64,000 bases of DNA from Escherichia phage JEP6, in the sequence record MT764206.1. One strand, 5' to 3'. The notes beneath the pieces are model-generated. The model was not told where the DNA came from. It did no database searches and saw only the letters and a program-made list of their open reading frames with translations. How positions within the stretch are numbered: position 1 is the first letter of the stretch; the number at the start of each line of letters is the position of its first letter. Made by a program: the position numbers and the translations under genes. This document shows, piece after piece, positions 1-64,000 of this stretch.

Positions 1-249
1 AATTACACACAGAGCATCTTTATATGGAGACAAGTAACGAATAAAATCTGAACGATTGTATTTTTCAATTAACTTGACACCAAGTTCTTCATCACAATTA
101 AAGAGTTTACCTGGAGAAATAAATTTCTCATCTTGGATCATTTTTAAAATATGTTCTAATGGAAGATTATATTTCTGAGCAAAATAAGGAAGACCTGATT
201 GCCAGCTTAAACATACTCCATCAATATCAGTTAAAATAGTAGGCTTCAT
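1..249 (-). CDS. HAD-like hydrolase family protein (T4 30.2-like); 3' end lies outside window
   Basis: Open frame from ATG 247-249 to window edge; N-terminal LTDIDGV motif typical of HAD phosphatases; start overlaps stop of next ORF. Confidence 0.5.
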   Translation of the reverse strand, partial: MKPTILTDIDGVCLSWQSGLPYFAQKYNLPLEHILKMIQDEKFISPGKLFNCDEELGVKLIEKYNRSDFIRYLSPYKDALCVI

Positions 250-710
250 AGAGAGTCTCTTAATAGGTTTAACACATCAATAAATTCAGCTTCGGTTAGT
301 ATTGTATCATCTTTTGTTAGACCACTAGCCATGCTGTGCTTCAAAACTTTTCCTTTCGAGGCTTGTAATGCATCACGAAAGCCCTTGTTTTGAATCGCTG
401 CTTCAAAATATGCATTTGTGTATAATTCTTTCCACGCCGGGGAGTATCTTGAAAACGGAACTCCAAGCCAGAAGAGGGTCCCACGGTCCTGAGCTCTAGC
501 ATAAGACCTTCCAGCTTGTTGAGCGGCAAGCCCGGATAACCCAAATATACGACGTTGTTGTTCAACATTTTTCACCTTGCACCCTTGGAGGAATCCTTCA
601 AGACCTCCAAATTGAATACCATCCATAACGAAAGGCCATTGGGCGAAATTACTTAATGCACATGATGGCCACCTAAAATTGCTTCTAATCTCTAACTCAG
701 ACATTTTCAA
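246..710 (-). CDS. conserved hypothetical protein (T4 30.3-like)
   Basis: 154-aa ORF in track; tight coupling to flanking genes. Confidence 0.55.
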   Translation of the reverse strand: MKMSELEIRSNFRWPSCALSNFAQWPFVMDGIQFGGLEGFLQGCKVKNVEQQRRIFGLSGLAAQQAGRSYARAQDRGTLFWLGVPFSRYSPAWKELYTNAYFEAAIQNKGFRDALQASKGKVLKHSMASGLTKDDTILTEAEFIDVLNLLRDSL

Positions 711-903
711 TGCTTATAATTTCAACATCAGCCCAATGACCATAGCAAGGAAGACGAAATTCAACTGGCCAGTTAGGGTCCTTTTCTAATATAATAGACT
801 TAACTTGCGGTTCTTCATGTTCATCAGTATATGGATTTTTATCCGTTACTTTATATGTGACCTTAATGTACTGAATTCCAAAAATCTTATTAATTATATT
901 CAT
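697..903 (-). CDS. hypothetical protein
   Basis: 68-aa ORF; short overlaps with neighbours typical of T4 early operons. Confidence 0.45.
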   Translation of the reverse strand: MNIINKIFGIQYIKVTYKVTDKNPYTDEHEEPQVKSIILEKDPNWPVEFRLPCYGHWADVEIISIENV

Positions 904-1097
904 ACTAATTCCTTTAATCCGTAAATAGGAGATAATTCATCACCCATACGAAGGTCTTCATTTCCATCTACCCAGGAAACAATATAAGCCTCTTTTATTT
1001 GAATACCACTCCATTTAAATGGAGGTAGAACCTTAGAAATTAATCCAGGTATACCAACTCCCTTTAATTCAACAGTTTGACCTAAAAAGAATTTCAT
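900..1097 (-). CDS. hypothetical protein
   Basis: 65-aa ORF, 4-nt overlap with upstream gene. Confidence 0.45.
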   Translation of the reverse strand: MKFFLGQTVELKGVGIPGLISKVLPPFKWSGIQIKEAYIVSWVDGNEDLRMGDELSPIYGLKELV

Positions 1098-1384
1098 TAG
1101 AACCTCATCTGAAAGCCATGTGATTTAACATTACCGCCGCCAATATCAGAAATGTTAATTTCACGCGCAATTGAAGGGTCAATGTCAATTTCACGATTGA
1201 GTTTAGCGATAGCTAAAGTATCGCGCCCATTTACAGTACGGAACTCTAAAGGACAGACTACATTAACATAGTTTTTAATCGATTCACTGGTAGGTTGCAA
1301 ATGAGCAGGAAGGTCTTTAGGCGCCTTTGAGAAAACCACTTCACAGAAATTTTTGCGGGTGTCAAAATAAGTAGTCATAAACAT
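1097..1384 (-). CDS. hypothetical protein
   Basis: ORF track 1097..1435; start placed at internal ATG preceded by GAGGA; upstream part of ORF is an intercistronic hairpin GGGGGCCGAAGCCCC. Confidence 0.45.
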   Translation of the reverse strand: MFMTTYFDTRKNFCEVVFSKAPKDLPAHLQPTSESIKNYVNVVCPLEFRTVNGRDTLAIAKLNREIDIDPSIAREINISDIGGGNVKSHGFQMRF

Positions 1385-1424
1385 AGTATTTTCCTCAATA
1401 GGGGGCCGAAGCCCCTGTTTTATT

Positions 1425-1790
1425 TTAAATATCAAATTCGTTAAGAACTACATCAAAGATTGCTTCAAGATGCTCAGGTTTAGCTCTGTTACTCAAAATA
1501 TGACGAATCCAAGTTTTAACCAGAAGCTTACGATTGACGCCATTCCAGCAAGGATGAGTACCTAAATCACGTTGACGGAAATCATCATCTAATGCGATTT
1601 TAAAAGAAGAACCTTCTTTCGTGATTGAAACCGTGATGCCATTTTCAAATCGCATATAAACGTAATTAGGAGTCATATACTGTTCAATTTCGCATACTGA
1701 TCCATTTTGATGTTTCCAAAGGCAGATAGTATCAATAGAACCTGCAATACCGTTAGAAACATATTTACGTTCAAAGTTGATGTAGTTCAT
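1425..1790 (-). CDS. hypothetical protein
   Basis: 121-aa ORF. Confidence 0.5.
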   Translation of the reverse strand: MNYINFERKYVSNGIAGSIDTICLWKHQNGSVCEIEQYMTPNYVYMRFENGITVSITKEGSSFKIALDDDFRQRDLGTHPCWNGVNRKLLVKTWIRHILSNRAKPEHLEAIFDVVLNEFDI

Positions 1791-1858
1791 TTTTATTCTC
1801 CGAGATGTTTAATTGCGGTACAGGTATATAATATCATATCCTGTACCAAAGTAAACAA

Positions 1859-2113
1859 TTATTTTACTACTTTCCAGTGCTGCATGTCAAGTTTACCAAC
1901 TTTTTTCATCTTCTCAATTAAGCGTTCGGCACGTTGGCGCGCTGTAACATAATACCATTCACCTAATTCATTTTGTTCAATTTTTCCAACAATTACTGTA
2001 TTCAATTCATAAATCCAACCAGTAAAGAAATTATGAACTTGAATTGTAAAGGTGAAATCTGTTCCCATACCTTCTGTTGTTTCTACTTCAATAATATCAC
2101 CTTCAACTGCCAT
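1859..2113 (-). CDS. hypothetical protein
   Basis: ORF track 1859..2125; probable start at ATG 2111-2113 coupled by TAATG to a 28-aa upstream ORF (2113..2199) that has an AAAGGAG Shine-Dalgarno. Confidence 0.4.
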   Translation of the reverse strand: MAVEGDIIEVETTEGMGTDFTFTIQVHNFFTGWIYELNTVIVGKIEQNELGEWYYVTARQRAERLIEKMKKVGKLDMQHWKVVK

Positions 2114-2221
2114 TAAGAACCACATAGTTTCATCATATTTACCATTTTACCATTGAAGCATTTAGTTTTAACTGTAGCGTTCAAATTAATCGTTTTCATT
2201 TTATTCTCCTTTGTTTGTGTA

Positions 2222-2258
2222 AGATAATACTATCACAAAGGAACCGTACTGTAAACAA
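2222..2258 (-). promoter_or_regulatory. early promoter (GTTTAC -35, TATTAT-like -10)
   Basis: Conserved T4-early-type motif following terminator. Confidence 0.55.
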
Positions 2259-2280
2259 CTTTGTGCAATCTTTGGAAAAT

Positions 2281-2304
2281 AAAAAAGGACTCCCGAAGGA
2301 GTCC
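2281..2304 (-). terminator. rho-independent terminator
   Basis: Hairpin GGACTCC-TTCG-GGAGTCC followed by T6 on minus strand. Confidence 0.7.
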
Positions 2305-2309
2305 TCAAC

Positions 2310-2486
2310 TTATGCTTTCTGCTTACCAAAACGAGAAGCATCATCTCGAAGAACCGCACGTGCTCGGCGCATGATCTTCTCAACAGTTTGATTGATACGA
2401 GAGTTCGACCCACGCTTGTAACCAGCGCGTTTAGAATCACCAACTTTCTTTTCAACTGCTTTCTTTGCTTTAGCTTGTTTTGCCAT
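2310..2486 (-). CDS. small Lys/Arg-rich basic protein (30.9-like)
   Basis: 58 aa from MAKQAKAKK; followed immediately by hairpin terminator. Confidence 0.5.
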   Translation of the reverse strand: MAKQAKAKKAVEKKVGDSKRAGYKRGSNSRINQTVEKIMRRARAVLRDDASRFGKQKA

Positions 2487-2731
2487 TATAAATTCTCTTT
2501 TAAATGAAAATGCAGGACTTATTGGCATTGCCTGCGCAAGCCCTCAAGGGGAACATAGGTTTTTGGATATTTAACGACCAGGATAACCATAAACCCGTCA
2601 TCATTCACATTCAAGAGGTACACCGTAAAACTGCCGGGGTCTTAAAACTATAATGATTCGCAAATCATTAATCAGACAGTTCGACGGCTCCTCGATTTTA
2701 GCTCACACTAAGGCAGTGAATCTCCAGTAAA

Positions 2732-2980
2732 TTACTTCAGTGTTACCACAAAGTGACGAACTGCTTTTCGTGCAGCAGAAGCCAGAGGCTTAGCATATTT
2801 AAGTTCATCTTTTTCCTGAAGCTCAGCAGCTAATGCAGTTTGAGCAGGATTCAGATGTTTGAAATAACGCAGGATTTCAAGAGCTTCGGCTTCAACATCA
2901 ATAGATGCGCCATAGTTTTCGTGACCATTATTCCATGCGTTTCGTTGCAGTTCAAGAGCGTGTTGTAGTTGTTTAATCAT
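2732..2980 (-). CDS. rIII: rIII lysis-inhibition accessory protein
   Basis: 82 aa; length, sequence and position before gene 31 match T4 rIII as recalled. Confidence 0.8.
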   Translation of the reverse strand: MIKQLQHALELQRNAWNNGHENYGASIDVEAEALEILRYFKHLNPAQTALAAELQEKDELKYAKPLASAARKAVRHFVVTLK

Positions 2981-3119
2981 TTAAAAATTCTCGTTAGAGA
3001 TTAAAACTCGGTAGTCACGTTCTTCTGAATTTCATCTTCTTTCGACAGATCTCTCAGTTGTAGACTACCACGTAGAATTGTTCGGTTAACTTATTATTCC
3101 GACACCCAATTCATATTAT

Positions 3120-3127
3120 TATTTATA
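3120..3127 (-). promoter_or_regulatory. late promoter TATAAATA upstream of rIII
   Basis: Exact motif on minus strand in 31-rIII intergenic region. Confidence 0.5.
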
Positions 3128-3463
3128 TCACTTATAAAGACACGGAATAGCTTTATAGTGACAAGTGACGAATTTTTGTTTAATTTCTTTTGGCTGCTTA
3201 AGACCCAGAGCTACAAAAGGATGCGGAACGTTTCGAATTTGACCAACTGGCAGAGAAGTCAAATCACCAACTTCGCAGAAACCTTCAGGAACATCAGGAC
3301 CAACAGAGTGAATTACACACAGTTCAGGAACTTCACCTTGAACACGTTTACCGATAATAAGTCCTGATTCTGTAACTTCTTCATCACCGGCTTGTGCAGG
3401 TTCAGAAACTAAAATAACATATTCACCTACAGCACGAATTGGTAGCTGTTGTACTTCAGACAT
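3128..3463 (-). CDS. 31: gp31 co-chaperonin (GroES analogue)
   Basis: 111 aa; recognised gp31 sequence and length. Confidence 0.85.
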
Positions 3464-3519
3464 CGTTTTTCCTTTTTGTTAACAGATGAGTTAATAATAA
3501 CAAATAATTCTTAAAGCAT

Positions 3520-3828
3520 TTATTTACCAATAAATTGAAGCAAATGCTCAACTTTCATACCATTAACGGAAATCAATTTATCAATAGAAAAACCTCGCCA
3601 TGCACCGAGTTCAACATCAAATACCGGAATCATATCAGTAGATTCTTTCCGAGCACATTCAGTCAATTTACCAGTTTGCATGGTTGGCATAAAGTCCGCA
3701 TCACGAGTGCCTTTCATAGTACGAATAGTACCATCAGACTTTTCAAAAACTACGTTTGAAACCCCCATGGACAATTTAGTTTTCAAAATTTCACGAATTG
3801 CTACTTTTTGTTCAGTTGTCAGTTTCAT
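3520..3828 (-). CDS. hypothetical protein (31.1-like)
   Basis: 102-aa ORF. Confidence 0.5.
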   Translation of the reverse strand: MKLTTEQKVAIREILKTKLSMGVSNVVFEKSDGTIRTMKGTRDADFMPTMQTGKLTECARKESTDMIPVFDVELGAWRGFSIDKLISVNGMKVEHLLQFIGK

Positions 3829-4065
3829 TTATTTACCTATTACAGTTTTAATATGAGTTGTTCCACGTTCTTTAAGAGTGGAAAGCAATTTTTGGCATTT
3901 TTCTAAATCAGATTTCCAACTATACGGCCTATCAATGCAAACCCATTCTGACTTATAATACTGTTTCCATTTAGAGAAAAAATATTTCTTATACTCTACA
4001 GCAAATGAAATGTTCTCGTTAGAATAAGAACTAATTGCTGTGAGCTGTACCAAACGAAATTTCAT
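3829..4065 (-). CDS. hypothetical protein
   Basis: 78-aa ORF, 1-nt coupling to cd. Confidence 0.45.
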   Translation of the reverse strand: MKFRLVQLTAISSYSNENISFAVEYKKYFFSKWKQYYKSEWVCIDRPYSWKSDLEKCQKLLSTLKERGTTHIKTVIGK

Positions 4066-4646
4066 TATTCACCACAGAATTCGTTGATATTTTCCCAGTT
4101 TAACTTATTCAAGTTTTTCTTAGGAACATTAAACACTTCAATACCCGCATTTCGCAGAATATCATCCCAGCCAGGTTTATTTTTATCGTATGTTTCGCAA
4201 TAAACCAGCTTTTTAATTCCAGATTGAGCTATTGCTTTTGCACAATCTGGGCAAGGAGAAAGTGTTACATACATAGTAGCACCTTCAATTGAAGAACCGT
4301 TTCGTGCAGCAAACAAAATCGCATTTAGTTCAGCATGAATTTCATTTTTAGACGACCATTCAGAGTGAGCACTACGATGTTCTTTCGCCAAGACAAAACG
4401 ATCAGTTGAACCAAATGATACGCATTCAGGCTTATGACCTTGAATGATAGTATGTTTAGGCTTATTCAACAACCAACCTTGCTCAGCAGCATAATCACAG
4501 CAGTTCACTCCCCCTGCGGGTGAACCATTATACCCAGTAGAAATAATACGTCCATTCTTTTCAATTACTGCTCCTACCTTCCAGGAGCAACATTTTGATT
4601 CCTGCGATACTAAATATGCAATTTGAAGTACTGTACTCGCTTTCAT
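4065..4646 (-). CDS. cd: dCMP deaminase
   Basis: 193 aa; HAE...PCPDC zinc-binding deaminase motifs. Confidence 0.9.
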   Translation of the reverse strand: MKASTVLQIAYLVSQESKCCSWKVGAVIEKNGRIISTGYNGSPAGGVNCCDYAAEQGWLLNKPKHTIIQGHKPECVSFGSTDRFVLAKEHRSAHSEWSSKNEIHAELNAILFAARNGSSIEGATMYVTLSPCPDCAKAIAQSGIKKLVYCETYDKNKPGWDDILRNAGIEVFNVPKKNLNKLNWENINEFCGE

Positions 4647-4981
4647 TTCATAATCACCAGATAAGCAGATTTAGCAGTTTCAACACGATAAATTTCGTGA
4701 CGAAGTTTAGTTATACTTTTAATAACAGAACTAATTATATTCTGCCCGTCTTTAAAGCGGTTTTTCTTATCAATAAAAACTGCGCCAGTCATCTTTTTGT
4801 GAAGCTCAACTGGATACTTCGTCACAATAATAGCATCATACACAGAAGGATGAATACTATTCACCAGAGTATCATTCATTAAAGTTATTCTAATGAACTT
4901 TGCTGTTTCAGAATCAAGCGCTCTATGATCACCAGTATCATTTTCAAGACAATTATCAATTATATCAGTTAAATTCATCAT
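4643..4981 (-). CDS. hypothetical protein
   Basis: 112-aa ORF. Confidence 0.5.
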   Translation of the reverse strand: MMNLTDIIDNCLENDTGDHRALDSETAKFIRITLMNDTLVNSIHPSVYDAIIVTKYPVELHKKMTGAVFIDKKNRFKDGQNIISSVIKSITKLRHEIYRVETAKSAYLVIMK

Positions 4982-5214
4982 AGTACGCCATACACCCTTT
5001 GTGCTTCAACTAATCCATCAAAATCCAGTTTAAGATGCGATATTTGATCGCCATCACCTGGATTCACAATTACTAATACTGAACGAGGAGTTTCGGTAAT
5101 AACACGAACCGATGTTTCAGGAAATCGTTCAGAAACCTTATTTACTAATTCCTGTGCAAATAGTTTAACTTTTTCTTGGAATTCTTTAACAGTAATTGGT
5201 TTTTCACTTAGCAT
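4978..5214 (-). CDS. hypothetical protein
   Basis: 78-aa ORF. Confidence 0.5.
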   Translation of the reverse strand: MLSEKPITVKEFQEKVKLFAQELVNKVSERFPETSVRVITETPRSVLVIVNPGDGDQISHLKLDFDGLVEAQRVYGVL

Positions 5215-5735
5215 GTTGATCCCAGCTCCTTACTTTCAACGTTTTTAACTAATTTGACAGAAACTAATTCAGCATCTTGAGTAATCATTACCGGACCTTC
5301 TTCATACTCTTCAAGATATTCTAGAGCTTTCTTTTTAGCTTCTTCCTTCGTATCAGTTTGAGCATAGATATAAAACATACAACCAGTAATACCTACTACT
5401 TTCCACTTAATTTCTTTATCAGCTTTAATTTCAAATTTACTGACAGAATCATCTTTTTGAACTTCTTCGAAAAAAGAATATTCTAACATATAAGCAATTG
5501 AAAATAACGGGCTATCTTTATAGGATTCGCCCATTACATCAATAGCTTTATACCAGCAGTCATCAATTTTGCGTTTAATGCTAATAACATTCTTTGCAGG
5601 GTCAATTTTTACTTTAAATGAATTTTCCCCAATAAACTGGGAAATTCGTTTATTAGCCCCGCAAGTTTCATTAAAAATATCTTTATATCCAGTTTTAAAG
5701 CGATAAACCTTATCTTCTTCAAACCATTCGCTCAT
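5208..5735 (-). CDS. hypothetical protein
   Basis: 175-aa ORF with early promoter upstream. Confidence 0.5.
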   Translation of the reverse strand: MSEWFEEDKVYRFKTGYKDIFNETCGANKRISQFIGENSFKVKIDPAKNVISIKRKIDDCWYKAIDVMGESYKDSPLFSIAYMLEYSFFEEVQKDDSVSKFEIKADKEIKWKVVGITGCMFYIYAQTDTKEEAKKKALEYLEEYEEGPVMITQDAELVSVKLVKNVESKELGSTC

Positions 5736-5762
5736 TTCAATTTCCTCATTTGTTTTGGTAGA

Positions 5763-5797
5763 GCTATAATATCACAACTCTACCGTAAAGTAAACTA
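5763..5797 (-). promoter_or_regulatory. early promoter
   Basis: GTTTAC -35 and TATAAT-like -10. Confidence 0.5.
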
Positions 5798-6103
5798 TTA
5801 AATCGCTTTGAATTCCGCAGTTTGAGATTCAAAGCGAATATCGCCTTTGATGACTAGCTCAGCATCAAGACCGAATACAACAATGATATGCGCGGAACCT
5901 GGATACAACGTGATGGCAACAGAATCCACCTGGTCTGGAAGCAAAGTATTCAATACATGAGTCACTTGAGCGTGGATTCGAAGCTCAGCTGCGTTATCAA
6001 GTTTTTCAAACATATTATTAGCGATAATTTGACTAAACACTACTTCTACGATTTTAGAGTAAGTCGGAAACATATTTACCTCACATAATTTTCTTCGAGC
6101 CAA
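5798..6103 (-). CDS. hypothetical protein
   Basis: 101-aa ORF. Confidence 0.5.
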   Translation of the reverse strand: MARRKLCEVNMFPTYSKIVEVVFSQIIANNMFEKLDNAAELRIHAQVTHVLNTLLPDQVDSVAITLYPGSAHIIVVFGLDAELVIKGDIRFESQTAEFKAI

Positions 6104-6137
6104 TTAATAATAGTCCAAGTTTCATGGTGCCAAGCCA

Positions 6138-7345
<1,208 letters not shown>

Positions 7346-7573
7346 TTATTTTTTCTCAACCAATGATTGAATATAATCATGTAGGTCTTTAGATGCTTTA
7401 CCCCACTTATTTTGATATTCATTTTTGAGATTAGCACGTGATTGAGCTAATAAAACATCATTAGTTGGAGGTAAAGATTCTAATCGCTGAATCTGGCGTC
7501 CATAAATCATTGCAGCCATCTCGGATTCATAAATCAATCCTTTGAGATGTTCAAATTGATGCCATGAAATCAT
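7346..7573 (-). CDS. hypothetical protein
   Basis: 75-aa ORF. Confidence 0.5.
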   Translation of the reverse strand: MISWHQFEHLKGLIYESEMAAMIYGRQIQRLESLPPTNDVLLAQSRANLKNEYQNKWGKASKDLHDYIQSLVEKK

Positions 7574-7869
7574 TTACATTTATCCTCTTTTAACTCTTGA
7601 CGATAATAACATATCATAGTTTTCTGGTCATGTACATATCGTTTTACATCATTAAGCCAAATACGAAATTCCTGAGAATCTTCAAATGGCATACCGACCC
7701 AAGCTTTACCATCGATAACTTTAACTTGCCAAGATAGTTTAGCTTCATCATATGACTTTATTTGTACAGGCCAATTAGGATGAACTGTTTCTTTCTTTAC
7801 TTCTAGAGGCTTTGTCGAACAACCAACTAGAAGACCAATAGATAATATTACTGCTGATAGTTTAATCAT
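7570..7869 (-). CDS. putative lipoprotein
   Basis: N-terminal signal peptide ending in lipobox-like LLVGC. Confidence 0.5.
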   Translation of the reverse strand: MIKLSAVILSIGLLVGCSTKPLEVKKETVHPNWPVQIKSYDEAKLSWQVKVIDGKAWVGMPFEDSQEFRIWLNDVKRYVHDQKTMICYYRQELKEDKCK

Positions 7870-8219
7870 TTAGAAAGGTCCTGGATGTCTTCTGCGAACT
7901 TGTTGAAGGAGTTGTTGATTTGTTTTTCAACCAATCCTGGCTTATGAGCCACCACATCCGCCTTCTTTGCGTCTTTGCGCAGTTTTTCATTTTCACGCTC
8001 AATAGCAGCAATTGCCTCACGATTTTTATTATTCATCGCATCAATATAATTATACTGAATTCGCAAATTATTTAATGCTAAGGCGTTTTCATTGGACGTT
8101 TTTGTAATTTCTACAACAGACGTTTCTAATCTTTCTACCTTATTTTTTAAAATAATAGATGTTCCGCCAAATGCTATTACAAGTAATAGCAATCCAGCTG
8201 TAAAATTACTTACATGCAT
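7866..8219 (-). CDS. membrane-anchored coiled-coil protein
   Basis: N-terminal hydrophobic helix followed by charged heptad-like region. Confidence 0.5.
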   Translation of the reverse strand: MHVSNFTAGLLLLVIAFGGTSIILKNKVERLETSVVEITKTSNENALALNNLRIQYNYIDAMNNKNREAIAAIERENEKLRKDAKKADVVAHKPGLVEKQINNSFNKFAEDIQDLSK

Positions 8220-8713
8220 AAAGTTTTAATAACCTCTACAATATCGTCTTGAGAAAGACCGTTAATTAAAATATGATGTTCAGCCGGAGATTTAGAAATT
8301 TTAAAGCATGCCTCAACATCTTCTGCCATATCCGATGCACTACGATTTGGATTACTAACCCCAAGGCGGTGTTTTCCAGTCAAAGGATTAACGATGATGT
8401 AGCATTTGCAATTATTGATATGAACATTAGGTTGAGTCTGATTAATGAACACTTCACAATCATATTTCGCAAGCTGATTTTCTAAAAAGACTTTCATCTC
8501 TTCAACCGCATCAGGAAGCATATCACGGGCTTGCTCAAGACGACGATTTCGATATTCTTTAATGGTCGTTTTCCGCTTGACTTGCTTTGCTAAATCTTTC
8601 TTAAGATCGGTGATATATCCAACTCGACGATTTCCTTTGAATACAGAAATCCCATCTGTAGTATCACCGTATGCTTCAACGACCATTTCAGTAGTAATAA
8701 GTTGTAAATCCAT
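8210..8713 (-). CDS. alc: Alc-like protein (host transcription shutoff on cytosine DNA)
   Basis: 167 aa from second Met; length and position between pseT cluster and rnlA match T4 alc. Confidence 0.6.
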   Translation of the reverse strand: MDLQLITTEMVVEAYGDTTDGISVFKGNRRVGYITDLKKDLAKQVKRKTTIKEYRNRRLEQARDMLPDAVEEMKVFLENQLAKYDCEVFINQTQPNVHINNCKCYIIVNPLTGKHRLGVSNPNRSASDMAEDVEACFKISKSPAEHHILINGLSQDDIVEVIKTLCM

Positions 8714-8741
8714 CATAAAGTCCTCATGTTATGTCAGTAAG

Positions 8742-8776
8742 TCTACTATAACACAACACGAGGGACTTGTAAACAG
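8742..8776 (-). promoter_or_regulatory. early promoter upstream of alc
   Basis: GTTTACA -35 and TATAGTAG -10 region. Confidence 0.5.
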
Positions 8777-8777
8777 C

Positions 8778-10365
<1,588 letters not shown>

Positions 10366-10392
10366 AATAAAATGGGCCTTGCGGCCCACTCC

Positions 10393-11571
10393 TTAAAAGT
10401 ATTTTTTAAAACTCATCATAACTTTATCATCAACATCATTATCAATCTGTGCAACAAGGTAAGATGACAGTTCTACTTCTTGCGGCGCGGATTGAACATT
10501 ATCAGAATTAAGGTATTCACGAATCCAAGGATATGGATGTTTAACCGGAGCATCGGTAATTGGGCATGGAAGACCACACTGTTTCATACGAGATACAGTT
10601 AAGTAATCAATAAAGCTCCACATGCTATTTGTATTTAATCCAGGAACATCACCATCTTTAAATAAATGAACCGCCCAGTCTTTTTCTTGGCGGTTAACTT
10701 CCATGAAAATATCAACTGCTTCTTGTTCACACTCTTGAGCAATTTTAACCCATTCATCACCATCAGTGCCAAGTTGAAGTTGACGAATAATATATTGGGT
10801 GCCTTTAAGGTGAAGTTGCTCATCACGAGCAATGAACTTCATAATCTTGGCATTACCTTCCATGATTTCCATGTTCTTATGGAAGTTAAAGGTACATGCG
10901 AAAGATACATAAAAACGAATAGCTTCCAATGCGTTGATTACGTGCAGGCAGAGGTAAAGAGATTTCATTAGTGCTCGTTTAGCTTCGGCTTCTTGTTTAA
11001 TAGCTCGATTTAAACGAAAAACAGCATCAGGAGATTCTTTAGCTAGTTCTGTAAATTCTTTAGCATTTTCCCATTCACGGGTTTTAGTCAGAACATCATC
11101 ATAATAGCGACCGATAGATTCAGCACGTTTCATAATATCTTCATCTAATACAATCTCATCAAATACCTTTGACGGATCAGTATAAAGATTTCGCATGATA
11201 TGGGTATATGAACGGCTGTGAATAGTTTCACTAAAAGTCCATGTAGCAACCCATGTATCAAGACTTGGGTCTGAAATTAATGACATAAGTACAGCAGATG
11301 GCGCACGACCCTGAATGCTATCTAGAAGTGATTGATACTTCAGATTATTAGTAAAAATATCTTGCTGATATTGAGGAAGCTTGTTAAATTGTGCAGCATC
11401 CATCATTAAGTTTACTTCTTCAGGACGCCAGAAAAATGATAAAGATTTCTCAATAAGTTCTTCAAATACTCTATGCCGTTGAATATCATATCGAGCTAAA
11501 CCCAATCCAGAACCAAAAAACATCGGCTCAGTCAAAATATTAACAGGGGATGTATTAAAAACTGTACTCAT
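10393..11571 (-). CDS. nrdB: ribonucleotide reductase small subunit (uninterrupted)
   Basis: 392-aa continuous ORF with recognisable NrdB sequence; no intron. Confidence 0.9.
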   Translation of the reverse strand: MSTVFNTSPVNILTEPMFFGSGLGLARYDIQRHRVFEELIEKSLSFFWRPEEVNLMMDAAQFNKLPQYQQDIFTNNLKYQSLLDSIQGRAPSAVLMSLISDPSLDTWVATWTFSETIHSRSYTHIMRNLYTDPSKVFDEIVLDEDIMKRAESIGRYYDDVLTKTREWENAKEFTELAKESPDAVFRLNRAIKQEAEAKRALMKSLYLCLHVINALEAIRFYVSFACTFNFHKNMEIMEGNAKIMKFIARDEQLHLKGTQYIIRQLQLGTDGDEWVKIAQECEQEAVDIFMEVNRQEKDWAVHLFKDGDVPGLNTNSMWSFIDYLTVSRMKQCGLPCPITDAPVKHPYPWIREYLNSDNVQSAPQEVELSSYLVAQIDNDVDDKVMMSFKKYF

Positions 11572-12209
11572 TTAGAATCCTTAAATTTACATTTATCATA
11601 ATGCCATCTTAGAGCATTGCCTTTATTAACTTTCTTGCCACAATGCGGACAAGGCGGATACTCTATACTTTGCTTAGTTCTCAAAGAAATCAAATCACGA
11701 GTTTCTTTAGTATGAGGAACATCTCTTGTCGGAGAGATTGTACCATACATTGGATTAAGCACGCCGACTTTAGCAGCAGCTATATTCTTTTTAGCTTCTT
11801 CGGTTTTAGGTTTTCTCATGCGAGCTAAATGCTCTTTGGTAAATTTCCTTCCTTTAAGAGCTCTACTTATCTTTTCCCTGGTTTCTATAGAAACTTCACG
11901 TCCTATAGCAGCTTCAGATAAACGTCGTCTACCTAATTCGTATAGTTGAGAAGAAATTTTATATGAGCGATTTTTACCAGTCAAGCACATTAAACCAAAA
12001 GCTTTCTTTAATCCTGGGGTGTCATATATTTTGCATAAAAGCCAATGAGCTATAAAATGCTCTCTACCTGTTAATTCAACTAAATTTTCTTTATCATCAG
12101 AACCTCCCATGCATCTAGGGATTATATGATGAGTCTCTTTATATCCTAATAAAGGTTCCCGAGCCTGAGCTCGGGAAATTAGGTCGTTATAGATTTTTTG
12201 ATAATTCAT
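11568..12209 (-). CDS. mobE: HNH homing endonuclease, Mob family
   Basis: HHIIPRCMGGSDDKENLV HNH motif; position between nrdA and nrdB. Confidence 0.75.
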   Translation of the reverse strand: MNYQKIYNDLISRAQAREPLLGYKETHHIIPRCMGGSDDKENLVELTGREHFIAHWLLCKIYDTPGLKKAFGLMCLTGKNRSYKISSQLYELGRRRLSEAAIGREVSIETREKISRALKGRKFTKEHLARMRKPKTEEAKKNIAAAKVGVLNPMYGTISPTRDVPHTKETRDLISLRTKQSIEYPPCPHCGKKVNKGNALRWHYDKCKFKDSK

Positions 12210-14473
12210 TACAATTTACACGCTGCACAATCGTCGGCTTTTGGAGTTTCTATTTCATAATCATCAGTACCGGAACCATCGCGGGTATTATGATAATAGA
12301 AATTTTTAATGCCATAATACCATCCGTATAGCATATCATCAATCATTATTGACATTGGAACCTTTCCTTTTGGAAAAATCTGCGGGTCATAATATGTATT
12401 TGCTGAAGCTGATTGACATACCCATTTAAGCATAATAGCTACTTGCGTAAGATAAGGTTTATTACCTTTCTTAGCTAATTTCCACGTATAATCATAGAGG
12501 TCTATGTTATGCTCAATATTGGGCACGACTTGATTAAAGGAACCCTCTTTTGATTCTTTAACAGAGACTGGTCCACGTGGAGGCTCGATACCGTTTGTAC
12601 TGTTAGAAACTTGGGAAGATGACTCACATGGCATAAGTGCTGATAATGTGCTATTACGGATGCCAAAGAGCTTAAGGTCTTCCCGCAGCGACGACCAGTC
12701 ACAAACGTATTTTGGAGCTGCGATTTGGTCAATCTTTTTATTGTACCAGTCGATAGGTAATTCGCCTCGAGACCAACGAGTGTCTGAATAATATTCGCAA
12801 GGTCCTTTTTCTTTGGCGAGCTTAATGGATGCTTTAATGAGTCCATACTGTAGTCTCTCAAATAGTTCATGTGTTAAATCGTTAGCATCTTCATAAGAAG
12901 CAAAGTTACTTGCCAGCCAAGCTGCATAGTTGGTAACACCTACACCGAGGTTACGACGCTTTTTAGCTTTTTCTGCTTCAGGAACTGGATATCCTTGGTA
13001 GTCCAAAAGATTATCAAGAGCGCGAACTTGAACTTCTGCTAATTCATTGATTTTATCTTGGTCTTGCCAATCGAAGTTATCCAACACAAATGCGCTAAGG
13101 GTACACAATCCAATTTCAGCATCAGGGCTATTCACATCATTTGTTGGAATAGCAATTTCACAGCACAAGTTACTCTGACGAATAGGTGCCTTTTCACGAA
13201 TAAACGGAGTATAGTTATTCGTATTATCAATGAACTGTACATAAATCCTTGCTGTCCCTGAACGTTCAGTCATGAGCAATTCAAATAGTTCACGGGCTTT
13301 AATACGCTTTTTACGAATATTAGGGTCTTTTTCTGCTGCTTCGTATAATTCACGGAAACGGTCTTGGTCTTTAAAATAAGAATAATAAAGCTCGCCACCC
13401 ATTTCGTGTGGACTGAACAAAGTAATGTAGTCGTTCTTTCCAAAACGTTCCATCATCAAATCATTCAGTTGAACGCCATAATCCATATGACGGATACGGT
13501 TTTCTTCTACGCCTTTGTTATTTTTCAAAACGAGAAGATTTTCAACTTCCAAATGCCAAATAGGATAATAAGCAGTAGCAGCGCCGCCACGAATTCCACC
13601 CTGTGAGCATGATTTAACAGCAGTCTGAAAATGTTTCCAAAAAGGAATAACACCAGTATGGCGTACTTCACCCATGCCAATCTTAGAACCTTCGGCACGA
13701 ATCATACCAACGTTAATACCAATTCCAGCGCGTTTAGAGATATATTCAACAATTGAAGCGGAAGCCTTATTGATAGACTTCAGCGAATCACCTGCTTCAA
13801 TAACAACGCATGAACTAAACTGTCGAGTTGGAGTACGACATCCAGCCATAATAGGAGTTGGCAATGAAATCTGTCGAGTGGATACTGCTTCATAAAAACG
13901 GATAACATGTTTTAATCTATCAACAGGTTCATCTTGATGCAGTGCCATTCCAATAGTCATAAATGCAAACTGCGGAGTTTCATAAATTTGACCAGTGGTT
14001 TTATCTTTAACTAGATATTTTTCTTTTAATTGCATCGCCCCGGAATAAGTAAATTCCATATCCCGCTCGTGCTTAATTTTTGATTCTAAAAATGTAATTT
14101 CTTCTGCTGAATATTTTGACAACAATTCAGGGTCATATTTACCTTCATTTACACAATAAGAAATATGGTCAATAAATGAACGTGGTTCATACTGCCCATA
14201 AACATGCTTACGAAGAGCGAACATTAAACAGCGAGCGGCTACATATTGGTAATCAGGCTCTTCAACCGAAATAGAATTCGCAGCAGCCTTAATGACAATA
14301 GTCTGAATATCATCAGTTGTCATTCCATCACGGAGATAAGATTTAATATTTTCATATAATTCATAAGGATCTACTGATGTTCCTTCAGCTGCCCAAGATA
14401 AAACTTTAATAATTTTTTGCGGGTCAAAGCTCTGAGAAACACCACTACTTTTGATAACATTAATTAATTGCAT
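12209..14473 (-). CDS. nrdA: ribonucleotide reductase large subunit
   Basis: 754 aa; recognisable class I RNR alpha sequence. Confidence 0.9.
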   Translation of the reverse strand: MQLINVIKSSGVSQSFDPQKIIKVLSWAAEGTSVDPYELYENIKSYLRDGMTTDDIQTIVIKAAANSISVEEPDYQYVAARCLMFALRKHVYGQYEPRSFIDHISYCVNEGKYDPELLSKYSAEEITFLESKIKHERDMEFTYSGAMQLKEKYLVKDKTTGQIYETPQFAFMTIGMALHQDEPVDRLKHVIRFYEAVSTRQISLPTPIMAGCRTPTRQFSSCVVIEAGDSLKSINKASASIVEYISKRAGIGINVGMIRAEGSKIGMGEVRHTGVIPFWKHFQTAVKSCSQGGIRGGAATAYYPIWHLEVENLLVLKNNKGVEENRIRHMDYGVQLNDLMMERFGKNDYITLFSPHEMGGELYYSYFKDQDRFRELYEAAEKDPNIRKKRIKARELFELLMTERSGTARIYVQFIDNTNNYTPFIREKAPIRQSNLCCEIAIPTNDVNSPDAEIGLCTLSAFVLDNFDWQDQDKINELAEVQVRALDNLLDYQGYPVPEAEKAKKRRNLGVGVTNYAAWLASNFASYEDANDLTHELFERLQYGLIKASIKLAKEKGPCEYYSDTRWSRGELPIDWYNKKIDQIAAPKYVCDWSSLREDLKLFGIRNSTLSALMPCESSSQVSNSTNGIEPPRGPVSVKESKEGSFNQVVPNIEHNIDLYDYTWKLAKKGNKPYLTQVAIMLKWVCQSASANTYYDPQIFPKGKVPMSIMIDDMLYGWYYGIKNFYYHNTRDGSGTDDYEIETPKADDCAACKL

Positions 14474-14789
14474 AAGTCCTCAACTTGAAAATCGTCTTTA
14501 AACAATCGGTTAACTATATGAGCTATTATATCACCATGACACGGCTTTGGTTTACATGTGCATCCTAGCCTCATTCCACGTAAAGGCTCTAAATGTGCTT
14601 TAGTTATTTCTCCGGATTTAATTCGACGTATAAAATCTTTTTTGAATAATTCAATGGCAGCCTCCCGGCTGCCAGCATCTTTACCGACGTAAAGACTCTA
14701 AATGTACCACGGTGAATATTAACATCAAAGTCGGATTTGTATTTATTCACTACCCGGCATAGACGGCCCGCGCGGTTGTAGGTGTTCAT
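14464..14789 (-). pseudogene. frame-disrupted ORF (candidate DUF4326-like) between td and nrdA
   Basis: 61-aa ORF (14604..14789) plus a second frame running 14464..14700 ending 7 nt past the nrdA ATG and containing a CxCxPxPCHGD motif but no start codon before 14578; 17-bp near-perfect direct repeat at 14688-14704 and 14579-14595. Confidence 0.35.
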
Positions 14790-15006
14790 ATTGTTCTTCC
14801 GTTAAAACAGTAATATCATAGTAACAGTCAGAAGAAGTTTTAACTGTGGAAATTTTATTATCAAAATACTCACGAGTCATTTTATGAGTATAATATTTTT
14901 TGCCATAAATGATAATAGGCTGATTTGGTCCTGGAACTTCTAACTCACTTGGATTAGGAAGTGTAAAAAGAACTACACCAGAAGTATCTTTAAATCGTAA
15001 AATCAT
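14743..15006 (-). CDS. hypothetical protein
   Basis: ORF track 14743..15018; start at ATG preceded by GAGGA. Confidence 0.5.
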
Positions 15007-15029
15007 ATATCCTCGCAATTAAATTAAAA

Positions 15030-15341
15030 TTATACCGCCATCTTTCCTTTAATTGGCGGGTGAGATACATAGTTGTTAAGAACAAAATTATGCGGCTTTG
15101 CGAATTGACTCAACCAAAATACCTGCGATTCTGTGTCCCATTCATCAAATTCATCTGGAAATTTTAATTGCAATTCGCATAAATCCATAGGTTCACGACG
15201 TAAAATTTCTTTACATTGTTCTACGTGATTCATATAGATATGAGTATTACCGCCAGAAAATATCAAATCTCCTGGAATAAGATTACACATCTTAGCTACA
15301 ATATGAACTAATGCAGCATATGATGCAATGTTGAACGGTAG
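15030..15341 (-). CDS. td: thymidylate synthase, exon 2
   Basis: Begins CTACCGTTC (LPFNIASYA) immediately after intron-terminal ATG; C-terminal TS sequence. Confidence 0.85.
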   Translation of the reverse strand, partial: LPFNIASYAALVHIVAKMCNLIPGDLIFSGGNTHIYMNHVEQCKEILRREPMDLCELQLKFPDEFDEWDTESQVFWLSQFAKPHNFVLNNYVSHPPIKGKMAV

Positions 15342-16357
15342 CATTATGTTCAGATAAGGTCGTTAATCTTACCCCGGAATTATATCCAGCTGCATGTCAC
15401 CATGCAGATCAGACTATATCTCCAACTTGTTAAAGCAAGTTGTCTATCGTTTCGAGTCACTTGACCCTACTCCCCAAAGGGATAGTCGTTAGGCATTTAT
15501 GTAGAACCAATTCCATTTATCAGATTTTACACGATAAGTAACTAATCCAGACGAAATTTTAAAATGTCTAGCTGCATCTGCTGCACAATCAAAAATAACC
15601 CCATCACATGAAATCTTTTTAATATTACTAGGCTTTTTACCTTTCATCTTTTCTGATATTTTAGATTTAGTTATGTCTGAATGCTTATGATTAAAGAATG
15701 AATTATTTTCACCTGAACGATTTCTGCATTTACTACAAGTATAAGCAGAAGTTTGTATGCGAACACCGCACTTACAAAACTTATGGGTTTCTGGATTCCA
15801 ACGCCCGTTTTTACTTCCGGGTTTACTGTAAAGAGCTTTCCGACCATCAGGTCCAAGTTTAAGCATCTTAGCTTTAACAGTTTCAGAACGTTTCTTAATA
15901 ATTTCTTCTTTTAATGGATGCGTAGAACATGTATCACCAAACGTTGCGTCAGCAATATTGTATCCATTAATTTTAGAATTAAGCTCTTTAATCCAAAAAT
16001 TTTCTCGTTCAATAATCAAATCTTTCTCATATGGAATTTCTTCCAAAATAGAACATTCAAACACATTACCATGTTTGTTAAAAGACCTCTGAAGCTTTAT
16101 AGAAGAATGGCATCCTTTTTCTAAATCTTTAAAATGCCTCTTCCATCTCTTTTCAAAATCTTTAGCACTTCCTACATATACTTTATTGTTTAAAGTATTT
16201 TTAATCTGATAAATTCCGCTTTTCATAAATACCTCTTTAAATATAGAAGTATTTATTAAAGGGCAGTCCTACAATTTAGCACGGGATTGTCTACTAGAGA
16301 GGTTCCCCGTTTAGATAGATTACAAGTATAAGTCACCTTATACTCAGGCCTCAATTA
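15342..16357 (-). mobile_element. group I self-splicing intron in td (1016 nt)
   Basis: Exon 1 ends GTTTTCTTGGGT followed by TAATTGAGGCCTGAGTATAAGGTGACTTATAC; intron ends ...ATG before exon 2; length 1016 nt matches the T4 td intron. Confidence 0.85.
15489..16226 (-). CDS. I-TevI: GIY-YIG homing endonuclease I-TevI (intron-encoded)
   Basis: 245 aa; GIYQIKN...KVYVGSA GIY-YIG motif; wholly inside td intron. Confidence 0.9.
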   Translation of the reverse strand: MKSGIYQIKNTLNNKVYVGSAKDFEKRWKRHFKDLEKGCHSSIKLQRSFNKHGNVFECSILEEIPYEKDLIIERENFWIKELNSKINGYNIADATFGDTCSTHPLKEEIIKKRSETVKAKMLKLGPDGRKALYSKPGSKNGRWNPETHKFCKCGVRIQTSAYTCSKCRNRSGENNSFFNHKHSDITKSKISEKMKGKKPSNIKKISCDGVIFDCAADAARHFKISSGLVTYRVKSDKWNWFYINA

Positions 16358-17729
<1,372 letters not shown>

Positions 17730-17739
17730 ATTATTTTCC

Positions 17740-17982
17740 TTAAACAGACTTTTTCACAATTTTCCAATCAGCTTTAAACTGCTCGACATCAGAATGGTAA
17801 ATCCAGAATCCTGCGCTTTCTCCATCCTCATAAAGAGGACATCCATCACATTCATCTTCCCATCCCATATCACGTAAAAGATGTTCAGCTTTTTCAACAA
17901 GTTCAGAATCTTTACCGATGATATTAAAATACCATTTACCTCTAACTTCTGAATCTTTGATGCTCTGGCGTTGTAATCTCAT
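17740..17982 (-). CDS. hypothetical protein
   Basis: 80-aa ORF downstream of early promoter. Confidence 0.5.
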   Translation of the reverse strand: MRLQRQSIKDSEVRGKWYFNIIGKDSELVEKAEHLLRDMGWEDECDGCPLYEDGESAGFWIYHSDVEQFKADWKIVKKSV

Positions 17983-18005
17983 TTTATTCTCCTCAGTAGT
18001 TGATA

Positions 18006-18042
18006 GGGTAATAGTATCACACTACTACCCTGCTGTAAACAA
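18006..18042 (-). promoter_or_regulatory. early promoter
   Basis: GTTTACA -35, TGATACTATTA -10 region. Confidence 0.5.
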
Positions 18043-18336
18043 TTATTTTTGAATTTTATCGAGCCACTTACCAAGCTTAATCATTTCTTTAGTAGCCTTT
18101 TCCATACTTCTGAACTTAACTAATAGAGGATAGGTATCGACACCCATAACTAAACTGGTTACAAGACTGTGTTCACCCACAAGCCATAACGAATACGTTT
18201 GAATATCGAGTCCGTAATTTCTGTCTTTATGGACCCGTACACCCATCACTTCAAATTTCTCACTAGCTTTTTCTACCGCATCCAGGAAATCATCTTTAGT
18301 CATATTAGGCCTTAAAAGTTTTTCGCAAAAGTTCAA
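18043..18336 (-). CDS. hypothetical protein
   Basis: 97-aa ORF. Confidence 0.5.
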   Translation of the reverse strand: MNFCEKLLRPNMTKDDFLDAVEKASEKFEVMGVRVHKDRNYGLDIQTYSLWLVGEHSLVTSLVMGVDTYPLLVKFRSMEKATKEMIKLGKWLDKIQK

Positions 18337-18691
18337 TGATTTCGTCTACATTATTTTCGTCAACAATGCAGTGAATTTTTGTTACGCCAGAAACTATACC
18401 TTCATTAGCGGATTGAGGCTTTTCTAAAGTTACCTCAGTAAAGTATTTGAATTCTTCAGAGTAAATCTCAAAATACGTCTCAAGTGGGCCACCCGCCATG
18501 TATTCAGTACCATCTTCCATAGTTACACGTACCACACATTCACCAGCACAATCATCACTTTCCATTTCATCTACAACAAAACTAGGTCCGTGCTTCTCTA
18601 TTAAATTTAGCATCATTACATTGCAACGGCACTCGTTAGCAAAGTCATTTTTAAATAAAGGGTTAATGATATAAGTTTTTCCAACTTCCAC
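18305..18691 (-). CDS. hypothetical protein
   Basis: 128-aa ORF. Confidence 0.5.
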   Translation of the reverse strand: MEVGKTYIINPLFKNDFANECRCNVMMLNLIEKHGPSFVVDEMESDDCAGECVVRVTMEDGTEYMAGGPLETYFEIYSEEFKYFTEVTLEKPQSANEGIVSGVTKIHCIVDENNVDEIIELLRKTFKA

Positions 18692-18737
18692 TTTGATTTC
18701 CTCATTTTAACGGGGCTATCAAATAGCCCCTTGATAA

Positions 18738-18965
18738 TTATTGTTCAATCAGTCCCATGTAAAATTCTGCGTCTTCAGAATCCATGCCATCGCAATATTC
18801 ATTAGCCATAAAGAGGGTGAGGTCTTCAAGAGGACCTTTAATAACGATTTGAATACTCCAAAACTTAGAATCTTGCACGCTTGTGATACTAAGTTCAGGA
18901 TAACGATTACGAATAATCTCTTCAATATATTCAAAATCAACGATGTCAATATCAACTTTAGCCAT
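18738..18965 (-). CDS. hypothetical protein
   Basis: ORF track 18738..19028; start moved to MAKVD because an early promoter occupies 19003..19040. Confidence 0.45.
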
Positions 18966-19002
18966 ATTATTTTCCTCTTTAATCATCAGCAGTATTGCCG
19001 AT

Positions 19003-19040
19003 AGTTGTATAGTACCATGGAAGGACAAGGATGTAAACAG
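19003..19040 (-). promoter_or_regulatory. early promoter immediately downstream of gene 32 terminator
   Basis: GTTTACA ... TGGTACTATACAA. Confidence 0.55.
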
Positions 19041-19063
19041 TTTTGTGAAAAAATTTTTGAAAT

Positions 19064-19088
19064 AAAAAAGGGGACCTCTAGGGTCCCC
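19064..19088 (-). terminator. rho-independent terminator after gene 32
   Basis: Hairpin GGGGACC-CTAGA-GGTCCCC then T6. Confidence 0.7.
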
Positions 19089-19110
19089 AATTAATTAGTA
19101 ATATAATCTA

Positions 19111-20016
19111 TTAAAGGTCATTCAAAAGGTCATCCAGGTCCGTGTCATCAGCACTAGATGAACTGCCAGAGCTTGAGCTCATAAAATCATCTTCAGTTTT
19201 TGTTTTGAAGTCATCAACATTGAATGCATCCAAATCATCAGCAACTTTATCAGCTTTCTTAGCGGCAGTCGCTGCGGCACCACCCATAGCAGCAGTTCCC
19301 ATAACTTGACTGAACTTAGTGCTCAGTTCTTCAAACGATTTGAATTTATCTTTAGAAGTCATTTCAGAAAGGTCAACCATTTGTTCGAACAGTTCTTTCT
19401 GGAAAGATTCATCATCAATGTTTGGAATCGCAGATTGATTCAGGAATTTAGATTCGTCGTAGTTACTAAAACCAGAAACTTGTTTAACTTTCAGTACAAA
19501 GTTAGCACCTTCCCACGGACAAGTTACATCAACCGGAGTTTCACCCATTTCAACATCAACTGCAATCATTGCATTGATTTTATCCCAGATTTTCTTACCG
19601 AAACGGTATTTAAATACTTTACCTTCATTTTCTGGAGCAGCTGGGTCTTTTACTACAAGAATGTTAGCCCAGTAAGAAGTTTTACGTTTAACAAGACCGT
19701 ACTCTTTATTGTCAGTGTTGTACAAATCATTTTTACTGATGTACTGACATACTGGACAAGAATCGTAATCACCGTGGGTAGATGAACATGTTTCAATATA
19801 CCATTTACCATTTTTCTTGAAACCGTGATTTACAAGAATTGCGAATGGTGCTTGTTCATCATTTTTAGACGGAAGAAAACGAATTACTGCTTGACCGTTA
19901 CCCGCATTATCGAGTTTCAGTTTCCACTCGCCTTTATCTTCAGAAGAAAAACCTTTATTGCCATTCAGTTTAGCCATTTGTGCAGCAAGTTCAGCAGTAG
20001 ATTTACGTTTAAACAT
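19111..20016 (-). CDS. 32: single-stranded DNA-binding protein gp32
   Basis: 301 aa; recognised sequence incl. acidic Ser/Asp-rich C-terminus. Confidence 0.9.
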
Positions 20017-20060
20017 TTTTATTTCCTTTTTAATTTAATTTAATTTAATTAACAGTTGGT
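20017..20060 (-). promoter_or_regulatory. gene 32 translational operator (autoregulatory gp32 binding region)
   Basis: mRNA leader UUAAUUAAAUUAAAUUAAAUUAAAAAGGAAAUAAAAAUG with tandem UUAAA repeats. Confidence 0.7.
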
Positions 20061-20125
20061 GCTATGACGATGTATGACCTCATAGCTGGTCAGTGAGATA
20101 ATTATAATTTATTTATAATAAGCAA

Positions 20126-20779
20126 TTAATACTTACAAGATTTCACAGTTTCAATAAAAACTTTTTTAGCTTCCTGTGAATCAATATTTAAAATTTTTCT
20201 ATAAGCCTTTAACTTTATAGAATAATTATTCCAGACTAAATTATCAGTCTGTTCATCGTGTTTATCAATTATATTTAAAAATGAATCAAGCAAGATAAAC
20301 GTCTCAAACGAAATTATATTCGATTGAAGTAGTTTAAAAATATAACTCGACTGAACTTTTGGATTATACTCAAAGATTTCTTTAAAAGCAGAAACTTCAA
20401 CTTTTTTACTAAAATAATAAATGTTGCGAATATCTTCTTCAAACTTAAATTTAATTTGCTTTAAGCGTCCGATATATTCACGATAAAACACAAGTGCATC
20501 AGCGTCAGAGATGTCACCAATCCAAGCATCTTGGTTAGCAACAAGATTGCTTATAAAGATTAAAGCAAGTTCCTTTAATTTATATTTTTCTGATAACTTC
20601 TGGAAAAAATACTTATCCCTTCGCTTTTGATAAGCGGCATCAGACACCCGCATGCACCAATTATACTTAATAACATCATACTTTCCATTCATATGTTGTT
20701 TTATCATTAAGTATAATTTATAAACTGATTTACCATCAATGTATCTTTCACCACCAGCAGGCATGCGGAGTTTAATCAT
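20126..20779 (-). CDS. 59: helicase loader gp59
   Basis: 217 aa. Confidence 0.85.
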   Translation of the reverse strand: MIKLRMPAGGERYIDGKSVYKLYLMIKQHMNGKYDVIKYNWCMRVSDAAYQKRRDKYFFQKLSEKYKLKELALIFISNLVANQDAWIGDISDADALVFYREYIGRLKQIKFKFEEDIRNIYYFSKKVEVSAFKEIFEYNPKVQSSYIFKLLQSNIISFETFILLDSFLNIIDKHDEQTDNLVWNNYSIKLKAYRKILNIDSQEAKKVFIETVKSCKY

Positions 20780-21114
20780 AGTAGAAAATCTAATGTATTA
20801 GTTTTTTCACAACGAACAACAGAAGGACGTAAAAGATTTTCGTCAATAGCTTCTGACTGAATTTTTTCAATTATACCCGAAGGAATAAATTTAGCAAATT
20901 GAGTTTCAGGAATAGAATTTTCTTCCAAGAATGCTGTTGTAGCTTCAAGATAACTCATTCCAAACTCTTCTACCATTTTTTCAATAATAAATCCATTTTC
21001 TTGACGATCAAGAAGCTTTGCTATTTCATCCTTTTCTTTCTTGATTGAAAGTTCTTTTTCTGAAAGACCGGTCTCATCGACCGGACGAATGTCATTTAGA
21101 GAAAACTGTGTCAT
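20776..21114 (-). CDS. 33: late transcription co-activator gp33
   Basis: 112 aa from MTQFSL. Confidence 0.8.
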   Translation of the reverse strand: MTQFSLNDIRPVDETGLSEKELSIKKEKDEIAKLLDRQENGFIIEKMVEEFGMSYLEATTAFLEENSIPETQFAKFIPSGIIEKIQSEAIDENLLRPSVVRCEKTNTLDFLL

Positions 21115-21361
21115 AAAGTTCAACTACCTCTTCAGTTTCAGCTTCAAACACATCACGATTATCTTTATGATACAAAGCTAATAGACGATTAAACATCTTA
21201 CCATCAACGCCAAGTTCATCTTTGGCACGAATTCGAATATCTTTAATCAGTTCATTATAACCGGAAATTTTCAGTTTATGATCAGATGCTTCTTTAATAA
21301 ATTTAGCCAAGTCTTCGCCATGGATAGCTTCATCAAATTCAACCATTTCTTTTTTAGCCAT
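21092..21361 (-). CDS. dsbA: double-stranded DNA-binding protein
   Basis: 89 aa; position between rnh and 33. Confidence 0.75.
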   Translation of the reverse strand: MAKKEMVEFDEAIHGEDLAKFIKEASDHKLKISGYNELIKDIRIRAKDELGVDGKMFNRLLALYHKDNRDVFEAETEEVVELYDTVFSK

Positions 21362-21369
21362 TATTCACC

Positions 21370-22287
21370 TCAAAATTCATTAATGCTATTAGTTAATTTA
21401 GAAAGACCCGCTTTTACAAAATATGAATAAATTTTTCCACGCGGTGGTAATTTATATGAATTATAGTAATTCACAATGTTTGAAGCAATATTATCAGGAA
21501 TATAATCAAAATCAATTAGAACTAAATTTTCTTTATACCGATTATATTCAGATTCTGTGAGAAGCACCTTAGCTTGCTCACGGTCATTAGCAATAGCTTC
21601 AACGATTGAAGTTTTCATTGAAGGAGTTCGTTCACCTTCAACTTTGGTAAACCAAAAGTCAGATCGTACTTTAACTGAAGCAACGTTATCCTTTTTGTCG
21701 CCTTTAAGGATTTTAGTCATACAGTCAATTTCAGCAGAACCGCTTTTAATTTTAACCCATTTCTTGTGCATTGGTGACCATTGCTTAACATTTGGATATT
21801 TGTGAAGTTGGGTAAAGTCACCATCCGACGAAATGATTAAAATCTTATGTCCTTCTAAAGAGAACTTTTTAACAAGAACAGCAATATGGTCATCTGCTTC
21901 ATACTTATCAATATCCATAACAATGTATGGCATATAAGCTTTCAATTCATCTATAACTTTATGACTGGATTCAAAATAACCTTCCCAGTCCCAAGTAGAT
22001 TCTTCTCGTGCTTTTCCGCGGTTTTTCTTATAATAATAAGCGAAATCACGACGCCAATATCCAGATTTTGCGTTATCGATACACAACACAATTTTAGTGT
22101 ATCCAAGAGTTTTCGCTTTTTTGACATTAAACTTAATTGAGTTCAATATCAAATGACGAACCATTGATAAATTAATTTTTTCTTTATCTGGGAAGTTTAC
22201 TAGAGCAGTTGAAAGCGCAATTTGACTAAAGTCAATTAAGCAGATTCCTTCTTTGTAATCTTCATCCAGCATCATTTCTAAATCCAT
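21370..22287 (-). CDS. rnh: RNase H (5'-3' exonuclease / flap endonuclease)
   Basis: 305 aa from MDLEMM. Confidence 0.85.
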   Translation of the reverse strand: MDLEMMLDEDYKEGICLIDFSQIALSTALVNFPDKEKINLSMVRHLILNSIKFNVKKAKTLGYTKIVLCIDNAKSGYWRRDFAYYYKKNRGKAREESTWDWEGYFESSHKVIDELKAYMPYIVMDIDKYEADDHIAVLVKKFSLEGHKILIISSDGDFTQLHKYPNVKQWSPMHKKWVKIKSGSAEIDCMTKILKGDKKDNVASVKVRSDFWFTKVEGERTPSMKTSIVEAIANDREQAKVLLTESEYNRYKENLVLIDFDYIPDNIASNIVNYYNSYKLPPRGKIYSYFVKAGLSKLTNSINEF

Positions 22288-22312
22288 ATGAACCTCGTTC
22301 AATTAGTGAGAT

Positions 22313-22348
22313 TTCTATTATATACTATCCAAATCTTAAAGTAAACAA
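22313..22348 (-). promoter_or_regulatory. early promoter for rnh, abutting gene 34 late promoter
   Basis: GTTTAC ... TAGTATATAATAG. Confidence 0.5.
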
Positions 22349-22349
22349 G

Positions 22350-22357
22350 TATAAATA
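22350..22357 (+). promoter_or_regulatory. late promoter TATAAATA for gene 34
   Basis: Exact TATAAATA 35 bp upstream of gene 34 ATG. Confidence 0.7.
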
Positions 22358-22391
22358 CTTATTATTGAAAACACAATAGGAGCCCGGGAGA

Positions 22392-25300
22392 ATGGCCGAG
22401 ATTAAAAGAAAGTTCAGAGCAGAAGACGGTCTGGACGCAGGTGGCGATAAAATAATCAACGTAGCTTTAGCTGATCGTACCGTAGGAACTGACGGTGTTA
22501 ACGTTGATTACTTAATTCAAGAAAACACAGTTCAACAATATGATCCAACTCGTGGATATTTAAAAGATTTTGTAATCATTTATGATAACCGCTTTTGGGC
22601 TGCTATAAATGATATTCCAAAACCAGCAGGAGCTTTTAATAGCGTACGTTGGAGAGCATTACGTACTGATGCTAATTGGACAACTGTTTCATCAGGACCT
22701 TATCAATTAAAGTCAGGCGAATCAATTTCAGTTGATACTGCAGCTGGTAATGACATTACATTTACTTTACCATCTTCTCCAATTGATGGAGATACTATCG
22801 TTCTTCAAGATATTGGTGGAAAACCTGGTGTTAACCAAGTTTTAATTGTAGCTCCAGTGCAAAGTATTGTAAACTTTAGAGGTGAACAGGTACGTTCAGT
22901 ACTAATGACTCATCCAAAGTCACAGCTAGTTTTAATTTTTAGTAATCGTCTGTGGCAAATGTATGTCGCTGATTATAGTAGAGAAGCTGTAGTTGTAACG
23001 CCTGCGAGTCTCTATCAGGCGCAATCAAACGATTTTATCGTACGTAGATTTACTTCTGCTGCACCAATTAATGTTAAACTTCCAAGATTTGCTAATCATG
23101 GCGATATTATTAATTTCGTCGATTTAGATAAACTAAATCCGCTTTATCATACAATTGTTACTACATACGATGAAACGACTTCAATACAAGAAGTTGGAAC
23201 TCATTCCATTGAAGGCCGTACAACAATTGACGGTTTCTTGATGTTTGATGATAATGAGAAATTGTGGAGATTGTTTGACGGGGATAGTAAAGCGCGTTTA
23301 CGCATTATAACGACTAATTCTAATATTCGTCCAAATGAAGAAGTTATGGTATTTGGTGCGAATAACGGAACAGCTCAGACAATTGAACTTCAGCTTCCGA
23401 CTGATATTTCTGTTGGTGATACTGTCAAAATTTCCATGAATTACATGAGAAAAGGACAAACAGTTAAAATCAAAGCTGCCGGTGAAGATAAAATTGCTTC
23501 TTCAGTTCAATTGCTGCAATTCCCAAAACGCTCAGAATATCCACCTGAAGCTGAATGGGTGACTGTTCAAGAATTAGTTTTTAACGGCGAAACTAATTAT
23601 GTTCCAGTTTTACAGCTTGCTTATATAGAAGATTCTGATGGAAAATATTGGGTTGTACAGCAAAACGTTCCAACCGTAGAAAGAGTTGATTCTTTAAATG
23701 ATTCTACTAGAGCAAGATTAGGCGTAATTGCTTTAGCTACACAAGCTCAAGCTAATGTCGATTTAGAAAATTCTCCACAAAAAGAATTAGCAATTACTCC
23801 AGAAACGTTAGCTAATCGTACTGCTACAGAAACTCGTAGAGGTATTGCAAGAATAGCAACTACTGCTCAAGTGAATCAGAACACCACATTCTCTTTTGCT
23901 GATGATATTATCATCACTCCTAAAAAGCTGAATGAAAGAACTGCTACAGAAACTCGTAGAGGTGTTGCTGAAATTGCTACACAGCAAGAAACTAACGCAG
24001 GTACTGATGATACTACAATCATCACTCCTAAAAAGCTTCAAGCTCGTCAAGGTTCTGAGTCATTATCTGGTATTGTAACTTTTGTATCTACTGCAGGTGC
24101 TACTCCAGCTTCTAGCCGTGAATTAAATGGTACGAATGTTTATAATAAAAACACTAATAATTTAGTTGTTTCGCCTAAAGCACTGGATCAGTATAAAGCT
24201 ACTCCAACGCAACAAGGTGCAGTAATTTTAGCAGTTGAAAGTGAAGTAATTGCTGGACAAAGCCAAGAAGGATGGGCAAATGCGGTTGTAACGCCAGAAA
24301 CGTTACATAAAAAGACATCAACTGATGCAAGAATTGGTTTAATTGAAATTGCTACGCAAAGTGAAGTTAATACAGGAACTGATTATACTCGCGCAGTCAC
24401 TCCTAAAACTTTAAATGACCGTAGAGCAACTGAAAGTTTAAGTGGTATAGCTGAAATTGCTACGCAAGTTGAATTCGACGCAGGCGTCGACGATACTCGT
24501 ATCTCTACACCATTAAAAATTAAAACTAGATTTAACAGTACTGATCGTACTTCTGTTGTTGCTCTATCTGGATTAGTTGAATCAGGAACTCTCTGGGACC
24601 ATTATACCCTTAATATTCTTGAAGCAAATGAGACACAACGTGGTACACTTCGTGTGGCTACGCAAGTTGAAGCTGCTGCTGGAAAATTAGATAATGTTTT
24701 AATAACTCCTAAAAAGCTTTTAGGTACTAAATCTACTGAAGCACAAGAAGGTGTTATTAAAGTTGCAACTCAGTCTGAAACTGTGACTGGAACATCAGCA
24801 AATACTGCTGTATCTCCGAAAAATTTAAAATGGATCGTGCAGAGCGAACCTACTTGGGCAGCTACTACTGCAGTAAGAGGCTTTGTTAAAACTTCATCTG
24901 GTTCAATTACATTCGTTGGTAATGATACAGTCGGTTCTACCCAAGATTTAGAACTGTATGAGAAAAATAGCTATGCAGTATCACCATATGAATTAAACCG
25001 TGTATTAGCAAATTATTTGCCGTTAAAAGCAAAAGCTGTAGATAGTAATTTACTGGATGGTCTAGATTCATCTCAGTTCATTCGTAGGGATATTGCACAA
25101 ACGGTTAATGGTTCACTAACCTTAACCCAACAAACGAATCTGAGTGCCCCTCTTGTATCATCTAGTACTGGTGAATTTGGTGGTTCATTGGCTGCTAACT
25201 CAACATTTACCATCCGTAATACAGGAGCCCCGACCAGTATCGTTTTCGAAAAAGGTCCTGCATCTGGCGCAAACCCGGCACAGTCAATGAGTATTCGTGT

Positions 25301-26261
25301 ATGGGGTAACCAGTTTAGCGGTGGAAGTAATACAAATCGTTCGACCGTGTTTGAAGTTGGTGATGAAACATCTTATCACTTTTATTCTCAACGCGATAAA
25401 GATGGTAATATAGCATTTAGCATTAATGGTACTGTAATGCCAATAAATGTGAATGCTTTAGGTTCTTTGAATGCGAATGGCGTTGCAACATTCGGTAGTT
25501 CAGTTACTGCTAATGGCGAATTTATCAGTAAATCGTCGAATGCTTTTAGAGCAATAAATGGAAATTACGGATTCTTTATTCGTAACGCTGGTAATGACAC
25601 CTATTTTATGCTCACTGCAGCCGGTGACCAAACTGGTGGATTTAATGCATTACGTCCATTATCAATTAATAATCAGTCCGGTCAAGTAACGATTGGTGAA
25701 AACTTAATCATTGCCAAAGGTGCTACTATAAATTCAGGTGGTTTAACTGTTAACTCTAGAATTCGTTCTCAGGGTACTAAAACATCTGATTTATATACTC
25801 GTGCGCCAACATCTGATACTGTAGGATTCTGGTCAATCGATATTAATGATTCAGCCACTTATAACCAGTTCCCGGGTTATTTTGAAATGGTTGAAAAAAC
25901 TAATGAAGTGACTGGGCTTCCATACTTAGAACGTGGCGAAGAGGTTAAATCTCCTGGTACGTTGACTCAGTTTGGTAACACACTTGATTCGCTTTACCAA
26001 GATTGGATTACTTATCCAACGACCCCAGAAGCACGCACCACTCGCTGGACACGCACATGGCAGAAAACCAAAAACTCTTGGTCAAGTTTTGTTCAGGTAT
26101 TTGATGGGGGTAACCCTCCTCAGCCATCTGATATCGGTGCTTTACCATCTGATAATGCTATAATGGGGAATCTTACTATTCGTGATTTCTTACGAATTGG
26201 TAATGTTCGCATTATTCCTGACCCAGTGAATAAAACGGTTAAATTTGAATGGGTTGAATAA
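22392..26261 (+). CDS. 34: long tail fibre proximal subunit gp34
   Basis: 1289 aa; late promoter TATAAATA 35 bp upstream; internal repeated sequence modules. Confidence 0.9.
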   Translation: MAEIKRKFRAEDGLDAGGDKIINVALADRTVGTDGVNVDYLIQENTVQQYDPTRGYLKDFVIIYDNRFWAAINDIPKPAGAFNSVRWRALRTDANWTTVSSGPYQLKSGESISVDTAAGNDITFTLPSSPIDGDTIVLQDIGGKPGVNQVLIVAPVQSIVNFRGEQVRSVLMTHPKSQLVLIFSNRLWQMYVADYSREAVVVTPASLYQAQSNDFIVRRFTSAAPINVKLPRFANHGDIINFVDLDKLNPLYHTIVTTYDETTSIQEVGTHSIEGRTTIDGFLMFDDNEKLWRLFDGDSKARLRIITTNSNIRPNEEVMVFGANNGTAQTIELQLPTDISVGDTVKISMNYMRKGQTVKIKAAGEDKIASSVQLLQFPKRSEYPPEAEWVTVQELVFNGETNYVPVLQLAYIEDSDGKYWVVQQNVPTVERVDSLNDSTRARLGVIALATQAQANVDLENSPQKELAITPETLANRTATETRRGIARIATTAQVNQNTTFSFADDIIITPKKLNERTATETRRGVAEIATQQETNAGTDDTTIITPKKLQARQGSESLSGIVTFVSTAGATPASSRELNGTNVYNKNTNNLVVSPKALDQYKATPTQQGAVILAVESEVIAGQSQEGWANAVVTPETLHKKTSTDARIGLIEIATQSEVNTGTDYTRAVTPKTLNDRRATESLSGIAEIATQVEFDAGVDDTRISTPLKIKTRFNSTDRTSVVALSGLVESGTLWDHYTLNILEANETQRGTLRVATQVEAAAGKLDNVLITPKKLLGTKSTEAQEGVIKVATQSETVTGTSANTAVSPKNLKWIVQSEPTWAATTAVRGFVKTSSGSITFVGNDTVGSTQDLELYEKNSYAVSPYELNRVLANYLPLKAKAVDSNLLDGLDSSQFIRRDIAQTVNGSLTLTQQTNLSAPLVSSSTGEFGGSLAANSTFTIRNTGAPTSIVFEKGPASGANPAQSMSIRVWGNQFSGGSNTNRSTVFEVGDETSYHFYSQRDKDGNIAFSINGTVMPINVNALGSLNANGVATFGSSVTANGEFISKSSNAFRAINGNYGFFIRNAGNDTYFMLTAAGDQTGGFNALRPLSINNQSGQVTIGENLIIAKGATINSGGLTVNSRIRSQGTKTSDLYTRAPTSDTVGFWSIDINDSATYNQFPGYFEMVEKTNEVTGLPYLERGEEVKSPGTLTQFGNTLDSLYQDWITYPTTPEARTTRWTRTWQKTKNSWSSFVQVFDGGNPPQPSDIGALPSDNAIMGNLTIRDFLRIGNVRIIPDPVNKTVKFEWVE
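23790..24800 (+). repeat. in-frame tandem sequence modules inside gene 34
   Basis: Six or more imperfect repeats of ITPKKL/ETL...ATETRRG...IATQ...; coding, not a repeat array. Confidence 0.5.
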
Positions 26262-26269
26262 GAGGTATT

Positions 26270-27388
26270 ATGGAAAAATTTATGGCAGAGTTTGGACAAG
26301 GATATGTCCAAACGCCATTTTTATCGGAAAGCAATTCAGTAAGATATAAAATAAGTATAGCGGGTTCTTGCCCGCTTTCTACTGCAGAAGGACCATACGT
26401 TAAATTTCAGGATAATCCTGTCGGAAGTCAAACATTTAGCGCAGGACTTCATTTAAGAGTTTTTGACCCTTCTACAGGAGCATTAGTTGATAGTAAGTCA
26501 TATGCTTTTTCGACTTCAAATGATACTACATCAGCTGCTTTTGTTAGTTTCATGAATTCTTTTTCAAACAACAGACTTGTTGCTATATTAACTAGCGGAA
26601 AGGTTAATTTTCCTCCTGAGGTAGTATCTTGGCTAAGAGCCGCGGGAACGTCTGCTTTTCCATCTGATTCTGTATTGTCAAGATTTGACGTATCATATGC
26701 TGCTTTTTACACTTCTTCTAAAAGAGCTATTGCATTGGAACATGTTAAACTAAGTAATAGAAAAAGCACAGATGACTATCAAACTATTTTAGATGTTGTA
26801 TTTGATAGTTTAGAAGACGTTGGAGCTACAGGATTTCCTAAAAGAACATACGAAAGCGTTGAGCAATTTATGTCAGCGGTTGGTGGAACTAATAACGAAA
26901 TTGCACGTCTACCAACTTCATCCGCGATAAGTAAACTTTCTGACTACAATTTAATTCCTGGCGATGTTCTTTATCTTAAAGCACAACTATATGCTGATGA
27001 AGATTTACTTGCTCTTGGAACTACTAATATATCCATTAGATTTTATAATGAATCTGATGGATATATTTCTTCAACGCACGCTGAGTTTACTGGACAAGCT
27101 GGGTCATGGGAATTAAAGGAAGATTATGTAGTTATTCCAGAAAATGCAGTAGGATTTACGATATATGCACAAAGAACTGCTCAAGCTGGTCAAGGTGGCA
27201 TGAGGAATTTAAGTTTTTCTGAAGTATCAAGAAATGGCGGAATTTCAAAACCTGCAGAATTTGGCGTCAATGGTATTCGAGTTAATTATGTCTGTGAATC
27301 TGCTTCACCTCCGGATATAATGGTACTTCCTACACAAGCATCGTCTAAAACTGGTAAAGTGTTTGGGCAAGAATTTAGAGAAGTATAA
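26270..27388 (+). CDS. 35: long tail fibre hinge protein gp35
   Basis: 372 aa. Confidence 0.85.
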   Translation: MEKFMAEFGQGYVQTPFLSESNSVRYKISIAGSCPLSTAEGPYVKFQDNPVGSQTFSAGLHLRVFDPSTGALVDSKSYAFSTSNDTTSAAFVSFMNSFSNNRLVAILTSGKVNFPPEVVSWLRAAGTSAFPSDSVLSRFDVSYAAFYTSSKRAIALEHVKLSNRKSTDDYQTILDVVFDSLEDVGATGFPKRTYESVEQFMSAVGGTNNEIARLPTSSAISKLSDYNLIPGDVLYLKAQLYADEDLLALGTTNISIRFYNESDGYISSTHAEFTGQAGSWELKEDYVVIPENAVGFTIYAQRTAQAGQGGMRNLSFSEVSRNGGISKPAEFGVNGIRVNYVCESASPPDIMVLPTQASSKTGKVFGQEFREV

Positions 27389-27393
27389 ATTGA

Positions 27394-27420
27394 GGGAGCC
27401 TTCGGGTTCCCTTTTTCTTT
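27394..27420 (+). terminator. rho-independent terminator after gene 35
   Basis: Hairpin GGGAGCC-TTCG-GGTTCCC then TTTTTCTTT. Confidence 0.65.
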
Positions 27421-27427
27421 ATAAATA
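27420..27427 (+). promoter_or_regulatory. late promoter TATAAATA for genes 36-37
   Basis: Exact TATAAATA 24 bp upstream of gene 36 ATG. Confidence 0.7.
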
Positions 27428-27450
27428 CTATTAAAATAAAGGGGCATACA

Positions 27451-28128
27451 ATGGCTGATTTAAAAGTAGGTTCAACAACCGGAGGCTCTGTCATTTGGCA
27501 TCAAGGAAATTTTCCATTGAATCCAGCCGGTGACGATGTACTCTATAAATCATTTAAAATATATTCAGAATATAATAAACCACAAGCTGCTGATAACGAT
27601 TTCGTTTCTAAAGCTAATGGTGGCACATATTTAAACAAAGTATCATTTAATGCAGGTGTACAAATCCCGTTTTCTAAAGACGGCGTAATTCAAACAGGGA
27701 ACATTAATGGTATTTTTCCCGGAGTTGATGATGGGGCCGATTTTACAGCAAACAACCTAGATATCGTTTCTTGGTATGGTGTTGGATTTAAATCTTCATT
27801 AGGTAATTCAGGATATACGATATCCATTAATACTCGTACAGGCACAATTAATACTAAAGGCGGTGTTTACGCCTCTGGACAAGTTCGTTCAGACATGGCT
27901 GCACCTGTTGCGGTTAACGATCTTACTCGTAAAGATTATGTTGATGGAGCAATAAATATTGTTACAGCAAACGCAAACTCTAGGGTATTACGCTCTGGAG
28001 ACACTATGACAGGAAATTTAACTGCGCCAAACCTTTTTTCACAGAATCCTGCATCTCAACCCTCGCATGTTCCACGATTTGACCAAATCGTAATTAAGGA
28101 TTCTGTTCAAGATTTCGGCTATTATTAA
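27451..28128 (+). CDS. 36: long tail fibre distal connector gp36
   Basis: 225 aa; own late promoter upstream. Confidence 0.85.
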   Translation: MADLKVGSTTGGSVIWHQGNFPLNPAGDDVLYKSFKIYSEYNKPQAADNDFVSKANGGTYLNKVSFNAGVQIPFSKDGVIQTGNINGIFPGVDDGADFTANNLDIVSWYGVGFKSSLGNSGYTISINTRTGTINTKGGVYASGQVRSDMAAPVAVNDLTRKDYVDGAINIVTANANSRVLRSGDTMTGNLTAPNLFSQNPASQPSHVPRFDQIVIKDSVQDFGYY

Positions 28129-28136
28129 GAGGACTT

Positions 28137-31100
28137 ATGGCTACTTTAAAACAAATACAATTTAAAAGAAGCAAAACTGCAGGAGCACGTCCTGCCGCTT
28201 CAGTATTAGCCGAAGGTGAATTGGCTATAAACTTAAAAGACCGTGTACTTTTTACTAAAGATGACCAGGGAAATATTATTGATTTAGGTTTTGCTAAAGG
28301 CGGTAGTATTGACGGGAATGTTATTCATACAGGCAATTATAACCAAACTGGCGATTATACTTTAAATGGCGTCTTCACTCAGACTGGTAATTTTAATTTA
28401 ACTGGTATTGCTCGAGTAACTCGTGATATTATTGCTGCTGGGCAGATTATGACTGAAGGCGGAGAACTTATTACAAAAAGTTCAGGAACGGCACACGTTC
28501 GTTTTCATGATTCCGCCGACCGTGAACGCGGTATTATTTTTTCTCCTGCTAATGACGGTTTAACTACACAAGTAGTTAACATCAGAGTTCAAGATTACAA
28601 AGCTGGTTCAGAAAGCACTTTCGCTTTTAATGGAAATGGTTTGTTTTCTTCACCAGAAGTTTTTGGGTGGAAATCTGTATCAACTCCGGTAATTTATACC
28701 AATAAAGTTATCACCAATAAAAAAGTTAAAGATGATTATGACATCTATTCGATGGCAGACAATGTTCCAATATCTGAAAGCACTACTGCTATTAATCATC
28801 TTCGTGTCATGCGTAATGCCGTTGGTTCTGCTGTTTTCCATGAAGTTAAAGATAGTGATGGAATAACTTGGTATACAGGTAACGGGTTAGATACCTATCT
28901 TTGGTCGTTTACCTGGTCCGGTGGATTGAAAGCCGGTCATTCTATTTCTGTAGGCGCCCCAGGCGGCCCCAAAGGATATTCTGAATTAGGAACGGCCTCA
29001 ATTGTTCTTGGGGATAATGACACCGGGTTAAAATGGCACCAGGACGGATATTATTTCAGCGTTAATAATGGAACAAAAACGTTTTTATTTAGTCCAAGCG
29101 AAACAACTAGTCTAAGAAAATTTGTAGCTGGATATTCTACTAACGGAAGCGATTTAACTACTCCTCCAACTGAAAATTATGCTCTTGCTACTGTAGTGAC
29201 ATACCATGATAATAACGCGTTTGGGGATGGTCAGACTCTTTTAGGATATTATCAAGGCGGTAACTATCATCATTATTTCCGCGGCAAAGGTACTACAAAC
29301 ATTAATACTCATGGCGGTTTGTTGGTTACTCCTGGTAATATTGACGTTATTGGTGGTTCTGTTAATATCGATGGTAGAAATAATGCTTCTACACTGATGT
29401 TTAGAGGTAACACAACAGGTAGTAGTTCTGTGGATAACATGACAATTTCTGTGTGGGGTAATACATTTACTAATCCTAGCGAAGGTAATCGCAAAAATGT
29501 CATGGAAATTTCCGATGCAACTAGCTGGATGAGCTATATTCAAAGACTTACTACCGGTGAAGTAGAAATGAACGTCAATGGTTCATTTGAATCATCGGGT
29601 GTTACTGCTGGAAATAGAGGAGTTCATACAACAGGCGAAATTTCATCTGGAGCGGTGAATGCGCTTCGCATTTGGAACGCAGATTATGGAGCCATTTTCC
29701 GTCGTTCAGAAAACAGTCTTCATATTATTCCGACTGCTTACGGTGAAGGCAAAAATGGCAATATCGGTCCACTTCGTCCGTTTAGCATGGCTTTAGATAC
29801 AGGTAAGGTCGTTATTCCTGATTTAGATTTAAGTTATGCTTCTTTTGCCGCAAATGGTTATATTAAATTCGGCGGTCATGGAGCTGGGGCTGGAGGTTAT
29901 GCCGTTCAATATGCTCAAGCGGCTCCTATTTTCCAGGAAATTGATGATGATGCTGTAAGCAAATATTATCCTATTGTTAAACAGAAATTCTTAAACGGTA
30001 AAGCAGTTTGGTCTTTAGGTACTGAAATTAATTCTGGTACATTCGTTATTCATCATCTGAAAGAAGATGGTTCACAAGGCCATACGTCTCGTTTTAATCA
30101 AGACGGTACTGTTAATTTCCCTGATAATGTTCAGGTTGGCGGTGGTGAAGCTACTATTGCTAGAAATGGTAATATTTTTTCTGATATTTGGAAATCGTTT
30201 ACTTCAGCAGGAGACACCACAAACATTCGCGATGCGATAGCTACTCGTGTTGCCAAAGAAGGCGATACGATGACTGGCAAATTAATCGTTAAAAGAGGCT
30301 CTGACGCTATTAACATTGCTGCCGATGAAAATGATTCTGCTTATTTACTTGGAACATCGGGTGGAGCGAATTCGTGGTACATCGGTAAAGGCGGGGCAGA
30401 TGACACTGCTTCATTTTATAATTTTAAGACTACGGCAGGAATTACTCTTAATAATGTAGGCGATATTGATTTTAATGTTAAAAATCAAGCTACTGCAGCT
30501 TCATTAAATTTTTATCGTTTATATTTAAACGGAAGACAGTGGACAGCTACCCAAGGCCACGGTTACGGAAACCAATGGCAAACAGAAGCCCCATTCTTCG
30601 TTGATTTTGGTGAATCTGTTCCAAAAGATAGTTATATGCCTATAATTAAAGGAAGAAGCCAAATCATTAATGAAGGATATGCAACAAAGGTAGATTTTGG
30701 TATTGTTCGATTAGGTGGAAATGCTGCTTGGGGAAATGCAGTAATTCGTGTTGGTTCTGCAGAAAGCGGAGATAGCCCTCATCCTAATGCAATATTTGAG
30801 TTTCAGGCTAATGGAGATTTTAAAGCTCCGGTTGGTCTTCGTGCTGGTGTTAACTTAGCTGTTGGTACTGATCCTATTTTTGGTGGACCTTCTATTGCCA
30901 TCGGTGATAATGACACTGGTTTAGTATGGGGTGGTGATGGTCGTATTAACATGCTTGCCGATGGTGTTCATATTGCGTCATGGGGGTCTCAACGTCTGGC
31001 ACATGAGGGGTTATGGGATTCATACGGGTCGTTTTGGACAGAAGTCGGTAAAGCGATTGTTTCACATGGCCATTTAGTCCAACAGGGTGATGCCTATTCT

Positions 31101-31463
31101 ACCTTTGTTCGTGATGTTTATGTCCGTTCTGATATTCGTGTTAAAAAAGACCTTGTTAAATTTGAAAATGCTTCTGAGAAGCTTTCTAAAATTAACGGTT
31201 ACACTTATATGCAGAAGCGAGGCCTAGATGAAGAAGGCAATCAGAAATGGGAACCTAACGCTGGTTTGATAGCTCAAGAAGTTCAAGCTATTTTGCCAGA
31301 ATTAGTTGAAGGTGACCCTGATGGTGAAGCTTTACTTCGTTTGAACTATAACGGTGTAATTGGTTTAAATACAGCTGCAATCAATGAGCATACTGCAGAA
31401 ATTGCAGAACTTAAATCAGAAATCGAAGAACTTAAAGCATTAGTTAAATCATTGTTAAAATAA
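28137..31463 (+). CDS. 37: long tail fibre distal subunit gp37 with C-terminal intramolecular-chaperone-like domain
   Basis: 1108 aa; C-terminal ~110 aa show SDIRVKKD...GLIAQEV...coiled-coil pattern typical of self-cleaving chaperone domains. Confidence 0.85.
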
Positions 31464-31494
31464 TAAGAGGGGCTTCGGCCCCTTGGAGGTTTAT

Positions 31495-32289
31495 ATGGCA
31501 GTAGCAGGACCGTGGATAGGAACTTCTGCATTGGCACAGACTGGAGACCATTGGATGGCAGGAGCAGCCGCAAGATTAAGAATGGGAGTTCCATTTTGGA
31601 TGAGTAATATGATAGGTCGATCCGTTGAAGTAATTCATACACTTGGAGCAGACCATAACTTTAATGGTCAATGGTTCCGAGATAGATGTTTTGAGGCAGG
31701 TAGTGCACCTATAGTGTTTAATATCACAGGAAATTTGGTATCATATTCTAGAGATGTTCCTTTATTCTTCATGTATGGAGATACACCAAATGAATATGTT
31801 CAGTTGAATATTAGCGGTGGAGCTCATATGTGGGGCAGAGGTGGACAAGGTGGATGGACTCATTCTGGTGGAGATGGTAATGGTCAACAGGGTGGACATT
31901 GTATTCAAAATGACATTGGTGGTCGATTAAGAATTAATAATGGTGGAGTAATTTGTGGCGGTGGTGGCGGTGGTGGCGGTATCGCTTATCGTCCTCACTC
32001 TGGCGCAAGGTGGCAAGATATTGGTGGCGGTGGAGGAAGACCATTTGGCCCAGGAGGAGGCGGAGGTTATTCCGGTGGCGCAGCTTCTTATGATGGCCCA
32101 GGAGGTGGTTATAATTATGGTAATGCTCACTCTGGCCAGGGTGGTGATGCTGGCGCAAATGGACAAAATGCCTGGCGTTATGGCGGTAAAGTTCTAAAAG
32201 TTGGAGCTGGTGGCGCTGCCGGATATGCTGTTATAGGATCAGCTCCAACATGGCAAAATGTTGGAGCAATATATGGTCCAAGAGTATAA
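31495..32289 (+). CDS. 38: gp38 receptor-recognising adhesin (glycine-rich, T2 type)
   Basis: 264 aa from ATG preceded by GGAGG (ORF track used upstream TTG); multiple poly-Gly stretches separating short variable segments. Confidence 0.75.
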
Positions 32290-32319
32290 TTTGAATAAAT
32301 ATCCTTAAAAGGAGGGTCT

Positions 32320-32976
32320 ATGGCAGCACCTAGAATATCATTTTCGCCCTCTGATATTCTGTTGGGTGTTCTAGATCGCTTGTTCAAAGATAACGCTACC
32401 GGGAAGGTTCTTGCTTCCCGAGTAGCTGTCGTAATTCTTTTATTTATGATGGCGATTGTTTGGTATAGGGGAGATAGTTTCTTTGAGTACTATAAGCAAT
32501 CAAAGTATGAAACATACAGTGAAATTATTGAAAAGGAAAGAAATGCACGCTTTGAATCTGTCGCCCTGGAACAACTCCAAATAGTTCATATATCATCTGA
32601 GGCAGACTTTAGTGCGGTGTATTCTTTCCGCCCTAAAAACTTAAACTATTTTGTTGATATTATAGCATACGAAGGAAAATTACCTTCAACAATAAATGAA
32701 AAATCACTTGGAGGATATCCTGTTGATAAAACTATGGATGAATATACAGTTCATTTAAATGGACGTCATTATTATTCCAATTCAAAATTTGCTTTTTTAC
32801 CAACTAAAAAGCCTACTCCCGAAATAAACTACATGTACAGTTGTCCATATTTCAATTTGGATAATATCTATGCTGGAACAATAACCATGTACTGGTATAG
32901 AAATGATCATATAAGTAATGACCGCCTTGAATCAATATGTGCTCAGGCGGCCAGAATATTAGGAAGGGCTAAATAA
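32320..32976 (+). CDS. t: holin
   Basis: 218 aa; single TM segment near N-terminus; recognised T4 T sequence. Confidence 0.85.
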   Translation: MAAPRISFSPSDILLGVLDRLFKDNATGKVLASRVAVVILLFMMAIVWYRGDSFFEYYKQSKYETYSEIIEKERNARFESVALEQLQIVHISSEADFSAVYSFRPKNLNYFVDIIAYEGKLPSTINEKSLGGYPVDKTMDEYTVHLNGRHYYSNSKFAFLPTKKPTPEINYMYSCPYFNLDNIYAGTITMYWYRNDHISNDRLESICAQAARILGRAK

Positions 32977-33249
32977 TTATTTGTTCGTATACATCTCTAG
33001 ATATCGATATACACCCTCAAAACCCTCGTTGAATTCGTCGATGAGGGTTTTCTTATCTTCTTGGGTTAATTCAGAAACAATTTTACGGAATGAATTCTGA
33101 TTTAACTTTCTACCTTCATGCGTTACTCCAATCTCATTCAGAAATGCAATAAAAATAGCACGATTCTCAACAATATCTTCTCTGGAAAATTTAATCAAAA
33201 TAGACGCAATAGTAATAATTTCACGAACTGTATCAATGTTTTTATTCAT
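32977..33249 (-). CDS. asiA: anti-sigma70 factor AsiA
   Basis: 90 aa; recognised sequence. Confidence 0.9.
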   Translation of the reverse strand: MNKNIDTVREIITIASILIKFSREDIVENRAIFIAFLNEIGVTHEGRKLNQNSFRKIVSELTQEDKKTLIDEFNEGFEGVYRYLEMYTNK

Positions 33250-33261
33250 TAACTATACCAC

Positions 33262-33414
33262 TCAATTAGTTGACTTTGTTATAATATCATCAGACACTTG
33301 ATTTGTAAACTGGTCTGTGTTATTTTCTTCAAAAATTTTTTCTACGAATTCCTTGAACGACTCGCGTTCCTGAGCTGCATTATGCTCGATTACCATTTCA
33401 AGATTATGACTCAT
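33262..33414 (-). CDS. small hypothetical protein (asiA.1-like)
   Basis: 50-aa ORF found by manual translation; ATG overlaps arn stop (ATGA). Confidence 0.35.
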   Translation of the reverse strand: MSHNLEMVIEHNAAQERESFKEFVEKIFEENNTDQFTNQVSDDIITKSTN

Positions 33415-33689
33415 TCGAAATAATCTTCAATTTCGTAATCATGGACATAAAACATTATAGTTTTTAATACATCATCAATACTTTTTCCTGGAGCTGGAAT
33501 TACGTAAAAATACCCCGCCTTTGAGTTATCTTTATAAGTTCCAACCAAGAAATCATTATTCTCAAGATGTAGTTCTTCAACTAATTCATTAACAATTGAA
33601 TGGTATAGGTTTGGTAGAAACTTATATAGCTTTTCTAGAATGTCAATTTTGATTGTATATTGAACCACAGATTGAGAATCAATAATCAT
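33411..33689 (-). CDS. arn: Arn anti-restriction protein (McrBC inhibitor)
   Basis: 92 aa, acidic; position next to asiA. Confidence 0.75.
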   Translation of the reverse strand: MIIDSQSVVQYTIKIDILEKLYKFLPNLYHSIVNELVEELHLENNDFLVGTYKDNSKAGYFYVIPAPGKSIDDVLKTIMFYVHDYEIEDYFE

Positions 33690-33772
33690 AGACCTTCCCC
33701 TTATGTTTCTGTTTGCGATTAGATTCTTTAAACGCTTTCTTTTTATCTTTATGGACAGAAGCTTTATTAAAA

Positions 33773-33991
33773 TTATGTTTTGCGACTAAATTGTTCATAG
33801 TGCTGAATTACCTCTCTTAAACATTTGCATGTGAATGAAAACTTTTTAGCTACACCACATTCAAATATATGTTCTCTTAAATCGCGTGTATCGGTATATC
33901 CCATCTCAACAATAAAATGCCGTATTAGATTTTTATCTTTATCATTGAGAGAATTAAAATAATCAGATTTTGAATTAATTTCCCTGGCCAA
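33773..33991 (-). CDS. hypothetical protein
   Basis: 72-aa ORF. Confidence 0.45.
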   Translation of the reverse strand: MAREINSKSDYFNSLNDKDKNLIRHFIVEMGYTDTRDLREHIFECGVAKKFSFTCKCLREVIQHYEQFSRKT

Positions 33992-34271
33992 ATTGAATCA
34001 CCTTCAGTTGACGTTTTAACTCTTTTATCATTTCTTCGTTCATCGCAATATAAAGATCGCGTAAAGCAGGTTTTAGCGTTCCATTTATTGGAGAACTAAA
34101 TGGACATACATAATCTTTTCCTACAAGCTTTTTGGCGAATTCCATATCGCAGAACTTAAATCCCGGCTCATTGGTATAAATTCCCCAATTAGTTGACATC
34201 ATTTTATTGGCATATTCTAGTGCCTGGATTTGATTCATAATTCCATCAATTTGAAACTTTTTAATATTCAT
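33975..34271 (-). CDS. hypothetical protein
   Basis: 98-aa ORF. Confidence 0.5.
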   Translation of the reverse strand: MNIKKFQIDGIMNQIQALEYANKMMSTNWGIYTNEPGFKFCDMEFAKKLVGKDYVCPFSSPINGTLKPALRDLYIAMNEEMIKELKRQLKVIQFGQGN

Positions 34272-34732
34272 TAGTAAAGGTCCTCAGAGTAAAGTTCTTT
34301 TTCACTACCACCACGTTCAATACGTACTTGTCCAGCGTAAGTTGCAATAATCATTGCTTCTTCACGTGTCCAATAATTACTATATTGGTCAATAAACCCT
34401 TGGTCATCATCACAAACTTGTTGAGTAACTAATTGAGGTTTAACTACATCTAAAACTTCTGCCATATCTTTAGAATAATGACGAGCACCTGGAATAATAA
34501 GAGTTCGTCCATCTTTTAATTTAAAACGGTTGGCTGCGCAAACAATTCGTCGTTGATACTTTTGATTTTCATCCCAATATGCAGTCTGCCAACAGATTTC
34601 AGGAACTTCTTTCAGAATATCTTCTTCTGTGCATTTATAACCATGCGCTTTAAATTTTTCAACAAGACTTTCTGGAGTTTCACGAGATAAAGGAACATTC
34701 AGCATTTTTAAACGATTAATAAATGGATTCAT
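34271..34732 (-). CDS. hypothetical protein
   Basis: 153-aa ORF. Confidence 0.5.
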
Positions 34733-35058
34733 TTAAACCATCCTTTAATACGTTGCCACAAAGTTTTCTGTTGAGCTTTGTTAACGCCAATTGAGCGAAT
34801 AACCGGTTGAGATTCCTGGAATTCTTTATAATCAGCAAGGTAAATTTCGTAAGCTGCATCTGTAAAAGAACTTATCGCTGCCATGAAATTATTGCGAATA
34901 CCTACTGGAGCATCTTTACTTTCACGAATAATCATGTATTTACCAGTCTTAATCTTTACGATAGTTCCAAGATAAGCTCCATGATACCAGATGTCCCAAC
35001 CCTCTTGAGTAGGTTCTGCACAACGACGAAGTTCATTGACAATTTCTAACTTGTTCAT
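34729..35058 (-). CDS. hypothetical protein
   Basis: 109-aa ORF. Confidence 0.5.
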
Positions 35059-35068
35059 TATTTATTCC

Positions 35069-35704
35069 TCACAGTTCAGATGCTACAGTGATTACGGCTT
35101 CAATGTTTTCTGCCGAGCGTTTAATGTCAAGATACACATTACCGTTTTTAGCGATTTTACATGACATTCCGATATCAGTAAATTTCTGAATATGATGTTC
35201 CATCATTTTGTATCCAAAAATTCGCATATTTCCGTTGTTGTTAATTTCAAAATTACGAATTCCGTGAGTGCGTTTTTCTAAAATAGCAAGATAGTTACTG
35301 CGGTAAGTTTCAACCTTTTTAAGAACAAATCCATTTTCATCTAACAGTTTTAACATGAAGTCTTTATCTTCTTCCATATCAGAAGTAATCTCGCGAGCTT
35401 TACGAGTTGCTCGTTTTTTCAGCAGTTCAGGAGCATTTTCCTGTGCATATAAAGTTGCTGCATTTGAAATAATATCCTGAGCTTCACCAGTAATGATTAA
35501 TCCATCACCAGATTTCTCCACCAGGCCTTTTTTAATCAATACCCCAATATTACTATTAACTACTGCGTTACCTAAATCTGGATGCACCTCACGAACTTCT
35601 GCGGCTGTAATGAAATCTTTCTTAGCAATGGTAATTAAAATCGCAGCAGTTTTTTCATTCAGAACATCGTTAGAAGCTTTGATGATGTAAGTTACTTTAG
35701 ACAT
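35069..35704 (-). CDS. motA: middle-transcription activator MotA
   Basis: 211 aa; early promoter and terminator cassette upstream. Confidence 0.9.
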   Translation of the reverse strand: MSKVTYIIKASNDVLNEKTAAILITIAKKDFITAAEVREVHPDLGNAVVNSNIGVLIKKGLVEKSGDGLIITGEAQDIISNAATLYAQENAPELLKKRATRKAREITSDMEEDKDFMLKLLDENGFVLKKVETYRSNYLAILEKRTHGIRNFEINNNGNMRIFGYKMMEHHIQKFTDIGMSCKIAKNGNVYLDIKRSAENIEAVITVASEL

Positions 35705-35739
35705 TTTCTAATCTCCGTAATTCTGTATCAGTAGTTGAT

Positions 35740-35776
35740 AGTTGTATAGTACCACAGTATGCTTTGGTTGTAAACC
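35740..35776 (-). promoter_or_regulatory. early promoter for motA
   Basis: GGTTTACA ... TGGTACTATACAA. Confidence 0.6.
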
Positions 35777-35796
35777 GTTTTGTGAAAAAATTTTAA

Positions 35797-35824
35797 AATA
35801 AAAAGGGAGAGCCGAGGCTCTCCC
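35797..35824 (-). terminator. rho-independent terminator
   Basis: Hairpin GGGAGAGCC-TCG-GCTCTCCC then T-run. Confidence 0.7.
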
Positions 35825-35829
35825 TAAAA

Positions 35830-35979
35830 TTACTGCATGACTGTGATAACTATCATGATAACACGTTGAATTCCGAACGCAAGAAGACCTCCTGCTACAG
35901 CTGGAACAACACCTAAACCCGCCAGTAAAATGCCACCGGATACTAATGCAGCGCTTGTAATACCTATAAATGGACTCAT
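35830..35979 (-). CDS. small hydrophobic membrane protein
   Basis: 49-aa Gly/Ala/Val-rich ORF; ATG overlaps gp52 stop; terminator follows. Confidence 0.4.
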   Translation of the reverse strand: MSPFIGITSAALVSGGILLAGLGVVPAVAGGLLAFGIQRVIMIVITVMQ

Positions 35980-37304
35980 TTGATTTCCTCTAAATCTTTG
36001 GTGTATTCTGTAACTACATCAGTAGTTTTCCAATATTCATTTTCTTCTTTCTTAGCTTTAGCTTCTTCAGCAAGTTTCTTTGCTTCATCAGAAGTCATAT
36101 GAAAAATATTCATTCCAACTAGTTTATCAACATAAGAAGAATACATATCAATTTTAGAAAGTTCTTCGGTCAGTTCTTTGCGAGTTTTACCCTGCACAAC
36201 AATTTCACCTGAAATTACTTTCTTAATGAAATGTGCCTTGGCAAAGGCTAAACGAAATGCTGATTCAGTTTCTTTGATTTTGTTATCAATTCGTTTTTGG
36301 ACATAAGTTTTACGAACTTCAACGAAGTCTTTGATTAAATCAACTACGTTATCGTAAACTTGCAGCTTTCCTTTCTCATTAATAACGGTAATATTTTGGG
36401 AACGACGCTCAATCAACCCAAAGTCTTTCATAATTTTTGCATGGCGTTCTTCTTCATTATCGCTCAAAGAGTATTCTTTTCGGAATTTAACTTTGAATCC
36501 AAAACCATGCTCACCACAAGCATCATCCCATGTAATGAAGCCTTTATCTTCAAGTGGGTCTAAGATTTTACTCACATAAGTTTCACGATCATACTTATAC
36601 GGAATCTCAGTGATATGCATTTGAGTTCGTGAAGTAAACTTATATGTTCCACGAATTTCATATTGCCCATCAATTTCAACGACTTCACCGCGAAATTCTG
36701 GGAATTCTACCTTCGGTTTAGTTACTTTCTTTCCTTGAAGAGCTTGCAGTACAGCTTTCTTGACAGAAGAAACACTATGAGGAAGAATGTAAGTTGCATA
36801 ACCAGTTGCAATACCGGAAACACCATTAAGAAGAACAGTAGGAATAATAGGCAAATAGAAAGCAGGAGGAATGTGTTCTTTATCTTGATGTACCGGAGCA
36901 TATTCAGTATCTTTATATACGTTATAGAAATTTTTACTTACACGAGCAAAAATATAACGACTTGCTGCTGCTTTTTGAACGGTACGAGAACCAAAGTTTC
37001 CTTGACCATCTAACAGAGGAAAGTTATTATTCCAAGTGTTAGCCATCAAAGCACCTGCATCTTGTGCAGAGTTTTCACCATGATGATATCCAAGGTCCGC
37101 TACACCACCTGCAATAGAAGCGAGTTTGTGAAACTTATCTTTATTTCCTCGTGCCAAATCAAGAGCTCGAGCAATAACAAATCGTTGAACTGGCTTAAAT
37201 CCATCAATCATATTTGGAATAGCACGATTTTCAACCGTGTACATAGCATAAGCCAATGCTTCATTATCAATGATACTTTTTAAATCGCGATTATTCAGTT
37301 GCAT
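35976..37304 (-). CDS. 52: DNA topoisomerase II medium subunit gp52 (GyrA-like)
   Basis: 442 aa. Confidence 0.9.
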   Translation of the reverse strand: MQLNNRDLKSIIDNEALAYAMYTVENRAIPNMIDGFKPVQRFVIARALDLARGNKDKFHKLASIAGGVADLGYHHGENSAQDAGALMANTWNNNFPLLDGQGNFGSRTVQKAAASRYIFARVSKNFYNVYKDTEYAPVHQDKEHIPPAFYLPIIPTVLLNGVSGIATGYATYILPHSVSSVKKAVLQALQGKKVTKPKVEFPEFRGEVVEIDGQYEIRGTYKFTSRTQMHITEIPYKYDRETYVSKILDPLEDKGFITWDDACGEHGFGFKVKFRKEYSLSDNEEERHAKIMKDFGLIERRSQNITVINEKGKLQVYDNVVDLIKDFVEVRKTYVQKRIDNKIKETESAFRLAFAKAHFIKKVISGEIVVQGKTRKELTEELSKIDMYSSYVDKLVGMNIFHMTSDEAKKLAEEAKAKKEENEYWKTTDVVTEYTKDLEEIK

Positions 37305-37308
37305 AAAT

Positions 37309-37449
37309 TTACCATACTAGTGAATGTAGTGCCATAATAACATCAGAAATGAAAAGCACGACTTGAATTAATCCGAACATTACTCCATAATATAGTGCTA
37401 CCAATAAAGCAGCAAGGGCTACCGAGTAGCCCAAGATTTTCTTAATCAT
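37309..37449 (-). CDS. small membrane protein
   Basis: about 46-aa hydrophobic ORF by manual translation; coordinates +/-3 nt. Confidence 0.35.
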   Translation of the reverse strand: MIKKILGYSVALAALLVALYYGVMFGLIQVVLFISDVIMALHSLVW

Positions 37450-37597
37450 TAGATAACAACGCAAATGTTAAATATGCACACATACCCTGGGCTAAAGCTT
37501 GTGAAAACACACTGCTAGCATCGATACAGATAGTTAAAACACATGCTACTATCCAACAAATAAATGAAATAACTCCTAATAATTTTGCGATATTCAT
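37442..37597 (-). CDS. ac: small membrane protein (Ac-like)
   Basis: 51-aa hydrophobic ORF between 52 and stp, matching expected ac position. Confidence 0.45.
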   Translation of the reverse strand: MNIAKLLGVISFICWIVACVLTICIDASSVFSQALAQGMCAYLTFALLSND

Positions 37598-37604
37598 ATT
37601 TTCC

Positions 37605-37685
37605 TCACTGGCGTCCGAAGACGCCTTTGGTTTTAAGATTGTTACGATAGAACTGCATCACGTGTTCGTTGTGGAAATTACTCAT
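37605..37685 (-). CDS. stp: Stp 26-residue peptide
   Basis: Manual translation gives [26 protein letters not shown]; below ORF-track size cutoff; TAATG coupling to ndd. Confidence 0.8.
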
Positions 37686-38143
37686 TAATATGCCTGCAAA
37701 ACAAATTTAAAGTTATCAGCCAACATACGGTTCATTTCTTCAAGTGTTTGATAATCAGAATGATGATTACGAGTAAACGCTAAAGCTAACTGACCTTTTC
37801 CAAATCCCGTCGTCAGAGGTTTCATCTTAGAAGCAGGTAGATAAAATACCGTGTATGGAACATTGTTATTTGCAATAGTACGCGCAAGCTGAGATCGACG
37901 CTGGCGAATATGACTTAAAACCGCACTGAATCCTTGCTTAGAACGCTGATTACCTACATAAAATCGTGCAGACACACATGGATTACTAAATGGACGACCA
38001 TCTAATTTACTCACTAAAAAGTAAAATCCAGGTTTAGATAAAATATCTTTATGCGGAGTTCCCAAAAACCATTCACCGTTCTTGATTGTACCAATAACGG
38101 TAGCGCCTGCATCATTCAGATCAGTAACAGTCATATATTTCAT
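37685..38143 (-). CDS. ndd: nucleoid disruption protein Ndd
   Basis: about 152 aa from MKYMTVTDL. Confidence 0.8.
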
Positions 38144-38203
38144 ATTAATTTCCTCTAAATTATTTTCTACTCCAAGGCCGCATGAATACACACGGCCATT
38201 AAA

Positions 38204-38419
38204 TTAATCGTCGCAGTCGACGCTCAATTCCCAAAACTCTTCTACGGTATAAGTTTCAGTATCATTTTCAATACAGAAACGTTCATTACTATTATTTGCT
38301 AAAGTAGCATTAACTGTCGGTTTCTCGCTAGTGCTCTTAAGAGGTGAAATACGAATTAACTGATCACCGTTATCTAAACAGAAAATTTCACCAACTTTTA
38401 CATCTTTAAAGCTTTTCAT
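38204..38419 (-). CDS. hypothetical protein
   Basis: 71-aa ORF. Confidence 0.5.
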   Translation of the reverse strand: MKSFKDVKVGEIFCLDNGDQLIRISPLKSTSEKPTVNATLANNSNERFCIENDTETYTVEEFWELSVDCDD

Positions 38420-38521
38420 AATTCACCTCAAGGAGTATAAAATCCAAATGCAGTTGTTGACCATCCCATCCAATATGGGAAATTTGCACCAATGTAAAAC
38501 ATAAGAATTTTAGTAAATTCA

Positions 38522-38740
38522 TCATTTTACACCATTCCAAATTGTTTCAACTACGGATTTTAAACCATTTTGATGAATATCAATTCCGACAACTGCCATC
38601 AAATAGATTCCAACTACAACTGAACCCAAGGCGAAAATCAGCATGAAAATGAATAAAGCCGGAAAAATATTATCGAAAAACCATTCAATAAATGTAAAAG
38701 CACTGCGTTTACGCTTCATATTTTCCTCACATAAATCCAA
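38522..38740 (-). CDS. small membrane protein
   Basis: 72-aa ORF with central hydrophobic helices. Confidence 0.45.
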   Translation of the reverse strand: MDLCEENMKRKRSAFTFIEWFFDNIFPALFIFMLIFALGSVVVGIYLMAVVGIDIHQNGLKSVVETIWNGVK

Positions 38741-38840
38741 AGTAAACGTTTAATACATCAATCATTAAAACGATTGGGAATATACTCAAAACTATTAGTA
38801 TTATAACTACATTCCATATAGCTTTAACAATCTTTTTCAT
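38727..38840 (-). CDS. small membrane protein
   Basis: ORF track 38727..38975; start moved to MKKIVKA (GGAGG upstream) because an early promoter lies at 38862..38897. Confidence 0.4.
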   Translation of the reverse strand: MKKIVKAIWNVVIILIVLSIFPIVLMIDVLNVYFGFM

Positions 38841-38861
38841 TTTCTGTTCCTCCGTAGTTGA

Positions 38862-38897
38862 TAGGATAATAATACCACAGAGGAACAGTCTTGTAAA
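38862..38897 (-). promoter_or_regulatory. early promoter
   Basis: GTTTACA ... TGGTATTATTAT. Confidence 0.5.
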
Positions 38898-39083
38898 CAA
38901 CTTTTTTAAAAATATTCGTAATAAATGTGAATACCAACTACTACCGCTGAAACCTGTGCAACCCACCACGCACAAGCAATAAGTACAGAATTCATAATTT
39001 TCATAATAACCTCATTACAAAAGTAAATGTTAAACAAATTACTGGAATACTAATTAACCAAACAAAACACCACCATAATGAAC

Positions 39084-39347
39084 TCATAGCTCAATCTCAA
39101 TGATTTCAAGATTATTTTCTTTAATAGCTTTCTTTAAATCATCGTAAATAAGAACTTCCCAAGAATTGTTTAAATCACCATTCAACAAACGCTCTTGTTG
39201 CAATTTATCAGTAAGATATGGTTGATCTGATTCATATTTAGACAATCCCAATGAAATAAATGATGTTGCATCATCAATTTCAGAATATTGTACATAAACA
39301 AATTCACCTGTGATTTTATGTTTAACATAAAAGAATTTAAATTTCAT
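39084..39347 (-). CDS. hypothetical protein
   Basis: 87-aa ORF with GGAGGA Shine-Dalgarno and early promoter upstream. Confidence 0.5.
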   Translation of the reverse strand: MKFKFFYVKHKITGEFVYVQYSEIDDATSFISLGLSKYESDQPYLTDKLQQERLLNGDLNNSWEVLIYDDLKKAIKENNLEIIEIEL

Positions 39348-39369
39348 TTTTACTCCTCCGTAGCTGATA

Positions 39370-39406
39370 GTTGTATAGTACCACAGTCCTTGTGGTATGT
39401 AAACTG
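39370..39406 (-). promoter_or_regulatory. early promoter
   Basis: GTTTACA ... TGGTACTATACAA. Confidence 0.55.
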
Positions 39407-39420
39407 TTTTGTGAAAATTT

Positions 39421-39978
39421 TTAAATGGAAAGATACCATCCGTTGTAGTTGCTTTTTCTTACAACCTTACGAAGGTCTTCTCTGTCACCGATGAACTTCG
39501 GAGTGTACTGGATGACACCTGGATGAATTTCTTTAGTGTTGAATATAATTATACAGTCAGCGACTTGATGATTTAGAATGGGCCCTAGATTTATTCCAGA
39601 ACCATATGGATACTCTCCGCTGCATCCGGTTGTTACCGAAATCCAACGTGAGTCAGTTTGATGTGTCTTAACTTCTACACGAAGCCCGCAGTATTTTGGA
39701 TGTGCTAAAACATCCCATGCATATGTGTACGGATCATCGACATCTTCTTGGCCTTTATTGACATATCCGCTTAGCCAATCTGCCACAAAAAACTCTGCGT
39801 ACACAGCGATACGGCATCTTTCGATAACTTCTGCTTTATCCTGGTTCGGGTTTTGTTTTAAAGAGTATCTTGCTGTATCAGCAATTTTGACCTTCATTTC
39901 ACTAGTCAAGTCACTGTTCGATAGGGTAAATGTCGGAATCTGAAATAGTCTCTGTAAACCTGGATTCGTTTTCTGCAT
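39421..39978 (-). CDS. denB: endonuclease IV
   Basis: 185 aa. Confidence 0.8.
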   Translation of the reverse strand: MQKTNPGLQRLFQIPTFTLSNSDLTSEMKVKIADTARYSLKQNPNQDKAEVIERCRIAVYAEFFVADWLSGYVNKGQEDVDDPYTYAWDVLAHPKYCGLRVEVKTHQTDSRWISVTTGCSGEYPYGSGINLGPILNHQVADCIIIFNTKEIHPGVIQYTPKFIGDREDLRKVVRKSNYNGWYLSI

Positions 39979-40240
39979 TTAGACTTTCCTTTTTACCACT
40001 AAGATAAGCGTTATATACTTTAAGAGTACCATAATAAATTCGATCATTTTCATCTAAAGAATTATGATCAAGTTCATCGAGATTCTTTTTATCCATGACT
40101 ATAATATCATTGCAGTAAAGAAACCCAAGTTTTTCGTGACCAAACTCAAATTTATTGCAGTACACAATATTAGCGTGATGATTTCCGTGCAGTTTAATCT
40201 CTTTTATGTCGGAATCACCGATATTCATACAATAAATCAT
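39911..40240 (-). CDS. hypothetical protein
   Basis: 109-aa ORF; 68-nt overlap with denB start. Confidence 0.45.
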   Translation of the reverse strand: MIYCMNIGDSDIKEIKLHGNHHANIVYCNKFEFGHEKLGFLYCNDIIVMDKKNLDELDHNSLDENDRIYYGTLKVYNAYLSGKKESLNAENESRFTETISDSDIYPIEQ

Positions 40241-40258
40241 AATTTTTCCTTAAAACAA

Positions 40259-40282
40259 AAGGGCCGAAGCCCTTTATTTTAC
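40259..40282 (-). terminator. hairpin with T-runs on both strands (possible bidirectional terminator)
   Basis: GGGCCGAAGCCC flanked by A-run and T-run. Confidence 0.4.
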
Positions 40283-40473
40283 TTGAATTGTGCAATTCTT
40301 TTCTCTAGACATTCAGCATAAGATTTCATTGAGATGAACTGTGAAAGTAGAAGTTCTTGCTCAACTGCACTAACCGTTAGAAACTTTGTGCTTTCTAAAA
40401 ATTTGCTCAGTGCATTAATTTTGAGCATTAATTGATCGTATTCTTCTTTTACTCGTGCTTGATAACCTAACAT
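40279..40473 (-). CDS. hypothetical protein
   Basis: 64-aa ORF flanked by hairpins. Confidence 0.45.
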   Translation of the reverse strand: MLGYQARVKEEYDQLMLKINALSKFLESTKFLTVSAVEQELLLSQFISMKSYAECLEKRIAQFK

Positions 40474-40505
40474 AATTTTCCTTAATGTGATAAGGGCCGA
40501 AGCCC

Positions 40506-41444
40506 TTATTTAAATTGTTCAGTAACGTCTTCAACTACTTCGTATTGGCAGGTACGCATTTTAGCATCGTTGTAATCAATCGGAATTGATACTACATCAC
40601 GCGGATGTACTTTAACTTTTACAACTCGGCTGGTTGAACTGCCAAAGTGACGAATATAAGATTTAGAACACACATGCAGACCATGAGAACAAGTTTGTGT
40701 ATCATCGTCATTCACACGAGTACGTGGCATTTTAACTACTTTACCAGGACTATTATCAAAAGTATTTGAATGACAGTCAAAGTAATTGCTGCGAACTACT
40801 TTCCAAGCATAGAAGTAACCGTCTTCTGTAATTTCAATATCGTTTGCTACCAAGAAATCAAAGAGTCGAGATACCGCTTTTTGACTCGGGTTTTCCAACA
40901 GATTTTCCAAGAACGGAAAATAAAATTCAAAGTTTTCGCCTTTTTCCATCGAATCGAGAATACGATCAACTAAACCAGACCGCAATTCAATATTTTGATA
41001 GAACAAGCTTCCACCTTCAATTCGAACATCACCGGAAATATATTTTTCAACAGCGCGACGAACGTTAATTTTTTGTGCCGCTTCTTCCAATTTATCTGCA
41101 ACAAGCAGATTAAGAATTTCCTGGAAGTTTGAATGAGTATTAGGAGTTGCGTTATAAGTTACACCGTCAACAGTAATTGAAATGAATTTTTTAGATGCAT
41201 TCCAAATAATGTCAGATTTAGCAACTGGAGCAATAACTGCATCGCTATTAACTTTAACTGTAATATCACCGCTAATGGTAACTTTGGAACGCTCAGCTTC
41301 TTCAGCATTTTTCAAAACACGACGGATTGTGTCAACCGATACACCTTGCCAATCAGCCAATTCCTGTTGGGTATAATTACCACTTGAATACAGTTTAACA
41401 ATTTCAGCTTGTTCGTTTTTGGTCAGGCATTTAATGTTGTACAT
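40506..41444 (-). CDS. rIIB: rIIB membrane-associated protein
   Basis: 312 aa. Confidence 0.9.
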   Translation of the reverse strand: MYNIKCLTKNEQAEIVKLYSSGNYTQQELADWQGVSVDTIRRVLKNAEEAERSKVTISGDITVKVNSDAVIAPVAKSDIIWNASKKFISITVDGVTYNATPNTHSNFQEILNLLVADKLEEAAQKINVRRAVEKYISGDVRIEGGSLFYQNIELRSGLVDRILDSMEKGENFEFYFPFLENLLENPSQKAVSRLFDFLVANDIEITEDGYFYAWKVVRSNYFDCHSNTFDNSPGKVVKMPRTRVNDDDTQTCSHGLHVCSKSYIRHFGSSTSRVVKVKVHPRDVVSIPIDYNDAKMRTCQYEVVEDVTEQFK

Positions 41445-41455
41445 AATTTTCCTTA

Positions 41456-43633
41456 TTAGGCCGCAAGGGCCTTCATAGTTTTAGCGATTTGGGAAACTTC
41501 ATCATCACTTAAAGAGTTGCGATAACCGATGAAGTCGGAAACAATACGGAATTTCTTGGTAAACTCAGCAACCATTTTATCACTGTTTTTTGAAGCATTA
41601 TTTGATAATACATCAAAAAGATTAGTTACTGTCCAGATGTCATGACCGATGGTATCTTTTCCACCGTTGAAATATACACCCTGTAATGAACTAACCATAT
41701 TAGCGAGTCGTGTATATTCTTCAGAAACTTCATCTACACTGAAGTACTTCATCATAAAATCTAGCTCAGGATACTTGATAATTTTATCAATATATCGTTT
41801 AGCTGAACTTGAATAACCTACATACTTATCATAATCTACATCATCAAAAGCATCTACATATAAATCACGCAGAGTTTCAAAAATACATTGGCACTGACCG
41901 AGTTCTTTTACCTTTTTCTGTAAAAGCGGACGAATAACATAAAATTCATTAATGCCAATAAGATTAGCCATACGAATCAAAATATTCATAGATGGATGAC
42001 AAAGCGATGTAGTACCATCCATAGAGAAAATATCAGAACGATGCATATACGCTACATAACCAGTAATTTCATCTGCTTCTGACGTAAGTGTAAACAGTTC
42101 CTCTTTTTCCCAGCGCCCATCTTTAATTTCAAACTTAAATGCTGTAGCAGCTTTAGGACGAGGAGCTTTACTTTTTACTGCCTTTGGAATATAACTTTTA
42201 ACTAAAGCTTCAATTTCTGACAAATAATGAATGTTAACTTCATCATTTTCAAACATTGCCATAATATCAGGGAGTAAATCAATCTGTGATTCTACTTCCG
42301 GATTAATAAACAGAAGACGTTCGTTATGATGAATATTCAGAGTGTTATTAAATTCACTATCATCTAATGCACGTGCTAATCCACGAACAATATTAACACG
42401 ATTTTTAATATTATCAATAACGACATTAATTTTTGTTGTATTAATACCAAACAGACGATAACTTGATGCGACGGCTGAAGTTTCATGACTTTGCTTAATG
42501 CGTTTCAGTCGAGGGTCAAGATTTACTTCATACACAACCCCTGCATTGCATAACTTACTGTCAGGTTCAAACATGCTCTGCATCTTTTTATATGACAGAT
42601 TTTTAGTCGTGAATTTGACTGAATTACTAATCATATAATCTCGAGCAGAATACCCCATCTTCATCAATTCACGGTATGTGTGACGAGGAGATGTAGATTC
42701 TTTAAATCGTTTTACATCTTCATTAAATGCTTTCTCACTAAGCTCTTTAACACGCTCAATAATATTTTTACGGGTACGATCATCTAGTGAAAGAGCTTCA
42801 CGTGATGGAGCAATATCAAGTGAACCCATTGGAAACTTAATGTAATTCACTTCATTGCGAATGCTTAACCAGTTACGGTCTCTAATAACACCATCGATAG
42901 GATAAACGATACCGCCGTAGATAGCATACAATCCACCACGATCTGGCCAGTATCTTTCTGGATTTACGCCGTAATAATCATCAAAATCCGGAAAATAATC
43001 AATTTCGCGGTCAAGACCATTAATGATAGCCAAATCTTTGAATGGTCGCATGATATAAGAAACTTCATAAGCAAAGTTTCTAAAGTCTTTTTCTTCAACT
43101 GGAACTACGATTTCAATACCAGTTTTATCGTCTGGACCCATTTCTTTCACGAATGTAGGTTTAATTTGTGGACCATCGCCATCCATGTAAGCTACATAAC
43201 CACGAATTTCACCTTTATGATACGAAGTAATACTAAATGTATCAGTATAACTAAACGGAGATTTAGAACCTAAACCAAATCCGCCAATGAAATCGTTAGA
43301 TTCAGCTTTAGATGAACTGAAGTATGAATTATACAACCCAGGAGAATTATCATCACCCTGAATATCAAAATCACTCATACCCGGACCAAAATCTCGACAA
43401 ACAAATCGTGGGTCTAAACGTCCTGGAACTTGTATGATAAATTTTTCAGGATTTCCATTGAGAGCATGGGCATCAATCATGTTAGTAATCAATTCACGGA
43501 CTACTGCGCGAATCTTGTTTGTATACAAATCAGATGATAGAATTTTAAATACTTTAGGAGATGCTGTGATGCTAAATGCTTTTGATTTAGAACCATTACC
43601 AAGAATTGTTTCTTTTTCAGTGGTGATAATCAT
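41456..43633 (-). CDS. rIIA: rIIA protein
   Basis: 725 aa. Confidence 0.9.
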
Positions 43634-43643
43634 AATTTCCTCA

Positions 43644-43847
43644 TTAATTCATATTGCGTTTAATAACTTCAGCAACTTCTAGTAGTTCATCTTTAGTTGC
43701 GGTGTCGGATTGAATTTTATCTCTAATATCCTTAAAGCGGTTTTTAAATTCTTCGGCTTCTCCCATATCGAAAAAGCGTTGAATGATTCTATATTCTCGA
43801 TGAACTGCTTTATCAAAAAGTTCTAAATTTACTCTATATGATTTCAT
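43644..43847 (-). CDS. hypothetical protein (rIIA.1-like)
   Basis: 67-aa ORF. Confidence 0.5.
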
Positions 43848-43869
43848 TTCAATATCCTCATTTGCCCAA

Positions 43870-43904
43870 TTAATTATACCACATCCTTGTGGTAAAGTAA
43901 ACTA
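43870..43904 (-). promoter_or_regulatory. early promoter for rIIA region, overlapping 3' end of gene 60
   Basis: GTTTAC ... TGGTATAATTA. Confidence 0.5.
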
Positions 43905-44246
43905 CTGGCTCATCCATTCTTTACGAAGGTCAGCATTATCTCCCATGAGCATTTCAAAAAGCTCTTTCCAGTTCTCAGGAAGTTTAACAACATCATAAAC
44001 TGGGTTCTGAATCATTTCACGGTATTCAGATTTTTCCAAAGAGCCAAGTCCCTTAATATAACGGATGCTATGTTTAGGTAGAGCATCTTTGGCACTCTCA
44101 TATTCAGCGACTGTATAAAACCATTCTTGTTTTTTACCGACCTGAGCGATGATTACAGGAGTTTTGACAAAGCGAATTCTTCCTTGTTCAAACAGTTCTG
44201 GCCAATTACTAAAAAATCCGAGCAGAGAAGGATAAATAGAACCTAA
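43902..44246 (-). CDS. 60: topoisomerase II small subunit gp60, segment after translational bypass (codons 47-160)
   Basis: Frame resumes with TTA GGT (LGSIYPSL...) after landing GGA; ends ...KEWMSQ TAG. Confidence 0.85.
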   Translation of the reverse strand, partial: LGSIYPSLLGFFSNWPELFEQGRIRFVKTPVIIAQVGKKQEWFYTVAEYESAKDALPKHSIRYIKGLGSLEKSEYREMIQNPVYDVVKLPENWKELFEMLMGDNADLRKEWMSQ

Positions 44247-44296
44247 TCCAATAATCTCTTAATTATGAGGTATTTCAATGGATAGCCCGAAGGCTA
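44247..44296 (-). other. 60: 50-nt translational bypass coding gap of gene 60
   Basis: Take-off GGA 44297-44299, TAG 44294-44296, hairpin CCTTCGGGCTATCC at 44281-44293, landing GGA 44247-44249. Confidence 0.85.
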
Positions 44297-44434
44297 TCCA
44301 TCGTGATCTGCGTCTGTCATAATAGCGACATTCGCATAGTTCATTGAAGAGGATTTAATAGAACGACGAACATTGTTCTGCGATTTATATTTTTTCATAT
44401 CAATGCTAGAAGAATCAATTTTTACAAATTTCAT
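44297..44434 (-). CDS. 60: gp60 segment before bypass (codons 1-46)
   Basis: MKFVKIDSSS...TDADHDG ending at take-off Gly46. Confidence 0.85.
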
Positions 44435-45233
44435 TATACACCTCGTAGAACTTTTCATCAGGAATCCAGCCGCGTTTAAATTCATTAAATGCTCGGCCGA
44501 ATAATTTTGAATTCACAGTTATATTATTAACTGATTTCCATTTAGCAACTCCCGTTCGTTTATAATGATCGGGGTCATATTTCGTGACGTACCATTCATA
44601 TAAATTTGGTATTAATTTTACAGCCTCTGGATTTGTCGCTGATTTATTATACCATGGTTTCGCTTTTTCAAGTTCAGCTGCTTTTGCAGTAGCAGCAACA
44701 GTATTTCCAATACCAACTAATTTTTCAGCTTTAATGCGTGGATCATTAACATGAAGACGAAAAACTTCGCCTTTTTCATTTTTAAAGCATGTCATGCCTT
44801 TAATTCCAGGAAGCTTAACACCTTTATTAACACCGCACCATTCCTTTGGGTTAAATGATCCTTTAATTAATAAGGCGCATTTACCCGATTTAATACTTCT
44901 CATTAAAACTTTATCTTTCATAAAGTTTTTTGACCATTCAGATACTGCTCTTTGATGGTAAATTCTAGCAATTTCATATAATTTACTAGAACGTAAATAT
45001 TTTTCAGTGTTTAACATTCTATTCATCGCATATGCCATTTCACGATTACGATGAATTTTATATAGTAGAAAATGTGCTAAAAAGTGTTCACGAAAAGTCA
45101 GTTTCACCAAATTTTCTTTATCATCAGAACCTCCCATTGATCTTGGAAGGATATGGTGAATTTCACCCTTAAATTTAGAAACGCGGGTTTTACCCCGCAC
45201 TATTAAGTCATTATAGATTTTTTCGTAATTCAC
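44415..45233 (-). CDS. mobA: HNH homing endonuclease, Mob family
   Basis: 272 aa; HHILPRSMGGSDDKENLV motif shared with mobE; wedged between genes 39 and 60 with short overlaps. Confidence 0.75.
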   Translation of the reverse strand: MNYEKIYNDLIVRGKTRVSKFKGEIHHILPRSMGGSDDKENLVKLTFREHFLAHFLLYKIHRNREMAYAMNRMLNTEKYLRSSKLYEIARIYHQRAVSEWSKNFMKDKVLMRSIKSGKCALLIKGSFNPKEWCGVNKGVKLPGIKGMTCFKNEKGEVFRLHVNDPRIKAEKLVGIGNTVAATAKAAELEKAKPWYNKSATNPEAVKLIPNLYEWYVTKYDPDHYKRTGVAKWKSVNNITVNSKLFGRAFNEFKRGWIPDEKFYEVYNEICKN

Positions 45234-46761
45234 CTACTGTTATCCATTTACCATTAATCTGTACTTCATCATTTTCATTTACAATAATTGTATCACCATT
45301 TAGTTCGAGAGTAAACCACTCACCGTCTTCTTTTTCTTCAAACGCCTTTTCACCAAGAACTAATCCAGTGATTGCGCAAATATCAAACAGTTCTTTGTTT
45401 TTAAGCATGTCAGCATATGACATACCCCAGCTATTAAGAACTTTACCGCGCAATGGATAACCACCATGAAGTTCTTTATCGCGAACATCAATAAGATATC
45501 CGATAGCAGAATCACCCTCAGTCAAGAAAAGAGTAGTGTCAGCATCTTTACCGCAAAGATTCGCTTTAATATGTTTATGAACCTTAGCTTTAGAAGCCTT
45601 TTTAGCTGCTTTAGTTTCTGCTGCTTTTTCTGCCGCCAATTTACGAGCCAAAGCAGCTTCAATAATTGGCATTAAAATTGCTTCATTATTTAAAATAGCA
45701 CGTGAAATCTTTTTAGCATCAAGCTGAATATGACTACGGATTTCACCAAATGGAGAAGTCAAACGCTCTTTAGTTTGAGAATCAAATCGCATGTTTTTCA
45801 TATCACGAACAAACATAACGATAGTCAAACATTCTTTGACACGTGCTTTAGTTACATCAATTTTGAACTTACGTTTGATTTGTGGAATAAGGTCTTCACA
45901 AATATCATCCATAACACAGTCAATGTGATGACCACCATTCTTAGTATGAATGTTATTGACGTACGTTAATTGACGAAAACCATCCGGTGAACGACCAACC
46001 GCAATAGAACAGTTTTCTTGTTCTTGAACGATGGCGTGTTCATCATATTGGCGTGCATATTTCTTAAAATTACCCTGAACCTTTTTACCATTAAAGGTAA
46101 ATTGAATATCAGGATAAACTACTGCAAGTGTCTGGAGACGATCTAGTGTAATGTCAAGATAAACTTGGGACAGCTCATTAGTTTCAAATGACATAAAATC
46201 AGGAATGAAAGTAACACGAGTTCCTTTCCATTTTCCAGGAATAGTTTCCCATGATTTATTTTCCATGCCATTTGAACAACGAACTACAATATTATTTTGA
46301 CCATCACCAGTTTCACCGACAAACATCACAGAAAAAATGTTTGTCAAACTAGAACCAACACCATTCATACCGCCGGTGACGCGTTCTTTATCATCACCGA
46401 AGTTACCACCTGCTTTTGGAATAGTCCACGCAGCAACAGGACCAGGAATTTCTTCACCGGTAGGTGTTTTAACCATCGCTTGTGGAATACCACGACCGTT
46501 ATCTTCAACTGTTACCTGATTATTTTTAATGGTAACATTAATTTTATTTGCGAATTTAAACTTAGTACGAATACCTTCATCTACTGAGTTATCGATAATT
46601 TCATCAATAAGCTTAACAAGACCAGGTACATACTGAACACTTTCCCATTTACCAAACAGAAAGCGCTCATGCATTTCATTAGCAGAAGAGCCAATGTACA
46701 TGCCGCTACGCTTTTTGATATGTTCAATATCGCTCAGAATTTTAATTTCATTCTTAATCAT
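45211..46761 (-). CDS. 39: topoisomerase II large subunit gp39 (GyrB-like ATPase)
   Basis: 516 aa from second Met. Confidence 0.9.
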   Translation of the reverse strand: MIKNEIKILSDIEHIKKRSGMYIGSSANEMHERFLFGKWESVQYVPGLVKLIDEIIDNSVDEGIRTKFKFANKINVTIKNNQVTVEDNGRGIPQAMVKTPTGEEIPGPVAAWTIPKAGGNFGDDKERVTGGMNGVGSSLTNIFSVMFVGETGDGQNNIVVRCSNGMENKSWETIPGKWKGTRVTFIPDFMSFETNELSQVYLDITLDRLQTLAVVYPDIQFTFNGKKVQGNFKKYARQYDEHAIVQEQENCSIAVGRSPDGFRQLTYVNNIHTKNGGHHIDCVMDDICEDLIPQIKRKFKIDVTKARVKECLTIVMFVRDMKNMRFDSQTKERLTSPFGEIRSHIQLDAKKISRAILNNEAILMPIIEAALARKLAAEKAAETKAAKKASKAKVHKHIKANLCGKDADTTLFLTEGDSAIGYLIDVRDKELHGGYPLRGKVLNSWGMSYADMLKNKELFDICAITGLVLGEKAFEEKEDGEWFTLELNGDTIIVNENDEVQINGKWITVGELRKNL

Positions 46762-46830
46762 CACTTATCCTCGTTTGGTTTCGGGAATATTATACTCCGG
46801 TAATCATAAAGCTAAAGGCCCGAAGGCCTT

Positions 46831-47091
46831 TTATTTAAAACGAATAGTCGAATCCTTGAAGAATAGTCCAGAACATACTGTTCCTTCTACTTTCTGCCCA
46901 GTAGGTCCAACAGCACGAAATCCAGTGTGTTGGAAATCATTTTCAGAGCAACCGAACCAGTTATATCCAGTGATTTCAATATTAGTAAAACCACTTGAAG
47001 ACAAAACTTTGGTTGCATTATCAGCATCAGTACATCCTACTAAAGACACTGCTAATACTAATGCTGCGATAGAACGATTAACATATTTCAT
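46831..47091 (-). CDS. putative lipoprotein
   Basis: Signal peptide with LVGC lipobox. Confidence 0.5.
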   Translation of the reverse strand: MKYVNRSIAALVLAVSLVGCTDADNATKVLSSSGFTNIEITGYNWFGCSENDFQHTGFRAVGPTGQKVEGTVCSGLFFKDSTIRFK

Positions 47092-47093
47092 AA

Positions 47094-47270
47094 TTACCCT
47101 TTAAGTAGGTCGTAAAATCCACCGTTCACATGCTTAGGAGCGGAAACTAACCGAATAGCAATCCGATGACAATCAGGACATACATCAGTATCTCTTTCAG
47201 AAATTTTCTTGATTTTTTCGTATTCTTTTGCACAGTCTTTGGATTGACATTTATAATCATAAAGCGGCAT
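47094..47270 (-). CDS. small zinc-ribbon protein
   Basis: 58-aa ORF by manual translation; two CxxC pairs. Confidence 0.4.
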   Translation of the reverse strand: MPLYDYKCQSKDCAKEYEKIKKISERDTDVCPDCHRIAIRLVSAPKHVNGGFYDLLKG

Positions 47271-47272
47271 AA

Positions 47273-47686
47273 TTATTCCTTAAAGTGAGCTTTCAACATC
47301 TGATACAAGGACCATGCTTGTTCATTATTTTCAATAGTAACTTTCATTACCGGGAATTCAGATGGTTCAGTTACTGGTGCAGGGTCTTCCTGCTCTTCAG
47401 CAGCCTGATATGGATTTTCCACTTCATTAAAGAACTCGGCTTCGTTGCTAGAAAGCCAGATAAAGTTTTCGTCAATGACTGTACCTCGTGATGAATATCC
47501 AACTATGCCAGTAGATGTCACAATTTTAGTAGGACGCCCGTAATAGTCAACATCTAAAATTTTAAAAGGTTCCATACCTAAACGCCGCGCATAGATTCCG
47601 TTATCAGTATGGTCTTTAATAAAATTTTCTTGAGCTTGTTTATTTTTGAATTGATACCATTTATTAACTTCAAATTTAATAGCCAT
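47273..47686 (-). CDS. hypothetical protein
   Basis: 137-aa ORF. Confidence 0.5.
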
Positions 47687-47901
47687 TAATAAATTTCCTT
47701 CCAGTAAGTTGTGCCGTCTTCAGTAATTTCACGAAATACACCGTAAATTGGCTGTTTATCACCGACTTTCTCATACACATAAACAGAAGTCAAGTGAGTA
47801 AACTTGCTAGTATGTTCCTTTTGAACTACTACCAAATTTGGATCAAATAATACATCTTCAAATTCATCATTAGTGCAATTCTGAACAATTTTACGTTTCA
47901 T
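47686..47901 (-). CDS. hypothetical protein
   Basis: 71-aa ORF. Confidence 0.5.
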
Positions 47902-48072
47902 TACAATTTCCTCATTAATTAAACATTGGAGCGATGCGTTTCAGAAGAGTATCAGCACCTTTGGCGAATTTCCATTTTATTCTTCAAGTTGTTTTCTGTA
48001 TCAGTAGTTGATATTGATATAGTACCATAATCAACTACTGATGTATATAGTTTTATGAAAAAATTTTAAACT

Positions 48073-48570
48073 TTATGCACAGCGAGCTTTGCTATAGTGT
48101 TTAATCCAACTTTCAGGAATGACTTTGTATGTTCCTAAAAATACCGTGTTGTACAGCTTAACACCATCTTCTACCCACTGATCGGTAATGTATGCGCACA
48201 TAGCACGAGTACGGCGTTTTTGAACAACCCCTTCCTCATCTTCAGTAAATTCGAATTCATAAGGAGCAATGAACTTAATAGCTTGACCGAGTTTCCACTT
48301 AAAGTCTACACCTACATGCGAAGTATCAATCGTTTCAATTCCTTTAGCGGGAACAGCTTTCAAAAACGCAGATTCAAGAAATTTCGCGCGAACATAACCA
48401 AACTGAGGTTTAGACTTTCCATCTTTAGGAATGATACGCACTTTTACTTCAGAATCTTCATCTTTAACGCCGCGTTTAAGCTGAATGCTTACAATTTCGA
48501 CCAATTTTCCTGCTGCTTTAGAGCGGGATTTATCAGATACACGAGCAATTTCACCAATATTAATAATCAT
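48073..48570 (-). CDS. hypothetical protein (paralogue A)
   Basis: 165 aa; C-terminal ITDQWVEDGVKLYNTVFLG motif shared with next ORF. Confidence 0.5.
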   Translation of the reverse strand: MIINIGEIARVSDKSRSKAAGKLVEIVSIQLKRGVKDEDSEVKVRIIPKDGKSKPQFGYVRAKFLESAFLKAVPAKGIETIDTSHVGVDFKWKLGQAIKFIAPYEFEFTEDEEGVVQKRRTRAMCAYITDQWVEDGVKLYNTVFLGTYKVIPESWIKHYSKARCA

Positions 48571-48611
48571 AGTTATCTCTCACTTGTTAAAAAGATTTTA
48601 TACTCCACAGG

Positions 48612-48645
48612 ACCATTATACTCTGGTCCCAAGAGTTTGTAAACT
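48612..48645 (-). promoter_or_regulatory. early promoter
   Basis: GTTTACA ... TATAATGG. Confidence 0.45.
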
Positions 48646-48646
48646 A

Positions 48647-49192
48647 TTAATTCAAAATAGCTACCACCGCACTACGAGGTACTACACTAAAATCTCCTGC
48701 ATGGACAACGTTCAGAAGCTCAACACCATCTTCAATCCACTGGTCTGTTACCCAACCACAGATAGGATTATCAAAAGGACGACGGATAGACACAGCAGCA
48801 CACAACAGGTCTGTAGGGTCTTGTTCTTCAACTTCTTGGAACAGGATGAACTCATCTTCATAAACCAGGTTTTTCTTTATTTTGTTATTATCTAACCGGC
48901 GACCGTGGATGACGTAAGATTTGTCAAACCACTCACTTTTGGCAAATTCTTCAACAATAAATTCGCCTTCGCCAAAAACATCAGTCAGAGTTTTATGACC
49001 AGAAATCAAGGCATTAGTTTTAATTTTAGGTTCAACCAGTTTGTAGGTTTTGCCGATTTCAATAGCGGTAGTCATAGTAGGTTCCTTAATTTCCAGTGGT
49101 TTAACAGGGCATACATAAGTGCTTACAACATCAAAATCAATCAGTTTAGCTACCGGATTCGGTGTATATTCAGGATTATAATTAAATTTCAT
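48647..49192 (-). CDS. hypothetical protein (paralogue B)
   Basis: 181 aa; C-terminal VTDQWIEDGVELLNVVHAG motif; alternative start at 49075 with AAGGAA Shine-Dalgarno. Confidence 0.5.
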   Translation of the reverse strand: MKFNYNPEYTPNPVAKLIDFDVVSTYVCPVKPLEIKEPTMTTAIEIGKTYKLVEPKIKTNALISGHKTLTDVFGEGEFIVEEFAKSEWFDKSYVIHGRRLDNNKIKKNLVYEDEFILFQEVEEQDPTDLLCAAVSIRRPFDNPICGWVTDQWIEDGVELLNVVHAGDFSVVPRSAVVAILN

Positions 49193-49194
49193 AA

Positions 49195-49695
49195 TTATCT
49201 CATTTCAATAAAATCTACGAGTTCAACATGCGATTTGCGGAACATTACTTGGTGCCCACCAATGATAACTTCATCTTCAGGAACTTCGTATACAGCGAGA
49301 TAAAATCCTTTAGAAGATAATTCTTCCCGCTCTTCTCGTGTGAACCATCTCATCATATCATATTCACTAGCGAAAGCAAAATGATAAAGACCTATAAACC
49401 ACCCTGGAATATGATATTCTACTCCAACATAATCTTTCTTGAACTTAGTATTAATTACTATATTAGCGTTTTTAACTAATAGTTTATCTTCGTGTGGTAA
49501 AGGAATTCTTTTATTATTATCGCTATGATGCATAAAATTAGGTCTGTCATAACCTACGTGTAATAGCCACTCTTCGCTCCATGAATCTATTATACTCCTG
49601 TATGGCGTTATTTGAACACAAAGATTTCGACGTATTGTTATAGCATCTTCACAATTAAGAATACTAAAAGATGATTCAACACGATAAATTTTCAT
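49195..49695 (-). CDS. hypothetical protein (possibly MotB-like by position)
   Basis: ORF track 49195..49734; start moved to MKIYRVE (GAGGA upstream) because an early promoter lies at 49718..49753. Confidence 0.4.
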   Translation of the reverse strand: MKIYRVESSFSILNCEDAITIRRNLCVQITPYRSIIDSWSEEWLLHVGYDRPNFMHHSDNNKRIPLPHEDKLLVKNANIVINTKFKKDYVGVEYHIPGWFIGLYHFAFASEYDMMRWFTREEREELSSKGFYLAVYEVPEDEVIIGGHQVMFRKSHVELVDFIEMR

Positions 49696-49717
49696 TTTAT
49701 TATCCTCAGTAGCTATG

Positions 49718-49753
49718 ATGTTATAATACCACAACTAACCGAGGAAGTAAACA
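49718..49753 (-). promoter_or_regulatory. early promoter
   Basis: GTTTAC ... TGGTATTATAAC. Confidence 0.5.
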
Positions 49754-49758
49754 ATTTT

Positions 49759-50442
49759 TTATCGTTTTGTTGGAAGAGACAGAGGATCGCACTCTTCCTC
49801 TGATGGAGCATCTTCAAGACCCATAGCGTATCGCAAAGCATACTTCATCATCAGGATGTCTTTCGCACAGTCATGAATAGAATTATGCGCAACGAATCCA
49901 TCTAAAGTTCCCTTTGGAAGAGGACATGTGGTCATATCACGAACAAGCAGAAGTGCTTCAATTCTGGTACGAATATCACGCTGATTCCAAAATTTACACG
50001 GTTCTAACTTAAATGTATCAAGCTCATTCTCGGAAACGCCGTTAAGACGTTGAATATCACGAATGAGATCGACTAAAATTGGAAAATCAAACGACATTCC
50101 ACGGCACCAGCCTTGAGATTTCCAAGGATCGATATTATGTGCATTGATGTAATCATTAAATTTTGCAATACCATCGATAGTGCTTACATCTTCATCTGAT
50201 GGTGCAATATTTTTTCTAGCTTCAGGTGATTGATTTTTCCACCATTCGATAGTACTTTTAGTAAAAAGACGATGTCCTTTTTGGCTTTTTAAATCGAACT
50301 TGATTTTAATGCCGCGCGAAACTAATTCATCAAATGTTTCAACTACTTCTGGATTAGGGTCAAAGGCAATAACAGCCAAATCAATAACAGCTGCCTTTTC
50401 ACCGCTTCCCATTGTTTCAAAATCTATAATAAAATCAAACAT
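49759..50442 (-). CDS. dexA: exonuclease A (DnaQ-like 3'-5' exonuclease)
   Basis: 227 aa. Confidence 0.85.
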   Translation of the reverse strand: MFDFIIDFETMGSGEKAAVIDLAVIAFDPNPEVVETFDELVSRGIKIKFDLKSQKGHRLFTKSTIEWWKNQSPEARKNIAPSDEDVSTIDGIAKFNDYINAHNIDPWKSQGWCRGMSFDFPILVDLIRDIQRLNGVSENELDTFKLEPCKFWNQRDIRTRIEALLLVRDMTTCPLPKGTLDGFVAHNSIHDCAKDILMMKYALRYAMGLEDAPSEEECDPLSLPTKR

Positions 50443-50684
50443 TAAATTTTCCTCGCTAAATCGCGAATTTGACCTACAGTATAATCTTGGATATAAACTT
50501 TATTAATGGGCTCATCAATAAATTTTGCTATAGATTCAATATCTTTTTGTATCTCTTCAAGACTGTATACTATCTTTGAAGCTTTTTCGCGAATAGTAAT
50601 ATTTTCAGGACCTGGATTTTCTTCAATGACATCTTTAACATTTGTTATAAGAGATTTAAACTGCCACCAACTTAATTCAATCAT
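50442..50684 (-). CDS. hypothetical protein
   Basis: 80-aa ORF. Confidence 0.5.
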   Translation of the reverse strand: MIELSWWQFKSLITNVKDVIEENPGPENITIREKASKIVYSLEEIQKDIESIAKFIDEPINKVYIQDYTVGQIRDLARKI

Positions 50685-50937
50685 TAATAACCGCCTTATA
50701 AAGATAGCTAATTTCGCCTAAAACATAATCATTAATTGTAACAGTTTTCACTTCACCGCAAAAGAATTCTAACGCAATTAAATCTCGTTCAATTTCTTCC
50801 AATTGAAGCATCAACTTACTAGATTCAATTTTTACAGTTTTACGATTTTTGCTATAAGCTATTTCATAAATTTCGCTTACTTTATCTTGAAGAAGATAAA
50901 ACTGATCTTTAGTTATTTCCACGAATAGCTTCCTCAA
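50677..50937 (-). CDS. hypothetical protein
   Basis: 86-aa ORF. Confidence 0.5.
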   Translation of the reverse strand: MRKLFVEITKDQFYLLQDKVSEIYEIAYSKNRKTVKIESSKLMLQLEEIERDLIALEFFCGEVKTVTINDYVLGEISYLYKAVIND

Positions 50938-50943
50938 ATTTAA

Positions 50944-52263
50944 TCATACATAAAATACATCATAACGACCACGGGTAACACCAACATAAAGAAGTTGTTG
51001 GGCCAATTCAGCATCTGCATAATGAATGCAAGGCGTATAAATGAAAGCACGGTCTACAGACATACCCTGAGCTTTATGGAATGTTGATGCAGGAAGTGCT
51101 TTCACTTTACTAAACTGTGATTTAGCATCCCAAAAATCACTCCACGGGGCTTTTCCGCCTTTATTCCAATTTTTATAAGTTTCTGCCGTTTTACCTAAAA
51201 ATAGGTTAAACTTATACAGCTCTTCATCAGATGAAATTATTTTAATCTTTTCACGATAATATTCATCATCGCCGTAAGTTTCTACTGTTAAATCCCAATG
51301 ACGAATTAGATATTCTCCAGAAACACCACGAGCTTTAACAAACGTTGATGTATACTCTGCTTCTATAATACGAACTAATTGTCCGTTATTAAAAATAATT
51401 TCTGACACAGGCTTTCCATCAATTTTATATGTTTTAATTAATGGTTCCTGCATTACAATAATTTCACCGACAATAAAATCTTTATCAGTTTCAAAAATCT
51501 TTTTACGAATAATGCTATTTAACTTATCAACAGATTTATTCGTAAATGCCATTACACGATTTTCAAACAAATCATCTAGAGATTTGACGATTGAAAAATA
51601 ATTTACCATAAAATCGCGTAAAGCGGTATCACCTGTAAATCCACGTACTCCATGCCCGTCAACAACTTTATCATAAATCCACTTACCGTTACGAACGTCA
51701 GTAGCTACATCAATAATAGGAGCATTACTGCGTTTAACTTCAGTGAGTTCACACTGATAAAAATCTTTGTGTGTAAAGAATGGACTGATATAAGCAGTGT
51801 TTTCTCCTGGGTCAACAGGTCTAATTTGCTTATTATCCCCTATTCCAATTATAGTACACCAAGGTGGAATAGTTGAAAGCAGAATTTTAAATAGCTTTCT
51901 ATCATACATTGACACTTCATCGCAGATTAATACCCTGCATTTAGCTAAATCTGGTACTTCCTTCTGCTCAAAGAGGACATTTTCTTCATATGTTACTGGG
52001 TTAATTTTAAGAATACTATGAATAGTACTCGCTTCTTTCCCTGATAGTTTTGAAAGAATCTTTTTAGCTGCATGTGTAGGAGCTGCTAAAATAATACCAG
52101 TTTCACCCGTAGATATTAAGGCTTCAATGATGAACTTAGTAAGAGTAGTCTTACCAGTACCAGCAGGTCCATTAATAGTTACATGATGTTTCTTTTCTTT
52201 GATAGCCCTCATAACAATGTTAAAGGCATTTTTCTGGCCTTCGGTCAAATCATCAAATGTCAT
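50944..52263 (-). CDS. dda: Dda SF1B DNA helicase
   Basis: 439 aa; Walker A GPAGTGKT. Confidence 0.9.
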   Translation of the reverse strand: MTFDDLTEGQKNAFNIVMRAIKEKKHHVTINGPAGTGKTTLTKFIIEALISTGETGIILAAPTHAAKKILSKLSGKEASTIHSILKINPVTYEENVLFEQKEVPDLAKCRVLICDEVSMYDRKLFKILLSTIPPWCTIIGIGDNKQIRPVDPGENTAYISPFFTHKDFYQCELTEVKRSNAPIIDVATDVRNGKWIYDKVVDGHGVRGFTGDTALRDFMVNYFSIVKSLDDLFENRVMAFTNKSVDKLNSIIRKKIFETDKDFIVGEIIVMQEPLIKTYKIDGKPVSEIIFNNGQLVRIIEAEYTSTFVKARGVSGEYLIRHWDLTVETYGDDEYYREKIKIISSDEELYKFNLFLGKTAETYKNWNKGGKAPWSDFWDAKSQFSKVKALPASTFHKAQGMSVDRAFIYTPCIHYADAELAQQLLYVGVTRGRYDVFYV

Positions 52264-52571
52264 CGTAAATTCCCTGCAATTGGTATACTAACAATACGCC
52301 CAGTATCTAAAATTCGCCGATATAATCTTTGTGTGTCTACATCAGGCTTAACACGTTTAACTTCTATTTTATTAAACCAAAACTTGCGTGGAGTCTCAAC
52401 TAGTCTTGGAATTCCCATACCTAAAGCTAGTCGATACTGCTCTTTAAGAGTGGTAAATACTTTATCAGCAATATTCCATTCAAAAAATACAGCAGGACGA
52501 TGTTCATCAAGAGGAACTGGCGCCGTAAATCCGTCTTTGTCTCGGTAAACTATCGCATATACATAAACCAT
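52260..52571 (-). CDS. hypothetical protein
   Basis: 103-aa ORF. Confidence 0.5.
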   Translation of the reverse strand: MVYVYAIVYRDKDGFTAPVPLDEHRPAVFFEWNIADKVFTTLKEQYRLALGMGIPRLVETPRKFWFNKIEVKRVKPDVDTQRLYRRILDTGRIVSIPIAGNLR

Positions 52572-52572
52572 A

Positions 52573-53319
52573 TTATCCTCGGATAAGTTTAAAAATTGAA
52601 CAATTCAGCGGATATCCTCTTTTCAGTTTAAGTTTATCAATAAATGACAAGTTTTGATACCGCTCTACACCTTGAATAATTTTATCACACATATCATATT
52701 GCATTTCTGCTTCTGACAACTTTTTCACAGTTTTCCAATCCGAGCCTTTAAGAAGAACGTTCAGTTTAACAACTTCAGCGCCTTCTGCTATGCGAGAACC
52801 ATCAATACGAGCTTTAAGTGCTATAATCGTTAGCTTAACGTCAGAAGTTTGTTTTGATTTAGAAAGCTGAGAAATGTGTTCAATTCGGTTTTCACGTTTT
52901 TTCTGTATAGCTTTAATTTGATTATAAGTCTTTTTGATTTTAGCCCATTTCTTTTCATCTAAATTTAGTTTATGAATTTTTTTCGCAGATGAACGACCAA
53001 TTCGCAAAGCAAATAAATCACGCTTTTCAATCAACTCTTCTAAAGTATAATCAGAACGAAATGTATTGTACTTTTTCTTTACTGCAATAACATTCCCTTT
53101 AATGTATCCAACGTTATTATCAAAACGTTCTAATGATAATTTCTCTCCTTCAATACGATTATCAAAAGGTTCTCCCGAGTAAGCACAAACTTTCTGATCT
53201 AAAATGTTCTTAATGTAATTGAAGTCTAAGTTAAAATCTTTAGAACGTCTTTTAGCAGATGCCTGAGTATGCTCTAGACGACGTGTAATTTTACGAATTT
53301 GATTTTTAGACAGTTTCAT
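52573..53319 (-). CDS. srd: Srd-like protein (putative sigma decoy)
   Basis: 248 aa; position between dda and modA. Confidence 0.55.
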   Translation of the reverse strand: MKLSKNQIRKITRRLEHTQASAKRRSKDFNLDFNYIKNILDQKVCAYSGEPFDNRIEGEKLSLERFDNNVGYIKGNVIAVKKKYNTFRSDYTLEELIEKRDLFALRIGRSSAKKIHKLNLDEKKWAKIKKTYNQIKAIQKKRENRIEHISQLSKSKQTSDVKLTIIALKARIDGSRIAEGAEVVKLNVLLKGSDWKTVKKLSEAEMQYDMCDKIIQGVERYQNLSFIDKLKLKRGYPLNCSIFKLIRG

Positions 53320-53343
53320 ATTTTTCTCACGGACGGGTTAACT

Positions 53344-53380
53344 ACTTATACTATAACATTTTTACTTCAGTTTGTAAACA
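53344..53380 (-). promoter_or_regulatory. early promoter for srd
   Basis: GTTTACAAA ... TTATAGTATAAG. Confidence 0.5.
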
Positions 53381-53436
53381 ACTTTATGTAAAAATGCTTT
53401 AAAAATTTCATGGTATAATGAATCTAAGTCCTTCCA

Positions 53437-54039
53437 TTATAGATTAAATCCTTCAAAATCAAGAGTATAGATAGTGTATGTTGAATACTTTTTATACTCG
53501 TATCTATCCGCAATTCTAAATACACTTCCAGCTGGTATCATTACTTCTTGTTCATCTGAAACTAATTCCATATTACGATAACGATGGCTATCCGGAAACT
53601 TAAAGTTTGGATTGTATTCTTTACAGCGTAGAGCTTTTATAGCATACTCCTGGAAATTGAATACCATAGGAGCTTTGAATTCAAAAATAACTTGTGTATT
53701 GTATTCTAATCCAGAAGCAAAATGTAGAGCTATATTTTTATCATATGAAGCTGATACTACTTTATCAAATGTAATAATATCAATTCCTTGATTTAACGCC
53801 TGCTTAGTCTCAACTGGAACACCTCTCCAAAGAGGTTTATCGTTTGGAACCAAACGAGATTTGACTATTTCATTTAACCAAGAATGATCGTCTGGTTTAT
53901 TAGTAATACAATGAATTAAAAGTTCAATTTCAGATAAATTAAACCCTTCAGAAAGCAATTCTTCACGAATAGAAGCACGCACCGATGCATCCATTGATTT
54001 TATTTTAAAATCTTTTAGTTGCATTACTGAGTATTTCAT
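53437..54039 (-). CDS. modA: ADP-ribosyltransferase ModA
   Basis: 200 aa; shares EQE(V/W)MIP motif with adjacent paralogue. Confidence 0.75.
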   Translation of the reverse strand: MKYSVMQLKDFKIKSMDASVRASIREELLSEGFNLSEIELLIHCITNKPDDHSWLNEIVKSRLVPNDKPLWRGVPVETKQALNQGIDIITFDKVVSASYDKNIALHFASGLEYNTQVIFEFKAPMVFNFQEYAIKALRCKEYNPNFKFPDSHRYRNMELVSDEQEVMIPAGSVFRIADRYEYKKYSTYTIYTLDFEGFNL

Positions 54040-54671
54040 TCAACTACCTCAATATCATAAACTTTAAATGTTCCAAATGAATCGTGTAATTTTTCTTTTG
54101 AAATAGAAGTTATTCTATACTTTCCAATTGGAATCATCCATTCTTGTTCACGCACAATCATCATTAAGTTATCAGTACGCTCTGAATCTAGCCCATCAGT
54201 ATCTTCATACGTGTACTTGAACTCAGTATTAGGAGAAGAAAGTATAATATCGCTGATATGGTCAGAATAATTAAAAGCTTTATCAGTTTTTAAGCGAAGT
54301 ATTATTTTAGTAAAATATTCAGCGTAAGAAAAAGAACATGCTGTGAGCAAACTAGTAGTAAATGAATCTACTCTATTCGTTGAAAACACTTCTCCAACTT
54401 GTAAATCTTTAATGAGTTCTTTTGTCGATTTTGATATACCACGATATAACTGATAAGGTGATTCAGTTAAATGCTTTTTAATGATTTTATTCAACTGTTG
54501 ATGAAGAGCTTCATTCTTTTTGGCTTCCATACATTGCCAAAGAACTGACTGTTCAAAGTCAGTAAATTTTTCACAGACCTTTTTATACATATCATATTGA
54601 AAATCAACGCTTTCAGCTTTTATAGATAACTGTTCAACATCTGCAAGATTAATAATCATGATAGCCTCCAT
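54036..54671 (-). CDS. modB: ADP-ribosyltransferase ModB
   Basis: 211 aa; paralogue of modA. Confidence 0.7.
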   Translation of the reverse strand: MEAIMIINLADVEQLSIKAESVDFQYDMYKKVCEKFTDFEQSVLWQCMEAKKNEALHQQLNKIIKKHLTESPYQLYRGISKSTKELIKDLQVGEVFSTNRVDSFTTSLLTACSFSYAEYFTKIILRLKTDKAFNYSDHISDIILSSPNTEFKYTYEDTDGLDSERTDNLMMIVREQEWMIPIGKYRITSISKEKLHDSFGTFKVYDIEVVE

Positions 54672-54726
54672 ATACTTCAGAAGCTATCATATCATCGTTA
54701 GAAAGGAAAGTAAACAACTTTTTGAA

Positions 54727-54909
54727 TTATTTTGCCCAGGGAGCCCAGGGCGGAGGGTCAAGATGGTATGAAGCTAGTTCTTCTAGAAGAGCATCTGGGG
54801 CTTCAATTCCATAATTCTGTAATACTATACGGTACTCTTTCTTATAATCACTAGAATCATTCTGGATATTCGTAGAATGATTATCTTCTAACATCTCAAA
54901 TAAATCCAT
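54727..54909 (-). CDS. hypothetical protein
   Basis: 60-aa ORF. Confidence 0.45.
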   Translation of the reverse strand: MDLFEMLEDNHSTNIQNDSSDYKKEYRIVLQNYGIEAPDALLEELASYHLDPPPWAPWAK

Positions 54910-54917
54910 ATTAATTC

Positions 54918-55400
54918 CTAGCGATAAAAACCAAAATAACGATTAGCTTCAATAATCTTTCTTTCTTCTTCGGACATTCTCCAGCGTAGTCCAACATCAA
55001 AATGAGCCCAGACCATCTTAACAAATGCATTTATATCTTTAATATCTTCAATAATGAATGTTTTACTTTTAGAAAGTTGACCTGCTAAATTAAGTGCTAA
55101 TTTAACGTTATCATCTTCAAACAGGCTAAAAAGACCATATTCATGAGCTCTTTTATAGCCTTTGATAGTTAAAGCTTCAGAAGAAGAAAATGGTGAATCA
55201 GTATTCTGCAAAATATCTTCAGTATGCTTTATAATTAGAATAACATTTTCTGGATATTTTCTTTCTTTTATATCTTTAATTAAAATATCCGGATTTTCTG
55301 CTAAAGGAATAATTAATGAGCATTTTTTATCAAGTGTATTTACTGATTTACCTTCTTTAGACATAAATTCTATTGAATAATGTTTTGCTACTTCAATCAT
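54918..55400 (-). CDS. hypothetical protein
   Basis: 160-aa ORF. Confidence 0.5.
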
Positions 55401-55553
55401 GTGATTTCCTCTTGCCTACTAACGGGCCGTCAGGAATTTTGTTTTCCTGGATATATTTCTCATTTTCTTCCATCATTTTACTACCGATTTTAAGAAGCAA
55501 ATCCAATGCTTCATTTGCTTTAGCCTTGGCCTCTTCTAACGTCATATCTCTGT

Positions 55554-55757
55554 TCACGATTTATCCCCATAGATGTCTCTCATCAATTTAAGCGCTGAGC
55601 GTTCTAATTTCTTTTCTTTCTCAGCACTAATCATTGATTTCATCCATTCTTCTGATTCGTTCTGCATTTCTTTATTTGCTTGTTCAACCCAGCCATCATC
55701 AATATACATTGAGTTTGGTCTATTGAACCATTCAAACATTTTCTTCAGAACTTTCAT
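55554..55757 (-). CDS. hypothetical protein
   Basis: 67-aa ORF. Confidence 0.45.
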
Positions 55758-56229
55758 TTGTTTTACCTAAAACAACAGTAGGAGCATCATCAAATTCATG
55801 AATTTTTAGCAAATTTGGATGTAAACTATTCCATACAGAAGAAATAAAGTATGATAACGCATCTTCACTCGCAATTATAAATTTGTTTCCTTTGTCTATT
55901 TTCCAGTTATATACTGAATCGTACGAATAAAAAGATAAAGGCTTATCATTATATTGTTCTGCGCTAACATTAATGTATTCGGATTTAGTAAATGCTTCAA
56001 TTGCTCTAAATGGAATATTTGGTACAGTTTCAATAATACCAATCTTTTTAAGTTTTATTTCAGCATCTTCTGGAACTGGCATTGAAACGAAATTTTCTAC
56101 GAGATACATTGGGTCACAATAACCCTTATCAATCATTACTGCTACGGTAATTGGAACGTCTTTAGCAAACGACATACTATTACTGCTAATATACATTTCA
56201 AACAAAATCGCTTCCATAATTTTCCTCAA
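55732..56229 (-). CDS. hypothetical protein
   Basis: 165-aa ORF. Confidence 0.5.
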
Positions 56230-56564
56230 TCACAAGATGTAGATGAACAACTAGAATCACAAGAACTTCCGCATGAATCGCCCGTCCATACATGAACAGG
56301 AACATTAGTATCATATGAATCAGAACTAGACTGTGTATTCTGCGTATTAGATGATGTAGGTGTTGACCAACGCCAAGGATTTTTATAATATTCTTGGGCT
56401 TCTTCATAAGTCATAGTAACTGCTTCTACTGTTCCATCTCCCATATAAACATATTCAACTACAGTTAAAGGAAGGTAGTCATTTGAAATAGGAACTACAC
56501 CTTCTCCAGGAGTTGTAGAGAAAAAATCCGTAAAGAAATTTTTAAACCAATTAAAGATAAACAT
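56226..56564 (-). CDS. hypothetical protein with Cys/Ser-rich C-terminal tail
   Basis: 112 aa ending [19 protein letters not shown]. Confidence 0.5.
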
Positions 56565-56770
56565 TACAAAAAGCCTCTTTTGAATTCGACTTGCTTTTCG
56601 CCATAATCATATCGAATCTCTGCATTAAATTCGACAGAACCATCTGCGTACATCATAAATGAATGCACAACAACTTCTGTAGACCATGGCTGTAGTTCAT
56701 ATTTTTTCATTACATGCCGTGAAATGATAATATCTAAATCTTCATTTGGTTTAATCCAGCGATTTAACAT
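56564..56770 (-). CDS. hypothetical protein
   Basis: 68-aa ORF with early promoter upstream. Confidence 0.5.
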   Translation of the reverse strand: MLNRWIKPNEDLDIIISRHVMKKYELQPWSTEVVVHSFMMYADGSVEFNAEIRYDYGEKQVEFKRGFL

Positions 56771-56792
56771 AGTGCTCTCCTCTATAAGATAA

Positions 56793-56826
56793 TTCTATTA
56801 TACCATACTCATTTTGATATGTAAAC
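56793..56826 (-). promoter_or_regulatory. early promoter immediately downstream of soc terminator
   Basis: GTTTACA ... TGGTATAATAG. Confidence 0.5.
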
Positions 56827-56834
56827 CATAAAAT

Positions 56835-56858
56835 GAAAAAAGGACTCCCGAAGGAGTC
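56835..56858 (-). terminator. rho-independent terminator after soc
   Basis: Same GGACTCC-TTCG-GGAGTCC hairpin as at 2287-2304, followed by T6. Confidence 0.7.
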
Positions 56859-56867
56859 CTTGAATTA

Positions 56868-57104
56868 TTAACCACCTATTTCTGTAGGTGTAAACATTGC
56901 AGCATTCTTAGTTTTCCAAGTTGCTGCATCGGAAACTACAGTAGAATATGCCGCCTTTTCAGAAGGAAAGGTCTGATAATGAGAATCTGCAATACGGTGT
57001 TCATTTGAATATACATCAAATGCTACAGAAACTTCCATACCTTTAACTTCTTTGCCTTCACCTGCTGGATGAGTAAAGGTCTTGATGTTAACGAAACCAC
57101 CCAT
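56868..57104 (-). CDS. soc: small outer capsid protein Soc
   Basis: 78 aa; HYQTFPSEKAAYSTV segment recognised; late promoter upstream. Confidence 0.75.
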   Translation of the reverse strand: MGGFVNIKTFTHPAGEGKEVKGMEVSVAFDVYSNEHRIADSHYQTFPSEKAAYSTVVSDAATWKTKNAAMFTPTEIGG

Positions 57105-57125
57105 AATAAACTCCTTTATTGTTTA

Positions 57126-57133
57126 ATTACAGG
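57126..57133 (-). promoter_or_regulatory. late promoter TATAAATA for soc
   Basis: Exact motif on minus strand about 22 bp upstream of soc ATG. Confidence 0.65.
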
Positions 57134-57142
57134 TGTATTTAT

Positions 57143-57286
57143 AACTTACAATTTGGCGTCTTTCCAGAGTTGTTCAATAATCTCTTGGTCTATTTCTTTA
57201 GTTATTTCATTACGTAATAAGGCAGTAAGGGCTTTCGCCCTTTTCTTATTCAACTTTTTGAGTTGACGTTTATTTAATTTAGCCAT
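57143..57286 (-). CDS. small basic hypothetical protein
   Basis: 47-aa ORF by manual translation; TAATG coupling to gene 56. Confidence 0.35.
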
Positions 57287-57804
57287 TAATAACCTCGGTC
57301 TTGACGAGCGAAGTTTTCAGCATTTTTCAGATAATAAAGTTTAAAGATTTCTTCAGCCGTAAGACCGAGACCTTGGAACATGTTCAGAACGAAATGAAGA
57401 ATATCAATCATTTCGAATTTAATTTCCAACTGGTCTTGTGGAGACAAATCAGTAATTAAAGTTTCACGACGTTCACCATGTTGAGCTTTCCAAGGCTTCC
57501 ATACAGCAGATGCATCTTTTTCGCCATTGCTCATACCACCAAGAGAAGTCAGAAGTTCACGGAATTCATCATCAATATAATCTTTCTGATTACGCAGCCA
57601 ATCAACAACTTCACCTGCAGTAGCCAAATCATCAGGATGACGGTTATATTCAGGTTTATCTTTAGCTAAACGAACCTGCAGAGATTTCTGCATGTCAAGC
57701 ATAACTTGCAACGGGTCTTTTTCATCACCGAGAATATCCCAGTATTCATTTTGAGCTTTATCAGCGCCTTCAATCAGTTGTGAACATTCATTAAAGTATG
57801 CCAT
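57286..57804 (-). CDS. 56: dCTP pyrophosphatase (dCTPase) gp56
   Basis: about 172 aa from MAYFNECS. Confidence 0.85.
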   Translation of the reverse strand: MAYFNECSQLIEGADKAQNEYWDILGDEKDPLQVMLDMQKSLQVRLAKDKPEYNRHPDDLATAGEVVDWLRNQKDYIDDEFRELLTSLGGMSNGEKDASAVWKPWKAQHGERRETLITDLSPQDQLEIKFEMIDILHFVLNMFQGLGLTAEEIFKLYYLKNAENFARQDRGY

Positions 57805-57864
57805 TATTTTTCCTTTCAATTCATTAATAAGTTAAATAATTATATCATTTGAGTATGTAAGCAA

Positions 57865-58653
<789 letters not shown>

Positions 58654-58754
58654 TCATTTATTGCAGCAAAAATGAATTATACAGTTCTTCATCATATGTA
58701 TTTGATAGTAATACTAACACGTTTTGCGATAAATATTAATTTAAAGGAGGACAT

Positions 58755-58955
58755 ATGGTACAAAAATTAATGGCACTTGTTAATGCCATCAAAGGTAATA
58801 AAAAGCGTATAGCTTTTACTATTTCTGCTATGATAGGAATTTTACTTTGGAATTTTGTTTTATCGCCAGTTGCTATTGCTCATGGCGTTAGTATTCCAGT
58901 AGTTACTCTTGATACATTCGTAGATTTAGCATTTGCTTTAGTTGGGTTAATTTAA
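58755..58955 (+). CDS. small two-helix membrane protein on opposite strand
   Basis: 66-aa ORF; AAAGGAGG 5 nt upstream of ATG; stop overlaps gene 61 stop (convergent). Confidence 0.5.
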   Translation: MVQKLMALVNAIKGNKKRIAFTISAMIGILLWNFVLSPVAIAHGVSIPVVTLDTFVDLAFALVGLI

Positions 58956-59980
58956 ATCTTAGCATATTTAGATAACCGCATTTTAGCCATCAACCCCTGT
59001 GCAATATTATTTTTCATATATTCCATAATTTGTTCAGGGGTTGCACCTTCCTTTCTAATCATATCATTAACATCTTTTGATTTCCAGGGAGATTTATCCC
59101 AAAACATAACCCTTTCTCCTGCATCAACTAATTTAGTCATTCGTTTGATAGTGTCAGGATGACGAGGTTCATTATCTAAAACCCACACACGCCTATCTTT
59201 AAATGGAACAACTTCTAGGTCTAATTGACCACCCGTAATAGCTATACCATTTTCAATAAAAAGTGAATCTATAGGTCCTTCTAGAACATATACATCACCA
59301 TCTTTAACCCGTTCGACTCCATAGATTTTTGTTGCTTCAGGATAAGCTTTGATGGTGATATATTTTTGAGGAGCATCTTTCTTTAATGCACGTCCTTGAA
59401 ACGACTCAGCTTTTCCATTAGCATTATAAATTGGAATAACAAGACGAGGCTCAGAAATTTCCTTTTTATATGTTCCCGGTGCTATGCTATTAACCAATTT
59501 AGGCCATTCAGTTGTAAACCAAAGATATTTCCATTTATCCTTTGGAATACAACGAGCTTTTACATATTTTATAATTGGATGGTCTTCCGCCAGTTTATCT
59601 AATCTAACACATGACGGAAGAGATTTAATTATTTTCTTCTCAGGTTGTTTAGGAAGTTCTTTAGGTTTTTCTACTGGACGACTTTTACCTTTTTCTTTTC
59701 TTATTTCAAAGATATACTCACGATATAAATCAGGTTCAAACTCCTTTAAATATATTCCGATTGGTGCATGATAGTTACAGTTATAACAATGAATATTTCC
59801 TTCATTATTATCACCATAATACCATCCACGAGCTTTATTCTGGTCGGTTTTTGAATCTCCACAAACAGGGCATCTAAACCGCAATTTAAAAGTTGAACTA
59901 TTATTTACTTGTGTGAATTTAGGTAAATGAGCTAATGCACGGTATGCAAACTCATTATCAATCCAAGGTATTGATGACAT
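58952..59980 (-). CDS. 61: DNA primase gp61
   Basis: 342 aa; zinc-ribbon CPVCGDS...CYNC. Confidence 0.9.
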   Translation of the reverse strand: MSSIPWIDNEFAYRALAHLPKFTQVNNSSTFKLRFRCPVCGDSKTDQNKARGWYYGDNNEGNIHCYNCNYHAPIGIYLKEFEPDLYREYIFEIRKEKGKSRPVEKPKELPKQPEKKIIKSLPSCVRLDKLAEDHPIIKYVKARCIPKDKWKYLWFTTEWPKLVNSIAPGTYKKEISEPRLVIPIYNANGKAESFQGRALKKDAPQKYITIKAYPEATKIYGVERVKDGDVYVLEGPIDSLFIENGIAITGGQLDLEVVPFKDRRVWVLDNEPRHPDTIKRMTKLVDAGERVMFWDKSPWKSKDVNDMIRKEGATPEQIMEYMKNNIAQGLMAKMRLSKYAKI

Positions 59981-59982
59981 TT

Positions 59983-60147
59983 TTACTCTTCTTTTTCTTT
60001 AGATTCCTCTTTTTTCTTTTTAGGAATCTGTTCAGGACCTTTATTTACTACAGCACCTGATGTTGTTCCAGTAGAGATATTTTCAGGATTACCACCTGAA
60101 TCTCCAGCGACCATATCTTCTTTGATAAATTCTTTAAATGTTTTCAT
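59983..60147 (-). CDS. small charged hypothetical protein
   Basis: about 54-aa ORF by manual translation. Confidence 0.35.
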   Translation of the reverse strand: MKTFKEFIKEDMVAGDSGGNPENISTGTTSGAVVNKGPEQIPKKKKEESKEKEE

Positions 60148-60148
60148 A

Positions 60149-60775
60149 TTAACCTCTATTCATAAAAGCATTAAAAATTTGGTCATCAATAGAAACATTT
60201 ACTTTAGACTGTTTTTCGGATGGTAATTCATATCCACATATTACAATTTTGTGATCAATATCAAAATACACAGAAGCAATATGATTAATGCTGTTTTCAG
60301 TAAAGTCTAAATCAACATCAATATCTTTTTGACCAAAGCCCAAAGGATAAATAATGCGAGTAATTCGATTATCTTTAACAAAGATTCCACCGACATACTC
60401 TGTACTGCGTTTAAAGTCTACACGCCGACGAAATGAAAAATATTCAGGCTCTTTATGAGCTCGGCTTATAGGGCACAACGAATAACTAGAATAAGAGATG
60501 TCAAATCCTACGCCTTCAATATGAACTAAATTGTCATGATTAAACCAATTATAATCATATGCCAAGTCCATTAGATTGTCATATGTGAAAGGCACCGGAT
60601 TAACATCATTGGTCACAAGCATATAATTAGCAACTGCTATAATTTCATTATTTTTAACGAATACAAACCGTGATTGATGCGAATGGCCTGGACCTGCGTT
60701 TTCACGATTAATGATATAACACTGGGCACCTTTATATTTGTACGTGTCTTTACACTTGTGCATTTGATAAAGCAT
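60149..60775 (-). CDS. hypothetical protein
   Basis: 208-aa ORF. Confidence 0.5.
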   Translation of the reverse strand: MLYQMHKCKDTYKYKGAQCYIINRENAGPGHSHQSRFVFVKNNEIIAVANYMLVTNDVNPVPFTYDNLMDLAYDYNWFNHDNLVHIEGVGFDISYSSYSLCPISRAHKEPEYFSFRRRVDFKRSTEYVGGIFVKDNRITRIIYPLGFGQKDIDVDLDFTENSINHIASVYFDIDHKIVICGYELPSEKQSKVNVSIDDQIFNAFMNRG

Positions 60776-61068
60776 TATTCACCTACCACTTCAGCGATGA
60801 TATTTTTATTATTAAAGTTTTTATCGCAATACAGAACATAATTATACTGCATTACACCACCAGACTTAAGCTGTTTTTGCACTTCAGCTTTCATTTCAGG
60901 ACGATCACGCTCAACGATATTCATAATATCTGCTTCAATTTGAGTTTCAACTTCAGTCTGATCCGCAGTCATAGACCATTCACACAAATCTTTATCATAA
61001 CCTGCCATAGCAGGCTGAGCAGCACAAGAAGCTAAAGCAAAAATTGCAGCAAAAACAAATTTTTTCAT
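60775..61068 (-). CDS. sp: secreted signal-peptide protein, Spackle-like (superinfection exclusion)
   Basis: 97 aa from MKKFVFAAIF with cleavable signal peptide ...AQPAMA; position matches T4 61.3. Confidence 0.55.
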   Translation of the reverse strand: MKKFVFAAIFALASCAAQPAMAGYDKDLCEWSMTADQTEVETQIEADIMNIVERDRPEMKAEVQKQLKSGGVMQYNYVLYCDKNFNNKNIIAEVVGE

Positions 61069-61129
61069 GATTAATCTCCTCAGTAGTTTATGTTTATATA
61101 GTATCTCAATTTCCAATAAAAGTAAACAG

Positions 61130-61387
61130 TTATTTTAAAACTTTTGCGTAATCACATGTTACAAACTGTTTCTCTAGCTTAACGATCTTACGAAAATACC
61201 TTTTACACTGACGAATCTGCCGCTTCGTAGGGCGAACAGCAAACTTAATAAATTCCACTCGACCAAATGGAGGACTTTCTTCTGCTGGAATATCTAATAC
61301 TAATTCCCACGTATCTGCAATAAGTGCTTTGAATTGAGTATTTTTCCTAACGCTATACGGAGTAGGTTTAAATAAAACGATATGCAT
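61130..61387 (-). CDS. hypothetical protein (61.4-like)
   Basis: 85 aa from MHIVLF; ATG 1 nt after dmd stop. Confidence 0.5.
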   Translation of the reverse strand: MHIVLFKPTPYSVRKNTQFKALIADTWELVLDIPAEESPPFGRVEFIKFAVRPTKRQIRQCKRYFRKIVKLEKQFVTCDYAKVLK

Positions 61388-61388
61388 A

Positions 61389-61571
61389 TTATCCTCGGCA
61401 ATCCACTTCACATACCTTCTTGTCATCAATGAAAGCTTTAACTAATGCTTTATTAACTTCAGCATACTGAGTAGTAGCCCATTGAACGTCATCTTTCATC
61501 ATTGTGGTTTCTTTAGTAAACATGCTTTCATTCTTAAACCACCCCATAAAAACTACCTTTACCAATTCCAT
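61389..61571 (-). CDS. dmd: Dmd antitoxin (inhibitor of RnlA/LsoA RNase toxins)
   Basis: 60 aa; sequence MELVKVVFMGWFKNESMF... recognised; early promoter upstream. Confidence 0.7.
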   Translation of the reverse strand: MELVKVVFMGWFKNESMFTKETTMMKDDVQWATTQYAEVNKALVKAFIDDKKVCEVDCRG

Positions 61572-61597
61572 AACAATCTCCCCATTTAACCAACAAG

Positions 61598-61630
61598 ACT
61601 ACTATACCATAGTCTCGTCAGCTTGTAAAC
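61598..61630 (-). promoter_or_regulatory. early promoter for dmd, overlapping 3' end of gene 41
   Basis: GTTTACAAGC ... TGGTATAGTAG. Confidence 0.5.
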
Positions 61631-63057
61631 TAAAATTTTAATTCATTTGCCAAAGCATCTAACTGAGCTCGAGTCGATTCGTTTCTTTGATAGCGATTCT
61701 GTTCAGCCTGAATCTGCTGTGAACCTGCTACCTCACTCACTCCAGTTGGAGTAGAATCTTGTTCAATTTCTACCCATTTCTGATTTCCTTTTTGAACACC
61801 CATCAAAAACTTATTCCATTTGTTTTTATCGCCATATCGTGATTTGATTTGCTTAATGAGTTGTTGTTCAGCAGCTGCTAGCTCCTCGGTTTCAATGACC
61901 GCAAGCATAAAATCAGCTGTTGCTGGAAGACCGGCAGATTCTGCAATATCGCTCATGTTAACATCAGAAGAATCCCAAGCTTGTTTACCAACCTGTGCTG
62001 CAGTCCAAAGAACAGTTTCGGTTTCAACAGCAAGAGCACGTAATTCCTCTGCAATGGCTTTAACAGTTGTGTAACTATTTTCTGAGTAAACTCTAATGCG
62101 GCAAGATTTACAAATACCCAGATAGTCGACAATAATGATTGTTGGAACAAAATTCTTCTTGAGCTTCAATTCGTTTAAAAGTGATCGAAATGTATTAGCG
62201 TCTGCTCCACCAGTAGGATACTGTTTAACGATTAAACGCCCAAGAGTAGATTTCTCACGCCATTTTTCCATTTTTCCTTTATATTCAGCGTAAGAAATAT
62301 GCCCATCATCAATGTCATCAAGAGAAACATCAAGCATATTAGCATCAATACGCTTAGCACAGACTTCTTCTGCCATTTCCATGGAAATGTAAAGAACATT
62401 ATGTCCGAGCTGCAAATAATCTGCTGCCAATGAACACAGACCTAATGACTTACCAACGTTAACGCCAGCCATTAAAACGTTCAGTGTTCCAGTCTCAGCT
62501 CCGCCTTTAGTAATTTTGTTTAGAATTCTGAGTTTAAATGGAACCTTACGAGCTTTATTCATATAAGATAGCCAACGTGCTTCGTAGTCATCCATCCAAT
62601 CATGACCAACGTAGCTATCAAATGAAATTGATAATGCTTGGCGCATGATGTCAGGAATAGCACCTACATCTGGCATTTTCTTATTGCGTTTTTCCGGAGG
62701 AAGCTCAGCATTAGTTTGAATTTCGATTATTTTAGACGTAGCATTAAACATCGCCCTTTGCTGAACATATTTTTCTGTTTCTTTTACTAACCAGCTGTGG
62801 TCTTCCGGAGAATCAGCCAGTTTTGAAATAAGTGTTTTTACACCAGAATATTCTGTTTCAGTAAATGAACTATTTTCTAATGCAACATTTAACGCATTAA
62901 TAGATGGAACACTATGATACTCATTGACATGAGATTTAATTAATTTGAATGTATTTTTAGCTGGACCACTTTCAAAATATTCTGAATCCATATATGGCCA
63001 AACTTTTGAAAAATAAGCTTGATCAAATATGAGATGGGAAAGAATAATTTCTACCAC
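61630..63057 (-). CDS. 41: replicative DNA helicase gp41
   Basis: 475 aa; DnaB-like Walker A. Confidence 0.9.
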   Translation of the reverse strand: MVEIILSHLIFDQAYFSKVWPYMDSEYFESGPAKNTFKLIKSHVNEYHSVPSINALNVALENSSFTETEYSGVKTLISKLADSPEDHSWLVKETEKYVQQRAMFNATSKIIEIQTNAELPPEKRNKKMPDVGAIPDIMRQALSISFDSYVGHDWMDDYEARWLSYMNKARKVPFKLRILNKITKGGAETGTLNVLMAGVNVGKSLGLCSLAADYLQLGHNVLYISMEMAEEVCAKRIDANMLDVSLDDIDDGHISYAEYKGKMEKWREKSTLGRLIVKQYPTGGADANTFRSLLNELKLKKNFVPTIIIVDYLGICKSCRIRVYSENSYTTVKAIAEELRALAVETETVLWTAAQVGKQAWDSSDVNMSDIAESAGLPATADFMLAVIETEELAAAEQQLIKQIKSRYGDKNKWNKFLMGVQKGNQKWVEIEQDSTPTGVSEVAGSQQIQAEQNRYQRNESTRAQLDALANELKF

Positions 63058-63066
63058 ACTTACTCC

Positions 63067-63429
63067 TTAAAAGAATTTAAACTTTTTCTTTGACCTTTTA
63101 TTGAATGCATCTTGTAGTTGCATTGTAATACATTTTTCTACATGAGGAGCTAACTCAGCTTTTCTTTCTTGGTCAAGAACAGCAAAGTCCATTACAACCT
63201 TTCCATCAACCCAATCTAATTTTGTCACATACACAATGTGTGTAGAACCATCTTCTAGTTTAATGACAATCTCCTGGATAACATTTTCCATGGCAGATTT
63301 AATTATCTTAAGAGACTCATTAAAAAGACGTTCTTTTCTTTCTTCTTCCCCCTCCGAAGAGGGGGATTCATCGATAATTTCTAGATCTAAGTCTAAATCA
63401 TCTTTATTCATTAAATTCTTCCATATCAC
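63067..63429 (-). CDS. 40: gp40 head vertex assembly protein
   Basis: 120-aa ORF between uvsX and 41. Confidence 0.6.
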   Translation of the reverse strand: MIWKNLMNKDDLDLDLEIIDESPSSEGEEERKERLFNESLKIIKSAMENVIQEIVIKLEDGSTHIVYVTKLDWVDGKVVMDFAVLDQERKAELAPHVEKCITMQLQDAFNKRSKKKFKFF

Positions 63430-64000
63430 TTAACTGCTCGAGGTCAGTTTCTAAATCAGCAGCTGATTTACTTTTACTTTCTGGAGATTTAAATTTTTCA
63501 ACCTTTGAGTTAATCAATTCATCAACTTCAGCTTCAACAATTTCATTACTATCAATAGCACCTAATTGATAAGCACGTTTAATAGCATCTCGGAATGGTT
63601 GATGCTTAAATAAAGGACCCCAGAATGTAGTGCAGTTGGTATCTTTTGCACGCCAAGATTTTTCTTCGCGAATCATCTCGCCGGTTTCTTCATCAAGAAA
63701 TTCACGAGCATACCAGCCATTTTTTGGTTTTACTACAAATCCTAATTCTAGAGCCATATCTAACAATCCAGAATAAGGATCGATACCACCGTCAAATTTA
63801 ACATCAATAAAGAATTTACTTTTTTCTTTAACGGTACGAGATTTTTCTACATTTAGAACAAATTGATACCCCTGAAGATCAGAACCATCTTTAATCTGAC
63901 GTTTACCGATAATGAATACAGTATCAGCCGAATACATTACGCCTGTACCACCTGTCATCACGGTTTTACTAAACATTTCAATCGTTTCAATTGTGTGGTT
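63404..64000 (-). CDS. uvsX: UvsX recombinase, C-terminal portion (5' end outside window)
   Basis: Frame open to window edge; RecA-like core and acidic C-terminus. Confidence 0.85.
   Translation of the reverse strand, partial: NHTIETIEMFSKTVMTGGTGVMYSADTVFIIGKRQIKDGSDLQGYQFVLNVEKSRTVKEKSKFFIDVKFDGGIDPYSGLLDMALELGFVVKPKNGWYAREFLDEETGEMIREEKSWRAKDTNCTTFWGPLFKHQPFRDAIKRAYQLGAIDSNEIVEAEVDELINSKVEKFKSPESKSKSAADLETDLEQLSDMEEFNE

Follow-up and report, generated by a model that had tools for sequence, protein, structure and literature searches.

Between gene 32 and frd.3 of Escherichia phage JEP6 (record MT764206.1), a short intergenic segment at positions 19003-19090 looks like a hairpin terminator followed by an A/T-rich spacer and a promoter, and similar combinations recur elsewhere in the 64,000-nucleotide stretch of DNA that was analyzed here (the window). 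A sequence-only reading had listed five intervals as copies of one near-identical module and had noted that such cassettes have been described as possible recombination hot spots. This raises the questions of what the segment would do in the transcription of the phage, how closely its copies are related, and whether they are preferred sites of genetic exchange.

The 4-kb stretch around 19003-19090 matches many Tequatrovirus (T4-like) genomes at 97-99%, and the gene names of the window, whose base composition is 35.6% G+C, were transferred from the annotations of RB51, T4, PST, and T6. A first block of minus-strand genes comprises the gene 30.x region, 31, cd, pseT, nrdAB, td, frd, 32, 59, 33, and rnh; the plus strand carries the late tail-fibre genes 34-38 and t at 22392-32976; and a second minus-strand block begins with asiA, motA, 52, ndd, denB, rIIB, rIIA, and 39 and ends with dexA, dda, modAB, soc, 56, 61, and 41. 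Because the early genes are minus-strand genes, the segment at 19003-19090 and the other cassettes have to be read on that strand, as is done below.

Architecture of the gene 32/frd.3 cassette

The cassette is bounded upstream by the stop codon of gene 32 (19111-19113). The predicted gene 32 terminator hairpin, GGGGACC-CUAGA-GGUCCCC (19070-19088), lies 22 nt past this stop codon, and its U-run TTTTTTATTT (19060-19069) continues into the A/T-rich, UP-like sequence AAAAATTTTTTCACAAAACT, the span being 19039-19069. The −35 element GTTTAC of the putative frd.3 early promoter (19033-19038) equals the T4 early −35 consensus and is followed by the extended −10 element TGgTACTAT (TGGTACTAT) at 19009-19017; from this spacing, the start of transcription is predicted near 19002. 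The Shine-Dalgarno sequence GAGG and the ATG of frd.3 lie within 18963-18977 (ATG at 18965), and the coding sequence of frd.3, the gene downstream of the 19038 promoter, occupies 18738-18965. The T4 cassette has the same sequence with an identical hairpin, the differences being confined to the −35/−10 spacer, and the 32/frd.3 junction is unbroken in 495 records of a wider collection. We also considered whether the frd.3 spacer of T4 is a gene conversion from the motA promoter, for which the alignment gives no support.

Other cassettes and additional early promoters

Three other cassettes have a comparable arrangement on the minus strand. Between 30.9 (stop codon at 2310) and 30.8, at 2215-2306, a hairpin with a UUCG loop (2285-2306) and a U-run precede a −35 element at 2251-2256 and a −10 element at 2227-2232. 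The cassette between motA.1 and motA (35735-35825), the reference copy of repeat family D1, consists of a hairpin (35804-35825), a U-run, an UP region, a −35 element (35770-35775), and a −10 element (35746-35751). Between soc (stop codon at 56868) and mrh.2, at 56785-56861, the hairpin occupies 56840-56861, the −35 element 56821-56826, and the −10 element TATAAT 56797-56802. At the fifth site, a minus-strand promoter without a terminator (39363-39420; −35 at 39399-39404, −10 at 39375-39380) is located directly 3′ of the denB stop codon (39421-39423) and upstream of an ORF268-like gene (39084-39347), which it would drive. Folding of 39370-39430 gave no GC-rich hairpin, the upstream sequence being the 3′ end of denB with weak stems only. 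Thus, the proposal that all five intervals hold a terminator and a promoter is correct for the promoter at each of them, whereas the terminator is found at only four, the 39404 site being without one.

About 17 promoter copies, four of them with stem-loops, are distributed across the 53-kb early region, about 11 to 12 of these minus-strand promoters being additional to the five listed. Three of the four stem-loop cassettes sit after known genes (32, soc, and motA.1/52). A promoter with its leader after the motB stop codon (47994-48070, minus strand) is a D1 member (79%) with a degenerate −35 element, TATATACA; this copy and about 11 further early promoters without terminators had been overlooked by the sequence-only reading. 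The minus-strand promoters of frd.1 (17979-18049; reference copy of family D2) and of the cd.3/ORF213-like gene junction (5755-5797; family D4 of the repeat search) likewise have no terminator, and the T4 record AF158101 carries the note Pe133295 at the ortholog of the latter (the 5795 copy).

A single class of early promoter

A generic sigma-70 scan did not discriminate between the window (75 sites) and its shuffles (75.6 sites), and we therefore adopted a T4-specific promoter pattern. In the 64-kb window, exact GTTTAC-N18-TAnnAT is present at 18 sites on the minus strand and at none on the plus strand, with about 16 of the 18 at gene junctions, and it occurs at all five listed sites (2256, 19038, 35775, 39404, and 56826). 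The anatomy of these sites is an A/T-rich UP region, a GTTTAC −35 element, a spacer of about 17 bp, and a TGn-extended −10 element, in which TG precedes the −10 at 19038, 35775, 39404, and 56826 and TGTGA does so at 2256. The consensus of 15 promoters of the window, aaaaa.tttt.A.a.AattGTTTACat...tgTGgTAttAT (its UP side with the −35 element being aaaaa.tttt.A.a.AattGTTTAC), agrees with the published T4 early consensus, in which a UP-like region rich in A precedes GTTTAC at −36 to −31 and the extended −10 is GT-rich (PMC1524935); Hinton used the name 'UP/−35/TGn/−10' for this promoter type (PMC2988021). A search of the window against Rfam at gathering thresholds gave no match.

When the whole window was searched for repeats without bias, the promoter modules came out as the top dispersed repeat families. 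Family D1 (77 nt) has four copies, at 18984-19060, 35721-35797, 39350-39426, and 47994-48070, with 66-79% identity, and family D2 (71 nt) also has four, at 17979-18049, 38837-38907, 39343-39413, and 61066-61136; family D18 is the shared hairpin pair. In-register comparison gave 60-80% identity for the UP zone among 19038, 35775, and 39404 and also a similarity of the zone from +1 to +20 among the D1 copies, whereas the −35/−10 spacers of the D1 copies are 21-43% identical, which is the random level. The description as near-identical is consequently overstated even for the best three copies (66-79% over the 77 nt). The quoted spacer GTTTTGTGAAAAAATTTT and −10 motif TGGTACTATACAACTATC are common to 19038, 35775, and 39404 only (0-0.04 expected from shuffles), with a degenerate fourth copy at 48066, and do not occur at 2256 and 56826; these two sites have the hairpin in common and differ in the UP region and the −10 flank. 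The accurate description is one promoter class, two promoter-plus-leader subfamilies, four terminators, and one shared hairpin pair.

Terminator hairpins

With our own terminator scan, exactly four sites with a strong hairpin and a T-run were found on the early strand (shuffles give 0-1), namely, 2306-2285 (ΔG of −15.4 kcal/mol), 19088-19070 (−14.4 kcal/mol), 35825-35804 (−18.6 kcal/mol), and 56861-56840 (−15.1 kcal/mol). It is precisely these hairpins that have a T-run of at least 6 T in 8 nt, and all four come just after stop codons and precede GTTTAC by 14-32 nt. They are built from a GC-rich stem of 7-9 bp, a loop of 4-5 nt, which is UUCG in two copies, and a U-run that adjoins the stem on its 3′ side, and the distance from the stem end to the −35 element is 28-31 nt in three cassettes and 13 nt in the soc cassette. 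Prentki and Krisch reportedly used the terminator of T4 gene 32 in the Omega interposon in 1984. The hairpin at 56840-56861 shares its stem-loop with that at 2285-2306, and the 25-nt sequence AGGACTCCTTCGGGAGTCCTTTTTT is identical at 2281-2305 and 56836-56860 (chance expectation, 0), so the suggestion that two copies carry the same hairpin (at 2287 and 56841) was right.

The window also has several similar hairpins between genes, with UUCG or GNRA loops in the minus-strand reading and with neither a U-run nor a promoter downstream (1397-1419, 37610-37625, 40259-40274, 40491-40506, and 57227-57242). A 37-nt module (D19; 78% identity) occurs on the minus strand after rIIB and after denB.1, at 40238-40274 and 40471-40507; it contains the hairpin AAGGGCTTCGGCCCTT and then AAGGAAAATTATG, with an RBS and a start, and has no T-run and no promoter.

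Two hairpins of relatives differ from those of the window by their orientation. The gene 32 hairpin of PST is an exact inversion of 19070-19088 (loop TCTAG versus CTAGA), and the motA.1 hairpin of T4 is an exact inversion of 35804-35825 (loop CGAG versus CTCG). In each case, the relative has the reverse complement of the entire hairpin, which suggests template-switch inversion at perfect inverted repeats.

Conservation among relatives

The five listed sites have orthologous intergenic regions in T4 (30.9/30.8, 32/frd.3, motA.1/motA, denB/ndd, and soc/mrh.2), and the orthologous cassettes of T4, PST, RB51, and T6 have 91-99% identity. In the T4 record X54536, the 2256 copy's ortholog is annotated with early-promoter −35/−10 signals, and gene 31 with middle and late promoters. 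Apart from one note, the T4 genome record AF158101 has no promoter features, and a literature search for TSS or Term-seq maps turned up none for T4. In the soc hairpin of RB51, a compensatory C>A/G>T pair change preserves the stem. The T4 orthology, the X54536 annotation, and the match to the published consensus all agree with the earlier identification of these sequences as terminator and early-promoter cassettes.

A conserved terminator downstream of gene 32 has been predicted in five of six T4-like genomes (Nolan et al., PMC1524935). We surveyed 26 T4-like loci of the enterobacterial group, located through gp32 (at 58-100% identity). A hairpin with a T-run is located 3-23 nt past the gene 32 stop codon in 25 of the 26 loci, with 16 distinct stems, and a TTTAC[AT]-N16-17 −10 promoter follows within 120 nt downstream of gene 32, likewise in 25 of the 26; five of the promoter loci (L026, L030, L033, L034, and L037) have no TGn extension. 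The covariation among these hairpins is partly circular, since a hairpin finder was used to choose them, and the real evidence is their recurrence at one position. Marine relatives retain the gene 32 terminator without a TTTAC-type promoter. In Mosigvirus, a terminator and then a GTTTAC promoter, with different sequences, come after 30.9 and after soc. The predicted architecture after genes 32, 30.9, and soc thus persists across genera with different hairpin sequences.

Several single records are worth mentioning. In the T4-like IMGVR_UViG_2974787500_000001 (2340-2520), a deletion of about 69 nt takes the last gene 32 codons and the whole terminator and leaves the UP region and the frd.3 promoter intact. 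Gene 30.9 (2322-2604) is 94-95% identical in the Mosigvirus phages G2285 and ATK48, whose genomes are otherwise at about 70%; this homology stops some 12 nt short of the stop codon, beyond which the terminator and the promoter are different ones. PBM-1 (121 kb) and EC.W2-1 (46 kb) were considered as carriers of the cassette in other families. They are actually partial Tequatrovirus records and therefore indicate no transfer to unrelated phages.

Breakpoints, modules, and diverged alleles

It has indeed been described that cassettes of this kind are possible recombination hot spots in T4-type phages (PMC2839356, PMC4122927). In a comparison with four genomes (T4, PST, RB51, and T6), which has low power, indel breakpoints were found at 3 of 15 promoter junctions and 25 of 93 other gene junctions (p = 0.76), and none of them lay inside the four terminator-plus-promoter cassettes. 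When divergence transitions called by a two-state HMM were combined with the indels, 8 of the 17 promoter windows were hit, compared with 32 of the 91 windows at other junctions (OR of 1.6, p = 0.42). The breakpoint densities were 4.1 per kb at promoters and 3.6 per kb at other junctions, compared with 1.8 per kb within genes; gene boundaries are generally favoured, with no special preference for promoters.

We also read the junctions of four indels near promoters (5733, 17996, 39357, and 47969) as candidate promoter-by-promoter exchanges. Three of them are ORF-internal deletions or RBS-level events and were therefore rejected. T4 keeps a 9-codon remnant of ORF268, and the window keeps a 19-codon remnant of RB51ncORF009c (47917-47975) upstream of cef. 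ORF213 is placed exactly between the RBS and the cd.2 ATG, and T4 has an unannotated hydrophobic mini-ORF of 22 codons between the frd.1 promoter and frd.1 (about 19520-19600 of the T4 locus), the flanks of which are repeated RBS sequences and not promoters.

In about 138 of about 480 Tequatrovirus records (~29%), a 345-bp module that is nearly identical among its carriers is inserted just after the −10/+1 region of the motA promoter. It consists of a 75-amino-acid ORF and a second GTTTAC promoter, and on either side of it lies a copy of a 36-nt direct repeat (92% identity) spanning the promoter and leader from −10 to +24. In phage HP3.2, for example, it is found at 596-976, and the insertion point corresponds to about 35732-35754 of the window; the module is absent from the window, T4, PST, RB51, and T6. 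This is a clear polymorphism of the PeSL (promoter-early stem-loop) type at a listed site.

At the soc and ORF268 loci, the cassettes are conserved islands beside strongly diverged alleles. The soc and ORF268 alleles are about 70-80% identical to those of relatives and the adjoining cassettes 96-100%, with an abrupt switch at the cassette edge. Compared genome by genome, the soc gene (56868-57104) has about 70-84% identity to those of T4, PST, RB51, and T6 and about 83% to that of Mosigvirus JS09; the soc-flanking cassette and mrh.2 are 92-100% identical to those of T4, PST, and T6, and the divergence ends at the soc stop codon. At the ndd/39404 locus, an association with indels or replacements between close relatives was observed. 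The T6 record AP018814 annotates an 'attR' (40090-40129 of the T6 locus) exactly at the ortholog of the 39404 promoter, which probably reflects a false call of a prophage finder at the repeated promoter sequence. Nearby, a 195-nt segment in the denB.1/denB region (39993-40187) is absent from T4, PST, and RB51 and present in T6, and the flanks of the relatives overlap by 19 nt.

T4 recombination uses microhomologies of 6-10 bp anywhere in the genome (PMC9391042), and the cassettes are therefore sufficient but not required substrates. Taken together, the hot-spot idea is partly supported: the 345-bp module at motA is one good example, but the four-genome comparison gives no statistical excess at promoter junctions.

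Discussion

We suggest, with a probability of about 0.9, that the cassettes punctuate transcription on the minus strand, the early strand of this T4-type phage. The upstream unit, which is 30.9, gene 32, motA.1/52, or soc, would end at an intrinsic terminator made of a GC-rich hairpin (often with a C(UUCG)G tetraloop) and a U-run. The T-run of this terminator would pass without a gap into the A/T-rich UP region belonging to a very strong early promoter of the sigma-70 type, from which the unmodified host RNA polymerase would restart transcription of 30.8, frd.3, motA, or mrh.2 right after infection. Initiation and termination at the cassettes are predicted here from sequence and from the T4 literature. 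Given that the stem ends 28-31 nt before the −35 element in three cassettes, the T-run would be located at roughly −50 to −60, the position of the distal UP subsite, and it is probably part of the UP element and serves both signals. In T4, middle or late promoters also serve gene 32, soc, and the 31/rIII/30.9 group.

The copies would be alike because they are selected for the same polymerase contacts, which would fit the conserved contact elements and the unrelated −35/−10 spacers. However, the likeness of the leaders (+1 to +25) is not accounted for by polymerase contacts alone, and in two subfamilies (71-77 nt) the likeness reaches the transcribed leader, which suggests that these copies descend from one another or have undergone gene conversion. 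As direct repeats of 18-36 nt, the cassettes can also feed T4 recombination and at times do so.

The resemblance might instead be one of generic A/T richness or chance, the alternative that the sequence-only reading had itself named, since the window is A/T rich and the generic sigma-70 scan stays at the level of shuffled sequence. This explanation is refuted by the shuffles, in which 0-0.04 occurrences are expected for specific motifs observed 2-4 times, and by the complete strand asymmetry (18 versus 0); the order and spacing of the motifs are also fixed, and we give it practically no weight. It is also rather improbable that the hairpins are mainly stabilisers of RNA 3′ ends, processing barriers, or translational elements to which a promoter is adjacent only incidentally. 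The five similar intergenic hairpins of the window that have no U-run and no promoter downstream would fit such roles, and UUCG hairpins were reportedly first noted by Tuerk and colleagues in 1988, as RNA structures of unusual stability between T4 cistrons. However, exactly the four cassette hairpins combine a T-run with a location after stop codons and before promoters, and the one after gene 32 agrees with the terminator predicted in five of six T4-like genomes (PMC1524935); moreover, stabilising and terminating roles can coexist.

A stronger proposal is that the cassettes are mobile or recombinogenic true hot spots and that recombination between copies is a main driver of ORF gain, loss, and exchange in this genome. 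PeSLs have been described in PST and T4, including the ndd locus beside the 39404 promoter (PMC4122927), and mini-circles have been shown for RB49/phi1 (PMC2839356). The motA module with its 36-nt flanking repeat in about 138 of about 480 records, the abrupt change of the diverged soc and ORF268 alleles at the cassette edge, and the leaders that the D1 and D2 families have in common besides their promoters are in agreement with this proposal. On the other hand, promoter junctions were not hit more often than other junctions by indels (3/15 versus 25/93) or by indels and transitions combined (8/17 versus 32/91), and the 32/frd.3 junction is intact in 495 records. The indels beside the 39404 and 48066 promoters are ORF-internal deletions that left the 9- and 19-codon remnants, ORF213 and the T4 frd.1 mini-ORF are bounded by RBS or start sequences and not by promoters, and T4 can recombine at microhomologies of 6-10 bp anywhere (PMC9391042). 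We therefore consider it doubtful that inter-copy recombination has this leading role, and we retain transcriptional punctuation as the main function of the cassettes.

A joint reading, which we put forward only tentatively and would not expect to hold in full, is that the cassettes evolve in concert and act as landing pads. Gene conversion would then spread or homogenise the promoter-plus-leader subfamilies of 71-77 nt, ORF modules with a promoter of their own would integrate by exchange within the 36-nt −10/leader segment, as at motA, and terminator hairpins would invert as a whole by template switching, as in PST gene 32 and T4 motA.1. If this is true, the PeSL model could be extended, since the segment of exchange would be defined and its frequency in the population known.

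None of this is new in kind: publications on T4 and its relatives already contain the elements, their consensus, and the hypothesis of recombination, and they name the cassettes PeSLs. For the T4 early promoters (Pe), PMC1524935, PMC2988021, and PMC9391042 cite Liebig and Rueger (1989) and Miller et al. (2003). The promoters of the window are like them in having GTTTAC at −36 to −31, an A-rich or UP region from −40 upstream, a TGn −10 element, and conserved bases around +1, and also in their location upstream of early genes on the counter-clockwise strand, at 32/frd.3, motA, 30.8, mrh.2, and the ndd region. Nothing essential differs from T4 Pe, there being only point changes such as those in the −35/−10 spacer of the frd.3 promoter.

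Arbiol et al. (2010, PMC2839356) defined PeSLs for RB49/phi1, and Comeau et al. (2014, PMC4122927) added those of PST/T4, whose consensus is TTTACW-N17-TAYWAT. The window promoters fit this consensus; four of the five listed sites have the stem-loop terminator, AT-rich region, sigma-70-like early promoter, Shine-Dalgarno sequence, and start codon in an intergenic position; and the motA cassette bounds an ORF-module polymorphism. However, the stem-loop of RB49/phi1 PeSLs is often inside the promoter or overlaps it, and there are about 50 copies per genome, whereas in the window a hairpin accompanies only 4 of about 17 early promoters and in each case precedes the UP region. A further difference from the PeSL model is that, in the four-genome comparison, the window has no excess of breakpoints over other gene junctions. 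The hairpins resemble intrinsic C(UUCG)G terminators, including that of T4 gene 32, in their GC-rich stem, U-run, and location just after a stop codon, but the U-run of the window would double as the distal part of the A/T-rich region of the next promoter. By bringing its own promoter, the 345-bp motA module is similar to the lambdoid 'morons', in which a promoter, an ORF, and a terminator are inserted between genes; unlike morons, ORF modules of T4-type phages match the G+C content of the genome and have no terminator of their own, a contrast that has also been drawn in PMC1524935.

The early transcription units of a T4-type phage could thus be recovered by sequence reading alone. The exact coordinates of the cassettes serve the annotation of this genome, the cassettes are useful parts, as strong promoters and compact terminators, and they mark spots where relatives gain or lose accessory ORF modules.

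Other repeats were also present in the window. A 110-nt direct repeat (D5; 74%) at 12028-12137 and 45055-45164 falls in two ORFs in homing-endonuclease positions, one at the nrdB/nrdA junction and the other in the gene 60/39 insertion. Within gene 34, which encodes the proximal tail fibre, there are direct repeats 68 nt and 33 nt long (23793-24463 and 23897-24718; D3 and D8).

Follow-up and report, generated by a model that had tools for sequence, protein, structure and literature searches.

The gp37-gp38 locus of Escherichia phage JEP6 matches the distal tip module of T2/S16-type long tail fibres

We analysed a 64,000-nt stretch (hereafter the window) of Escherichia phage JEP6, a T4-like myovirus from pig faeces with a 170,340-bp genome. 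Two neighbouring plus-strand genes encode gp37 (positions 28137-31463, 1108 aa), which ends in a Peptidase_S74 chaperone domain, and, directly downstream of its stop codon, gp38 (31495-32289, 264 aa counted from the ATG at 31495, with 32289 as the last base of the stop codon) (Table 1). Their sequences are identical to the JEP6 deposits QOC55167.1 and QOC55168.1 (genome MT764206). GenBank labels each of the two just 'tail fibers protein'. The same layout, an S74-chaperone-bearing gp37 followed by gp38, is found in T2, T6, HY03, wV7 and AV119, and T4 has the same long-tail-fibre operon position, with the flanking genes 36 and t common to T4 and JEP6. A gp38 start at TTG 31483, which would give 268 aa, was ruled out because it falls within the hairpin's 3' arm, upstream of the Shine-Dalgarno sequence GGAGG at 31485-31489, and because every annotated homologue begins at MAV.

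Table 1 Features of the JEP6 gp37-gp38 locus, in window coordinates.
Feature	Positions	Strand	Basis
T4-type late promoter motif TATAAATA	27420..27427	+	upstream of gp36
Mature gp37, distal long-tail-fibre subunit, residues 1-997	28137..31127	+	ORF; phrog_1699 E=0; 6F45_A alignment
gp37 intramolecular chaperone, Peptidase_S74, residues 998-1108 (111 residues)	31128..31463	+	PF13884; 6F45_A; 7dc3; PHROGs
GGGGC-UUCG-GCCCC tetraloop hairpin	31469..31482	+	between gp37 stop and gp38 Shine-Dalgarno
gp38 N-terminal attachment domain, residues 1-52	31495..31650	+	Gp38_N; W7, W20, W35
gp38 beta-helix and polyglycine-II sandwich specificity domain	31651..32289	+	PF05268; 9V85; 6F45_D
gp38 recognition loops: A ~121-129, B ~163-176, C ~189-193, D ~207-212, E ~227-233			mapped from PP01
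gp38 codons 228-229, CGT TAT = Arg-Tyr (HY03 CAT GAT = His-Asp)	32176..32181	+	loop-E equivalent

In the whole window, the late promoter motif has just three plus-strand matches, at 9314, at 22350 (which lies upstream of gp34) and at 27420, and none of them falls between gp37 and gp38. The motif at 27420 is likely the start of a gp36-gp37-gp38 late transcript, an assignment that draws on its position and on knowledge of T4, since the number of motifs in the window is not above chance. The hairpin between the two genes has a minimum free energy of -14.1 kcal/mol (z=-1.3 against shuffled sequence, not significant alone) and is conserved in HY03 and wV7; given this z-score, we make no functional claim for it. 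It is annotated in G2133 as a putative terminator, and its minus strand likewise scores terminator-like.

We then considered gp37 from its shaft to its C-terminus. The protein matches the long tail fibre distal subunit family phrog_1699 (E=0), and its residues 922-997 can be aligned to the tip of S16 gp37 (6F45_A), the JEP6 tip being about 12 residues longer. The C-terminus aligns with the S16 tip construct 6F45_A over its full length (E=6e-45) and scores 48.5 bits against Peptidase_S74 (PF13884; cutoff 22, E=1.1e-12), where residues 998-1057 match positions 1-57 of the 58-position profile from S998 onward. A weak alignment was also obtained with the MYRF domain 7dc3, and the chaperone segment matches the extreme C-terminus of at least 25 different tail-fibre PHROGs. 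Its amino-acid sequence is identical in G2133 and PP01, and the domain terminates in a helix. The initial annotation, whose quoted protein strings are all present, had likened about 110 residues at the end of gp37 to self-cleaving chaperone domains; the family and structure matches bear out this resemblance, and the domain begins at residue 998 (nt 31128). The span it gave for the module, 31088-32289, ends correctly at the gp38 stop codon, whereas its start lies 40 nt upstream of the Ser998 codon and out of frame.

The boundary of this domain carries the features expected of an autocleavage site. Within SDIRVK, the serine is the first residue of the domain and the lysine stands 5 residues downstream, the same i/i+5 spacing as Ser1264/Lys1269 of T5 pb1; Ser998 is predicted to be the scissile or nucleophilic residue, with Lys1003 as its partner. 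SDIRVK also aligns with MYRF 7dc3, and the full motif DVYVR^SDIRVKK is S16-like, aligning with DLNVS^SDRRIKK, in which the pre-scissile residue is S in S16 and R in JEP6. The last 113 residues of S16 gp37 are autocleaved after trimerisation (cleavage motif from PMC7917993). The consensus VY[VI]RSDxRxK is kept in the gp37 proteins of T2 and T6, and the DVYVR strand that closes mature JEP6 gp37 is the predicted docking platform for gp38. We regard it as very improbable that the S74-like domain is never cut off and remains on the mature fibre as a structural cap, with gp38 bound elsewhere: both the scissile serine and its partner lysine are present at canonical spacing, the domain has the same amino-acid sequence as in PP01 and G2133 and is a homologue of the S16 domain, and autocleavage in S16 uncovers the gp38 docking surface. 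The T2 gp37, which reportedly sheds about 120 C-terminal residues in assembly, likewise argues for release of the domain.

Glycine makes up 26% of gp38 as a whole and 36% of its residues 120-264. The poly-Gly stretches noted at first sight in this 264-aa protein comprise eight glycines at 155-162 (the G8 run) and five at 177-181 (the G5 run). Pfam GP38 (PF05268) covers residues 45-264 (231 bits, E=1.6e-68, profile 1-218 of 218) and Gp38_N (PF21721) residues 1-40 (E=1.4e-19, profile 1-40 of 40), and phrog_2056, 'tail fiber protein; host specificity', matches with E=9e-110. Judged by profile score, the family assignments of gp37 and gp38 are not chance, since Peptidase_S74, GP38 and Gp38_N all score well above their curated Pfam thresholds; NCBIfam holds no model for either protein. 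Over its whole length gp38 matches the solved structures of the PP01 gp38 receptor-binding domain (9V85, E=7e-74) and of S16 gp38 (6F45_D, E=1e-50), and hits of this strength to known structures (E=1e-50 to 1e-74) settle the fold.

An alignment of 11 adhesins further showed which parts of gp38 are fixed. W7, W20 and W35 are invariant, the attachment role of these three tryptophans being taken from the S16 structure (PMC6851490), and residues 1-52 are 100% identical to G2133 and 83% identical to HY03. In the C-terminal domain, neither the G8 run nor the GGGGGRPFG motif varies among the 11 sequences (the invariant columns include G155-G161 and 177-185), and variation is concentrated between them, in keeping with the scheme of Trojet 2011, in which glycine-rich motifs alternate with hypervariable segments. 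As in JEP6, the gp37 of the S16 (gp37)3-gp38 complex (6F45) has a tip followed by a chaperone, which in S16 is autocleaved, and the S16 gp38 combines a three-tryptophan attachment domain with a beta-helix and a polyglycine-II sandwich that includes the G8 helix; the loops differ. The receptor of S16 is OmpC. T2 and T6 likewise share with JEP6 the gene order, the VY[VI]RSDxRxK chaperone and the glycine-motif gp38 scaffold, and again the gp38 loops differ. Their adhesins recognize FadL (T2) and Tsx (T6-like) according to Trojet et al.

According to published work, receptor contact in T4 is made by the tip of gp37 itself, and T4 gp38 is a chaperone of fibre assembly, unrelated to the adhesins, that virions lack. 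The gp38 orthologues of HY03 and wV7 carry the annotation 'distal long tail fiber assembly catalyst', and the JEP6 gene occupies the same place as T4 gene 38; both observations would fit a gp38 that merely catalyses gp37 assembly and is absent from the virion. We give this reading very little credence. JEP6 gp38 shares 46% identity with its T2 counterpart and 66-68% with that of T6, whereas no similarity to T4 gp38 was detectable by BLASTP (best E=0.79 over 20 residues), which speaks against a T4-type chaperone identity and agrees with the T2-type assignment made at the outset. The whole-length match to the Pfam GP38 adhesin, 6F45_D and 9V85 also tells against the assembly-catalyst reading, as does the intramolecular chaperone that gp37 itself possesses, whose S16 counterpart is reported to be autocleaved after trimerisation; the NC_000866 annotation itself calls the T2-subfamily 'gp38' an unrelated adhesin. 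The HY03 and wV7 database entries thus still mislabel the adhesin as an 'assembly catalyst'.

These results make it highly likely that the JEP6 locus encodes the module at the distal tip of a T2/S16-type long tail fibre and acts as proposed here, and they support the initial reading as essentially correct. From homology, motif conservation and gene order we infer cleavage, virion incorporation and receptor identity along the following lines. One late transcript would give gp36, gp37 and gp38. Three gp37 chains would trimerise, the 111-residue S74-type intramolecular chaperone nucleating the process from their C-terminal ends, and once the triple beta-helix has formed correctly, Ser998, activated by Lys1003, would cut the R997-S998 bond in each chain. 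The chaperone trimer would dissociate after the cut and expose the DVYVR tip. One gp38 monomer would cap this tip by means of the three-helix bundle at its N-terminus, whose W7, W20 and W35 would fit into three symmetry-related pockets. The C-terminal polyglycine-II sandwich would then present five variable loops that bind a receptor in the host outer membrane; OmpA is the most probable one, and LPS may contribute. On this proposal gp38 would sit at the fibre tip of the virion and determine host range, because its loops would be what binds the receptor.

We further compared the specificity domain with adhesins of known receptor. At the sequence level, OmpA is probably the receptor of JEP6 gp38, since this domain (aa 105-264) is 96% identical to that of RB32, 93% to AV119 and 92% to FL08, all OmpA users: the RB32 adhesin targets OmpA and LPS, and AV119 and FL08 are OmpA-dependent. 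Loops A-D are the same, or almost the same, as in these 'type 1' OmpA adhesins, and R166 and D218 are the conserved equivalents of R165 and D217, which have been highlighted for OmpA binding. Loop E differs, with R228/Y229 in JEP6 and H/D or S/D in RB32, AV119 and FL08. The JEP6 specificity domain departs from that of HY03 in H228R and D229Y alone, gene nt 130-795 being identical except for 2 nt. None of the 13 other listed members of the cluster whose sequences include the segment has the variant NAWRYGG (a further listed member, P0012, is partial and lacks the segment), and the Arg-Tyr loop-E variant had no match in IMG/VR or JGI metagenomes. A lone exact 21-mer match among genome contigs, in a Bacteroidales MAG, was dismissed as chance, its flanks being unrelated.

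The loop-E substitutions open the question of whether the architecture could be as proposed and the receptor be other than OmpA, either another porin such as OmpC or LPS, through H228R/D229Y or through ancestry among O157 phages. Two adjacent non-synonymous changes are the sole differences from HY03 over 666 nt, and they fall in the segment aligned with loop E of PP01, the loop reported to govern PP01 specificity and, with it, OmpC recognition. According to Trojet 2011, as few as 1-3 substitutions in hypervariable segments can shift or broaden receptor use in gp38 adhesins; moreover, HY03 and wV7, the nearest relatives, have O157 strains as isolation hosts, and the O157 phage PP01 uses OmpC. 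Set against this are the near-identity of loops A-D to those of RB32, AV119 and FL08 and the finding of Lutz et al. that closely related gp38 proteins share a receptor. In PP01, 16 of the 19 substitutions at loop-E Tyr230 are tolerated, and the PP01 loops are only 52% identical to those considered here. A receptor other than OmpA is on balance unlikely, though well within consideration, and OmpA stays our prediction. It is, similarly, a tentative idea that H228R/D229Y is a recent host-range adaptation that alters or broadens recognition (of OmpA variants, another porin or LPS); if so, it might contribute to the infection by JEP6 of B2 strains, the JEP6 paper reporting 3 of 4 phylogroup B2 strains infected.

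Finally, we considered the locus in its wider genomic context. The T4-type markers recognized earlier elsewhere in the window are present: a gene 60 bypass element occupies 44244-44299 of the minus strand and differs from its T4 counterpart by 2 mismatches, and the ORF adjoining it belongs to a segment that shares 98.6% identity with the part of T4T annotated with mobA and genes 60/39. The full mobA/gene 60 cassette occurs in 41 records. This cassette is reportedly itself a mobile homing element. The T2-type adhesin has been described as the predominant T-even form and T4 as the exception (PMC3157838, PMC6851490). T4 markers together with a T2 module are thus not unusual, at least nine other sequenced phages carrying both the mobA/gene 60 cassette and a T2-type gp38: ELT1, pSe_SNUABM_01, HY03, CE1, 215Ecol030PP, vB_EcoM_112, PD112, ZJUN4 and Manna. 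With a common adhesin, a mobile cassette and these precedents, the suggestion that a T2-type tip combined with mobA/gene 60 marks JEP6 as a notable mosaic is a weak argument and does not hold. The actual mosaicism is finer and lies within gp37 and gp38. The gp37 shaft is nearest to wV7, the gp37 tip to Manna, the chaperone and the gp38 N-terminus to G2133, and the gp38 specificity domain to HY03, whose gp38 differs from that of JEP6 at 22 positions in its first 129 nt.

The gp37-gp38 tip arrangement of JEP6 is a textbook one of the well-studied T2/S16 type and leaves the understanding of the system unchanged. JEP6 is part of a published biocontrol cocktail, and the OmpA prediction helps in picking partners with non-overlapping receptors, a practical value that is small. 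The locus also illustrates cleanly how modules are exchanged where gp37 meets gp38: three modules, the tip, the chaperone with the attachment domain, and the specificity domain, have three different nearest relatives.

The window is a genome segment of a T4-like (Tequatrovirus) phage, and its long-tail-fibre operon lies on the plus strand. An exact-sequence look-up matched gp37 to QOC55167.1 and gp38 to QOC55168.1, both from Escherichia phage JEP6, with no difference in sequence. JEP6 (MT764206) is a 170,340-bp myovirus that was isolated from pig faeces and has been included in a published phage cocktail targeting E. coli resistant to antimicrobials (PMC8425383). The centre of gp36 shared only ~57-61% nucleotide identity with HY03, wV7 and AV119, against 90-100% in its flanks, which suggests a further exchanged module within this fibre hinge protein. 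A Pfam Gp34_trimer match was found in gp37 (E=1.7e-8) and also at gp34 residues 981-1092, so this module is common to the proximal and distal fibre subunits.

Features of the JEP6 window and of the reference gp38 loci
Feature	Position	Strand	Length or extent	Annotation
gp34	22392-26261	+	1289 aa	
gp35	26270-27388	+	372 aa	
gp36	27451-28128	+	225 aa	
gp36 centre	27601-27900		~residues 51-150	
gp37	28137-31463	+	1108 aa	
Gp34_trimer match in gp37	29481-29786		residues 449-550	
gp37-gp38 hairpin	31469-31482	+		
gp38	31495-32289	+	264 aa	
holin t	32320-32976	+	218 aa	
Second hairpin copy	1402-1415	-		
Gene 60 bypass element	44244-44299	-		
ORF between gene 60 and gene 39	44415-45233	-	272 aa	
HY03 gp38 orthologue	L001 (HY03 reference locus) 4112-4906			distal long tail fiber assembly catalyst
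wV7 gp38 orthologue	L002 (wV7 reference locus) 4496-5290			distal long tail fiber assembly catalyst

The initial annotation had placed a T2-type receptor module at 31088-32289, and all the peptides that it quoted were found in the window. The end is the gp38 stop codon; the start should lie 40 nt further downstream and is not in frame. The gp37 C-terminal domain, put at ~110 residues, counts 111, with SDIRVKKDL beginning at residue 998 (nt 31128). Its proposed chaperone-like nature was borne out by a Peptidase_S74 match at residues 998-1057 (E=1.1e-12; 48.5 bits against a Pfam cutoff of 22 bits). The 111-residue segment matched the extreme C-terminus of at least 25 different tail-fibre PHROGs, as expected for a portable chaperone module. 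The gp37 C-terminus also matched the S16 gp37 tip construct 6F45_A (E=6e-45) and, weakly, the S74-type domain of MYRF (7dc3). In S16 gp37, the last 113 residues form an intramolecular chaperone that is autocleaved after trimerisation between the paired serines of DLNVS^SDRRIKK, exposing the gp38 docking surface (PMC7917993). The corresponding motif in the window is DVYVR^SDIRVKK, which places the predicted cleavage site between R997 and S998. VY[VI]RSDxRxK is common to gp37 of T2, T6, HY03, wV7 and AV119, and Ser998/Lys1003 have the same i/i+5 spacing as Ser1264/Lys1269 of T5 pb1.

The gp38 protein is glycine-rich, as first described (26% Gly overall, 36% in residues 120-264), with runs of G8 at 155-162 and G5 at 177-181. 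It matched Pfam GP38 over the full profile (E=1.6e-68) and Gp38_N (E=1.4e-19), and was assigned by PHROGs to 'tail fiber protein; host specificity' (E=9e-110). Structural matches were the PP01 gp38 receptor-binding domain 9V85 (E=7e-74) and, along the whole length, S16 gp38 (6F45_D, E=1e-50). Identity was 46% to T2 gp38 and 66-68% to T6 gp38, whereas T4 gp38 showed no similarity (E=0.79); these alignments support the reading of gp38 as a T2-type adhesin. The label 'distal long tail fiber assembly catalyst' describes the T4 function, and UFV phages carry an orthologue annotated 'tail protein and peptidase'; these names look like annotation carry-over errors for an adhesin. In S16 gp38, three tryptophans at N-terminal helix apices enter three symmetry-related pockets (PMC6851490); W7, W20 and W35 of the window gp38 were invariant in an 11-adhesin alignment. 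The PP01 receptor-recognition loops mapped to ~121-129 (A), ~163-176 (B), ~189-193 (C), ~207-212 (D) and ~227-233 (E).

Homology, motifs and gene order of the module are established by these results; cleavage of gp37, incorporation of gp38 into virions and receptor binding are inferred. The chaperone would be cut off at R997^S998 after trimerisation, exposing the docking surface as in S16; one gp38 would then cap the gp37 trimer, and a polyglycine-II sandwich built from its glycine-rich motifs would display the variable loops. This arrangement is well characterised, crystal structures are available, and the exact sequences are public.

The hairpin GGGGCTTCGGCCCC (C-UUCG-G tetraloop) is present in two copies. 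One of them separates the gp37 stop codon from the gp38 Shine-Dalgarno; it is conserved in both HY03 and wV7, and the G2133 annotation labels it a putative terminator. A T-rich run follows it on the minus strand, where its score is terminator-like, so early antisense transcripts could end there; tuning of the gp37:gp38 ratio is another possible role. The hairpin's fold did not differ significantly from shuffled sequence (z=-1.3).

The interpretation was supported except for the weight put on a mosaic of T4 markers and a T2 module. That combination does not make the locus unusual: a gp38 query returned 924 phage records, 41 records contain the full mobA/gene 60 cassette, and at least nine phages among those 41 combine it with a T2-type gp38 (ELT1, pSe_SNUABM_01, HY03, CE1, 215Ecol030PP, vB_EcoM_112, PD112, ZJUN4 and Manna). 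T2/S16-type adhesins are described as the predominant form among T-even phages, T4 being the exception (PMC3157838, PMC6851490). Sequence comparison shows real mosaicism at a finer scale. In gp37, nt 30301-30900 were nearest to wV7 (83-95% per 150-nt window; HY03 and AV119, 51-62%) and the tip (nt 30879-31127) to Salmonella phage Manna (94.7%), and the chaperone (residues 998-1108) had the same amino-acid sequence as in G2133 and PP01. Residues 1-52 of gp38 were identical to G2133 (83% to HY03), and nt 130-795 of its gene were identical to HY03 except at two positions. Tétart et al. (1998) reportedly described exchange at conserved motifs in this locus. The finer mosaicism is of the kind already described for gp37/gp38, where such exchange has been reported (Trojet 2011, PMC3157838).

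In the cassette itself, which is 99.4% identical to ELT1 around the bypass, the gene 60 coding gap differs from the T4 query at two positions (GGCTATCCATTGAAAT versus GGCTATCTATAGAAAT in T4); the GGA-TAG take-off, CUUCGG hairpin and GGA landing site are intact. The neighbouring 272-aa ORF matched HNH weakly, at E=7e-4 and short of the Pfam threshold, and lies in a region 98.6% identical to one annotated with the mobA homing endonuclease in T4T. It appears intact, whereas mobA is annotated as a pseudogene in T4 record AF158101.

Across the specificity domain (residues 105-264), gp38 was 99% identical to HY03, 96% to RB32 and wV7, 93% to AV119 and 92% to FL08, compared with 57% to T6, 51-53% to PP01, G2133 and Manna, and 44% to T2. 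The adhesin of RB32 is directed at OmpA and LPS (PMC3157838). The 'type 1' phages AV119 and FL08 depend on OmpA, and the study of these two reports a shared receptor among closely related gp38 proteins (PMC12032242). R165 and D217, highlighted in AV119/FL08 gp38, are conserved as R166 and D218. Taken together, these similarities make OmpA the best prediction for the gp38 receptor, and probably the correct one. The two differences from HY03 (CAT GAT to CGT TAT) are adjacent and both non-synonymous, giving H228R and D229Y, and the other 664 nt of the segment held no synonymous change. Among listed cluster members, the 13 others covering this segment carry NAW[SH]DGG; one further member is partial and lacks it. 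The variant was absent from IMG/VR and JGI metagenomes. A 21-nt exact match to these codons in a Bacteroidales MAG contig (L012 5899-5919, JAZNGG010000012.1) was rejected as chance, since ~0.3 such matches are expected by chance in 596 Gb and the flanks of this unrelated contig are dissimilar. Both substitutions fall in the segment aligned with loop-E, which governs OmpC recognition by PP01, and H228R/D229Y may be a host-range adaptation.

Follow-up and report, generated by a model that had tools for sequence, protein, structure and literature searches.

The 81-nt segment at positions 37605 to 37685 of the minus strand in Escherichia phage JEP6 (MT764206.1) is very probably the stp gene of a T4-like (Tequatrovirus) phage, whose peptide would act in the manner of T4 Stp and whose 3′ end carries an RNA hairpin as an optional overlay. 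Positions are those of the window, that is, the whole 64,000-nt stretch of DNA that was analysed. The gene is ordinary and long known, it lies in its expected place, and nothing about the gene itself is new: stp has been known since the 1980s and was sequenced in 1988. For the window, the outcome is a correction of the annotation, as follows. A real gene of known function occupies what appears to be a gap between ndd and ac. The coordinates of the features under discussion are collected in Table 1.

Table 1. Features of the JEP6 window and Stp-family ORFs in siphovirus loci (for the latter, positions within each locus).
Feature	Position	Strand	Description and basis
stp coding sequence	37605..37685	minus	26 codons and TGA stop; ATG start
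Hairpin within stp, GGCGUC-UUCG-GACGCC	37610..37625	minus	perfect; 6-bp stem, 4-nt loop
TAATG junction ndd/stp	37683..37687	minus	sequence; same in T4
GAGG Shine-Dalgarno of ac	37603..37606	minus	sequence; same bases in T4
ndd (nucleoid disruption protein)	37685..38143	minus	152 aa, ATG 38143; PF06591, 315 bits; T4 order
ac (acridine resistance)	37442..37597	minus	51-aa predicted membrane protein; T4 annotation; PHROG 2501
52.1	37309..37449	minus	46-aa predicted membrane protein; PF24129 DUF7396, 79.8 bits; T4 annotation
Further TTCG-loop hairpins (examples)	1402-1415, 2286-2305, 40258-40275, 40490-40509, 46814-46831, 56840-56861, 63347-63366	minus	
Further TTCG-loop hairpin (example)	31468-31483	plus	
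pnk/pseT, polynucleotide kinase-phosphatase	6138..7046	minus	heals the tRNA-Lys cut; PF25109, 200.9 bits, and AAA_33; role from PMC3014915
rnlA (gene 63), RNA ligase 1	8778..9938	minus	seals the healed tRNA; PF20819, 135.7 bits, and PF09511, 88.6 bits; role from PMC3014915
Gene 60 with translational bypass element	43902..44434, core 44247..44299	minus	ATG at 44434
Distal tail-fibre gene	28137..31463	plus	1108 aa
ORF in adhesin/chaperone position	31495..32289	plus	~264 aa from ATG 31495
Stp-family ORF, Raoultella phage RP180 (L003)	2501-2578		
Stp-family ORF, L004	2501-2578		
Stp-family ORF, L006	2001-2078		
Stp-family ORF, L024	1501-1581		
Stp-family ORF, L025	1501-1581		

An ORF search with translation of the minus strand yields a 26-residue peptide at this position, which bears out the coordinates and the translation given in an earlier, sequence-only reading that had called the frame a 26-codon stp. 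The peptide is identical over its 26 residues to T4 Stp (NP_049878), for which the reference genome of T4 gives the label ‘activator of host PrrC lysyl-tRNA endonuclease’. In the alignment with T4 stp that the same reading had suggested as a check, no peptide mismatch appears, and 79 of the 81 nucleotides agree. Both differences are synonymous; the sole base changes between the T4 and window genes fall in His5 (CAC against CAT) and Thr19 (ACC against ACT). The peptide matches the Anticodon nuclease activator family, PF08133, at positions 1–26 of 26 with 75.3 bits (E = 2e-21; curated cut-off, 25 bits). It also matches PHROG 6763, which bears the same label as the T4 protein, with 75.4 bits. The window is Tequatrovirus DNA, with ~96% identity to phage HY03 across 20 kb.

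The window and T4 (NC_000866) share the gene order 52, 52.1, ac, stp, ndd, ndd.1. By Pfam, the gp52 neighbour has a topoisomerase family match, with MotA further on, and 52.1 overlaps the 3′ end of ac by 8 nt. As in T-even genomes, a peptide of ~25–28 residues is encoded between ndd and ac. The flanking ndd and ac genes, the TAATG, the stop/Shine-Dalgarno overlap and the hairpin are all the same in the window as in T4; the window ndd differs from T4 ndd by a few substitutions and one extra codon. At the upstream junction, the ndd stop TAA (37687..37685) and the stp ATG (37685..37683) overlap by one base, with a weak AGG placed 7 nt before the ATG. The arrangement suggests that stp translation would be coupled to that of ndd through the TAATG overlap, with help from the weak AGG. 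At the downstream junction, the GAGG at 37606..37603 shares its G and A with the stp TGA (37607..37605) and precedes the ac ATG (37597..37595) by 5 nt. Both junctions had been picked out in the sequence-only reading, namely coupling to ndd by TAATG, which is identical in T4, and a stop codon forming part of the Shine-Dalgarno of the ‘next small membrane ORF’; that ORF proves to be the known gene ac. In the spacer between ndd.1 and ndd (38145..38200, minus), a GGCCG..CGGCC hairpin is followed by TTGGAGTAG, a sequence identical in T4. The spacer includes a GGAG motif like those at which the RegB endoribonuclease of T4 cuts.

In prr+ E. coli, Stp is necessary and sufficient for activation of the PrrC anticodon nuclease, and it inhibits restriction by EcoprrI and EcoR124I (PMC3014915). 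It is a delayed-early product that inhibits restriction and not modification, and its targets are type IC enzymes, type IA enzymes not being inhibited (PMC3014915; PMC1484252). EcoprrI masks latent PrrC, and Stp acts on EcoprrI. Activation of PrrC needs GTP hydrolysis, DNA with unmodified target sites and dTTP as a co-activator, and the cut tRNA-Lys is repaired in T4 by polynucleotide kinase-phosphatase and RNA ligase 1 (PMC3014915; PMC1484252). The interaction with EcoprrI/PrrC, which the sequence-only reading had attributed to Stp, is confirmed by this literature on the T4 peptide. A 2025 review agrees with the role of Stp in PrrC activation and calls its binding mode unknown (PMC12707154); a PDB search returned no chain resembling Stp.

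From the identity of the window peptide with T4 Stp, we infer that it would both inhibit type IC enzymes and activate PrrC. The circuit would run as follows. Stp, made early, would target type IC restriction-modification enzymes, blocking restriction and sparing modification. In hosts carrying prrC, the disturbed EcoprrI would release latent PrrC, which, with GTP hydrolysis and dTTP, would cut tRNA-Lys; Pnk and RNA ligase 1 would then repair the cut. The activity of Stp would reside in the N-terminal 18 residues, with the C-terminal tail dispensable. The pnk and rnlA genes are both in the window, and thus the phage side of the circuit is complete; the true start of rnlA is probably an internal ATG of the ORF listed in Table 1. 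Among phage anti-restriction factors sensed by a host guard, Stp is the founding case, the guard being PrrC. The same logic, a restriction inhibitor sensed by a guard, is seen for T7 Ocr with PARIS and for anti-restriction proteins with Ronin, where the guard then shuts down translation or growth (PMC12409349; bioRxiv 10.1101/2023.04.06.535777). Stp differs from these inhibitors in that it has just 26 residues, acts specifically on type IC enzymes and is not a DNA mimic.

Stp-like ORFs were gathered from phage records and IMG/VR contigs, with tblastn on phage records and a degenerate DNA pattern. Ten columns do not vary among the 11 distinct variants, which come from eight genera: M1, S2, H5, N6, E7, H8, M10, Q11, R14 and K18. 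All ten lie within residues 1–18, and all ten are present in the window peptide; the tail is polymorphic. The survey reproduces the published picture, in which residues 1–18 show almost no variation among eight T4 relatives, loss-of-function suppressor mutations are concentrated at residues 4–14, and the activity of Stp without its last 8 codons is only moderately lower (PMC3014915). Between the window stp and that of RP180, a Kagunavirus siphovirus, there are 11 synonymous and 0 non-synonymous differences across 24 codons, a sign of selection on the peptide. Stp of the T2 type (T2 YP_010073913; phage YUEEL01) is identical to window Stp in residues 1–18 and occupies the same place after ndd, whereas its C-terminus, NFGILGFKK or NFGILGSKNS, is unlike the window tail. 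A Shine-Dalgarno sequence (GGAG, AAGGAG or GGAGG) is present in every independent genomic context, and RP180 has a promoter-like TTGACT-17-TATATT 34 nt upstream of the stp ATG. These signals argue that the Stp-family ORFs are translated. Work on the peptide and its structure could draw on the siphovirus copies and on the ten residues invariant across eight genera, which are predicted to mark the contact surface of Stp. An amphipathic helix for residues 1–18 was considered and rejected, since the hydrophobic moment is not above that of shuffles (fraction at or above the observed value, 0.19 to 0.58).

The hairpin spans codons 21–25 (G V F G R) plus the first nucleotide of codon 26; from its 3′ end, the stop codon is 2 nt away and the Shine-Dalgarno of ac 3 nt. 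The structure is of the C(UUCG)G type: the UUCG loop is closed by C-G, it lies on the sense strand, and five of the six pairs are G-C. The sense-strand fold has an energy of −12.2 kcal/mol, with z = −2.5 against shuffles in a 36-nt context. Folding of the 161-nt context around stp is unremarkable (z = −1.35), so that the local hairpin alone stands out. The sequence-only reading had placed a hairpin inside the coding sequence, where it does lie, but the string quoted for it, GGCGTCCGAAGACGCC, is that of the plus, non-coding strand. Rfam gave 0 matches at gathering score in the whole window, and near stp just one chance-level match (E = 0.16).

Perfect TTCG-loop hairpins with a stem of at least 5 bp number 13 in the window, against 0.65 expected from shuffles, and 10 of the 13 are on the minus (early-gene) strand. 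The G+C-rich hairpins lie at, or 0–40 nt after, a stop codon, and several are 2–8 nt before AAGGAAAA or GAGGAAAA. Those at 40490, 40258 and 1402 (minus) are followed by ..AAGGAAAA or ..GAGGAAAA, and the one at 31468 (plus) by TGGAGG. Taken together, the TTCG hairpins look like punctuation across the whole genome. With AG-TGAGGAAAATATG after it, the stp hairpin shares the layout of these gene-end hairpins, except that the stp frame reads through it. The other UUCG hairpins of the window mostly come after a stop codon or overlap it by 1–8 nt, whereas the stp copy is inside the frame. C(UUCG)G tetraloop hairpins of T4 mRNAs were reportedly described by Tuerk and colleagues in 1988. The window copy is like the T4 hairpins in its loop, its C-G closure, its G+C-rich stem, its location on the early-gene sense strand and its position at a gene boundary. 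The hairpin over the last six stp codons is best taken as a member of a genome-wide C(UUCG)G gene-end set, and its role would be to stabilise or insulate the mRNA.

Among relatives, T4-type Tequatrovirus, Dhakavirus (with a 5-bp stem) and Gaprivervirus (with a UUUG loop) retain the hairpin, at −9 to −12 kcal/mol; T2-type phages lack it, as do all siphovirus copies, Kagunavirus included. The structure is thus specific to certain lineages. There is no covariation among Tequatrovirus, Dhakavirus and Gaprivervirus, the stems being identical wherever the hairpin is present, and the invariance of four synonymous third positions in ~16 sequences is, by our estimate, not statistically distinguishable from chance. 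The T2-type stp joins ac through TTGAGGAG and not through hairpin-AG-TGAGGAAAA. It follows that the role of the hairpin, if any, is not essential. We infer that it is an optional mRNA punctuation or stability element, lying over a tolerant part of the peptide and not needed for Stp function.

It could be supposed instead that the hairpin is the selected element, an mRNA stabiliser or punctuation between ndd–stp and ac, and that the last six residues are merely its translation; the 3′ part of stp would then be dual-coded, with the RNA structure as the dominant layer. Its architecture is like that of the other gene-end UUCG hairpins just before a Shine-Dalgarno, the activity of Stp depends little on the last 8 codons (PMC3014915), and three Tevenvirinae genera share the same stem while synonymous sites elsewhere differ. 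However, Kagunavirus retains G-V-F-G through 4–5 synonymous changes that destroy the hairpin, T2-type phages do without it, and no compensatory changes are seen. Since Kagunavirus keeps G-V-F-G with different codons, the tail is under some peptide-level selection. Selection on the RNA with the peptide tail as its by-product seems unlikely. It is tempting to propose, as a tentative but possible reading, that the 3′ end of stp is dual-coded, an inter-cistron hairpin having been absorbed into the frame so that it specifies G-V-F-G-R, and that the Stp family extends far beyond the T-even phages.

An intrinsic terminator of antisense (plus-strand) transcription, its overlap with stp being a case of dual use, is a very unlikely explanation of the hairpin. 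On the plus strand, GGCGTCCGAAGACGCC is followed by TTTGGTTTTA, which is terminator-like in a consensus scan, this strand folds at −12.0 kcal/mol (z = −3.4), and two public records place a ‘putative transcriptional terminator’ on the same bases. The T-rich tail, however, is the reverse complement of the Stp Lys-Thr-Lys codons (AAA ACC AAA). Moreover, no plus-strand late promoter TATAAATA occurs between 27427 and stp, and sigma-70-like matches in the region are at chance frequency (43 vs 41 expected). A long terminator-like hairpin already follows the last plus-strand gene (33019..33051), and every gene between ~33.2 kb and 64 kb is encoded on the minus strand. A Rho-independent terminator on the sense strand was likewise rejected, as the tail there, AGUGAGGAAAAUAUG, is without a U-tract and the antisense strand alone fits the consensus. 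A second in-frame hairpin, GGGCUACUCGGUAGCCC, with a 7-bp stem and a 3-nt loop, lies inside 52.1 at 37416..37432; read on the plus strand, where its tail is AAGATTTTCT, it too fits the terminator consensus.

That the stp ORF is a chance or decayed frame, unexpressed in JEP6, is scarcely credible: chance alone yields many short ORFs (the 2.5 kb around stp has 34 of at least 20 aa, so that a 26-codon ORF by itself means nothing) and the own Shine-Dalgarno of stp is weak, but the peptide is identical to T4 Stp with synonymous DNA changes only, it is encoded unchanged in at least 422 phage records (tblastn), purifying selection is evident across genera, and the coupling junction matches that of T4, whose peptide is genetically and biochemically established (PMC3014915). 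What sets stp above chance is the Pfam match (E = 2e-21), together with the T4 synteny and the synonymous-only differences from T4.

In a spread sample of the tblastn matches, an stp CDS is named in 4 of 25 annotated T4-like records with a full-length ORF; the names used are ‘type IC restriction inhibitor’, ‘activator of host PrrC...’ and stp. The record of phage EO1 has ‘naphthalene 1,2-dioxygenase’ at this place, and the rest of the sample has no CDS there; two records mark just a ‘terminator’ on the hairpin bases. The sequence-only reading had also stated that its ORF track missed stp, which is plausible, since a default 60-aa ORF listing would skip 26 codons. Common gene callers have a minimum gene length of ~90 nt, and stp, at 81 nt, is shorter.

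Stp-family ORFs of 25–26 aa are present in Kagunavirus, Nouzillyvirus, Tlsvirus and Segzyvirus. They are mostly unannotated, and all are above the PF08133 cut-off, with 35–70 bits. The Kagunavirus stp is located after the endolysin gene. The Tlsvirus copies include phage Tls itself, the Tls type being found in 105 records at E <= 1e-3, and in Tlsvirus PHB07 the stp-like ORF is 1.2 kb upstream of an annotated polynucleotide kinase gene. In these siphoviruses, stp would be a stand-alone early ORF with its own expression signals, the Shine-Dalgarno and, in RP180, the promoter-like site. In a Kagunavirus-like IMG/VR contig (3300023038_000081; L015, 226-420), the stp stop is lost (..GGG GGA ATG AAA..) and Stp is fused in frame to a downstream small ORF (MKITD..); the fusion may be real, or it may be an assembly error.

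The N-terminal DNA pattern has no match in 185,579 bacterial and archaeal species genomes, and thus, at the stringency of the pattern, there is no evidence of prophage or chromosomal copies. A literature search found no report of the spread of Stp to siphoviruses, and profile databases may already include such members. Literature that pairs Stp with Drexlerviridae concerns just the unrelated host StpA, or T4 Stp as a control. The DNA of the siphoviruses in these four genera is assumed to be unmodified; T4-like glucosylated DNA already resists type I enzymes. If the wider family is real, anti-type-IC restriction would be directly useful to phages with unmodified DNA, and such use would explain why Stp exists in a phage with glucosylated DNA.

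Two other regions of the window bear description. In gene 60, the take-off GGA is at 44299..44297, followed by the TAG stop at 44296..44294, and the landing GGA is at 44249..44247. The coding gap is 50 nt (44296..44247), coding resumes at 44246 and ends at the TAG at 43904..43902, and a C(UUCG)G hairpin lies at 44278..44301. The gap reads ..CCATTGAAAT.. in the window; at the same place, we take the T4 gap to read ..CTATAGAAAT... On the plus strand, the distal tail-fibre gene and the ORF that follows it are larger than what we take to be the sizes of T4 gp37 and gp38. This suggests that a T2/T6-type receptor-binding module may be combined in JEP6 with a T4-type stp.

Follow-up and report, generated by a model that had tools for sequence, protein, structure and literature searches.

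A T4-type programmed translational bypass predicted in gene 60 of Escherichia phage JEP6

Bypassing in gene 60 of phage T4 is the classic exception to collinear decoding, and its recognition from raw sequence shows that a reader can detect recoding signals. In the T4 reference record, gene 60 is annotated as a two-piece joined CDS, and a misc_feature, 'non-coding translational bypass region', marks the 50 nt lying between the pieces; the records of RB55 and HY01 also carry the two-piece CDS, and that of HY01 marks the bypass region as well. The MobA element to which such cassettes belong measures about 1.1 kb, and 9 extra nt past the cassette are typical of its clade 1 (Manning and Atkins, bioRxiv 10.1101/2022.08.31.505936). 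According to literature relayed by the same authors, the 50-nt insert keeps MobA from cleaving the very element that encodes it. The sequence features that they associate with bypassing include a mini-Shine-Dalgarno (GAG, GGA, GGG or AGG) located 5-7 nt 5' of the landing codon in AU-rich surroundings, and an N-terminal extension in which Y16 is invariant and Q19, V22, R24, Y33 and T40 are conserved (Manning and Atkins, bioRxiv 10.1101/2022.08.31.505936).

Here, we describe the corresponding locus of Escherichia phage JEP6. Judged from its sequence, this locus is very probably a programmed translational bypass in the gene 60 of a T4-like phage (Tequatrovirus), acquired by way of a MobA element. 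The anatomy of the locus, its orthology with T4 gene 60 and the collinearity of the joined product with uninterrupted homologues are demonstrated. From the near-identity to T4 (11 of 533 nt differ), we infer that the bypass functions in JEP6, and likewise its efficiency. No feature of the sequence argues against this reading.

Layout and collinearity of the split gene

Coordinates are positions in the window, that is the whole 64,000-nt stretch of JEP6 DNA (MT764206.1) that was analysed; gene 60, mobA, gene 39 and the signals described below all lie on its minus strand. Gene 60, which encodes the topoisomerase II small subunit gp60, occupies 43902..44434 and comprises two coding segments and a 50-nt gap, for a joined product of 160 aa. 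It starts at ATG 44434-44432, with a Shine-Dalgarno GAGG (44441..44444) 6 nt 5' of the ATG, and ends with the stop codon 43904-43902. Segment 1 (44297..44434) spans codons 1-46 (MKFVKIDSSSIDMKKYKSQNNVRRSIKSSSMNYANVAIMTDADHDG), whereas segment 2 (43902..44246) spans codons 47-160 and the stop (LGSIYPSL...KEWMSQ*), its resumption codon being TTA 44246 and its reading TTA GGT TCT onward. The preliminary description of the locus had reported a frame that stops at GAT GGA TAG after Gly46, resumes 47 nt later after a second GGA and runs to the expected gp60 C-terminus. All of this holds, with the take-off GGA at 44297..44299, the UAG directly 3' of it at 44294..44296 and the landing GGA at 44247..44249, since a gap of 50 nt counted with the UAG equals 47 nt counted after the stop codon. 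In a mechanically produced list of open reading frames, the frame of segment 1 extends over 44294-44485 (-) as a 63-aa ORF from an ATG at 44485 inside mobA; the start annotated in T4 corresponds to ATG 44434, which has the GAGG Shine-Dalgarno.

A megablast search with 43880-44500 (621 nt) against 50,697 phage records matched 497 Tequatrovirus-type records, 41 of which cover the full query, among them ELT1 (99.0% identity) and T4 (97.9%). Alignment with the annotated T4 gene 60, the check initially proposed, gives 522 identical nt out of 533, that is 11 differences, and the gene order rIIA, rIIA.1, gene 60, mobA, gene 39 is that of T4. Given that the best phage matches to the JEP6 window reach only about 96-97% identity over 24 kb, JEP6 is a different mosaic T4-like phage and not T4. 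The locus had been introduced as the classic T4 hop, a label that stands as far as orthology with T4 gene 60 is concerned; its bearer is a relative of T4, from which it differs at two positions of the gap and two residues of the nascent peptide. Its designation as known biology is borne out by the annotations of T4, RB55 and HY01, and by the clade described by Manning and Atkins.

The joined product is best appreciated by comparison with phages lacking the insert. Related records without it, 456 in number, match the query only from 10 nt 3' of the landing codon, and carry one long annotated 'DNA topoisomerase II large subunit'. In ECO4 and RB18, this subunit is a single ORF of 605 aa. Residues 1-473 of the ECO4 protein are identical to JEP6 gp39 at 472 of 473 positions, and residues 472-605 match the joined gp60 at 128 of 134, without a gap over ...NIAIMTDADHDG|LGSIYPSLLGFF...; within this stretch, segment 2 is identical to the ECO4 C-terminus at all 114 positions. 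The DNA alignment likewise reveals a clean 50-nt insertion, with GAT GGT TTA GGA in insert-free phages facing GAT GGA [50 nt] TTA GGT in JEP6. The translation originally proposed for the junction, ...DADHDG|LGSIYPSL..., is thus correct and collinear with uninterrupted homologues; the insert interrupts the Toprim motif DxDxDG|LGS at its invariant Asp45/Gly46. Moreover, gp39 extends to position 504 of the PHROG large-subunit profile, of which the joined gp60 covers positions 502-638. The structures of T4 topoisomerase II (gp39-gp60) related to PDB 8yo3, like 8yo3 itself, hold the joined 160 residues contiguously. In PDB 5np6, chain C corresponds to the nascent chain of 46 residues on a 70S ribosome poised for take-off. 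JEP6 gp60 differs from these sequences only by V11I and L18S, both within segment 1.

Could the two segments instead be separate polypeptides, a 46-residue peptide ending at the UAG and a downstream protein made from its own internal start? Automated annotation has called separate downstream ORFs in many GenBank records, and two AUU codons that belong to the landing frame closely follow the GAG of the gap. Separate downstream initiation had been named at the outset as one outcome that would refute the bypass. The landing frame opens just 12 nt before the landing GGA and holds no ATG, GTG or TTG until 69 codons past the resume codon. In the absence of a canonical start over these 69 codons, separate initiation of segment 2 is rejected. 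The protein encoded by the same 69 codons is fully conserved relative to uninterrupted homologues, variation falling mainly on third positions, and a split into two polypeptides would cut the Toprim motif DxDxDG|LGS. Across 24 sequences, the variable sites of segment 2 distribute as 8/2/31 over the three codon positions and 26 of the 31 variable sites within the 69 codons are synonymous, a signal that recombination from insert-free phages, in which this region is conventionally translated, could partly have imported and which is therefore weaker evidence for translation in the cassette-bearing genomes. In T4, the sole product detected spans the junction (Manning and Atkins; bioRxiv 10.1101/2024.12.09.627546), and the chain in PDB 8yo3 is contiguous. 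Altogether, we consider the production of two polypeptides highly improbable. Frameshifting by +1 or -1 and readthrough were also considered and rejected, as each of the three frames meets a stop within the gap (by gene position, 139 and 190 in frame 0, 158 and 170 in frame 1, 174-176 in the landing frame), so that no single frameshift, chain of +1 or -1 shifts or readthrough can join the segments.

The expectation that ORF callers would report only the N-terminal fragment proved accurate for the mechanical ORF list and for databases alike. Mis-annotation affects most GenBank records of relatives that carry the cassette: gene callers fragment gene 60 into a 141-nt piece and arbitrary downstream ORFs, with starts at locus positions 1276, 1306 or 1462. 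This error has propagated into the PHROG family phrog_19082 (45 positions), which represents solely the truncated 46-codon fragment.

Signals for take-off and landing

Every sequence element listed in the literature as needed for bypassing occurs, as far as the letters can tell, in JEP6. The codons for take-off and for landing match, both being GGA and thus readable by the same tRNA, and the untranslated coding gap from the UAG through the landing GGA (44247..44296) corresponds to the same 50 nt that are marked in the T4 record. The take-off codon and the UAG are predicted to lie in the 5' arm of a stem-loop (44276..44303) made of a 12-bp stem and a UUCG tetraloop (GGAUAGCC-UUCG-GGCUAUCC, with CC-UUCG-GG at its tip). 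This hairpin has a predicted stability of -20.2 kcal/mol (z = -7.85), and none of 200 shuffled sequences was equally stable. The stem-loop of the preliminary description is therefore present, although CCTTCGGGCTATCC, the sequence quoted for it as following the stop, represents only its 3' two-thirds, the take-off codon being within the 5' arm. Downstream, the 26 nt from the hairpin to the landing codon are 81% A+U, and a GAG located 6 nt 5' of the landing GGA (44256..44258) would act as the mini-Shine-Dalgarno, a role taken from Manning and Atkins.

A scan of IMG/VR with the 19-mer core of the hairpin, GGATAGCCTTCGGGCTATC, returned four contigs (L024:11375-11393, L025:13159-13177, L026:6759-6777 and L027:2545-2563), each with an unrelated intergenic UUCG hairpin and no gene 60 context; these matches are consequently uninformative on cassette alleles. 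In these four unrelated viral contigs, the 19-mer is the core of a longer intergenic hairpin, ACAGGGATAGCC-TTCG-GGCTATCTCCTGT, which looks like a recurrent stable-hairpin module and not like a bypass.

Upstream of the take-off site, codons 14-30 (44345..44395) encode the putative nascent-peptide bypass signal KKYKSQNNVRRSIKSSS (KKYKLQNNVRRSIKSSS in T4), of the form KKYK...SSS, within segment 1. The role of the KKYK motif has been reported (bioRxiv 10.1101/2024.12.09.627546), as have those of Y16, R24 and S28 (PMC5462505). JEP6 retains Y16, Q19, V22, R24, S28, Y33, M39, T40, H44 and D45, which are the residues implicated by cryo-EM or mutagenesis (PMC5462505; Manning and Atkins, bioRxiv 10.1101/2022.08.31.505936). 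V11 and L18, the two residues substituted in JEP6, are mentioned neither in PMC5462505 nor by Manning and Atkins, and are absent from the contact or mutation-sensitive positions given there.

Two additional structures are predicted, one on either side of the gap. First, a 5' stem-loop (44309..44336) ends 9 nt before the take-off codon, at a position that agrees with the published one (bioRxiv 10.1101/2024.12.09.627546); its sequence and its predicted fold of -10.1 kcal/mol are the same in JEP6 and T4. Second, the region of the predicted 3' stem-loop, considered a barrier to forward slippage (44179..44230), folds less stably in JEP6 than in T4 (-11.0 versus -15.2 kcal/mol). This region of JEP6 carries the allele of the cassette-less ECO4: three synonymous sites, 44195, 44187 and 44180 (-), have the ECO4 and not the T4 letter, for a predicted structure 4 kcal/mol weaker. 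These letters suggest that recombination took place downstream of the cassette. According to the published view, the 3' structure is host-derived and poorly conserved, with which the weaker prediction for JEP6 fits.

The precise boundaries of the insert would also be expected if the 50 nt were removed from the RNA, as a small intron or by other processing, and translation were continuous. T4-type phages do have self-splicing group I introns in other genes. Yet a search of 43600-46900 against Rfam (E<=1) yielded no intron or RNA family, the insert included, but only one sub-threshold match on the opposite strand, and 50 nt is far below the size of a group I or group II intron. In the classic T4 work of Huang et al. 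in 1988, the 50 nt were reportedly found in the mRNA. Furthermore, bypassing is reproduced when gene 60 mRNA is translated in vitro by purified components (PMC5462505, among others). Removal at the RNA level is thus extremely unlikely.

Bypassing, on the other hand, would proceed in JEP6 along the steps worked out by experiments on T4. Ribosomes would read codons 1-46 while the KKYK...SSS nascent peptide grips the exit tunnel, slowing and hyper-rotating the ribosome. Once GGA (Gly46) occupies the P site and UAG the A site, the upper part of the UUCG hairpin would form in the A site, and the peptidyl-tRNA-Gly would unpair from the take-off GGA and be kept on the ribosome. The ribosome would then slide over about 50 nt, driven by EF-G pseudotranslocation and by the refolding of upstream structures, with about 1% of the ribosomes dropping off per nt. 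Finally, the anti-Shine-Dalgarno would pair with the GAG and the tRNA would re-pair at the second GGA, after which decoding would restart at UUA, giving one 160-aa protein in which the Toprim motif DxDxDG|LGS is completed.

Natural variation of the cassette

Natural variation was compared over 22 cassette-bearing sequences. Among these, only positions 17 and 20 of the gap, which both belong to the take-off stem (3' arm), carry substitutions, and these define three alleles: U..A (the T4 type), C..A and C..U. JEP6 has the last of these, with C at 44280 (U in T4) and U at 44277 (A in T4), as do ELT1, HY01, PEC04 and pSe_SNUABM_01. The peptide allele I11/S18 is found in JEP6, HY01, HY03, PEC04 and pSe_SNUABM_01. 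The N-terminal peptide and the gap of JEP6 are both identical to those of HY01, and the same combination occurs in PEC04 and pSe_SNUABM_01. Each gap substitution keeps or adds a pair, U17C converting G-U into G-C and A20U a G.A mismatch into G-U. Accordingly, the predicted stability of the stem increases over the alleles U..A, C..A and C..U from -14.7 through -17.0 to -20.2 kcal/mol, and its length from 10 to 12 bp. According to published work, base pairs low in the stem favour bypassing, a 'delta-bottom' mutant having lowered efficiency, so that the gap substitutions are compatible with function.

The same differences could be taken as signs of decay, L18S, V11I, the longer take-off stem and the weaker 3' stem-loop having disabled bypassing in what is now a pseudogene, with host gyrase as a substitute for the phage enzyme. 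Position 18 does lie within the nascent-peptide signal. In addition, T4 topoisomerase is conditionally dispensable, mutants being conditionally viable with a DNA-delay phenotype, so that the viability of an isolate is no strict proof of a working bypass. Nevertheless, neither segment of JEP6 gene 60 has accumulated a frameshift, a stop or an indel, the residues implicated by cryo-EM and mutagenesis, from Y16 to D45, are all retained, the peptide allele and the gap allele each recur in four other isolates, and both gap substitutions strengthen the very stem whose lower pairing favours bypassing. A decaying gene 60 is consequently very unlikely, and an intact bypass gene remains the preferred reading.

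Salmonella phage GRNsp7 (ON720975.1) presents a 51-nt gap, with an extra T between the GAG and the landing GGA and hence a spacing of 7 nt. Unless it results from a sequencing error, this is a natural demonstration that the GGA, and not the length of the gap, determines landing.

Natural alleles thus have take-off stems and 3' stem-loops of differing strength, and are ready-made variants for work on efficiency. We put forward, tentatively and with more doubt than confidence, that the HY01-type allele (12-bp stem, Ser18, no second UAG in the gap, weaker predicted 3' stem-loop) may differ measurably from that of laboratory T4 in the efficiency of bypassing or in its dependence on temperature. 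If so, natural populations would carry quantitative 'tuning' variants of the hop.

The MobA element and related systems

Upstream of gene 60 lies mobA (44415..45233), an ORF of 272 aa that encodes an intact HNH homing endonuclease; its Pfam HNH match is below the gathering cut-off, and it matches the homing endonuclease family phrog_655 with E = 2.5e-57. The gene overlaps the start of gene 60 by 20 nt and the end of gene 39 by 23 nt, out of frame in both cases. Gene 39 (45211..46761), identified by alignment and PHROG, consists of the N-terminal part of the topoisomerase II large subunit and a tail encoded by the element. A GTG at 46764 (46761-46764, -) would lengthen its ORF by one codon; the start annotated in T4 corresponds to ATG 46761, for 516 aa. 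The single Rfam match mentioned above, TeloSII_ncR30 at 45273-45409 (+), lies opposite gene 39 and was judged to be due to chance (24.4 bits against a gathering threshold of 86, E = 0.011). The third topoisomerase subunit, gp52, is encoded at 35976-37304.

Breakpoints relative to ECO4 (net +1042 nt) place the inserted MobA mobile element at approximately 44238..45346, where it comprises the C-terminal extension of gp39, mobA, the N-terminal extension of gp60, the bypass cassette and 9 nt, in agreement with the published MobA element of about 1.1 kb (Manning and Atkins). Cassette-bearing and insert-free sequences show synonymous differences that cluster on both sides of the gap, at 44300-44343 and 44238-44246 (-): before it, ACA GAC GCA GAT CAC GAT GGA faces ACC GAT GCT GAC CAT GAT GGT in insert-free phages, and after it, TTA GGT TCT faces TTA GGA AGC. 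These clusters are homR, the replacement region that the element encodes around the nick site reported for MobA. The locus would have originated when a mobile element centred on MobA entered the gene for the topoisomerase II large subunit, an insertion that would have divided it between gene 39 and gene 60, the latter being left with a 50-nt insert that contains a stop. As mobA is intact in JEP6, the element may still be an active homing cassette. The gene is intact in 21 of the 22 cassette-bearing sequences (JEP6 and 20 of the 21 others), and broken in the T4 reference into fragments annotated 'mobA' and '60.1'.

Scientifically, the JEP6 locus brings nothing new, being one more genome with a described allele of a described mobile cassette, and its place among known systems can be stated in some detail. 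T4 gene 60 is orthologous, has the same neighbours, and shares the GGA/GGA codons, the UAG, the UUCG hairpin, the GAG at 6 nt, the 50-nt gap and an identical 5' stem-loop sequence. T4 differs by a 10-bp take-off stem of -14.7 kcal/mol where JEP6 has 12 bp and -20.2 kcal/mol, by a second in-frame UAG in the gap that is lost in JEP6, by V11 and L18 in the nascent peptide where JEP6 has I11 and S18, by three synonymous changes that weaken the predicted 3' stem-loop in JEP6, and by its broken mobA, which is intact in JEP6. A very different system is found in the mitochondria of Magnusiomyces capitatus, where ribosomes likewise skip 'byp' inserts of 27-55 nt lying between matching codons for take-off and landing. 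In these inserts, the codon that follows take-off is decoded slowly and the 3' part is rich in AU; they differ by their unrelated sequences and host, the lack of Shine-Dalgarno use and their many copies per genome, and are not homologous. The clade 1 MobA-element cassettes of E. coli T4-like phages (Manning and Atkins), exemplified by HY01, have the same architecture as JEP6, including the homologous replacement region, and we find no material difference from them, JEP6 being another mosaic Tequatrovirus genome with a known allele. The JEP6 cassette is a member of this T4 gene 60/MobA-element clade 1, which has already been described (Manning and Atkins, bioRxiv 2022).

Follow-up and report, generated by a model that had tools for sequence, protein, structure and literature searches.

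The stretch of Escherichia phage JEP6 DNA considered here (64,000 nucleotides of sequence record MT764206.1; hereafter the window) carries on its minus strand an open reading frame of 272 codons, mobA, which lies between gene 39 and gene 60, with rIIA.1 and rIIA close by (Table 1). The mobA frame opens with GTG at 45233-45231 and cannot be extended upstream, because an in-frame TAG immediately precedes this codon. It differs from the frames of both neighbours and overlaps each of them by about the 20 nt given in an earlier sequence-only reading: by 23 nt at the end of gene 39, the TAA of which is at 45211-45213, and by 20 nt at the beginning of gene 60 (ATG at 44434, mobA end at 44415). In the T4T record the corresponding 819-nt CDS is annotated as 'mobA: homing endonuclease'. 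For gene 39, the list of open reading frames gives a GTG start at 46764 (517 codons, 45211-46764), but the start is most likely the ATG at 46761, one codon later, since residue 1 of the T2 protein aligns with residue 2 of the window ORF, and T4T has an annotated CDS of 1551 nt.

Table 1. Genes and sequence elements in and around the mobA locus, and other features of the window referred to in the text
Feature	Position	Strand	Remarks
mobA, HNH homing (nicking) endonuclease	44415-45233	minus	272 aa; GTG start, TGA stop at 44415-44417; ORF listing
gene 39, N-terminal part of topoisomerase II large subunit	45211-46761	minus	516 aa; HATPase_c, DNA_gyraseB
gp39 C-terminal extension (CTE)	45214-45342	minus	43 aa, FEEKEDGEWFTLELNGDTIIVNENDEVQINGKWITVGELRKNL; absent from T2 gp39
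Whole MobA mobile element	44238-45343	minus	1106 nt, absent from T2; MAFFT alignment (window, ELT1, T4 reference, T2)
gene 60, first coding segment	44297-44434	minus	46 codons; ends with take-off GGA, 44297-44299
gene 60 unique N-terminal extension (NTE)	codons 1-30 of first segment	minus	
homR, copy of the replaced target sequence carried by the element	44297-44344	minus	codons 31-46; compared with T2
5' stem-loop upstream of take-off hairpin	44309-44336	minus	MFE and centroid of 171-nt fold
Take-off stem-loop	44276-44303	minus	CC-UUCG-GG hairpin, 12 contiguous bp, UUCG tetraloop; includes take-off GGA and UAG
Coding gap	44247-44296	minus	50 nt; read from sequence; absent from T2
UAG stop after take-off GGA	44294-44296	minus	read from sequence
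GAG mini-Shine-Dalgarno	44256-44258	minus	six bases before landing codon; read from sequence
Landing GGA	44247-44249	minus	read from sequence
gene 60, second coding segment	43902-44246	minus	114 codons and TAG stop; resumes at UUA, 44244-44246
rIIA.1	43644-43847	minus	ORF listing around mobA
rIIA	41456-43633	minus	ORF listing around mobA
mobE, paralogous HNH homing endonuclease	11568-12209	minus	213 aa; between nrdA and nrdB, outside the mobA cassette; HNH and NUMOD3
td exon 1 ORF	16355-16906	minus	
I-TevI, inside td intron	15489-16226	minus	245 aa
td exon 2 ORF	15030-15344	minus	

Reading of the sequence 5' of the mobA GUG revealed no well-spaced Shine-Dalgarno sequence. A consensus scan of 43600-47000 for promoters and terminators gave seven promoter-like sites (13.7 in shuffled sequence), none of them convincing for mobA, which fits the description of mobA as a promoter-less cassette with a predicted GUG start by Edgell et al. 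(2010), who also noted that its 23-bp overlap with gene 39 might permit low-level re-initiation.

MobA can be assigned to the HNH endonucleases on several grounds. Its score against the Pfam HNH family (PF01844) is 20.1 bits, slightly below the 21.4-bit gathering score (the paralogue MobE, at 23.1 bits, is above it), and residues 1-265 match PHROG 655, 'homing endonuclease', with an E-value of 2.5e-57, there being also a strong match to PHROG 12434 (these two groups comprise homing / HNH endonucleases). The best match among PDB sequences is to the HNH domain of a group II intron maturase (aligned stretch EIHHILPRSMGGSDDKENLV, in which the motif is quoted as EIHHILPKHKGGSDDLDNLV). The corresponding MobA motif, EIHHILPRSMGGSDDKENLVKLTFREHFLAH, holds H26-H27, N41 and H50, as well as H54. 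In an alignment of 11 full-length homologues N41, H50 and H54 never vary, and H26/H27 are missing solely from one N-terminally truncated sequence. These homologues came from a large protein search, in which ten sequences showed 48-99% identity over 88-100% of the query and one showed 30%; the remaining matches covered only its first 22-64%, the coverage being under 55% in nearly all of them. An AlphaFold2 model (mean pLDDT 79, pTM 0.38) contains the expected ββα core, as strands at residues 25-27 and 42-44 followed by a helix (47-61), pLDDT there being 75-84, and fold searches returned only weak matches to HNH-containing proteins (IscB, Cas8-HNH). The earlier identification of an HNH endonuclease is therefore upheld by the Pfam, PHROG and maturase matches, and HNH and homing-endonuclease families are indeed what the database searches recovered. 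Neither Pfam nor the fold searches found a recognisable domain or structural relative for the C-terminal two-thirds of MobA, which is presumably the DNA-binding part. Intron-encoded nicking endonucleases of the I-HmuI type also have an HNH motif, and likewise promote homing by single-strand nicking (Edgell et al., 2010), although MobA is not intron-encoded; no match between MobA and enzymes of this type was recovered in the PDB sequence or fold searches.

Could mobA nevertheless be a decaying, inactive passenger, and the cassette a fossil that no longer moves? The T4 records NC_000866 and AF158101 annotate a 114-nt 'defective' mobA plus an ORF 60.1, MobA has been pseudogenised or lost in some lineages (Manning & Atkins, 2022), and the GUG is preceded by a poor ribosome-binding site. 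Against this, the window ORF is unbroken over its 272 codons, the catalytic residues are conserved in the 11-homologue alignment, and MobA differs from that of T4T at a single residue (271/272 identical; T169A). At the DNA level mobA does not differ from that of pSe_SNUABM_01 (100% identity), and its identity to the other carriers compared is 99.4-99.9%. The 11 additional bases by which the ORF of the T4 reference is interrupted are confined, among the T4 records listed, to that record and its RefSeq copy. We therefore regard decay as very improbable here.

The annotation of this locus in other records calls for comment. In the T4 reference (NC_000866.4 / AF158101.6, locus 1066-1884), mobA has 11 extra single bases compared with the window, ELT1 and T4T, and the other T4 records listed match over 2951 nt where the reference matches over 2962. 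It is these bases that gave rise to the annotation of a defective mobA and ORF 60.1, and their pattern suggests old sequencing errors more than a decaying gene. In the records of ELT1 and pSe_SNUABM_01, gene 60 has been called as two small CDSs with no bypass join, and in the latter mobA has been cut to an internal ATG (723 nt), so that the two catalytic-motif histidines are lost. Gene callers routinely overlook the join in gene 60 and start mobA too late, at an internal ATG; the practical value of the window lies in annotation.

The genes on either side of mobA together correspond to one gene of phage T2 (AP018813), which at the corresponding locus has a single gene for a 605-aa protein. The window gp39 is identical to residues 1-473 of the T2 protein at 471 of 473 positions, and the break in the window falls after residue 473. 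When the two segments of gene 60 are joined across the gap (44434-44297 + 44246-43902), they specify a protein of 160 aa that matches TOPRIM_C and agrees with T2 residues 472-605 at 128 of 134 positions. At the DNA level, identity to T2 ends after window position 45344 and resumes at 44237, with about 70 aligned but diverged bases in between, from which it follows that the insert occupies about 44238-45343 (1106 nt). It is made up of the gp39 C-terminal extension (its codons and the gp39 stop being 45211-45342), mobA, the gene 60 NTE with homR, the 50-nt gap, and a further 9 nt, which are the first nine of the second gene 60 segment (44238-44246). The homR portion (SSMNYANVAIMTDADHDG region) is a diverged copy of the T2 sequence 'LNYHNIAIMTDADHDG', and over the NTE and gap T2 has the same base at 38 of 55 aligned positions (69%). 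This comparison of the 39/60 junction with phages having an intact gene 39, which the sequence-only reading had proposed as a check, gave clean junctions with T2. It sustains both the claim that mobA interrupts the gene for the topoisomerase large subunit (a single fused gene in T2 and RB14) and the claim that mobA and the bypass element form one mobile unit, since the single 1106-nt insert relative to T2 holds both. Manning & Atkins (2022) placed the insertion in the Toprim region, near residues 466-473 of the fused protein, and described an element of 1097-1106 nt with a CTE of about 44 aa, an NTE of 44-46 aa that includes homR and, in clade 1, 9 extra nucleotides. The window cassette agrees with this layout in its length of 1106 nt, the 43-aa CTE, the 46-codon N-terminal segment of gene 60 and the out-of-frame overlaps of mobA.

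Other homing endonucleases of T4 sit in group I introns, and the window itself has a td intron with I-TevI, so it might be supposed that the interruption in the topoisomerase gene is resolved by splicing, either of a group I intron or of an intein housing the endonuclease. The structure of the locus, however, makes this next to impossible: the gp39 frame is closed by a stop codon and gene 60 opens with an ATG of its own, mobA is read in a frame different from those of its two neighbours, Pfam gives no Hint or intein signal in the CTE, the NTE or gp39, and the literature describes two separate polypeptides and a bypass. There was also no Rfam match in the window, which is weak evidence, as the same search missed the td intron. 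The CTE showed nothing but noise among Pfam domains at E<=10, and the idea that the two extensions derive from a split intein was rejected, with no Hint signal in Pfam at E <= 10.

The td gene, at 15030-16906 on the minus strand, is split by a group I intron with I-TevI. Its intron gave no Rfam match, either at gathering thresholds over the whole window or at E <= 0.1 over 14400-17000, and a probable explanation is the large ORF that it contains.

The cassette is sporadically distributed at a fixed site. Of about 540 related phage records in GenBank, only 41 carry it (or more exactly the bypass region plus NTE). The host part of gene 39 is present to 80% or more in 515 phage records, so that the 41 carriers are to be set against about 500 related records that lack the cassette. 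A query of 241 nt across the 3' junction was matched in full by 41 records, and among the matches listed, element-free records aligned only to its positions 1-38/39, which correspond to 44200-44237/8, at the 3' edge of the insert. Identity to ELT1, HY01 and pSe_SNUABM_01 is 99.6-99.8% for the cassette, 97.3-98.7% for the host part of gene 39 and 96.1-99.4% for that of gene 60. This greater uniformity of the cassette than of its flanks is expected of a mobile unit, and indicates recent insertion. The host part of gene 39 in the cassette-free RB14 is, at 97.9%, as near to that of the window as are those of most carriers. These observations also bear on the idea that the two-gene state is ancestral, and that in T2-like phages genes 39 and 60 became fused only later, once an endonuclease gene between them had been lost. 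A secondary re-fusion has been described in one clade of Aeromonas phages (Manning & Atkins, 2022), but for the phages considered here such a history seems extremely unlikely: the single gene is found in about 500 related records and the split one in 41, neither DNA nor protein alignment reveals a remnant of CTE or NTE in T2, the cassette holds its own diverged copy of the target (the 69% match to T2 across NTE and gap), and its uniformity points to recent arrival.

Among programmed recoding events in translation, the hop in T4 gene 60 is the classic extreme. The window gap aligns with the annotated 'non-coding translational bypass region' of T4, T4T and HY01, and everything that marks gaps of the cassette class is present: matched take-off and landing codons, a stop codon, the CC-UUCG-GG stem-loop, and a mini-Shine-Dalgarno sequence, which lies 5-7 nt before the landing site in the class and 6 nt before it in the window. 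The 28-nt take-off stem-loop folds with -20.2 kcal/mol (z -7.85), compared with -14.7 kcal/mol for the T4 version, and is kept in the centroid of a 171-nt fold; the stem-loop upstream of it matches the position of the 5' SL described in T4. In its insertion site and 1106-nt layout the window cassette is identical to that of T4 and T4T ('clade 1' of Manning & Atkins, 2022; Bonocora et al., 2011, PNAS 108:16351), with which it also shares the GTG start, the overlaps and the GGA, UAG, UUCG-hairpin, GAG and GGA signals. It differs from T4 at two residues of the NTE (V11I and L18S) and at two bases of the gap, where CUAUAG in T4 is CCAUUG in the window. The latter change converts a G-U and a G·A into a G-C and a G-U, resulting in 12 contiguous pairs, and eliminates the second in-frame UAG of T4. 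A 73-nt gap query was 100% identical in HY01, PEC04, pSe_SNUABM_01 and ELT1, most other carriers having the T4 form; and because HY01 is the worked example of Manning & Atkins (2022), this gap variant is already within the published set. From the identity of the signals to those of T4 and HY01, we infer that ribosomes in JEP6 would bypass the gap and yield full-length gp60. It is possible, though on present evidence rather doubtful, that the HY01-type variant, with a hairpin stronger by about 5.5 kcal/mol, no second UAG, and the V11I and L18S replacements, bypasses with measurably different efficiency or fidelity from the T4 sequence, with which all the mechanistic studies were done. A scan of IMG/VR with the full degenerate coding-gap pattern gave no matches, and one with the 19-nt hairpin core gave four, all of them unrelated terminator-like hairpins after another gene. 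The lack of any Rfam family match in the window is uninformative about the bypass element, for which no match to any family was found.

Taken together, these results leave us highly confident that 44415-45233 is mobA, the endonuclease gene of a T4-type MobA homing cassette with ribosome bypass; at the level of sequence, nothing opposes such a reading. The cassette sits in the Toprim-coding part of an otherwise single topoisomerase II large-subunit gene, turning it into gene 39 and gene 60. It supplies gp39 with a 43-aa tail and a stop codon, and gp60 with a new start and 46 codons, including the diverged target copy homR, and places a 50-nt insert between two GGA codons. With no promoter of its own, mobA would probably be translated at a low level from the GUG 23 nt inside the end of gene 39. 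During mixed infection with a phage that lacks the cassette, T2 for instance, MobA would nick the uninterrupted gene 39 of that phage, and recombinational repair off the cassette-bearing genome would copy the whole unit into the nicked one. The carrier, as judged from the literature, would be protected because the 50-nt insert interrupts the MobA recognition site, and the insert would be tolerated because ribosomes bypass it and make full gp60. They would leave at GGA-UAG, helped by the nascent peptide and the UUCG hairpin, and land on the second GGA, helped by the GAG six bases upstream of it, to complete the protein. The linkage to mobA offers an explanation for the very existence of the gene 60 hop, in that the insert gives a selfish endonuclease immunity to its own cutting.

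The mechanism in this scheme is that given in the literature. In the account of Manning & Atkins (2022) that cites Bonocora et al. (2011), MobA is active, and T2 acquires through mixed infection the split as well as the 50-nt insert; nicking takes place inside homR, and the bypass insert, some 20 bases downstream of the nick site, protects the carrier. MobA was also described by Edgell et al. (2010) as nicking one strand and being inherited at high frequency. Site-specific nicking and super-Mendelian inheritance have been reported for T4-type MobA, and are predicted for the JEP6 enzyme. The cassette in the window is real and intact, and has already been described (Edgell et al., 2010; Bonocora et al., 2011; Manning & Atkins, 2022), the gap and mobA sequences being identical to deposited ones. 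The window adds no new biology: it has one more intact copy of a cassette known in about 40 phage records.

A second member of the Mob family, mobE, is present elsewhere in the window, and tblastn searches of the whole window with MobA and MobE found precisely these two copies, as the sequence-only reading had anticipated. That reading had also taken their N-termini to be near-identical, which overstated the relationship. In pairwise alignment (blastp) the HNH-bearing N-terminal regions are clearly homologous, with 55% identity over the first 94 aa (E 8e-28), 40 identities in the first 60 aligned positions (67%), and the blocks MNY.KIYNDLI and MGGSDDKENLV in common, but they are not near-identical, and beyond residue 95 or so the proteins are unrelated. 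MobA thus fits the general layout of T-even Mob proteins, a homologous N-terminal HNH domain being combined with a distinct C-terminal region. In T4, MobE is a free-standing HNH endonuclease encoded between nrdA and nrdB (Wilson & Edgell, 2009, PMC2790892), with an N-terminal HNH region homologous to MobA; like MobA, it is a member of PHROG 655 and a promoter-less insertion overlapping the upstream gene, and the review of Edgell et al. (2010) lists both as nicking enzymes. The C-terminal part of MobE has NUMOD3, whereas that of MobA has none and is unrelated; and MobE sits intergenically, in contrast to MobA, which sits inside a gene and so needs the CTE and NTE tails and the bypass insert.

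The nrdB gene of the window is one uninterrupted ORF of 392 codons (10393-11571, minus strand). T4 nrdB carries a group I intron with a defunct I-TevIII, so that in JEP6 mobE appears to be present while nrdB lacks its intron. At 12209 the ATG of mobE and the stop codon of nrdA share one base, which is the UAAUGA arrangement described by Edgell et al. (2010).

A close parallel in another gene is the mobE of phage Aeh1, which splits nrdA (Friedrich et al., 2007; Crona et al., 2011, PMC3045599). There too, an HNH mob gene interrupts the gene for an essential enzyme, and element-derived tails help both halves to assemble, as in the MobA cassette, but the host gene is a different one and there is no translational bypass element.

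Finally, we draw attention to two distant MobA homologues (56% and 30% identity), found on contigs in which genes are arranged as in the window: a gyrB-N gene, MobA, an ORF of 45-46 codons, and TOPRIM_C. One of the two loci has a clear 50-nt gap, from GGG to GGA. The 30%-identical homologue, encoded by a 188-kb contig (ENA ERZ27284606, contig k119_179272), also has the split-topoisomerase layout, and there (4984-5040) the sequence after '...MTDADVD' reads GAU UAG GUUAGCUUGAC GGC GUU GGC UCC AUA UAU CCA. This suggests a putative hop of just 14 nt, from GAU to GAC, which would be shorter than the 20-nt minimum gap mentioned by Manning & Atkins (2022).

Follow-up and report, generated by a model that had tools for sequence, protein, structure and literature searches.

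The small genes on the minus strand of positions 60775–61571 in this stretch of Escherichia phage JEP6 (sequence record MT764206.1; the whole 64,000 nucleotides that were analysed are referred to hereafter as the window) raise the question of what each of them encodes and of whether they form a counter-defence cluster. The original prediction, made from the sequence alone, had recognised the antitoxin Dmd in a 60-aa ORF, had placed a possible TifA-like inhibitor in an 85-aa ORF 1 nt after it, and had seen a resemblance to Spackle in a 97-aa signal-peptide protein, the three together being proposed as a candidate counter-defence cluster. All three ORFs are present in the sequence on the minus strand (61389–61571, 61130–61387 and 60775–61068, respectively), and the homology searches recovered the expected relationships to Dmd, TifA and Spackle.

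Sequence comparison places the window within a Tequatrovirus (T4-like) genome. Positions 58901–63100 align with T4 (NC_000866) as one collinear block of 4200 bp, with 97.4% identity and one gap, and the T4 annotation presents the same gene order (41, dmd, 61.4, sp, 61.2, 61.1, and 61). In the database, a 1.6-kb stretch of the locus hits 630 phage records, almost all from T4-like phages of Escherichia, Shigella or Yersinia, with best identities of 98–99%; in 331 of these records the match covers 80% or more of the stretch. The annotations found among these matches include “Dmd discriminator of mRNA degradation,” “spackle periplasmic protein,” and “hypothetical protein.” At the protein level, Dmd, TifA, Spackle and AdfA (the product of the gene that follows sp) each lie far above the curated Pfam gathering score. 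The region is almost certainly the orthologue of the T4 block 41 / dmd-61.4 (tifA) / sp-61.2 (adfA)-61.1 / 61, with a dmd-tifA bicistron and with activities that would follow from this orthology. Identity, synteny, conservation of the functional residues and the promoter-like site described below are direct observations of our analysis, and the activities of the cluster proteins in this phage would be those reported in the published experiments on T4 and RB69. The dmd-tifA-spackle(-adfA) cluster is, in this sense, already known, as its genes are orthologues of experimentally characterised T4 genes. The region has been termed the “anti-TA island,” with dmd, tifA and adfA proposed as its markers and further genes of the island as candidates (Srikant, Guegler & Laub, eLife 2022; PMC9391042). 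As the island has been described experimentally in print, the word “candidate” in the original prediction is outdated.

The 60-aa product of dmd (61.5 in T4; 61389–61571, minus strand) is an antitoxin mimic according to its Pfam, PHROG and PDB matches and its identity to the T4 protein. It matches PF17587 over residues 1–60 of 60 (E=1.8e-45; 153.5 bits for a cut-off of 27), was assigned to PHROG 2102, and shares 59 of its 60 residues (98%) with T4 Dmd, I22T being the sole difference. The PDB search retrieved 5hy3_B, “Antitoxin Dmd” (E=9.6e-37); the structure of T4 Dmd has been solved in complex with LsoA. Together with the synteny, these matches establish the 60-aa ORF as Dmd. The HEPN RNase toxins RnlA and LsoA are direct targets of T4 Dmd, which inhibits them (PMC8266594), and the 98% identity suggests that the protein encoded here would also bind and neutralise both toxins.

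The 85-aa product of the next gene, tifA (61.4 in T4; 61130–61387, minus strand), is a predicted RNA-binding inhibitor of the toxin ToxN, as indicated by T4 orthology, by its Pfam family and by its conserved residues. The gene is located between dmd and sp, as in T4, and the protein is 96% identical to T4 gp61.4 over all 85 residues, differing by N12S, E82K and I83V. It belongs to the Pfam family DUF7279 (PF23945; E=2.4e-20; 72.7 bits for a cut-off of 24.5), is 100% identical to a protein of Yersinia phage fPS-2, and is present in 675 phage records. Pfam labels the family as DUF7279 only, most database records give “hypothetical protein,” and the PDB search with this sequence yielded no structure of a relative, even with the limit relaxed to E≤1. 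The T4 gene 61.4 has been renamed tifA, and its product neutralises ToxN (PMC9391042; Guegler et al., 2023, PMC10853763), so that the TifA-like nature that had been cautiously suggested for the 85-aa ORF can be affirmed by orthology, synteny and family membership. The TifA proteins of T2, T4, T6 and RB69 all inhibit ToxN, and a single copy of T4 tifA fails against plasmid-borne toxIN (PMC9391042).

The residues on which this activity depends have been mapped experimentally. TifA contacts RNA via a basic C-terminal helix that has P53-T54 as its cap, and the substitutions P53A/T54A and K55A/R56A/R59A abolish both RNA binding and ToxN inhibition (PMC10853763). P53, T54, K55, R56 and R59 are invariant across the TifA proteins of the window, T4 and RB69, and N12S, E82K and I83V all fall outside both the basic helix (residues 53–67) and the loop containing residue 41. 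This residue, in the predicted ToxN-interface loop, tunes potency, Phe being weak and Ser or His stronger (PMC10853763). The TifA of the window carries Phe at position 41, as in T4, and therefore represents a T4-type allele with a modest expected potency. By analogy with the proteins of T2, T4, T6 and RB69, it would bind RNA and neutralise ToxN: the basic C-terminal helix, with its P53-T54 cap and K55, R56 and R59, may bind RNA and ToxN together, trapping this type III toxin in an inactive ribonucleoprotein complex.

The arrangement of dmd and tifA reproduces that of the T4 operon in gene order, in the 1-nt junction and in the position of the upstream early promoter. After the TAA stop codon of dmd (61391–61389) come a single base (61388) and then the tifA ATG at 61387, exactly the 1-nt spacing that had been noted originally, and the same junction is annotated in T4 (20371/20369) and in RB69 (locus positions 1599/1601). 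A GAGGA Shine-Dalgarno sequence for tifA sits within the 3′ end of dmd, and the stop/start junction would permit translational coupling of the two genes. The ORF list also offered a TTG start at 61429, giving 99 aa; it was rejected in favour of the ATG at 61387, which is the start annotated in T4 and follows the Shine-Dalgarno sequence.

Upstream, the helicase gene 41 ends at 61630, an early-type sigma-70 promoter-like site occupies 61629–61601 (minus strand), and dmd starts at 61571, an order that is alike in T4. The site, located between the gene 41 stop and dmd, reads TTTACA-17 nt-TATAGT with an upstream TG and, in a consensus scan, presents 10 of the 12 consensus matches plus an extended -10. 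In T4, dmd and 61.4 have been described as a two-gene operon driven by an early promoter upstream of dmd (PMC9391042), and the position of our site agrees with that of the published promoter. Given the 97% DNA identity to T4, the site just past gene 41 likely drives transcription of dmd and tifA as a bicistron in this phage as well. The same consensus scan found no promoter-like site between the dmd stop and the tifA ATG, and the two genes are probably co-transcribed. A second, weaker promoter-like site (TTTACT-17 nt-TACTAT; 61098–61126, minus strand) was read from the sequence in the 61-nt spacer between tifA and sp. It agrees with 8 of the 12 consensus positions, under the threshold of the scan; further along the same spacer, AGGAG forms the ribosome-binding site of sp. 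A promoter downstream of tifA has been mentioned for T4 (PMC9391042), and the weak site might fulfil this role here. A terminator scan of positions 59900–61750 found none.

The third ORF of the original prediction is sp (61.3 in T4; 60775–61068, minus strand), which encodes Spackle as a 97-aa precursor with a 22-aa signal peptide and a mature form of 75 aa. Its N-terminus, MKKFVFAAIFALASCAAQPAMA|GYD, is that of a typical signal peptide. The resemblance to Spackle turned out to be true orthology: the protein is 97% identical to T4 Sp, matches PF25676 (T4_Spackle; E=4.8e-45; 152.5 bits for a cut-off of 27) over residues 1–96 of 96, and retrieves 6x6o_A from the PDB (E=6e-61). The mature chain of 7cn6_A aligns to residues 23–97, which therefore confirms the boundary of the signal peptide. 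The differences from T4 are I5V and T8A in the signal peptide and K53E in the mature protein; Cys29 and Cys81 are conserved, and the T4 protein (gp61.3; PDB 6X6O, 6XC0, 7CN6, and 7CN7) displays the same 22-aa signal peptide, the same 75-aa mature form and the same Cys29-Cys81 pair, the mature form and its disulfide being supported by published work (PMC7677548). For this gene too, an alternative TTG start in the ORF list (61116, giving 113 aa) was rejected, since the ATG at 61068 is that of the T4 annotation, follows a Shine-Dalgarno sequence and yields the known signal peptide.

In T4, Spackle resides in the periplasm, inhibits the tail lysozyme (the lysozyme domain of the tail-spike protein gp5) and thus acts in superinfection exclusion (PMC7677548). 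The protein of this phage would accordingly be exported, lose its 22-aa signal peptide and inhibit the gp5 tail lysozyme of later T-even phages; it would thus act against other phages in superinfection exclusion, rather than against host defence. The idea of a counter-defence cluster consequently holds for dmd and tifA, which are anti-toxin genes in T4, and does not hold for Spackle.

The actual third anti-toxin gene of the cluster lies just outside the interval considered originally. The sp stop codon overlaps the start of adfA at base 60775 (TAATG), and adfA (61.2 in T4, anti-DarT factor A; 60149–60775, minus strand) encodes a protein of 208 aa that matches PF23813 over its full length (E=4.8e-137; 454.6 bits for a cut-off of 27). 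It is 98% identical to T4 gp61.2, with the substitutions L63P, M103I, I162S and P193S, and 69% identical to the RB69 protein. The R164H substitution enables RB69 AdfA to bind and neutralise the toxin DarT1, and ectopically expressed T4 AdfA has been reported to do likewise (PMC11257639). His165 of the window protein aligns with R164 of RB69, a position at which the DarT1-neutralising alleles likewise have His. The protein thus carries the neutralising His allele and, by orthology, would bind and neutralise this DNA ADP-ribosyltransferase toxin. Deletion of adfA in T4 gives no DarTG1 phenotype, because AdfN (30.3), a NADAR-type DNA ADP-ribosylglycohydrolase on which T-even phages mainly rely against DarTG1, also protects (PMC11257639). 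At the other end of the window, an ORF at 246–704 (minus strand) is 99% identical (151/152) to T4 gp30.3, now AdfN. The two known anti-DarTG1 genes, adfA and the gene for AdfN, are thus both present in the window.

Between adfA and the primase gene 61 lies one further small gene, 61.1 (59983–60147, minus strand), which encodes a conserved 54-aa protein without an assigned role. It is 98% identical to T4 gp61.1, Gly-rich with a Lys/Glu-rich tail, belongs to PHROG 1823 (unknown function) and has no Pfam match. Its motif EDMVAGDSGG...GAVVNKGPEQIP is common to the 92-aa version of RB69. We regard gp61.1 as a plausible candidate member of the anti-TA island.

Comparison with known systems shows how closely the locus follows T4. 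The T4 and window TifA proteins are identical at F41, P53, T54, K55, R56 and R59, the Dmd and TifA pairs differ by point substitutions only, and the departures of the whole cluster from T4 amount to a handful of substitutions. RB69 is more distant. Its TifA, a more potent ToxN inhibitor (PMC10853763), belongs to the same family, adjoins dmd and contains an identical FKFAVRPTKRQIRQ core, but is 57% identical to that of the window, carries His41 instead of Phe41, and ends without the 15-residue C-terminal extension that the window and T4 proteins share. In addition, RB69 has two extra ORFs between gene 41 and dmd, and its 61.4 (tifA) is separated from sp by the superinfection-immunity genes imm.1 and imm (RB69 19011–19689; RB69 locus 1874–2552), whereas in T4 and in the window imm is located elsewhere. 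The interval between genes 41 and 61 therefore behaves as a plastic accessory-gene region between replication genes, in which dmd-tifA and sp-adfA are separable modules.

This modularity bears on the idea that dmd, tifA and sp form together one coordinated counter-defence operon. The genes are close to each other on one strand, and dmd, tifA and adfA each encode an anti-toxin factor, as such an operon would predict. Nevertheless, the demonstrated target of Spackle is the gp5 tail lysozyme of the phage itself and not a host defence, the 61-nt spacer between tifA and sp holds its own promoter-like site and ribosome-binding site, and in RB69 61.4 and sp are split by imm.1 and imm; we therefore consider a single operon of this kind improbable. 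The label of ToxN inhibitor could also be questioned, if this 85-aa member of the TifA family were tuned to another toxin or inactive against ToxN. TifA homologues are known to be specific, those of other E. coli and Pectobacterium phages having failed against every ToxN homologue tested (PMC10853763), and the window allele differs from that of T4 at three positions. In contrast, the TifA proteins of T2, T4 and T6 (>96% mutual identity) and of RB69 (56–57%) neutralise the E. coli ToxN and three related ToxNs, and the window protein is 96% identical to that of T4, with its changes outside the residue-41 loop and the helix 53–67, which makes a mislabelled TifA very unlikely.

That the small ORFs could be chance frames in AT-rich, non-coding phage DNA deserves hardly any credence, even though the ORF list for this AT-rich region contains numerous short frames that overlap, on both strands. 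The proteins are conserved across hundreds of phages, including RB69, where TifA identity falls to just 57%; they have curated Pfam matches, two of them (Dmd and Spackle) have solved structures, and T4 TifA and Dmd have been studied biochemically. This conservation and the published protein work had already refuted a chance origin. Finally, there is a small chance that something new is present in the cluster, either because the allele differences (N12S, E82K and I83V in TifA, I22T in Dmd, and the changes in AdfA) retune specificity toward toxin variants of other hosts, or because gp61.1 is a further anti-toxin factor. The presence of an identical TifA allele in a Yersinia phage makes retuning conceivable. 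The orthologue of the T4 cluster, with an anti-toxin dmd-tifA pair followed by the sp-adfA module, remains our preferred interpretation.

Scans for other types of features were negative. No RNA family was detected anywhere in the window by the Rfam scan at the gathering threshold, and the cluster therefore contains no hidden structured RNA. The PADLOC scan of the five cluster proteins returned zero defence-model matches, as expected from proteins that are anti-defence, not defence.

The remaining window is also Tequatrovirus DNA, including the ligase region, the nrd genes, the tail fibres, rIIB/rIIA and a topoisomerase. In window positions 1–20000, the Rfam scan detected no group I intron, for example at the nrdB-like ORF (10393–11571, minus strand); in the homologous span of T4, nrdB and td are split by introns. 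Aligned in seven pieces, the first 20 kb of the window correspond to some 26 kb of phage ELT1. In the present phage, several introns or homing-endonuclease insertions are probably absent. Between 20001 and 40000, the tail-fibre region (genes 34–38) is the most divergent, with a best database identity of about 94% vs 97–99% elsewhere, which is consistent with host-range mosaicism.

Since the T4-type F41 TifA is weak and T4 can do without AdfA for DarTG1 resistance, how much each gene of the cluster matters in vivo is host-dependent. The F41 allele predicts that this phage, like T4, is restricted by highly expressed toxIN. Beyond correct annotation, the finding matters little; the 85-aa and 208-aa proteins are “hypothetical” in most database records, and labelling them as TifA and AdfA would help to predict which toxin–antitoxin defences this phage may evade, namely RnlAB/LsoAB, ToxIN at chromosomal level, and DarTG1.
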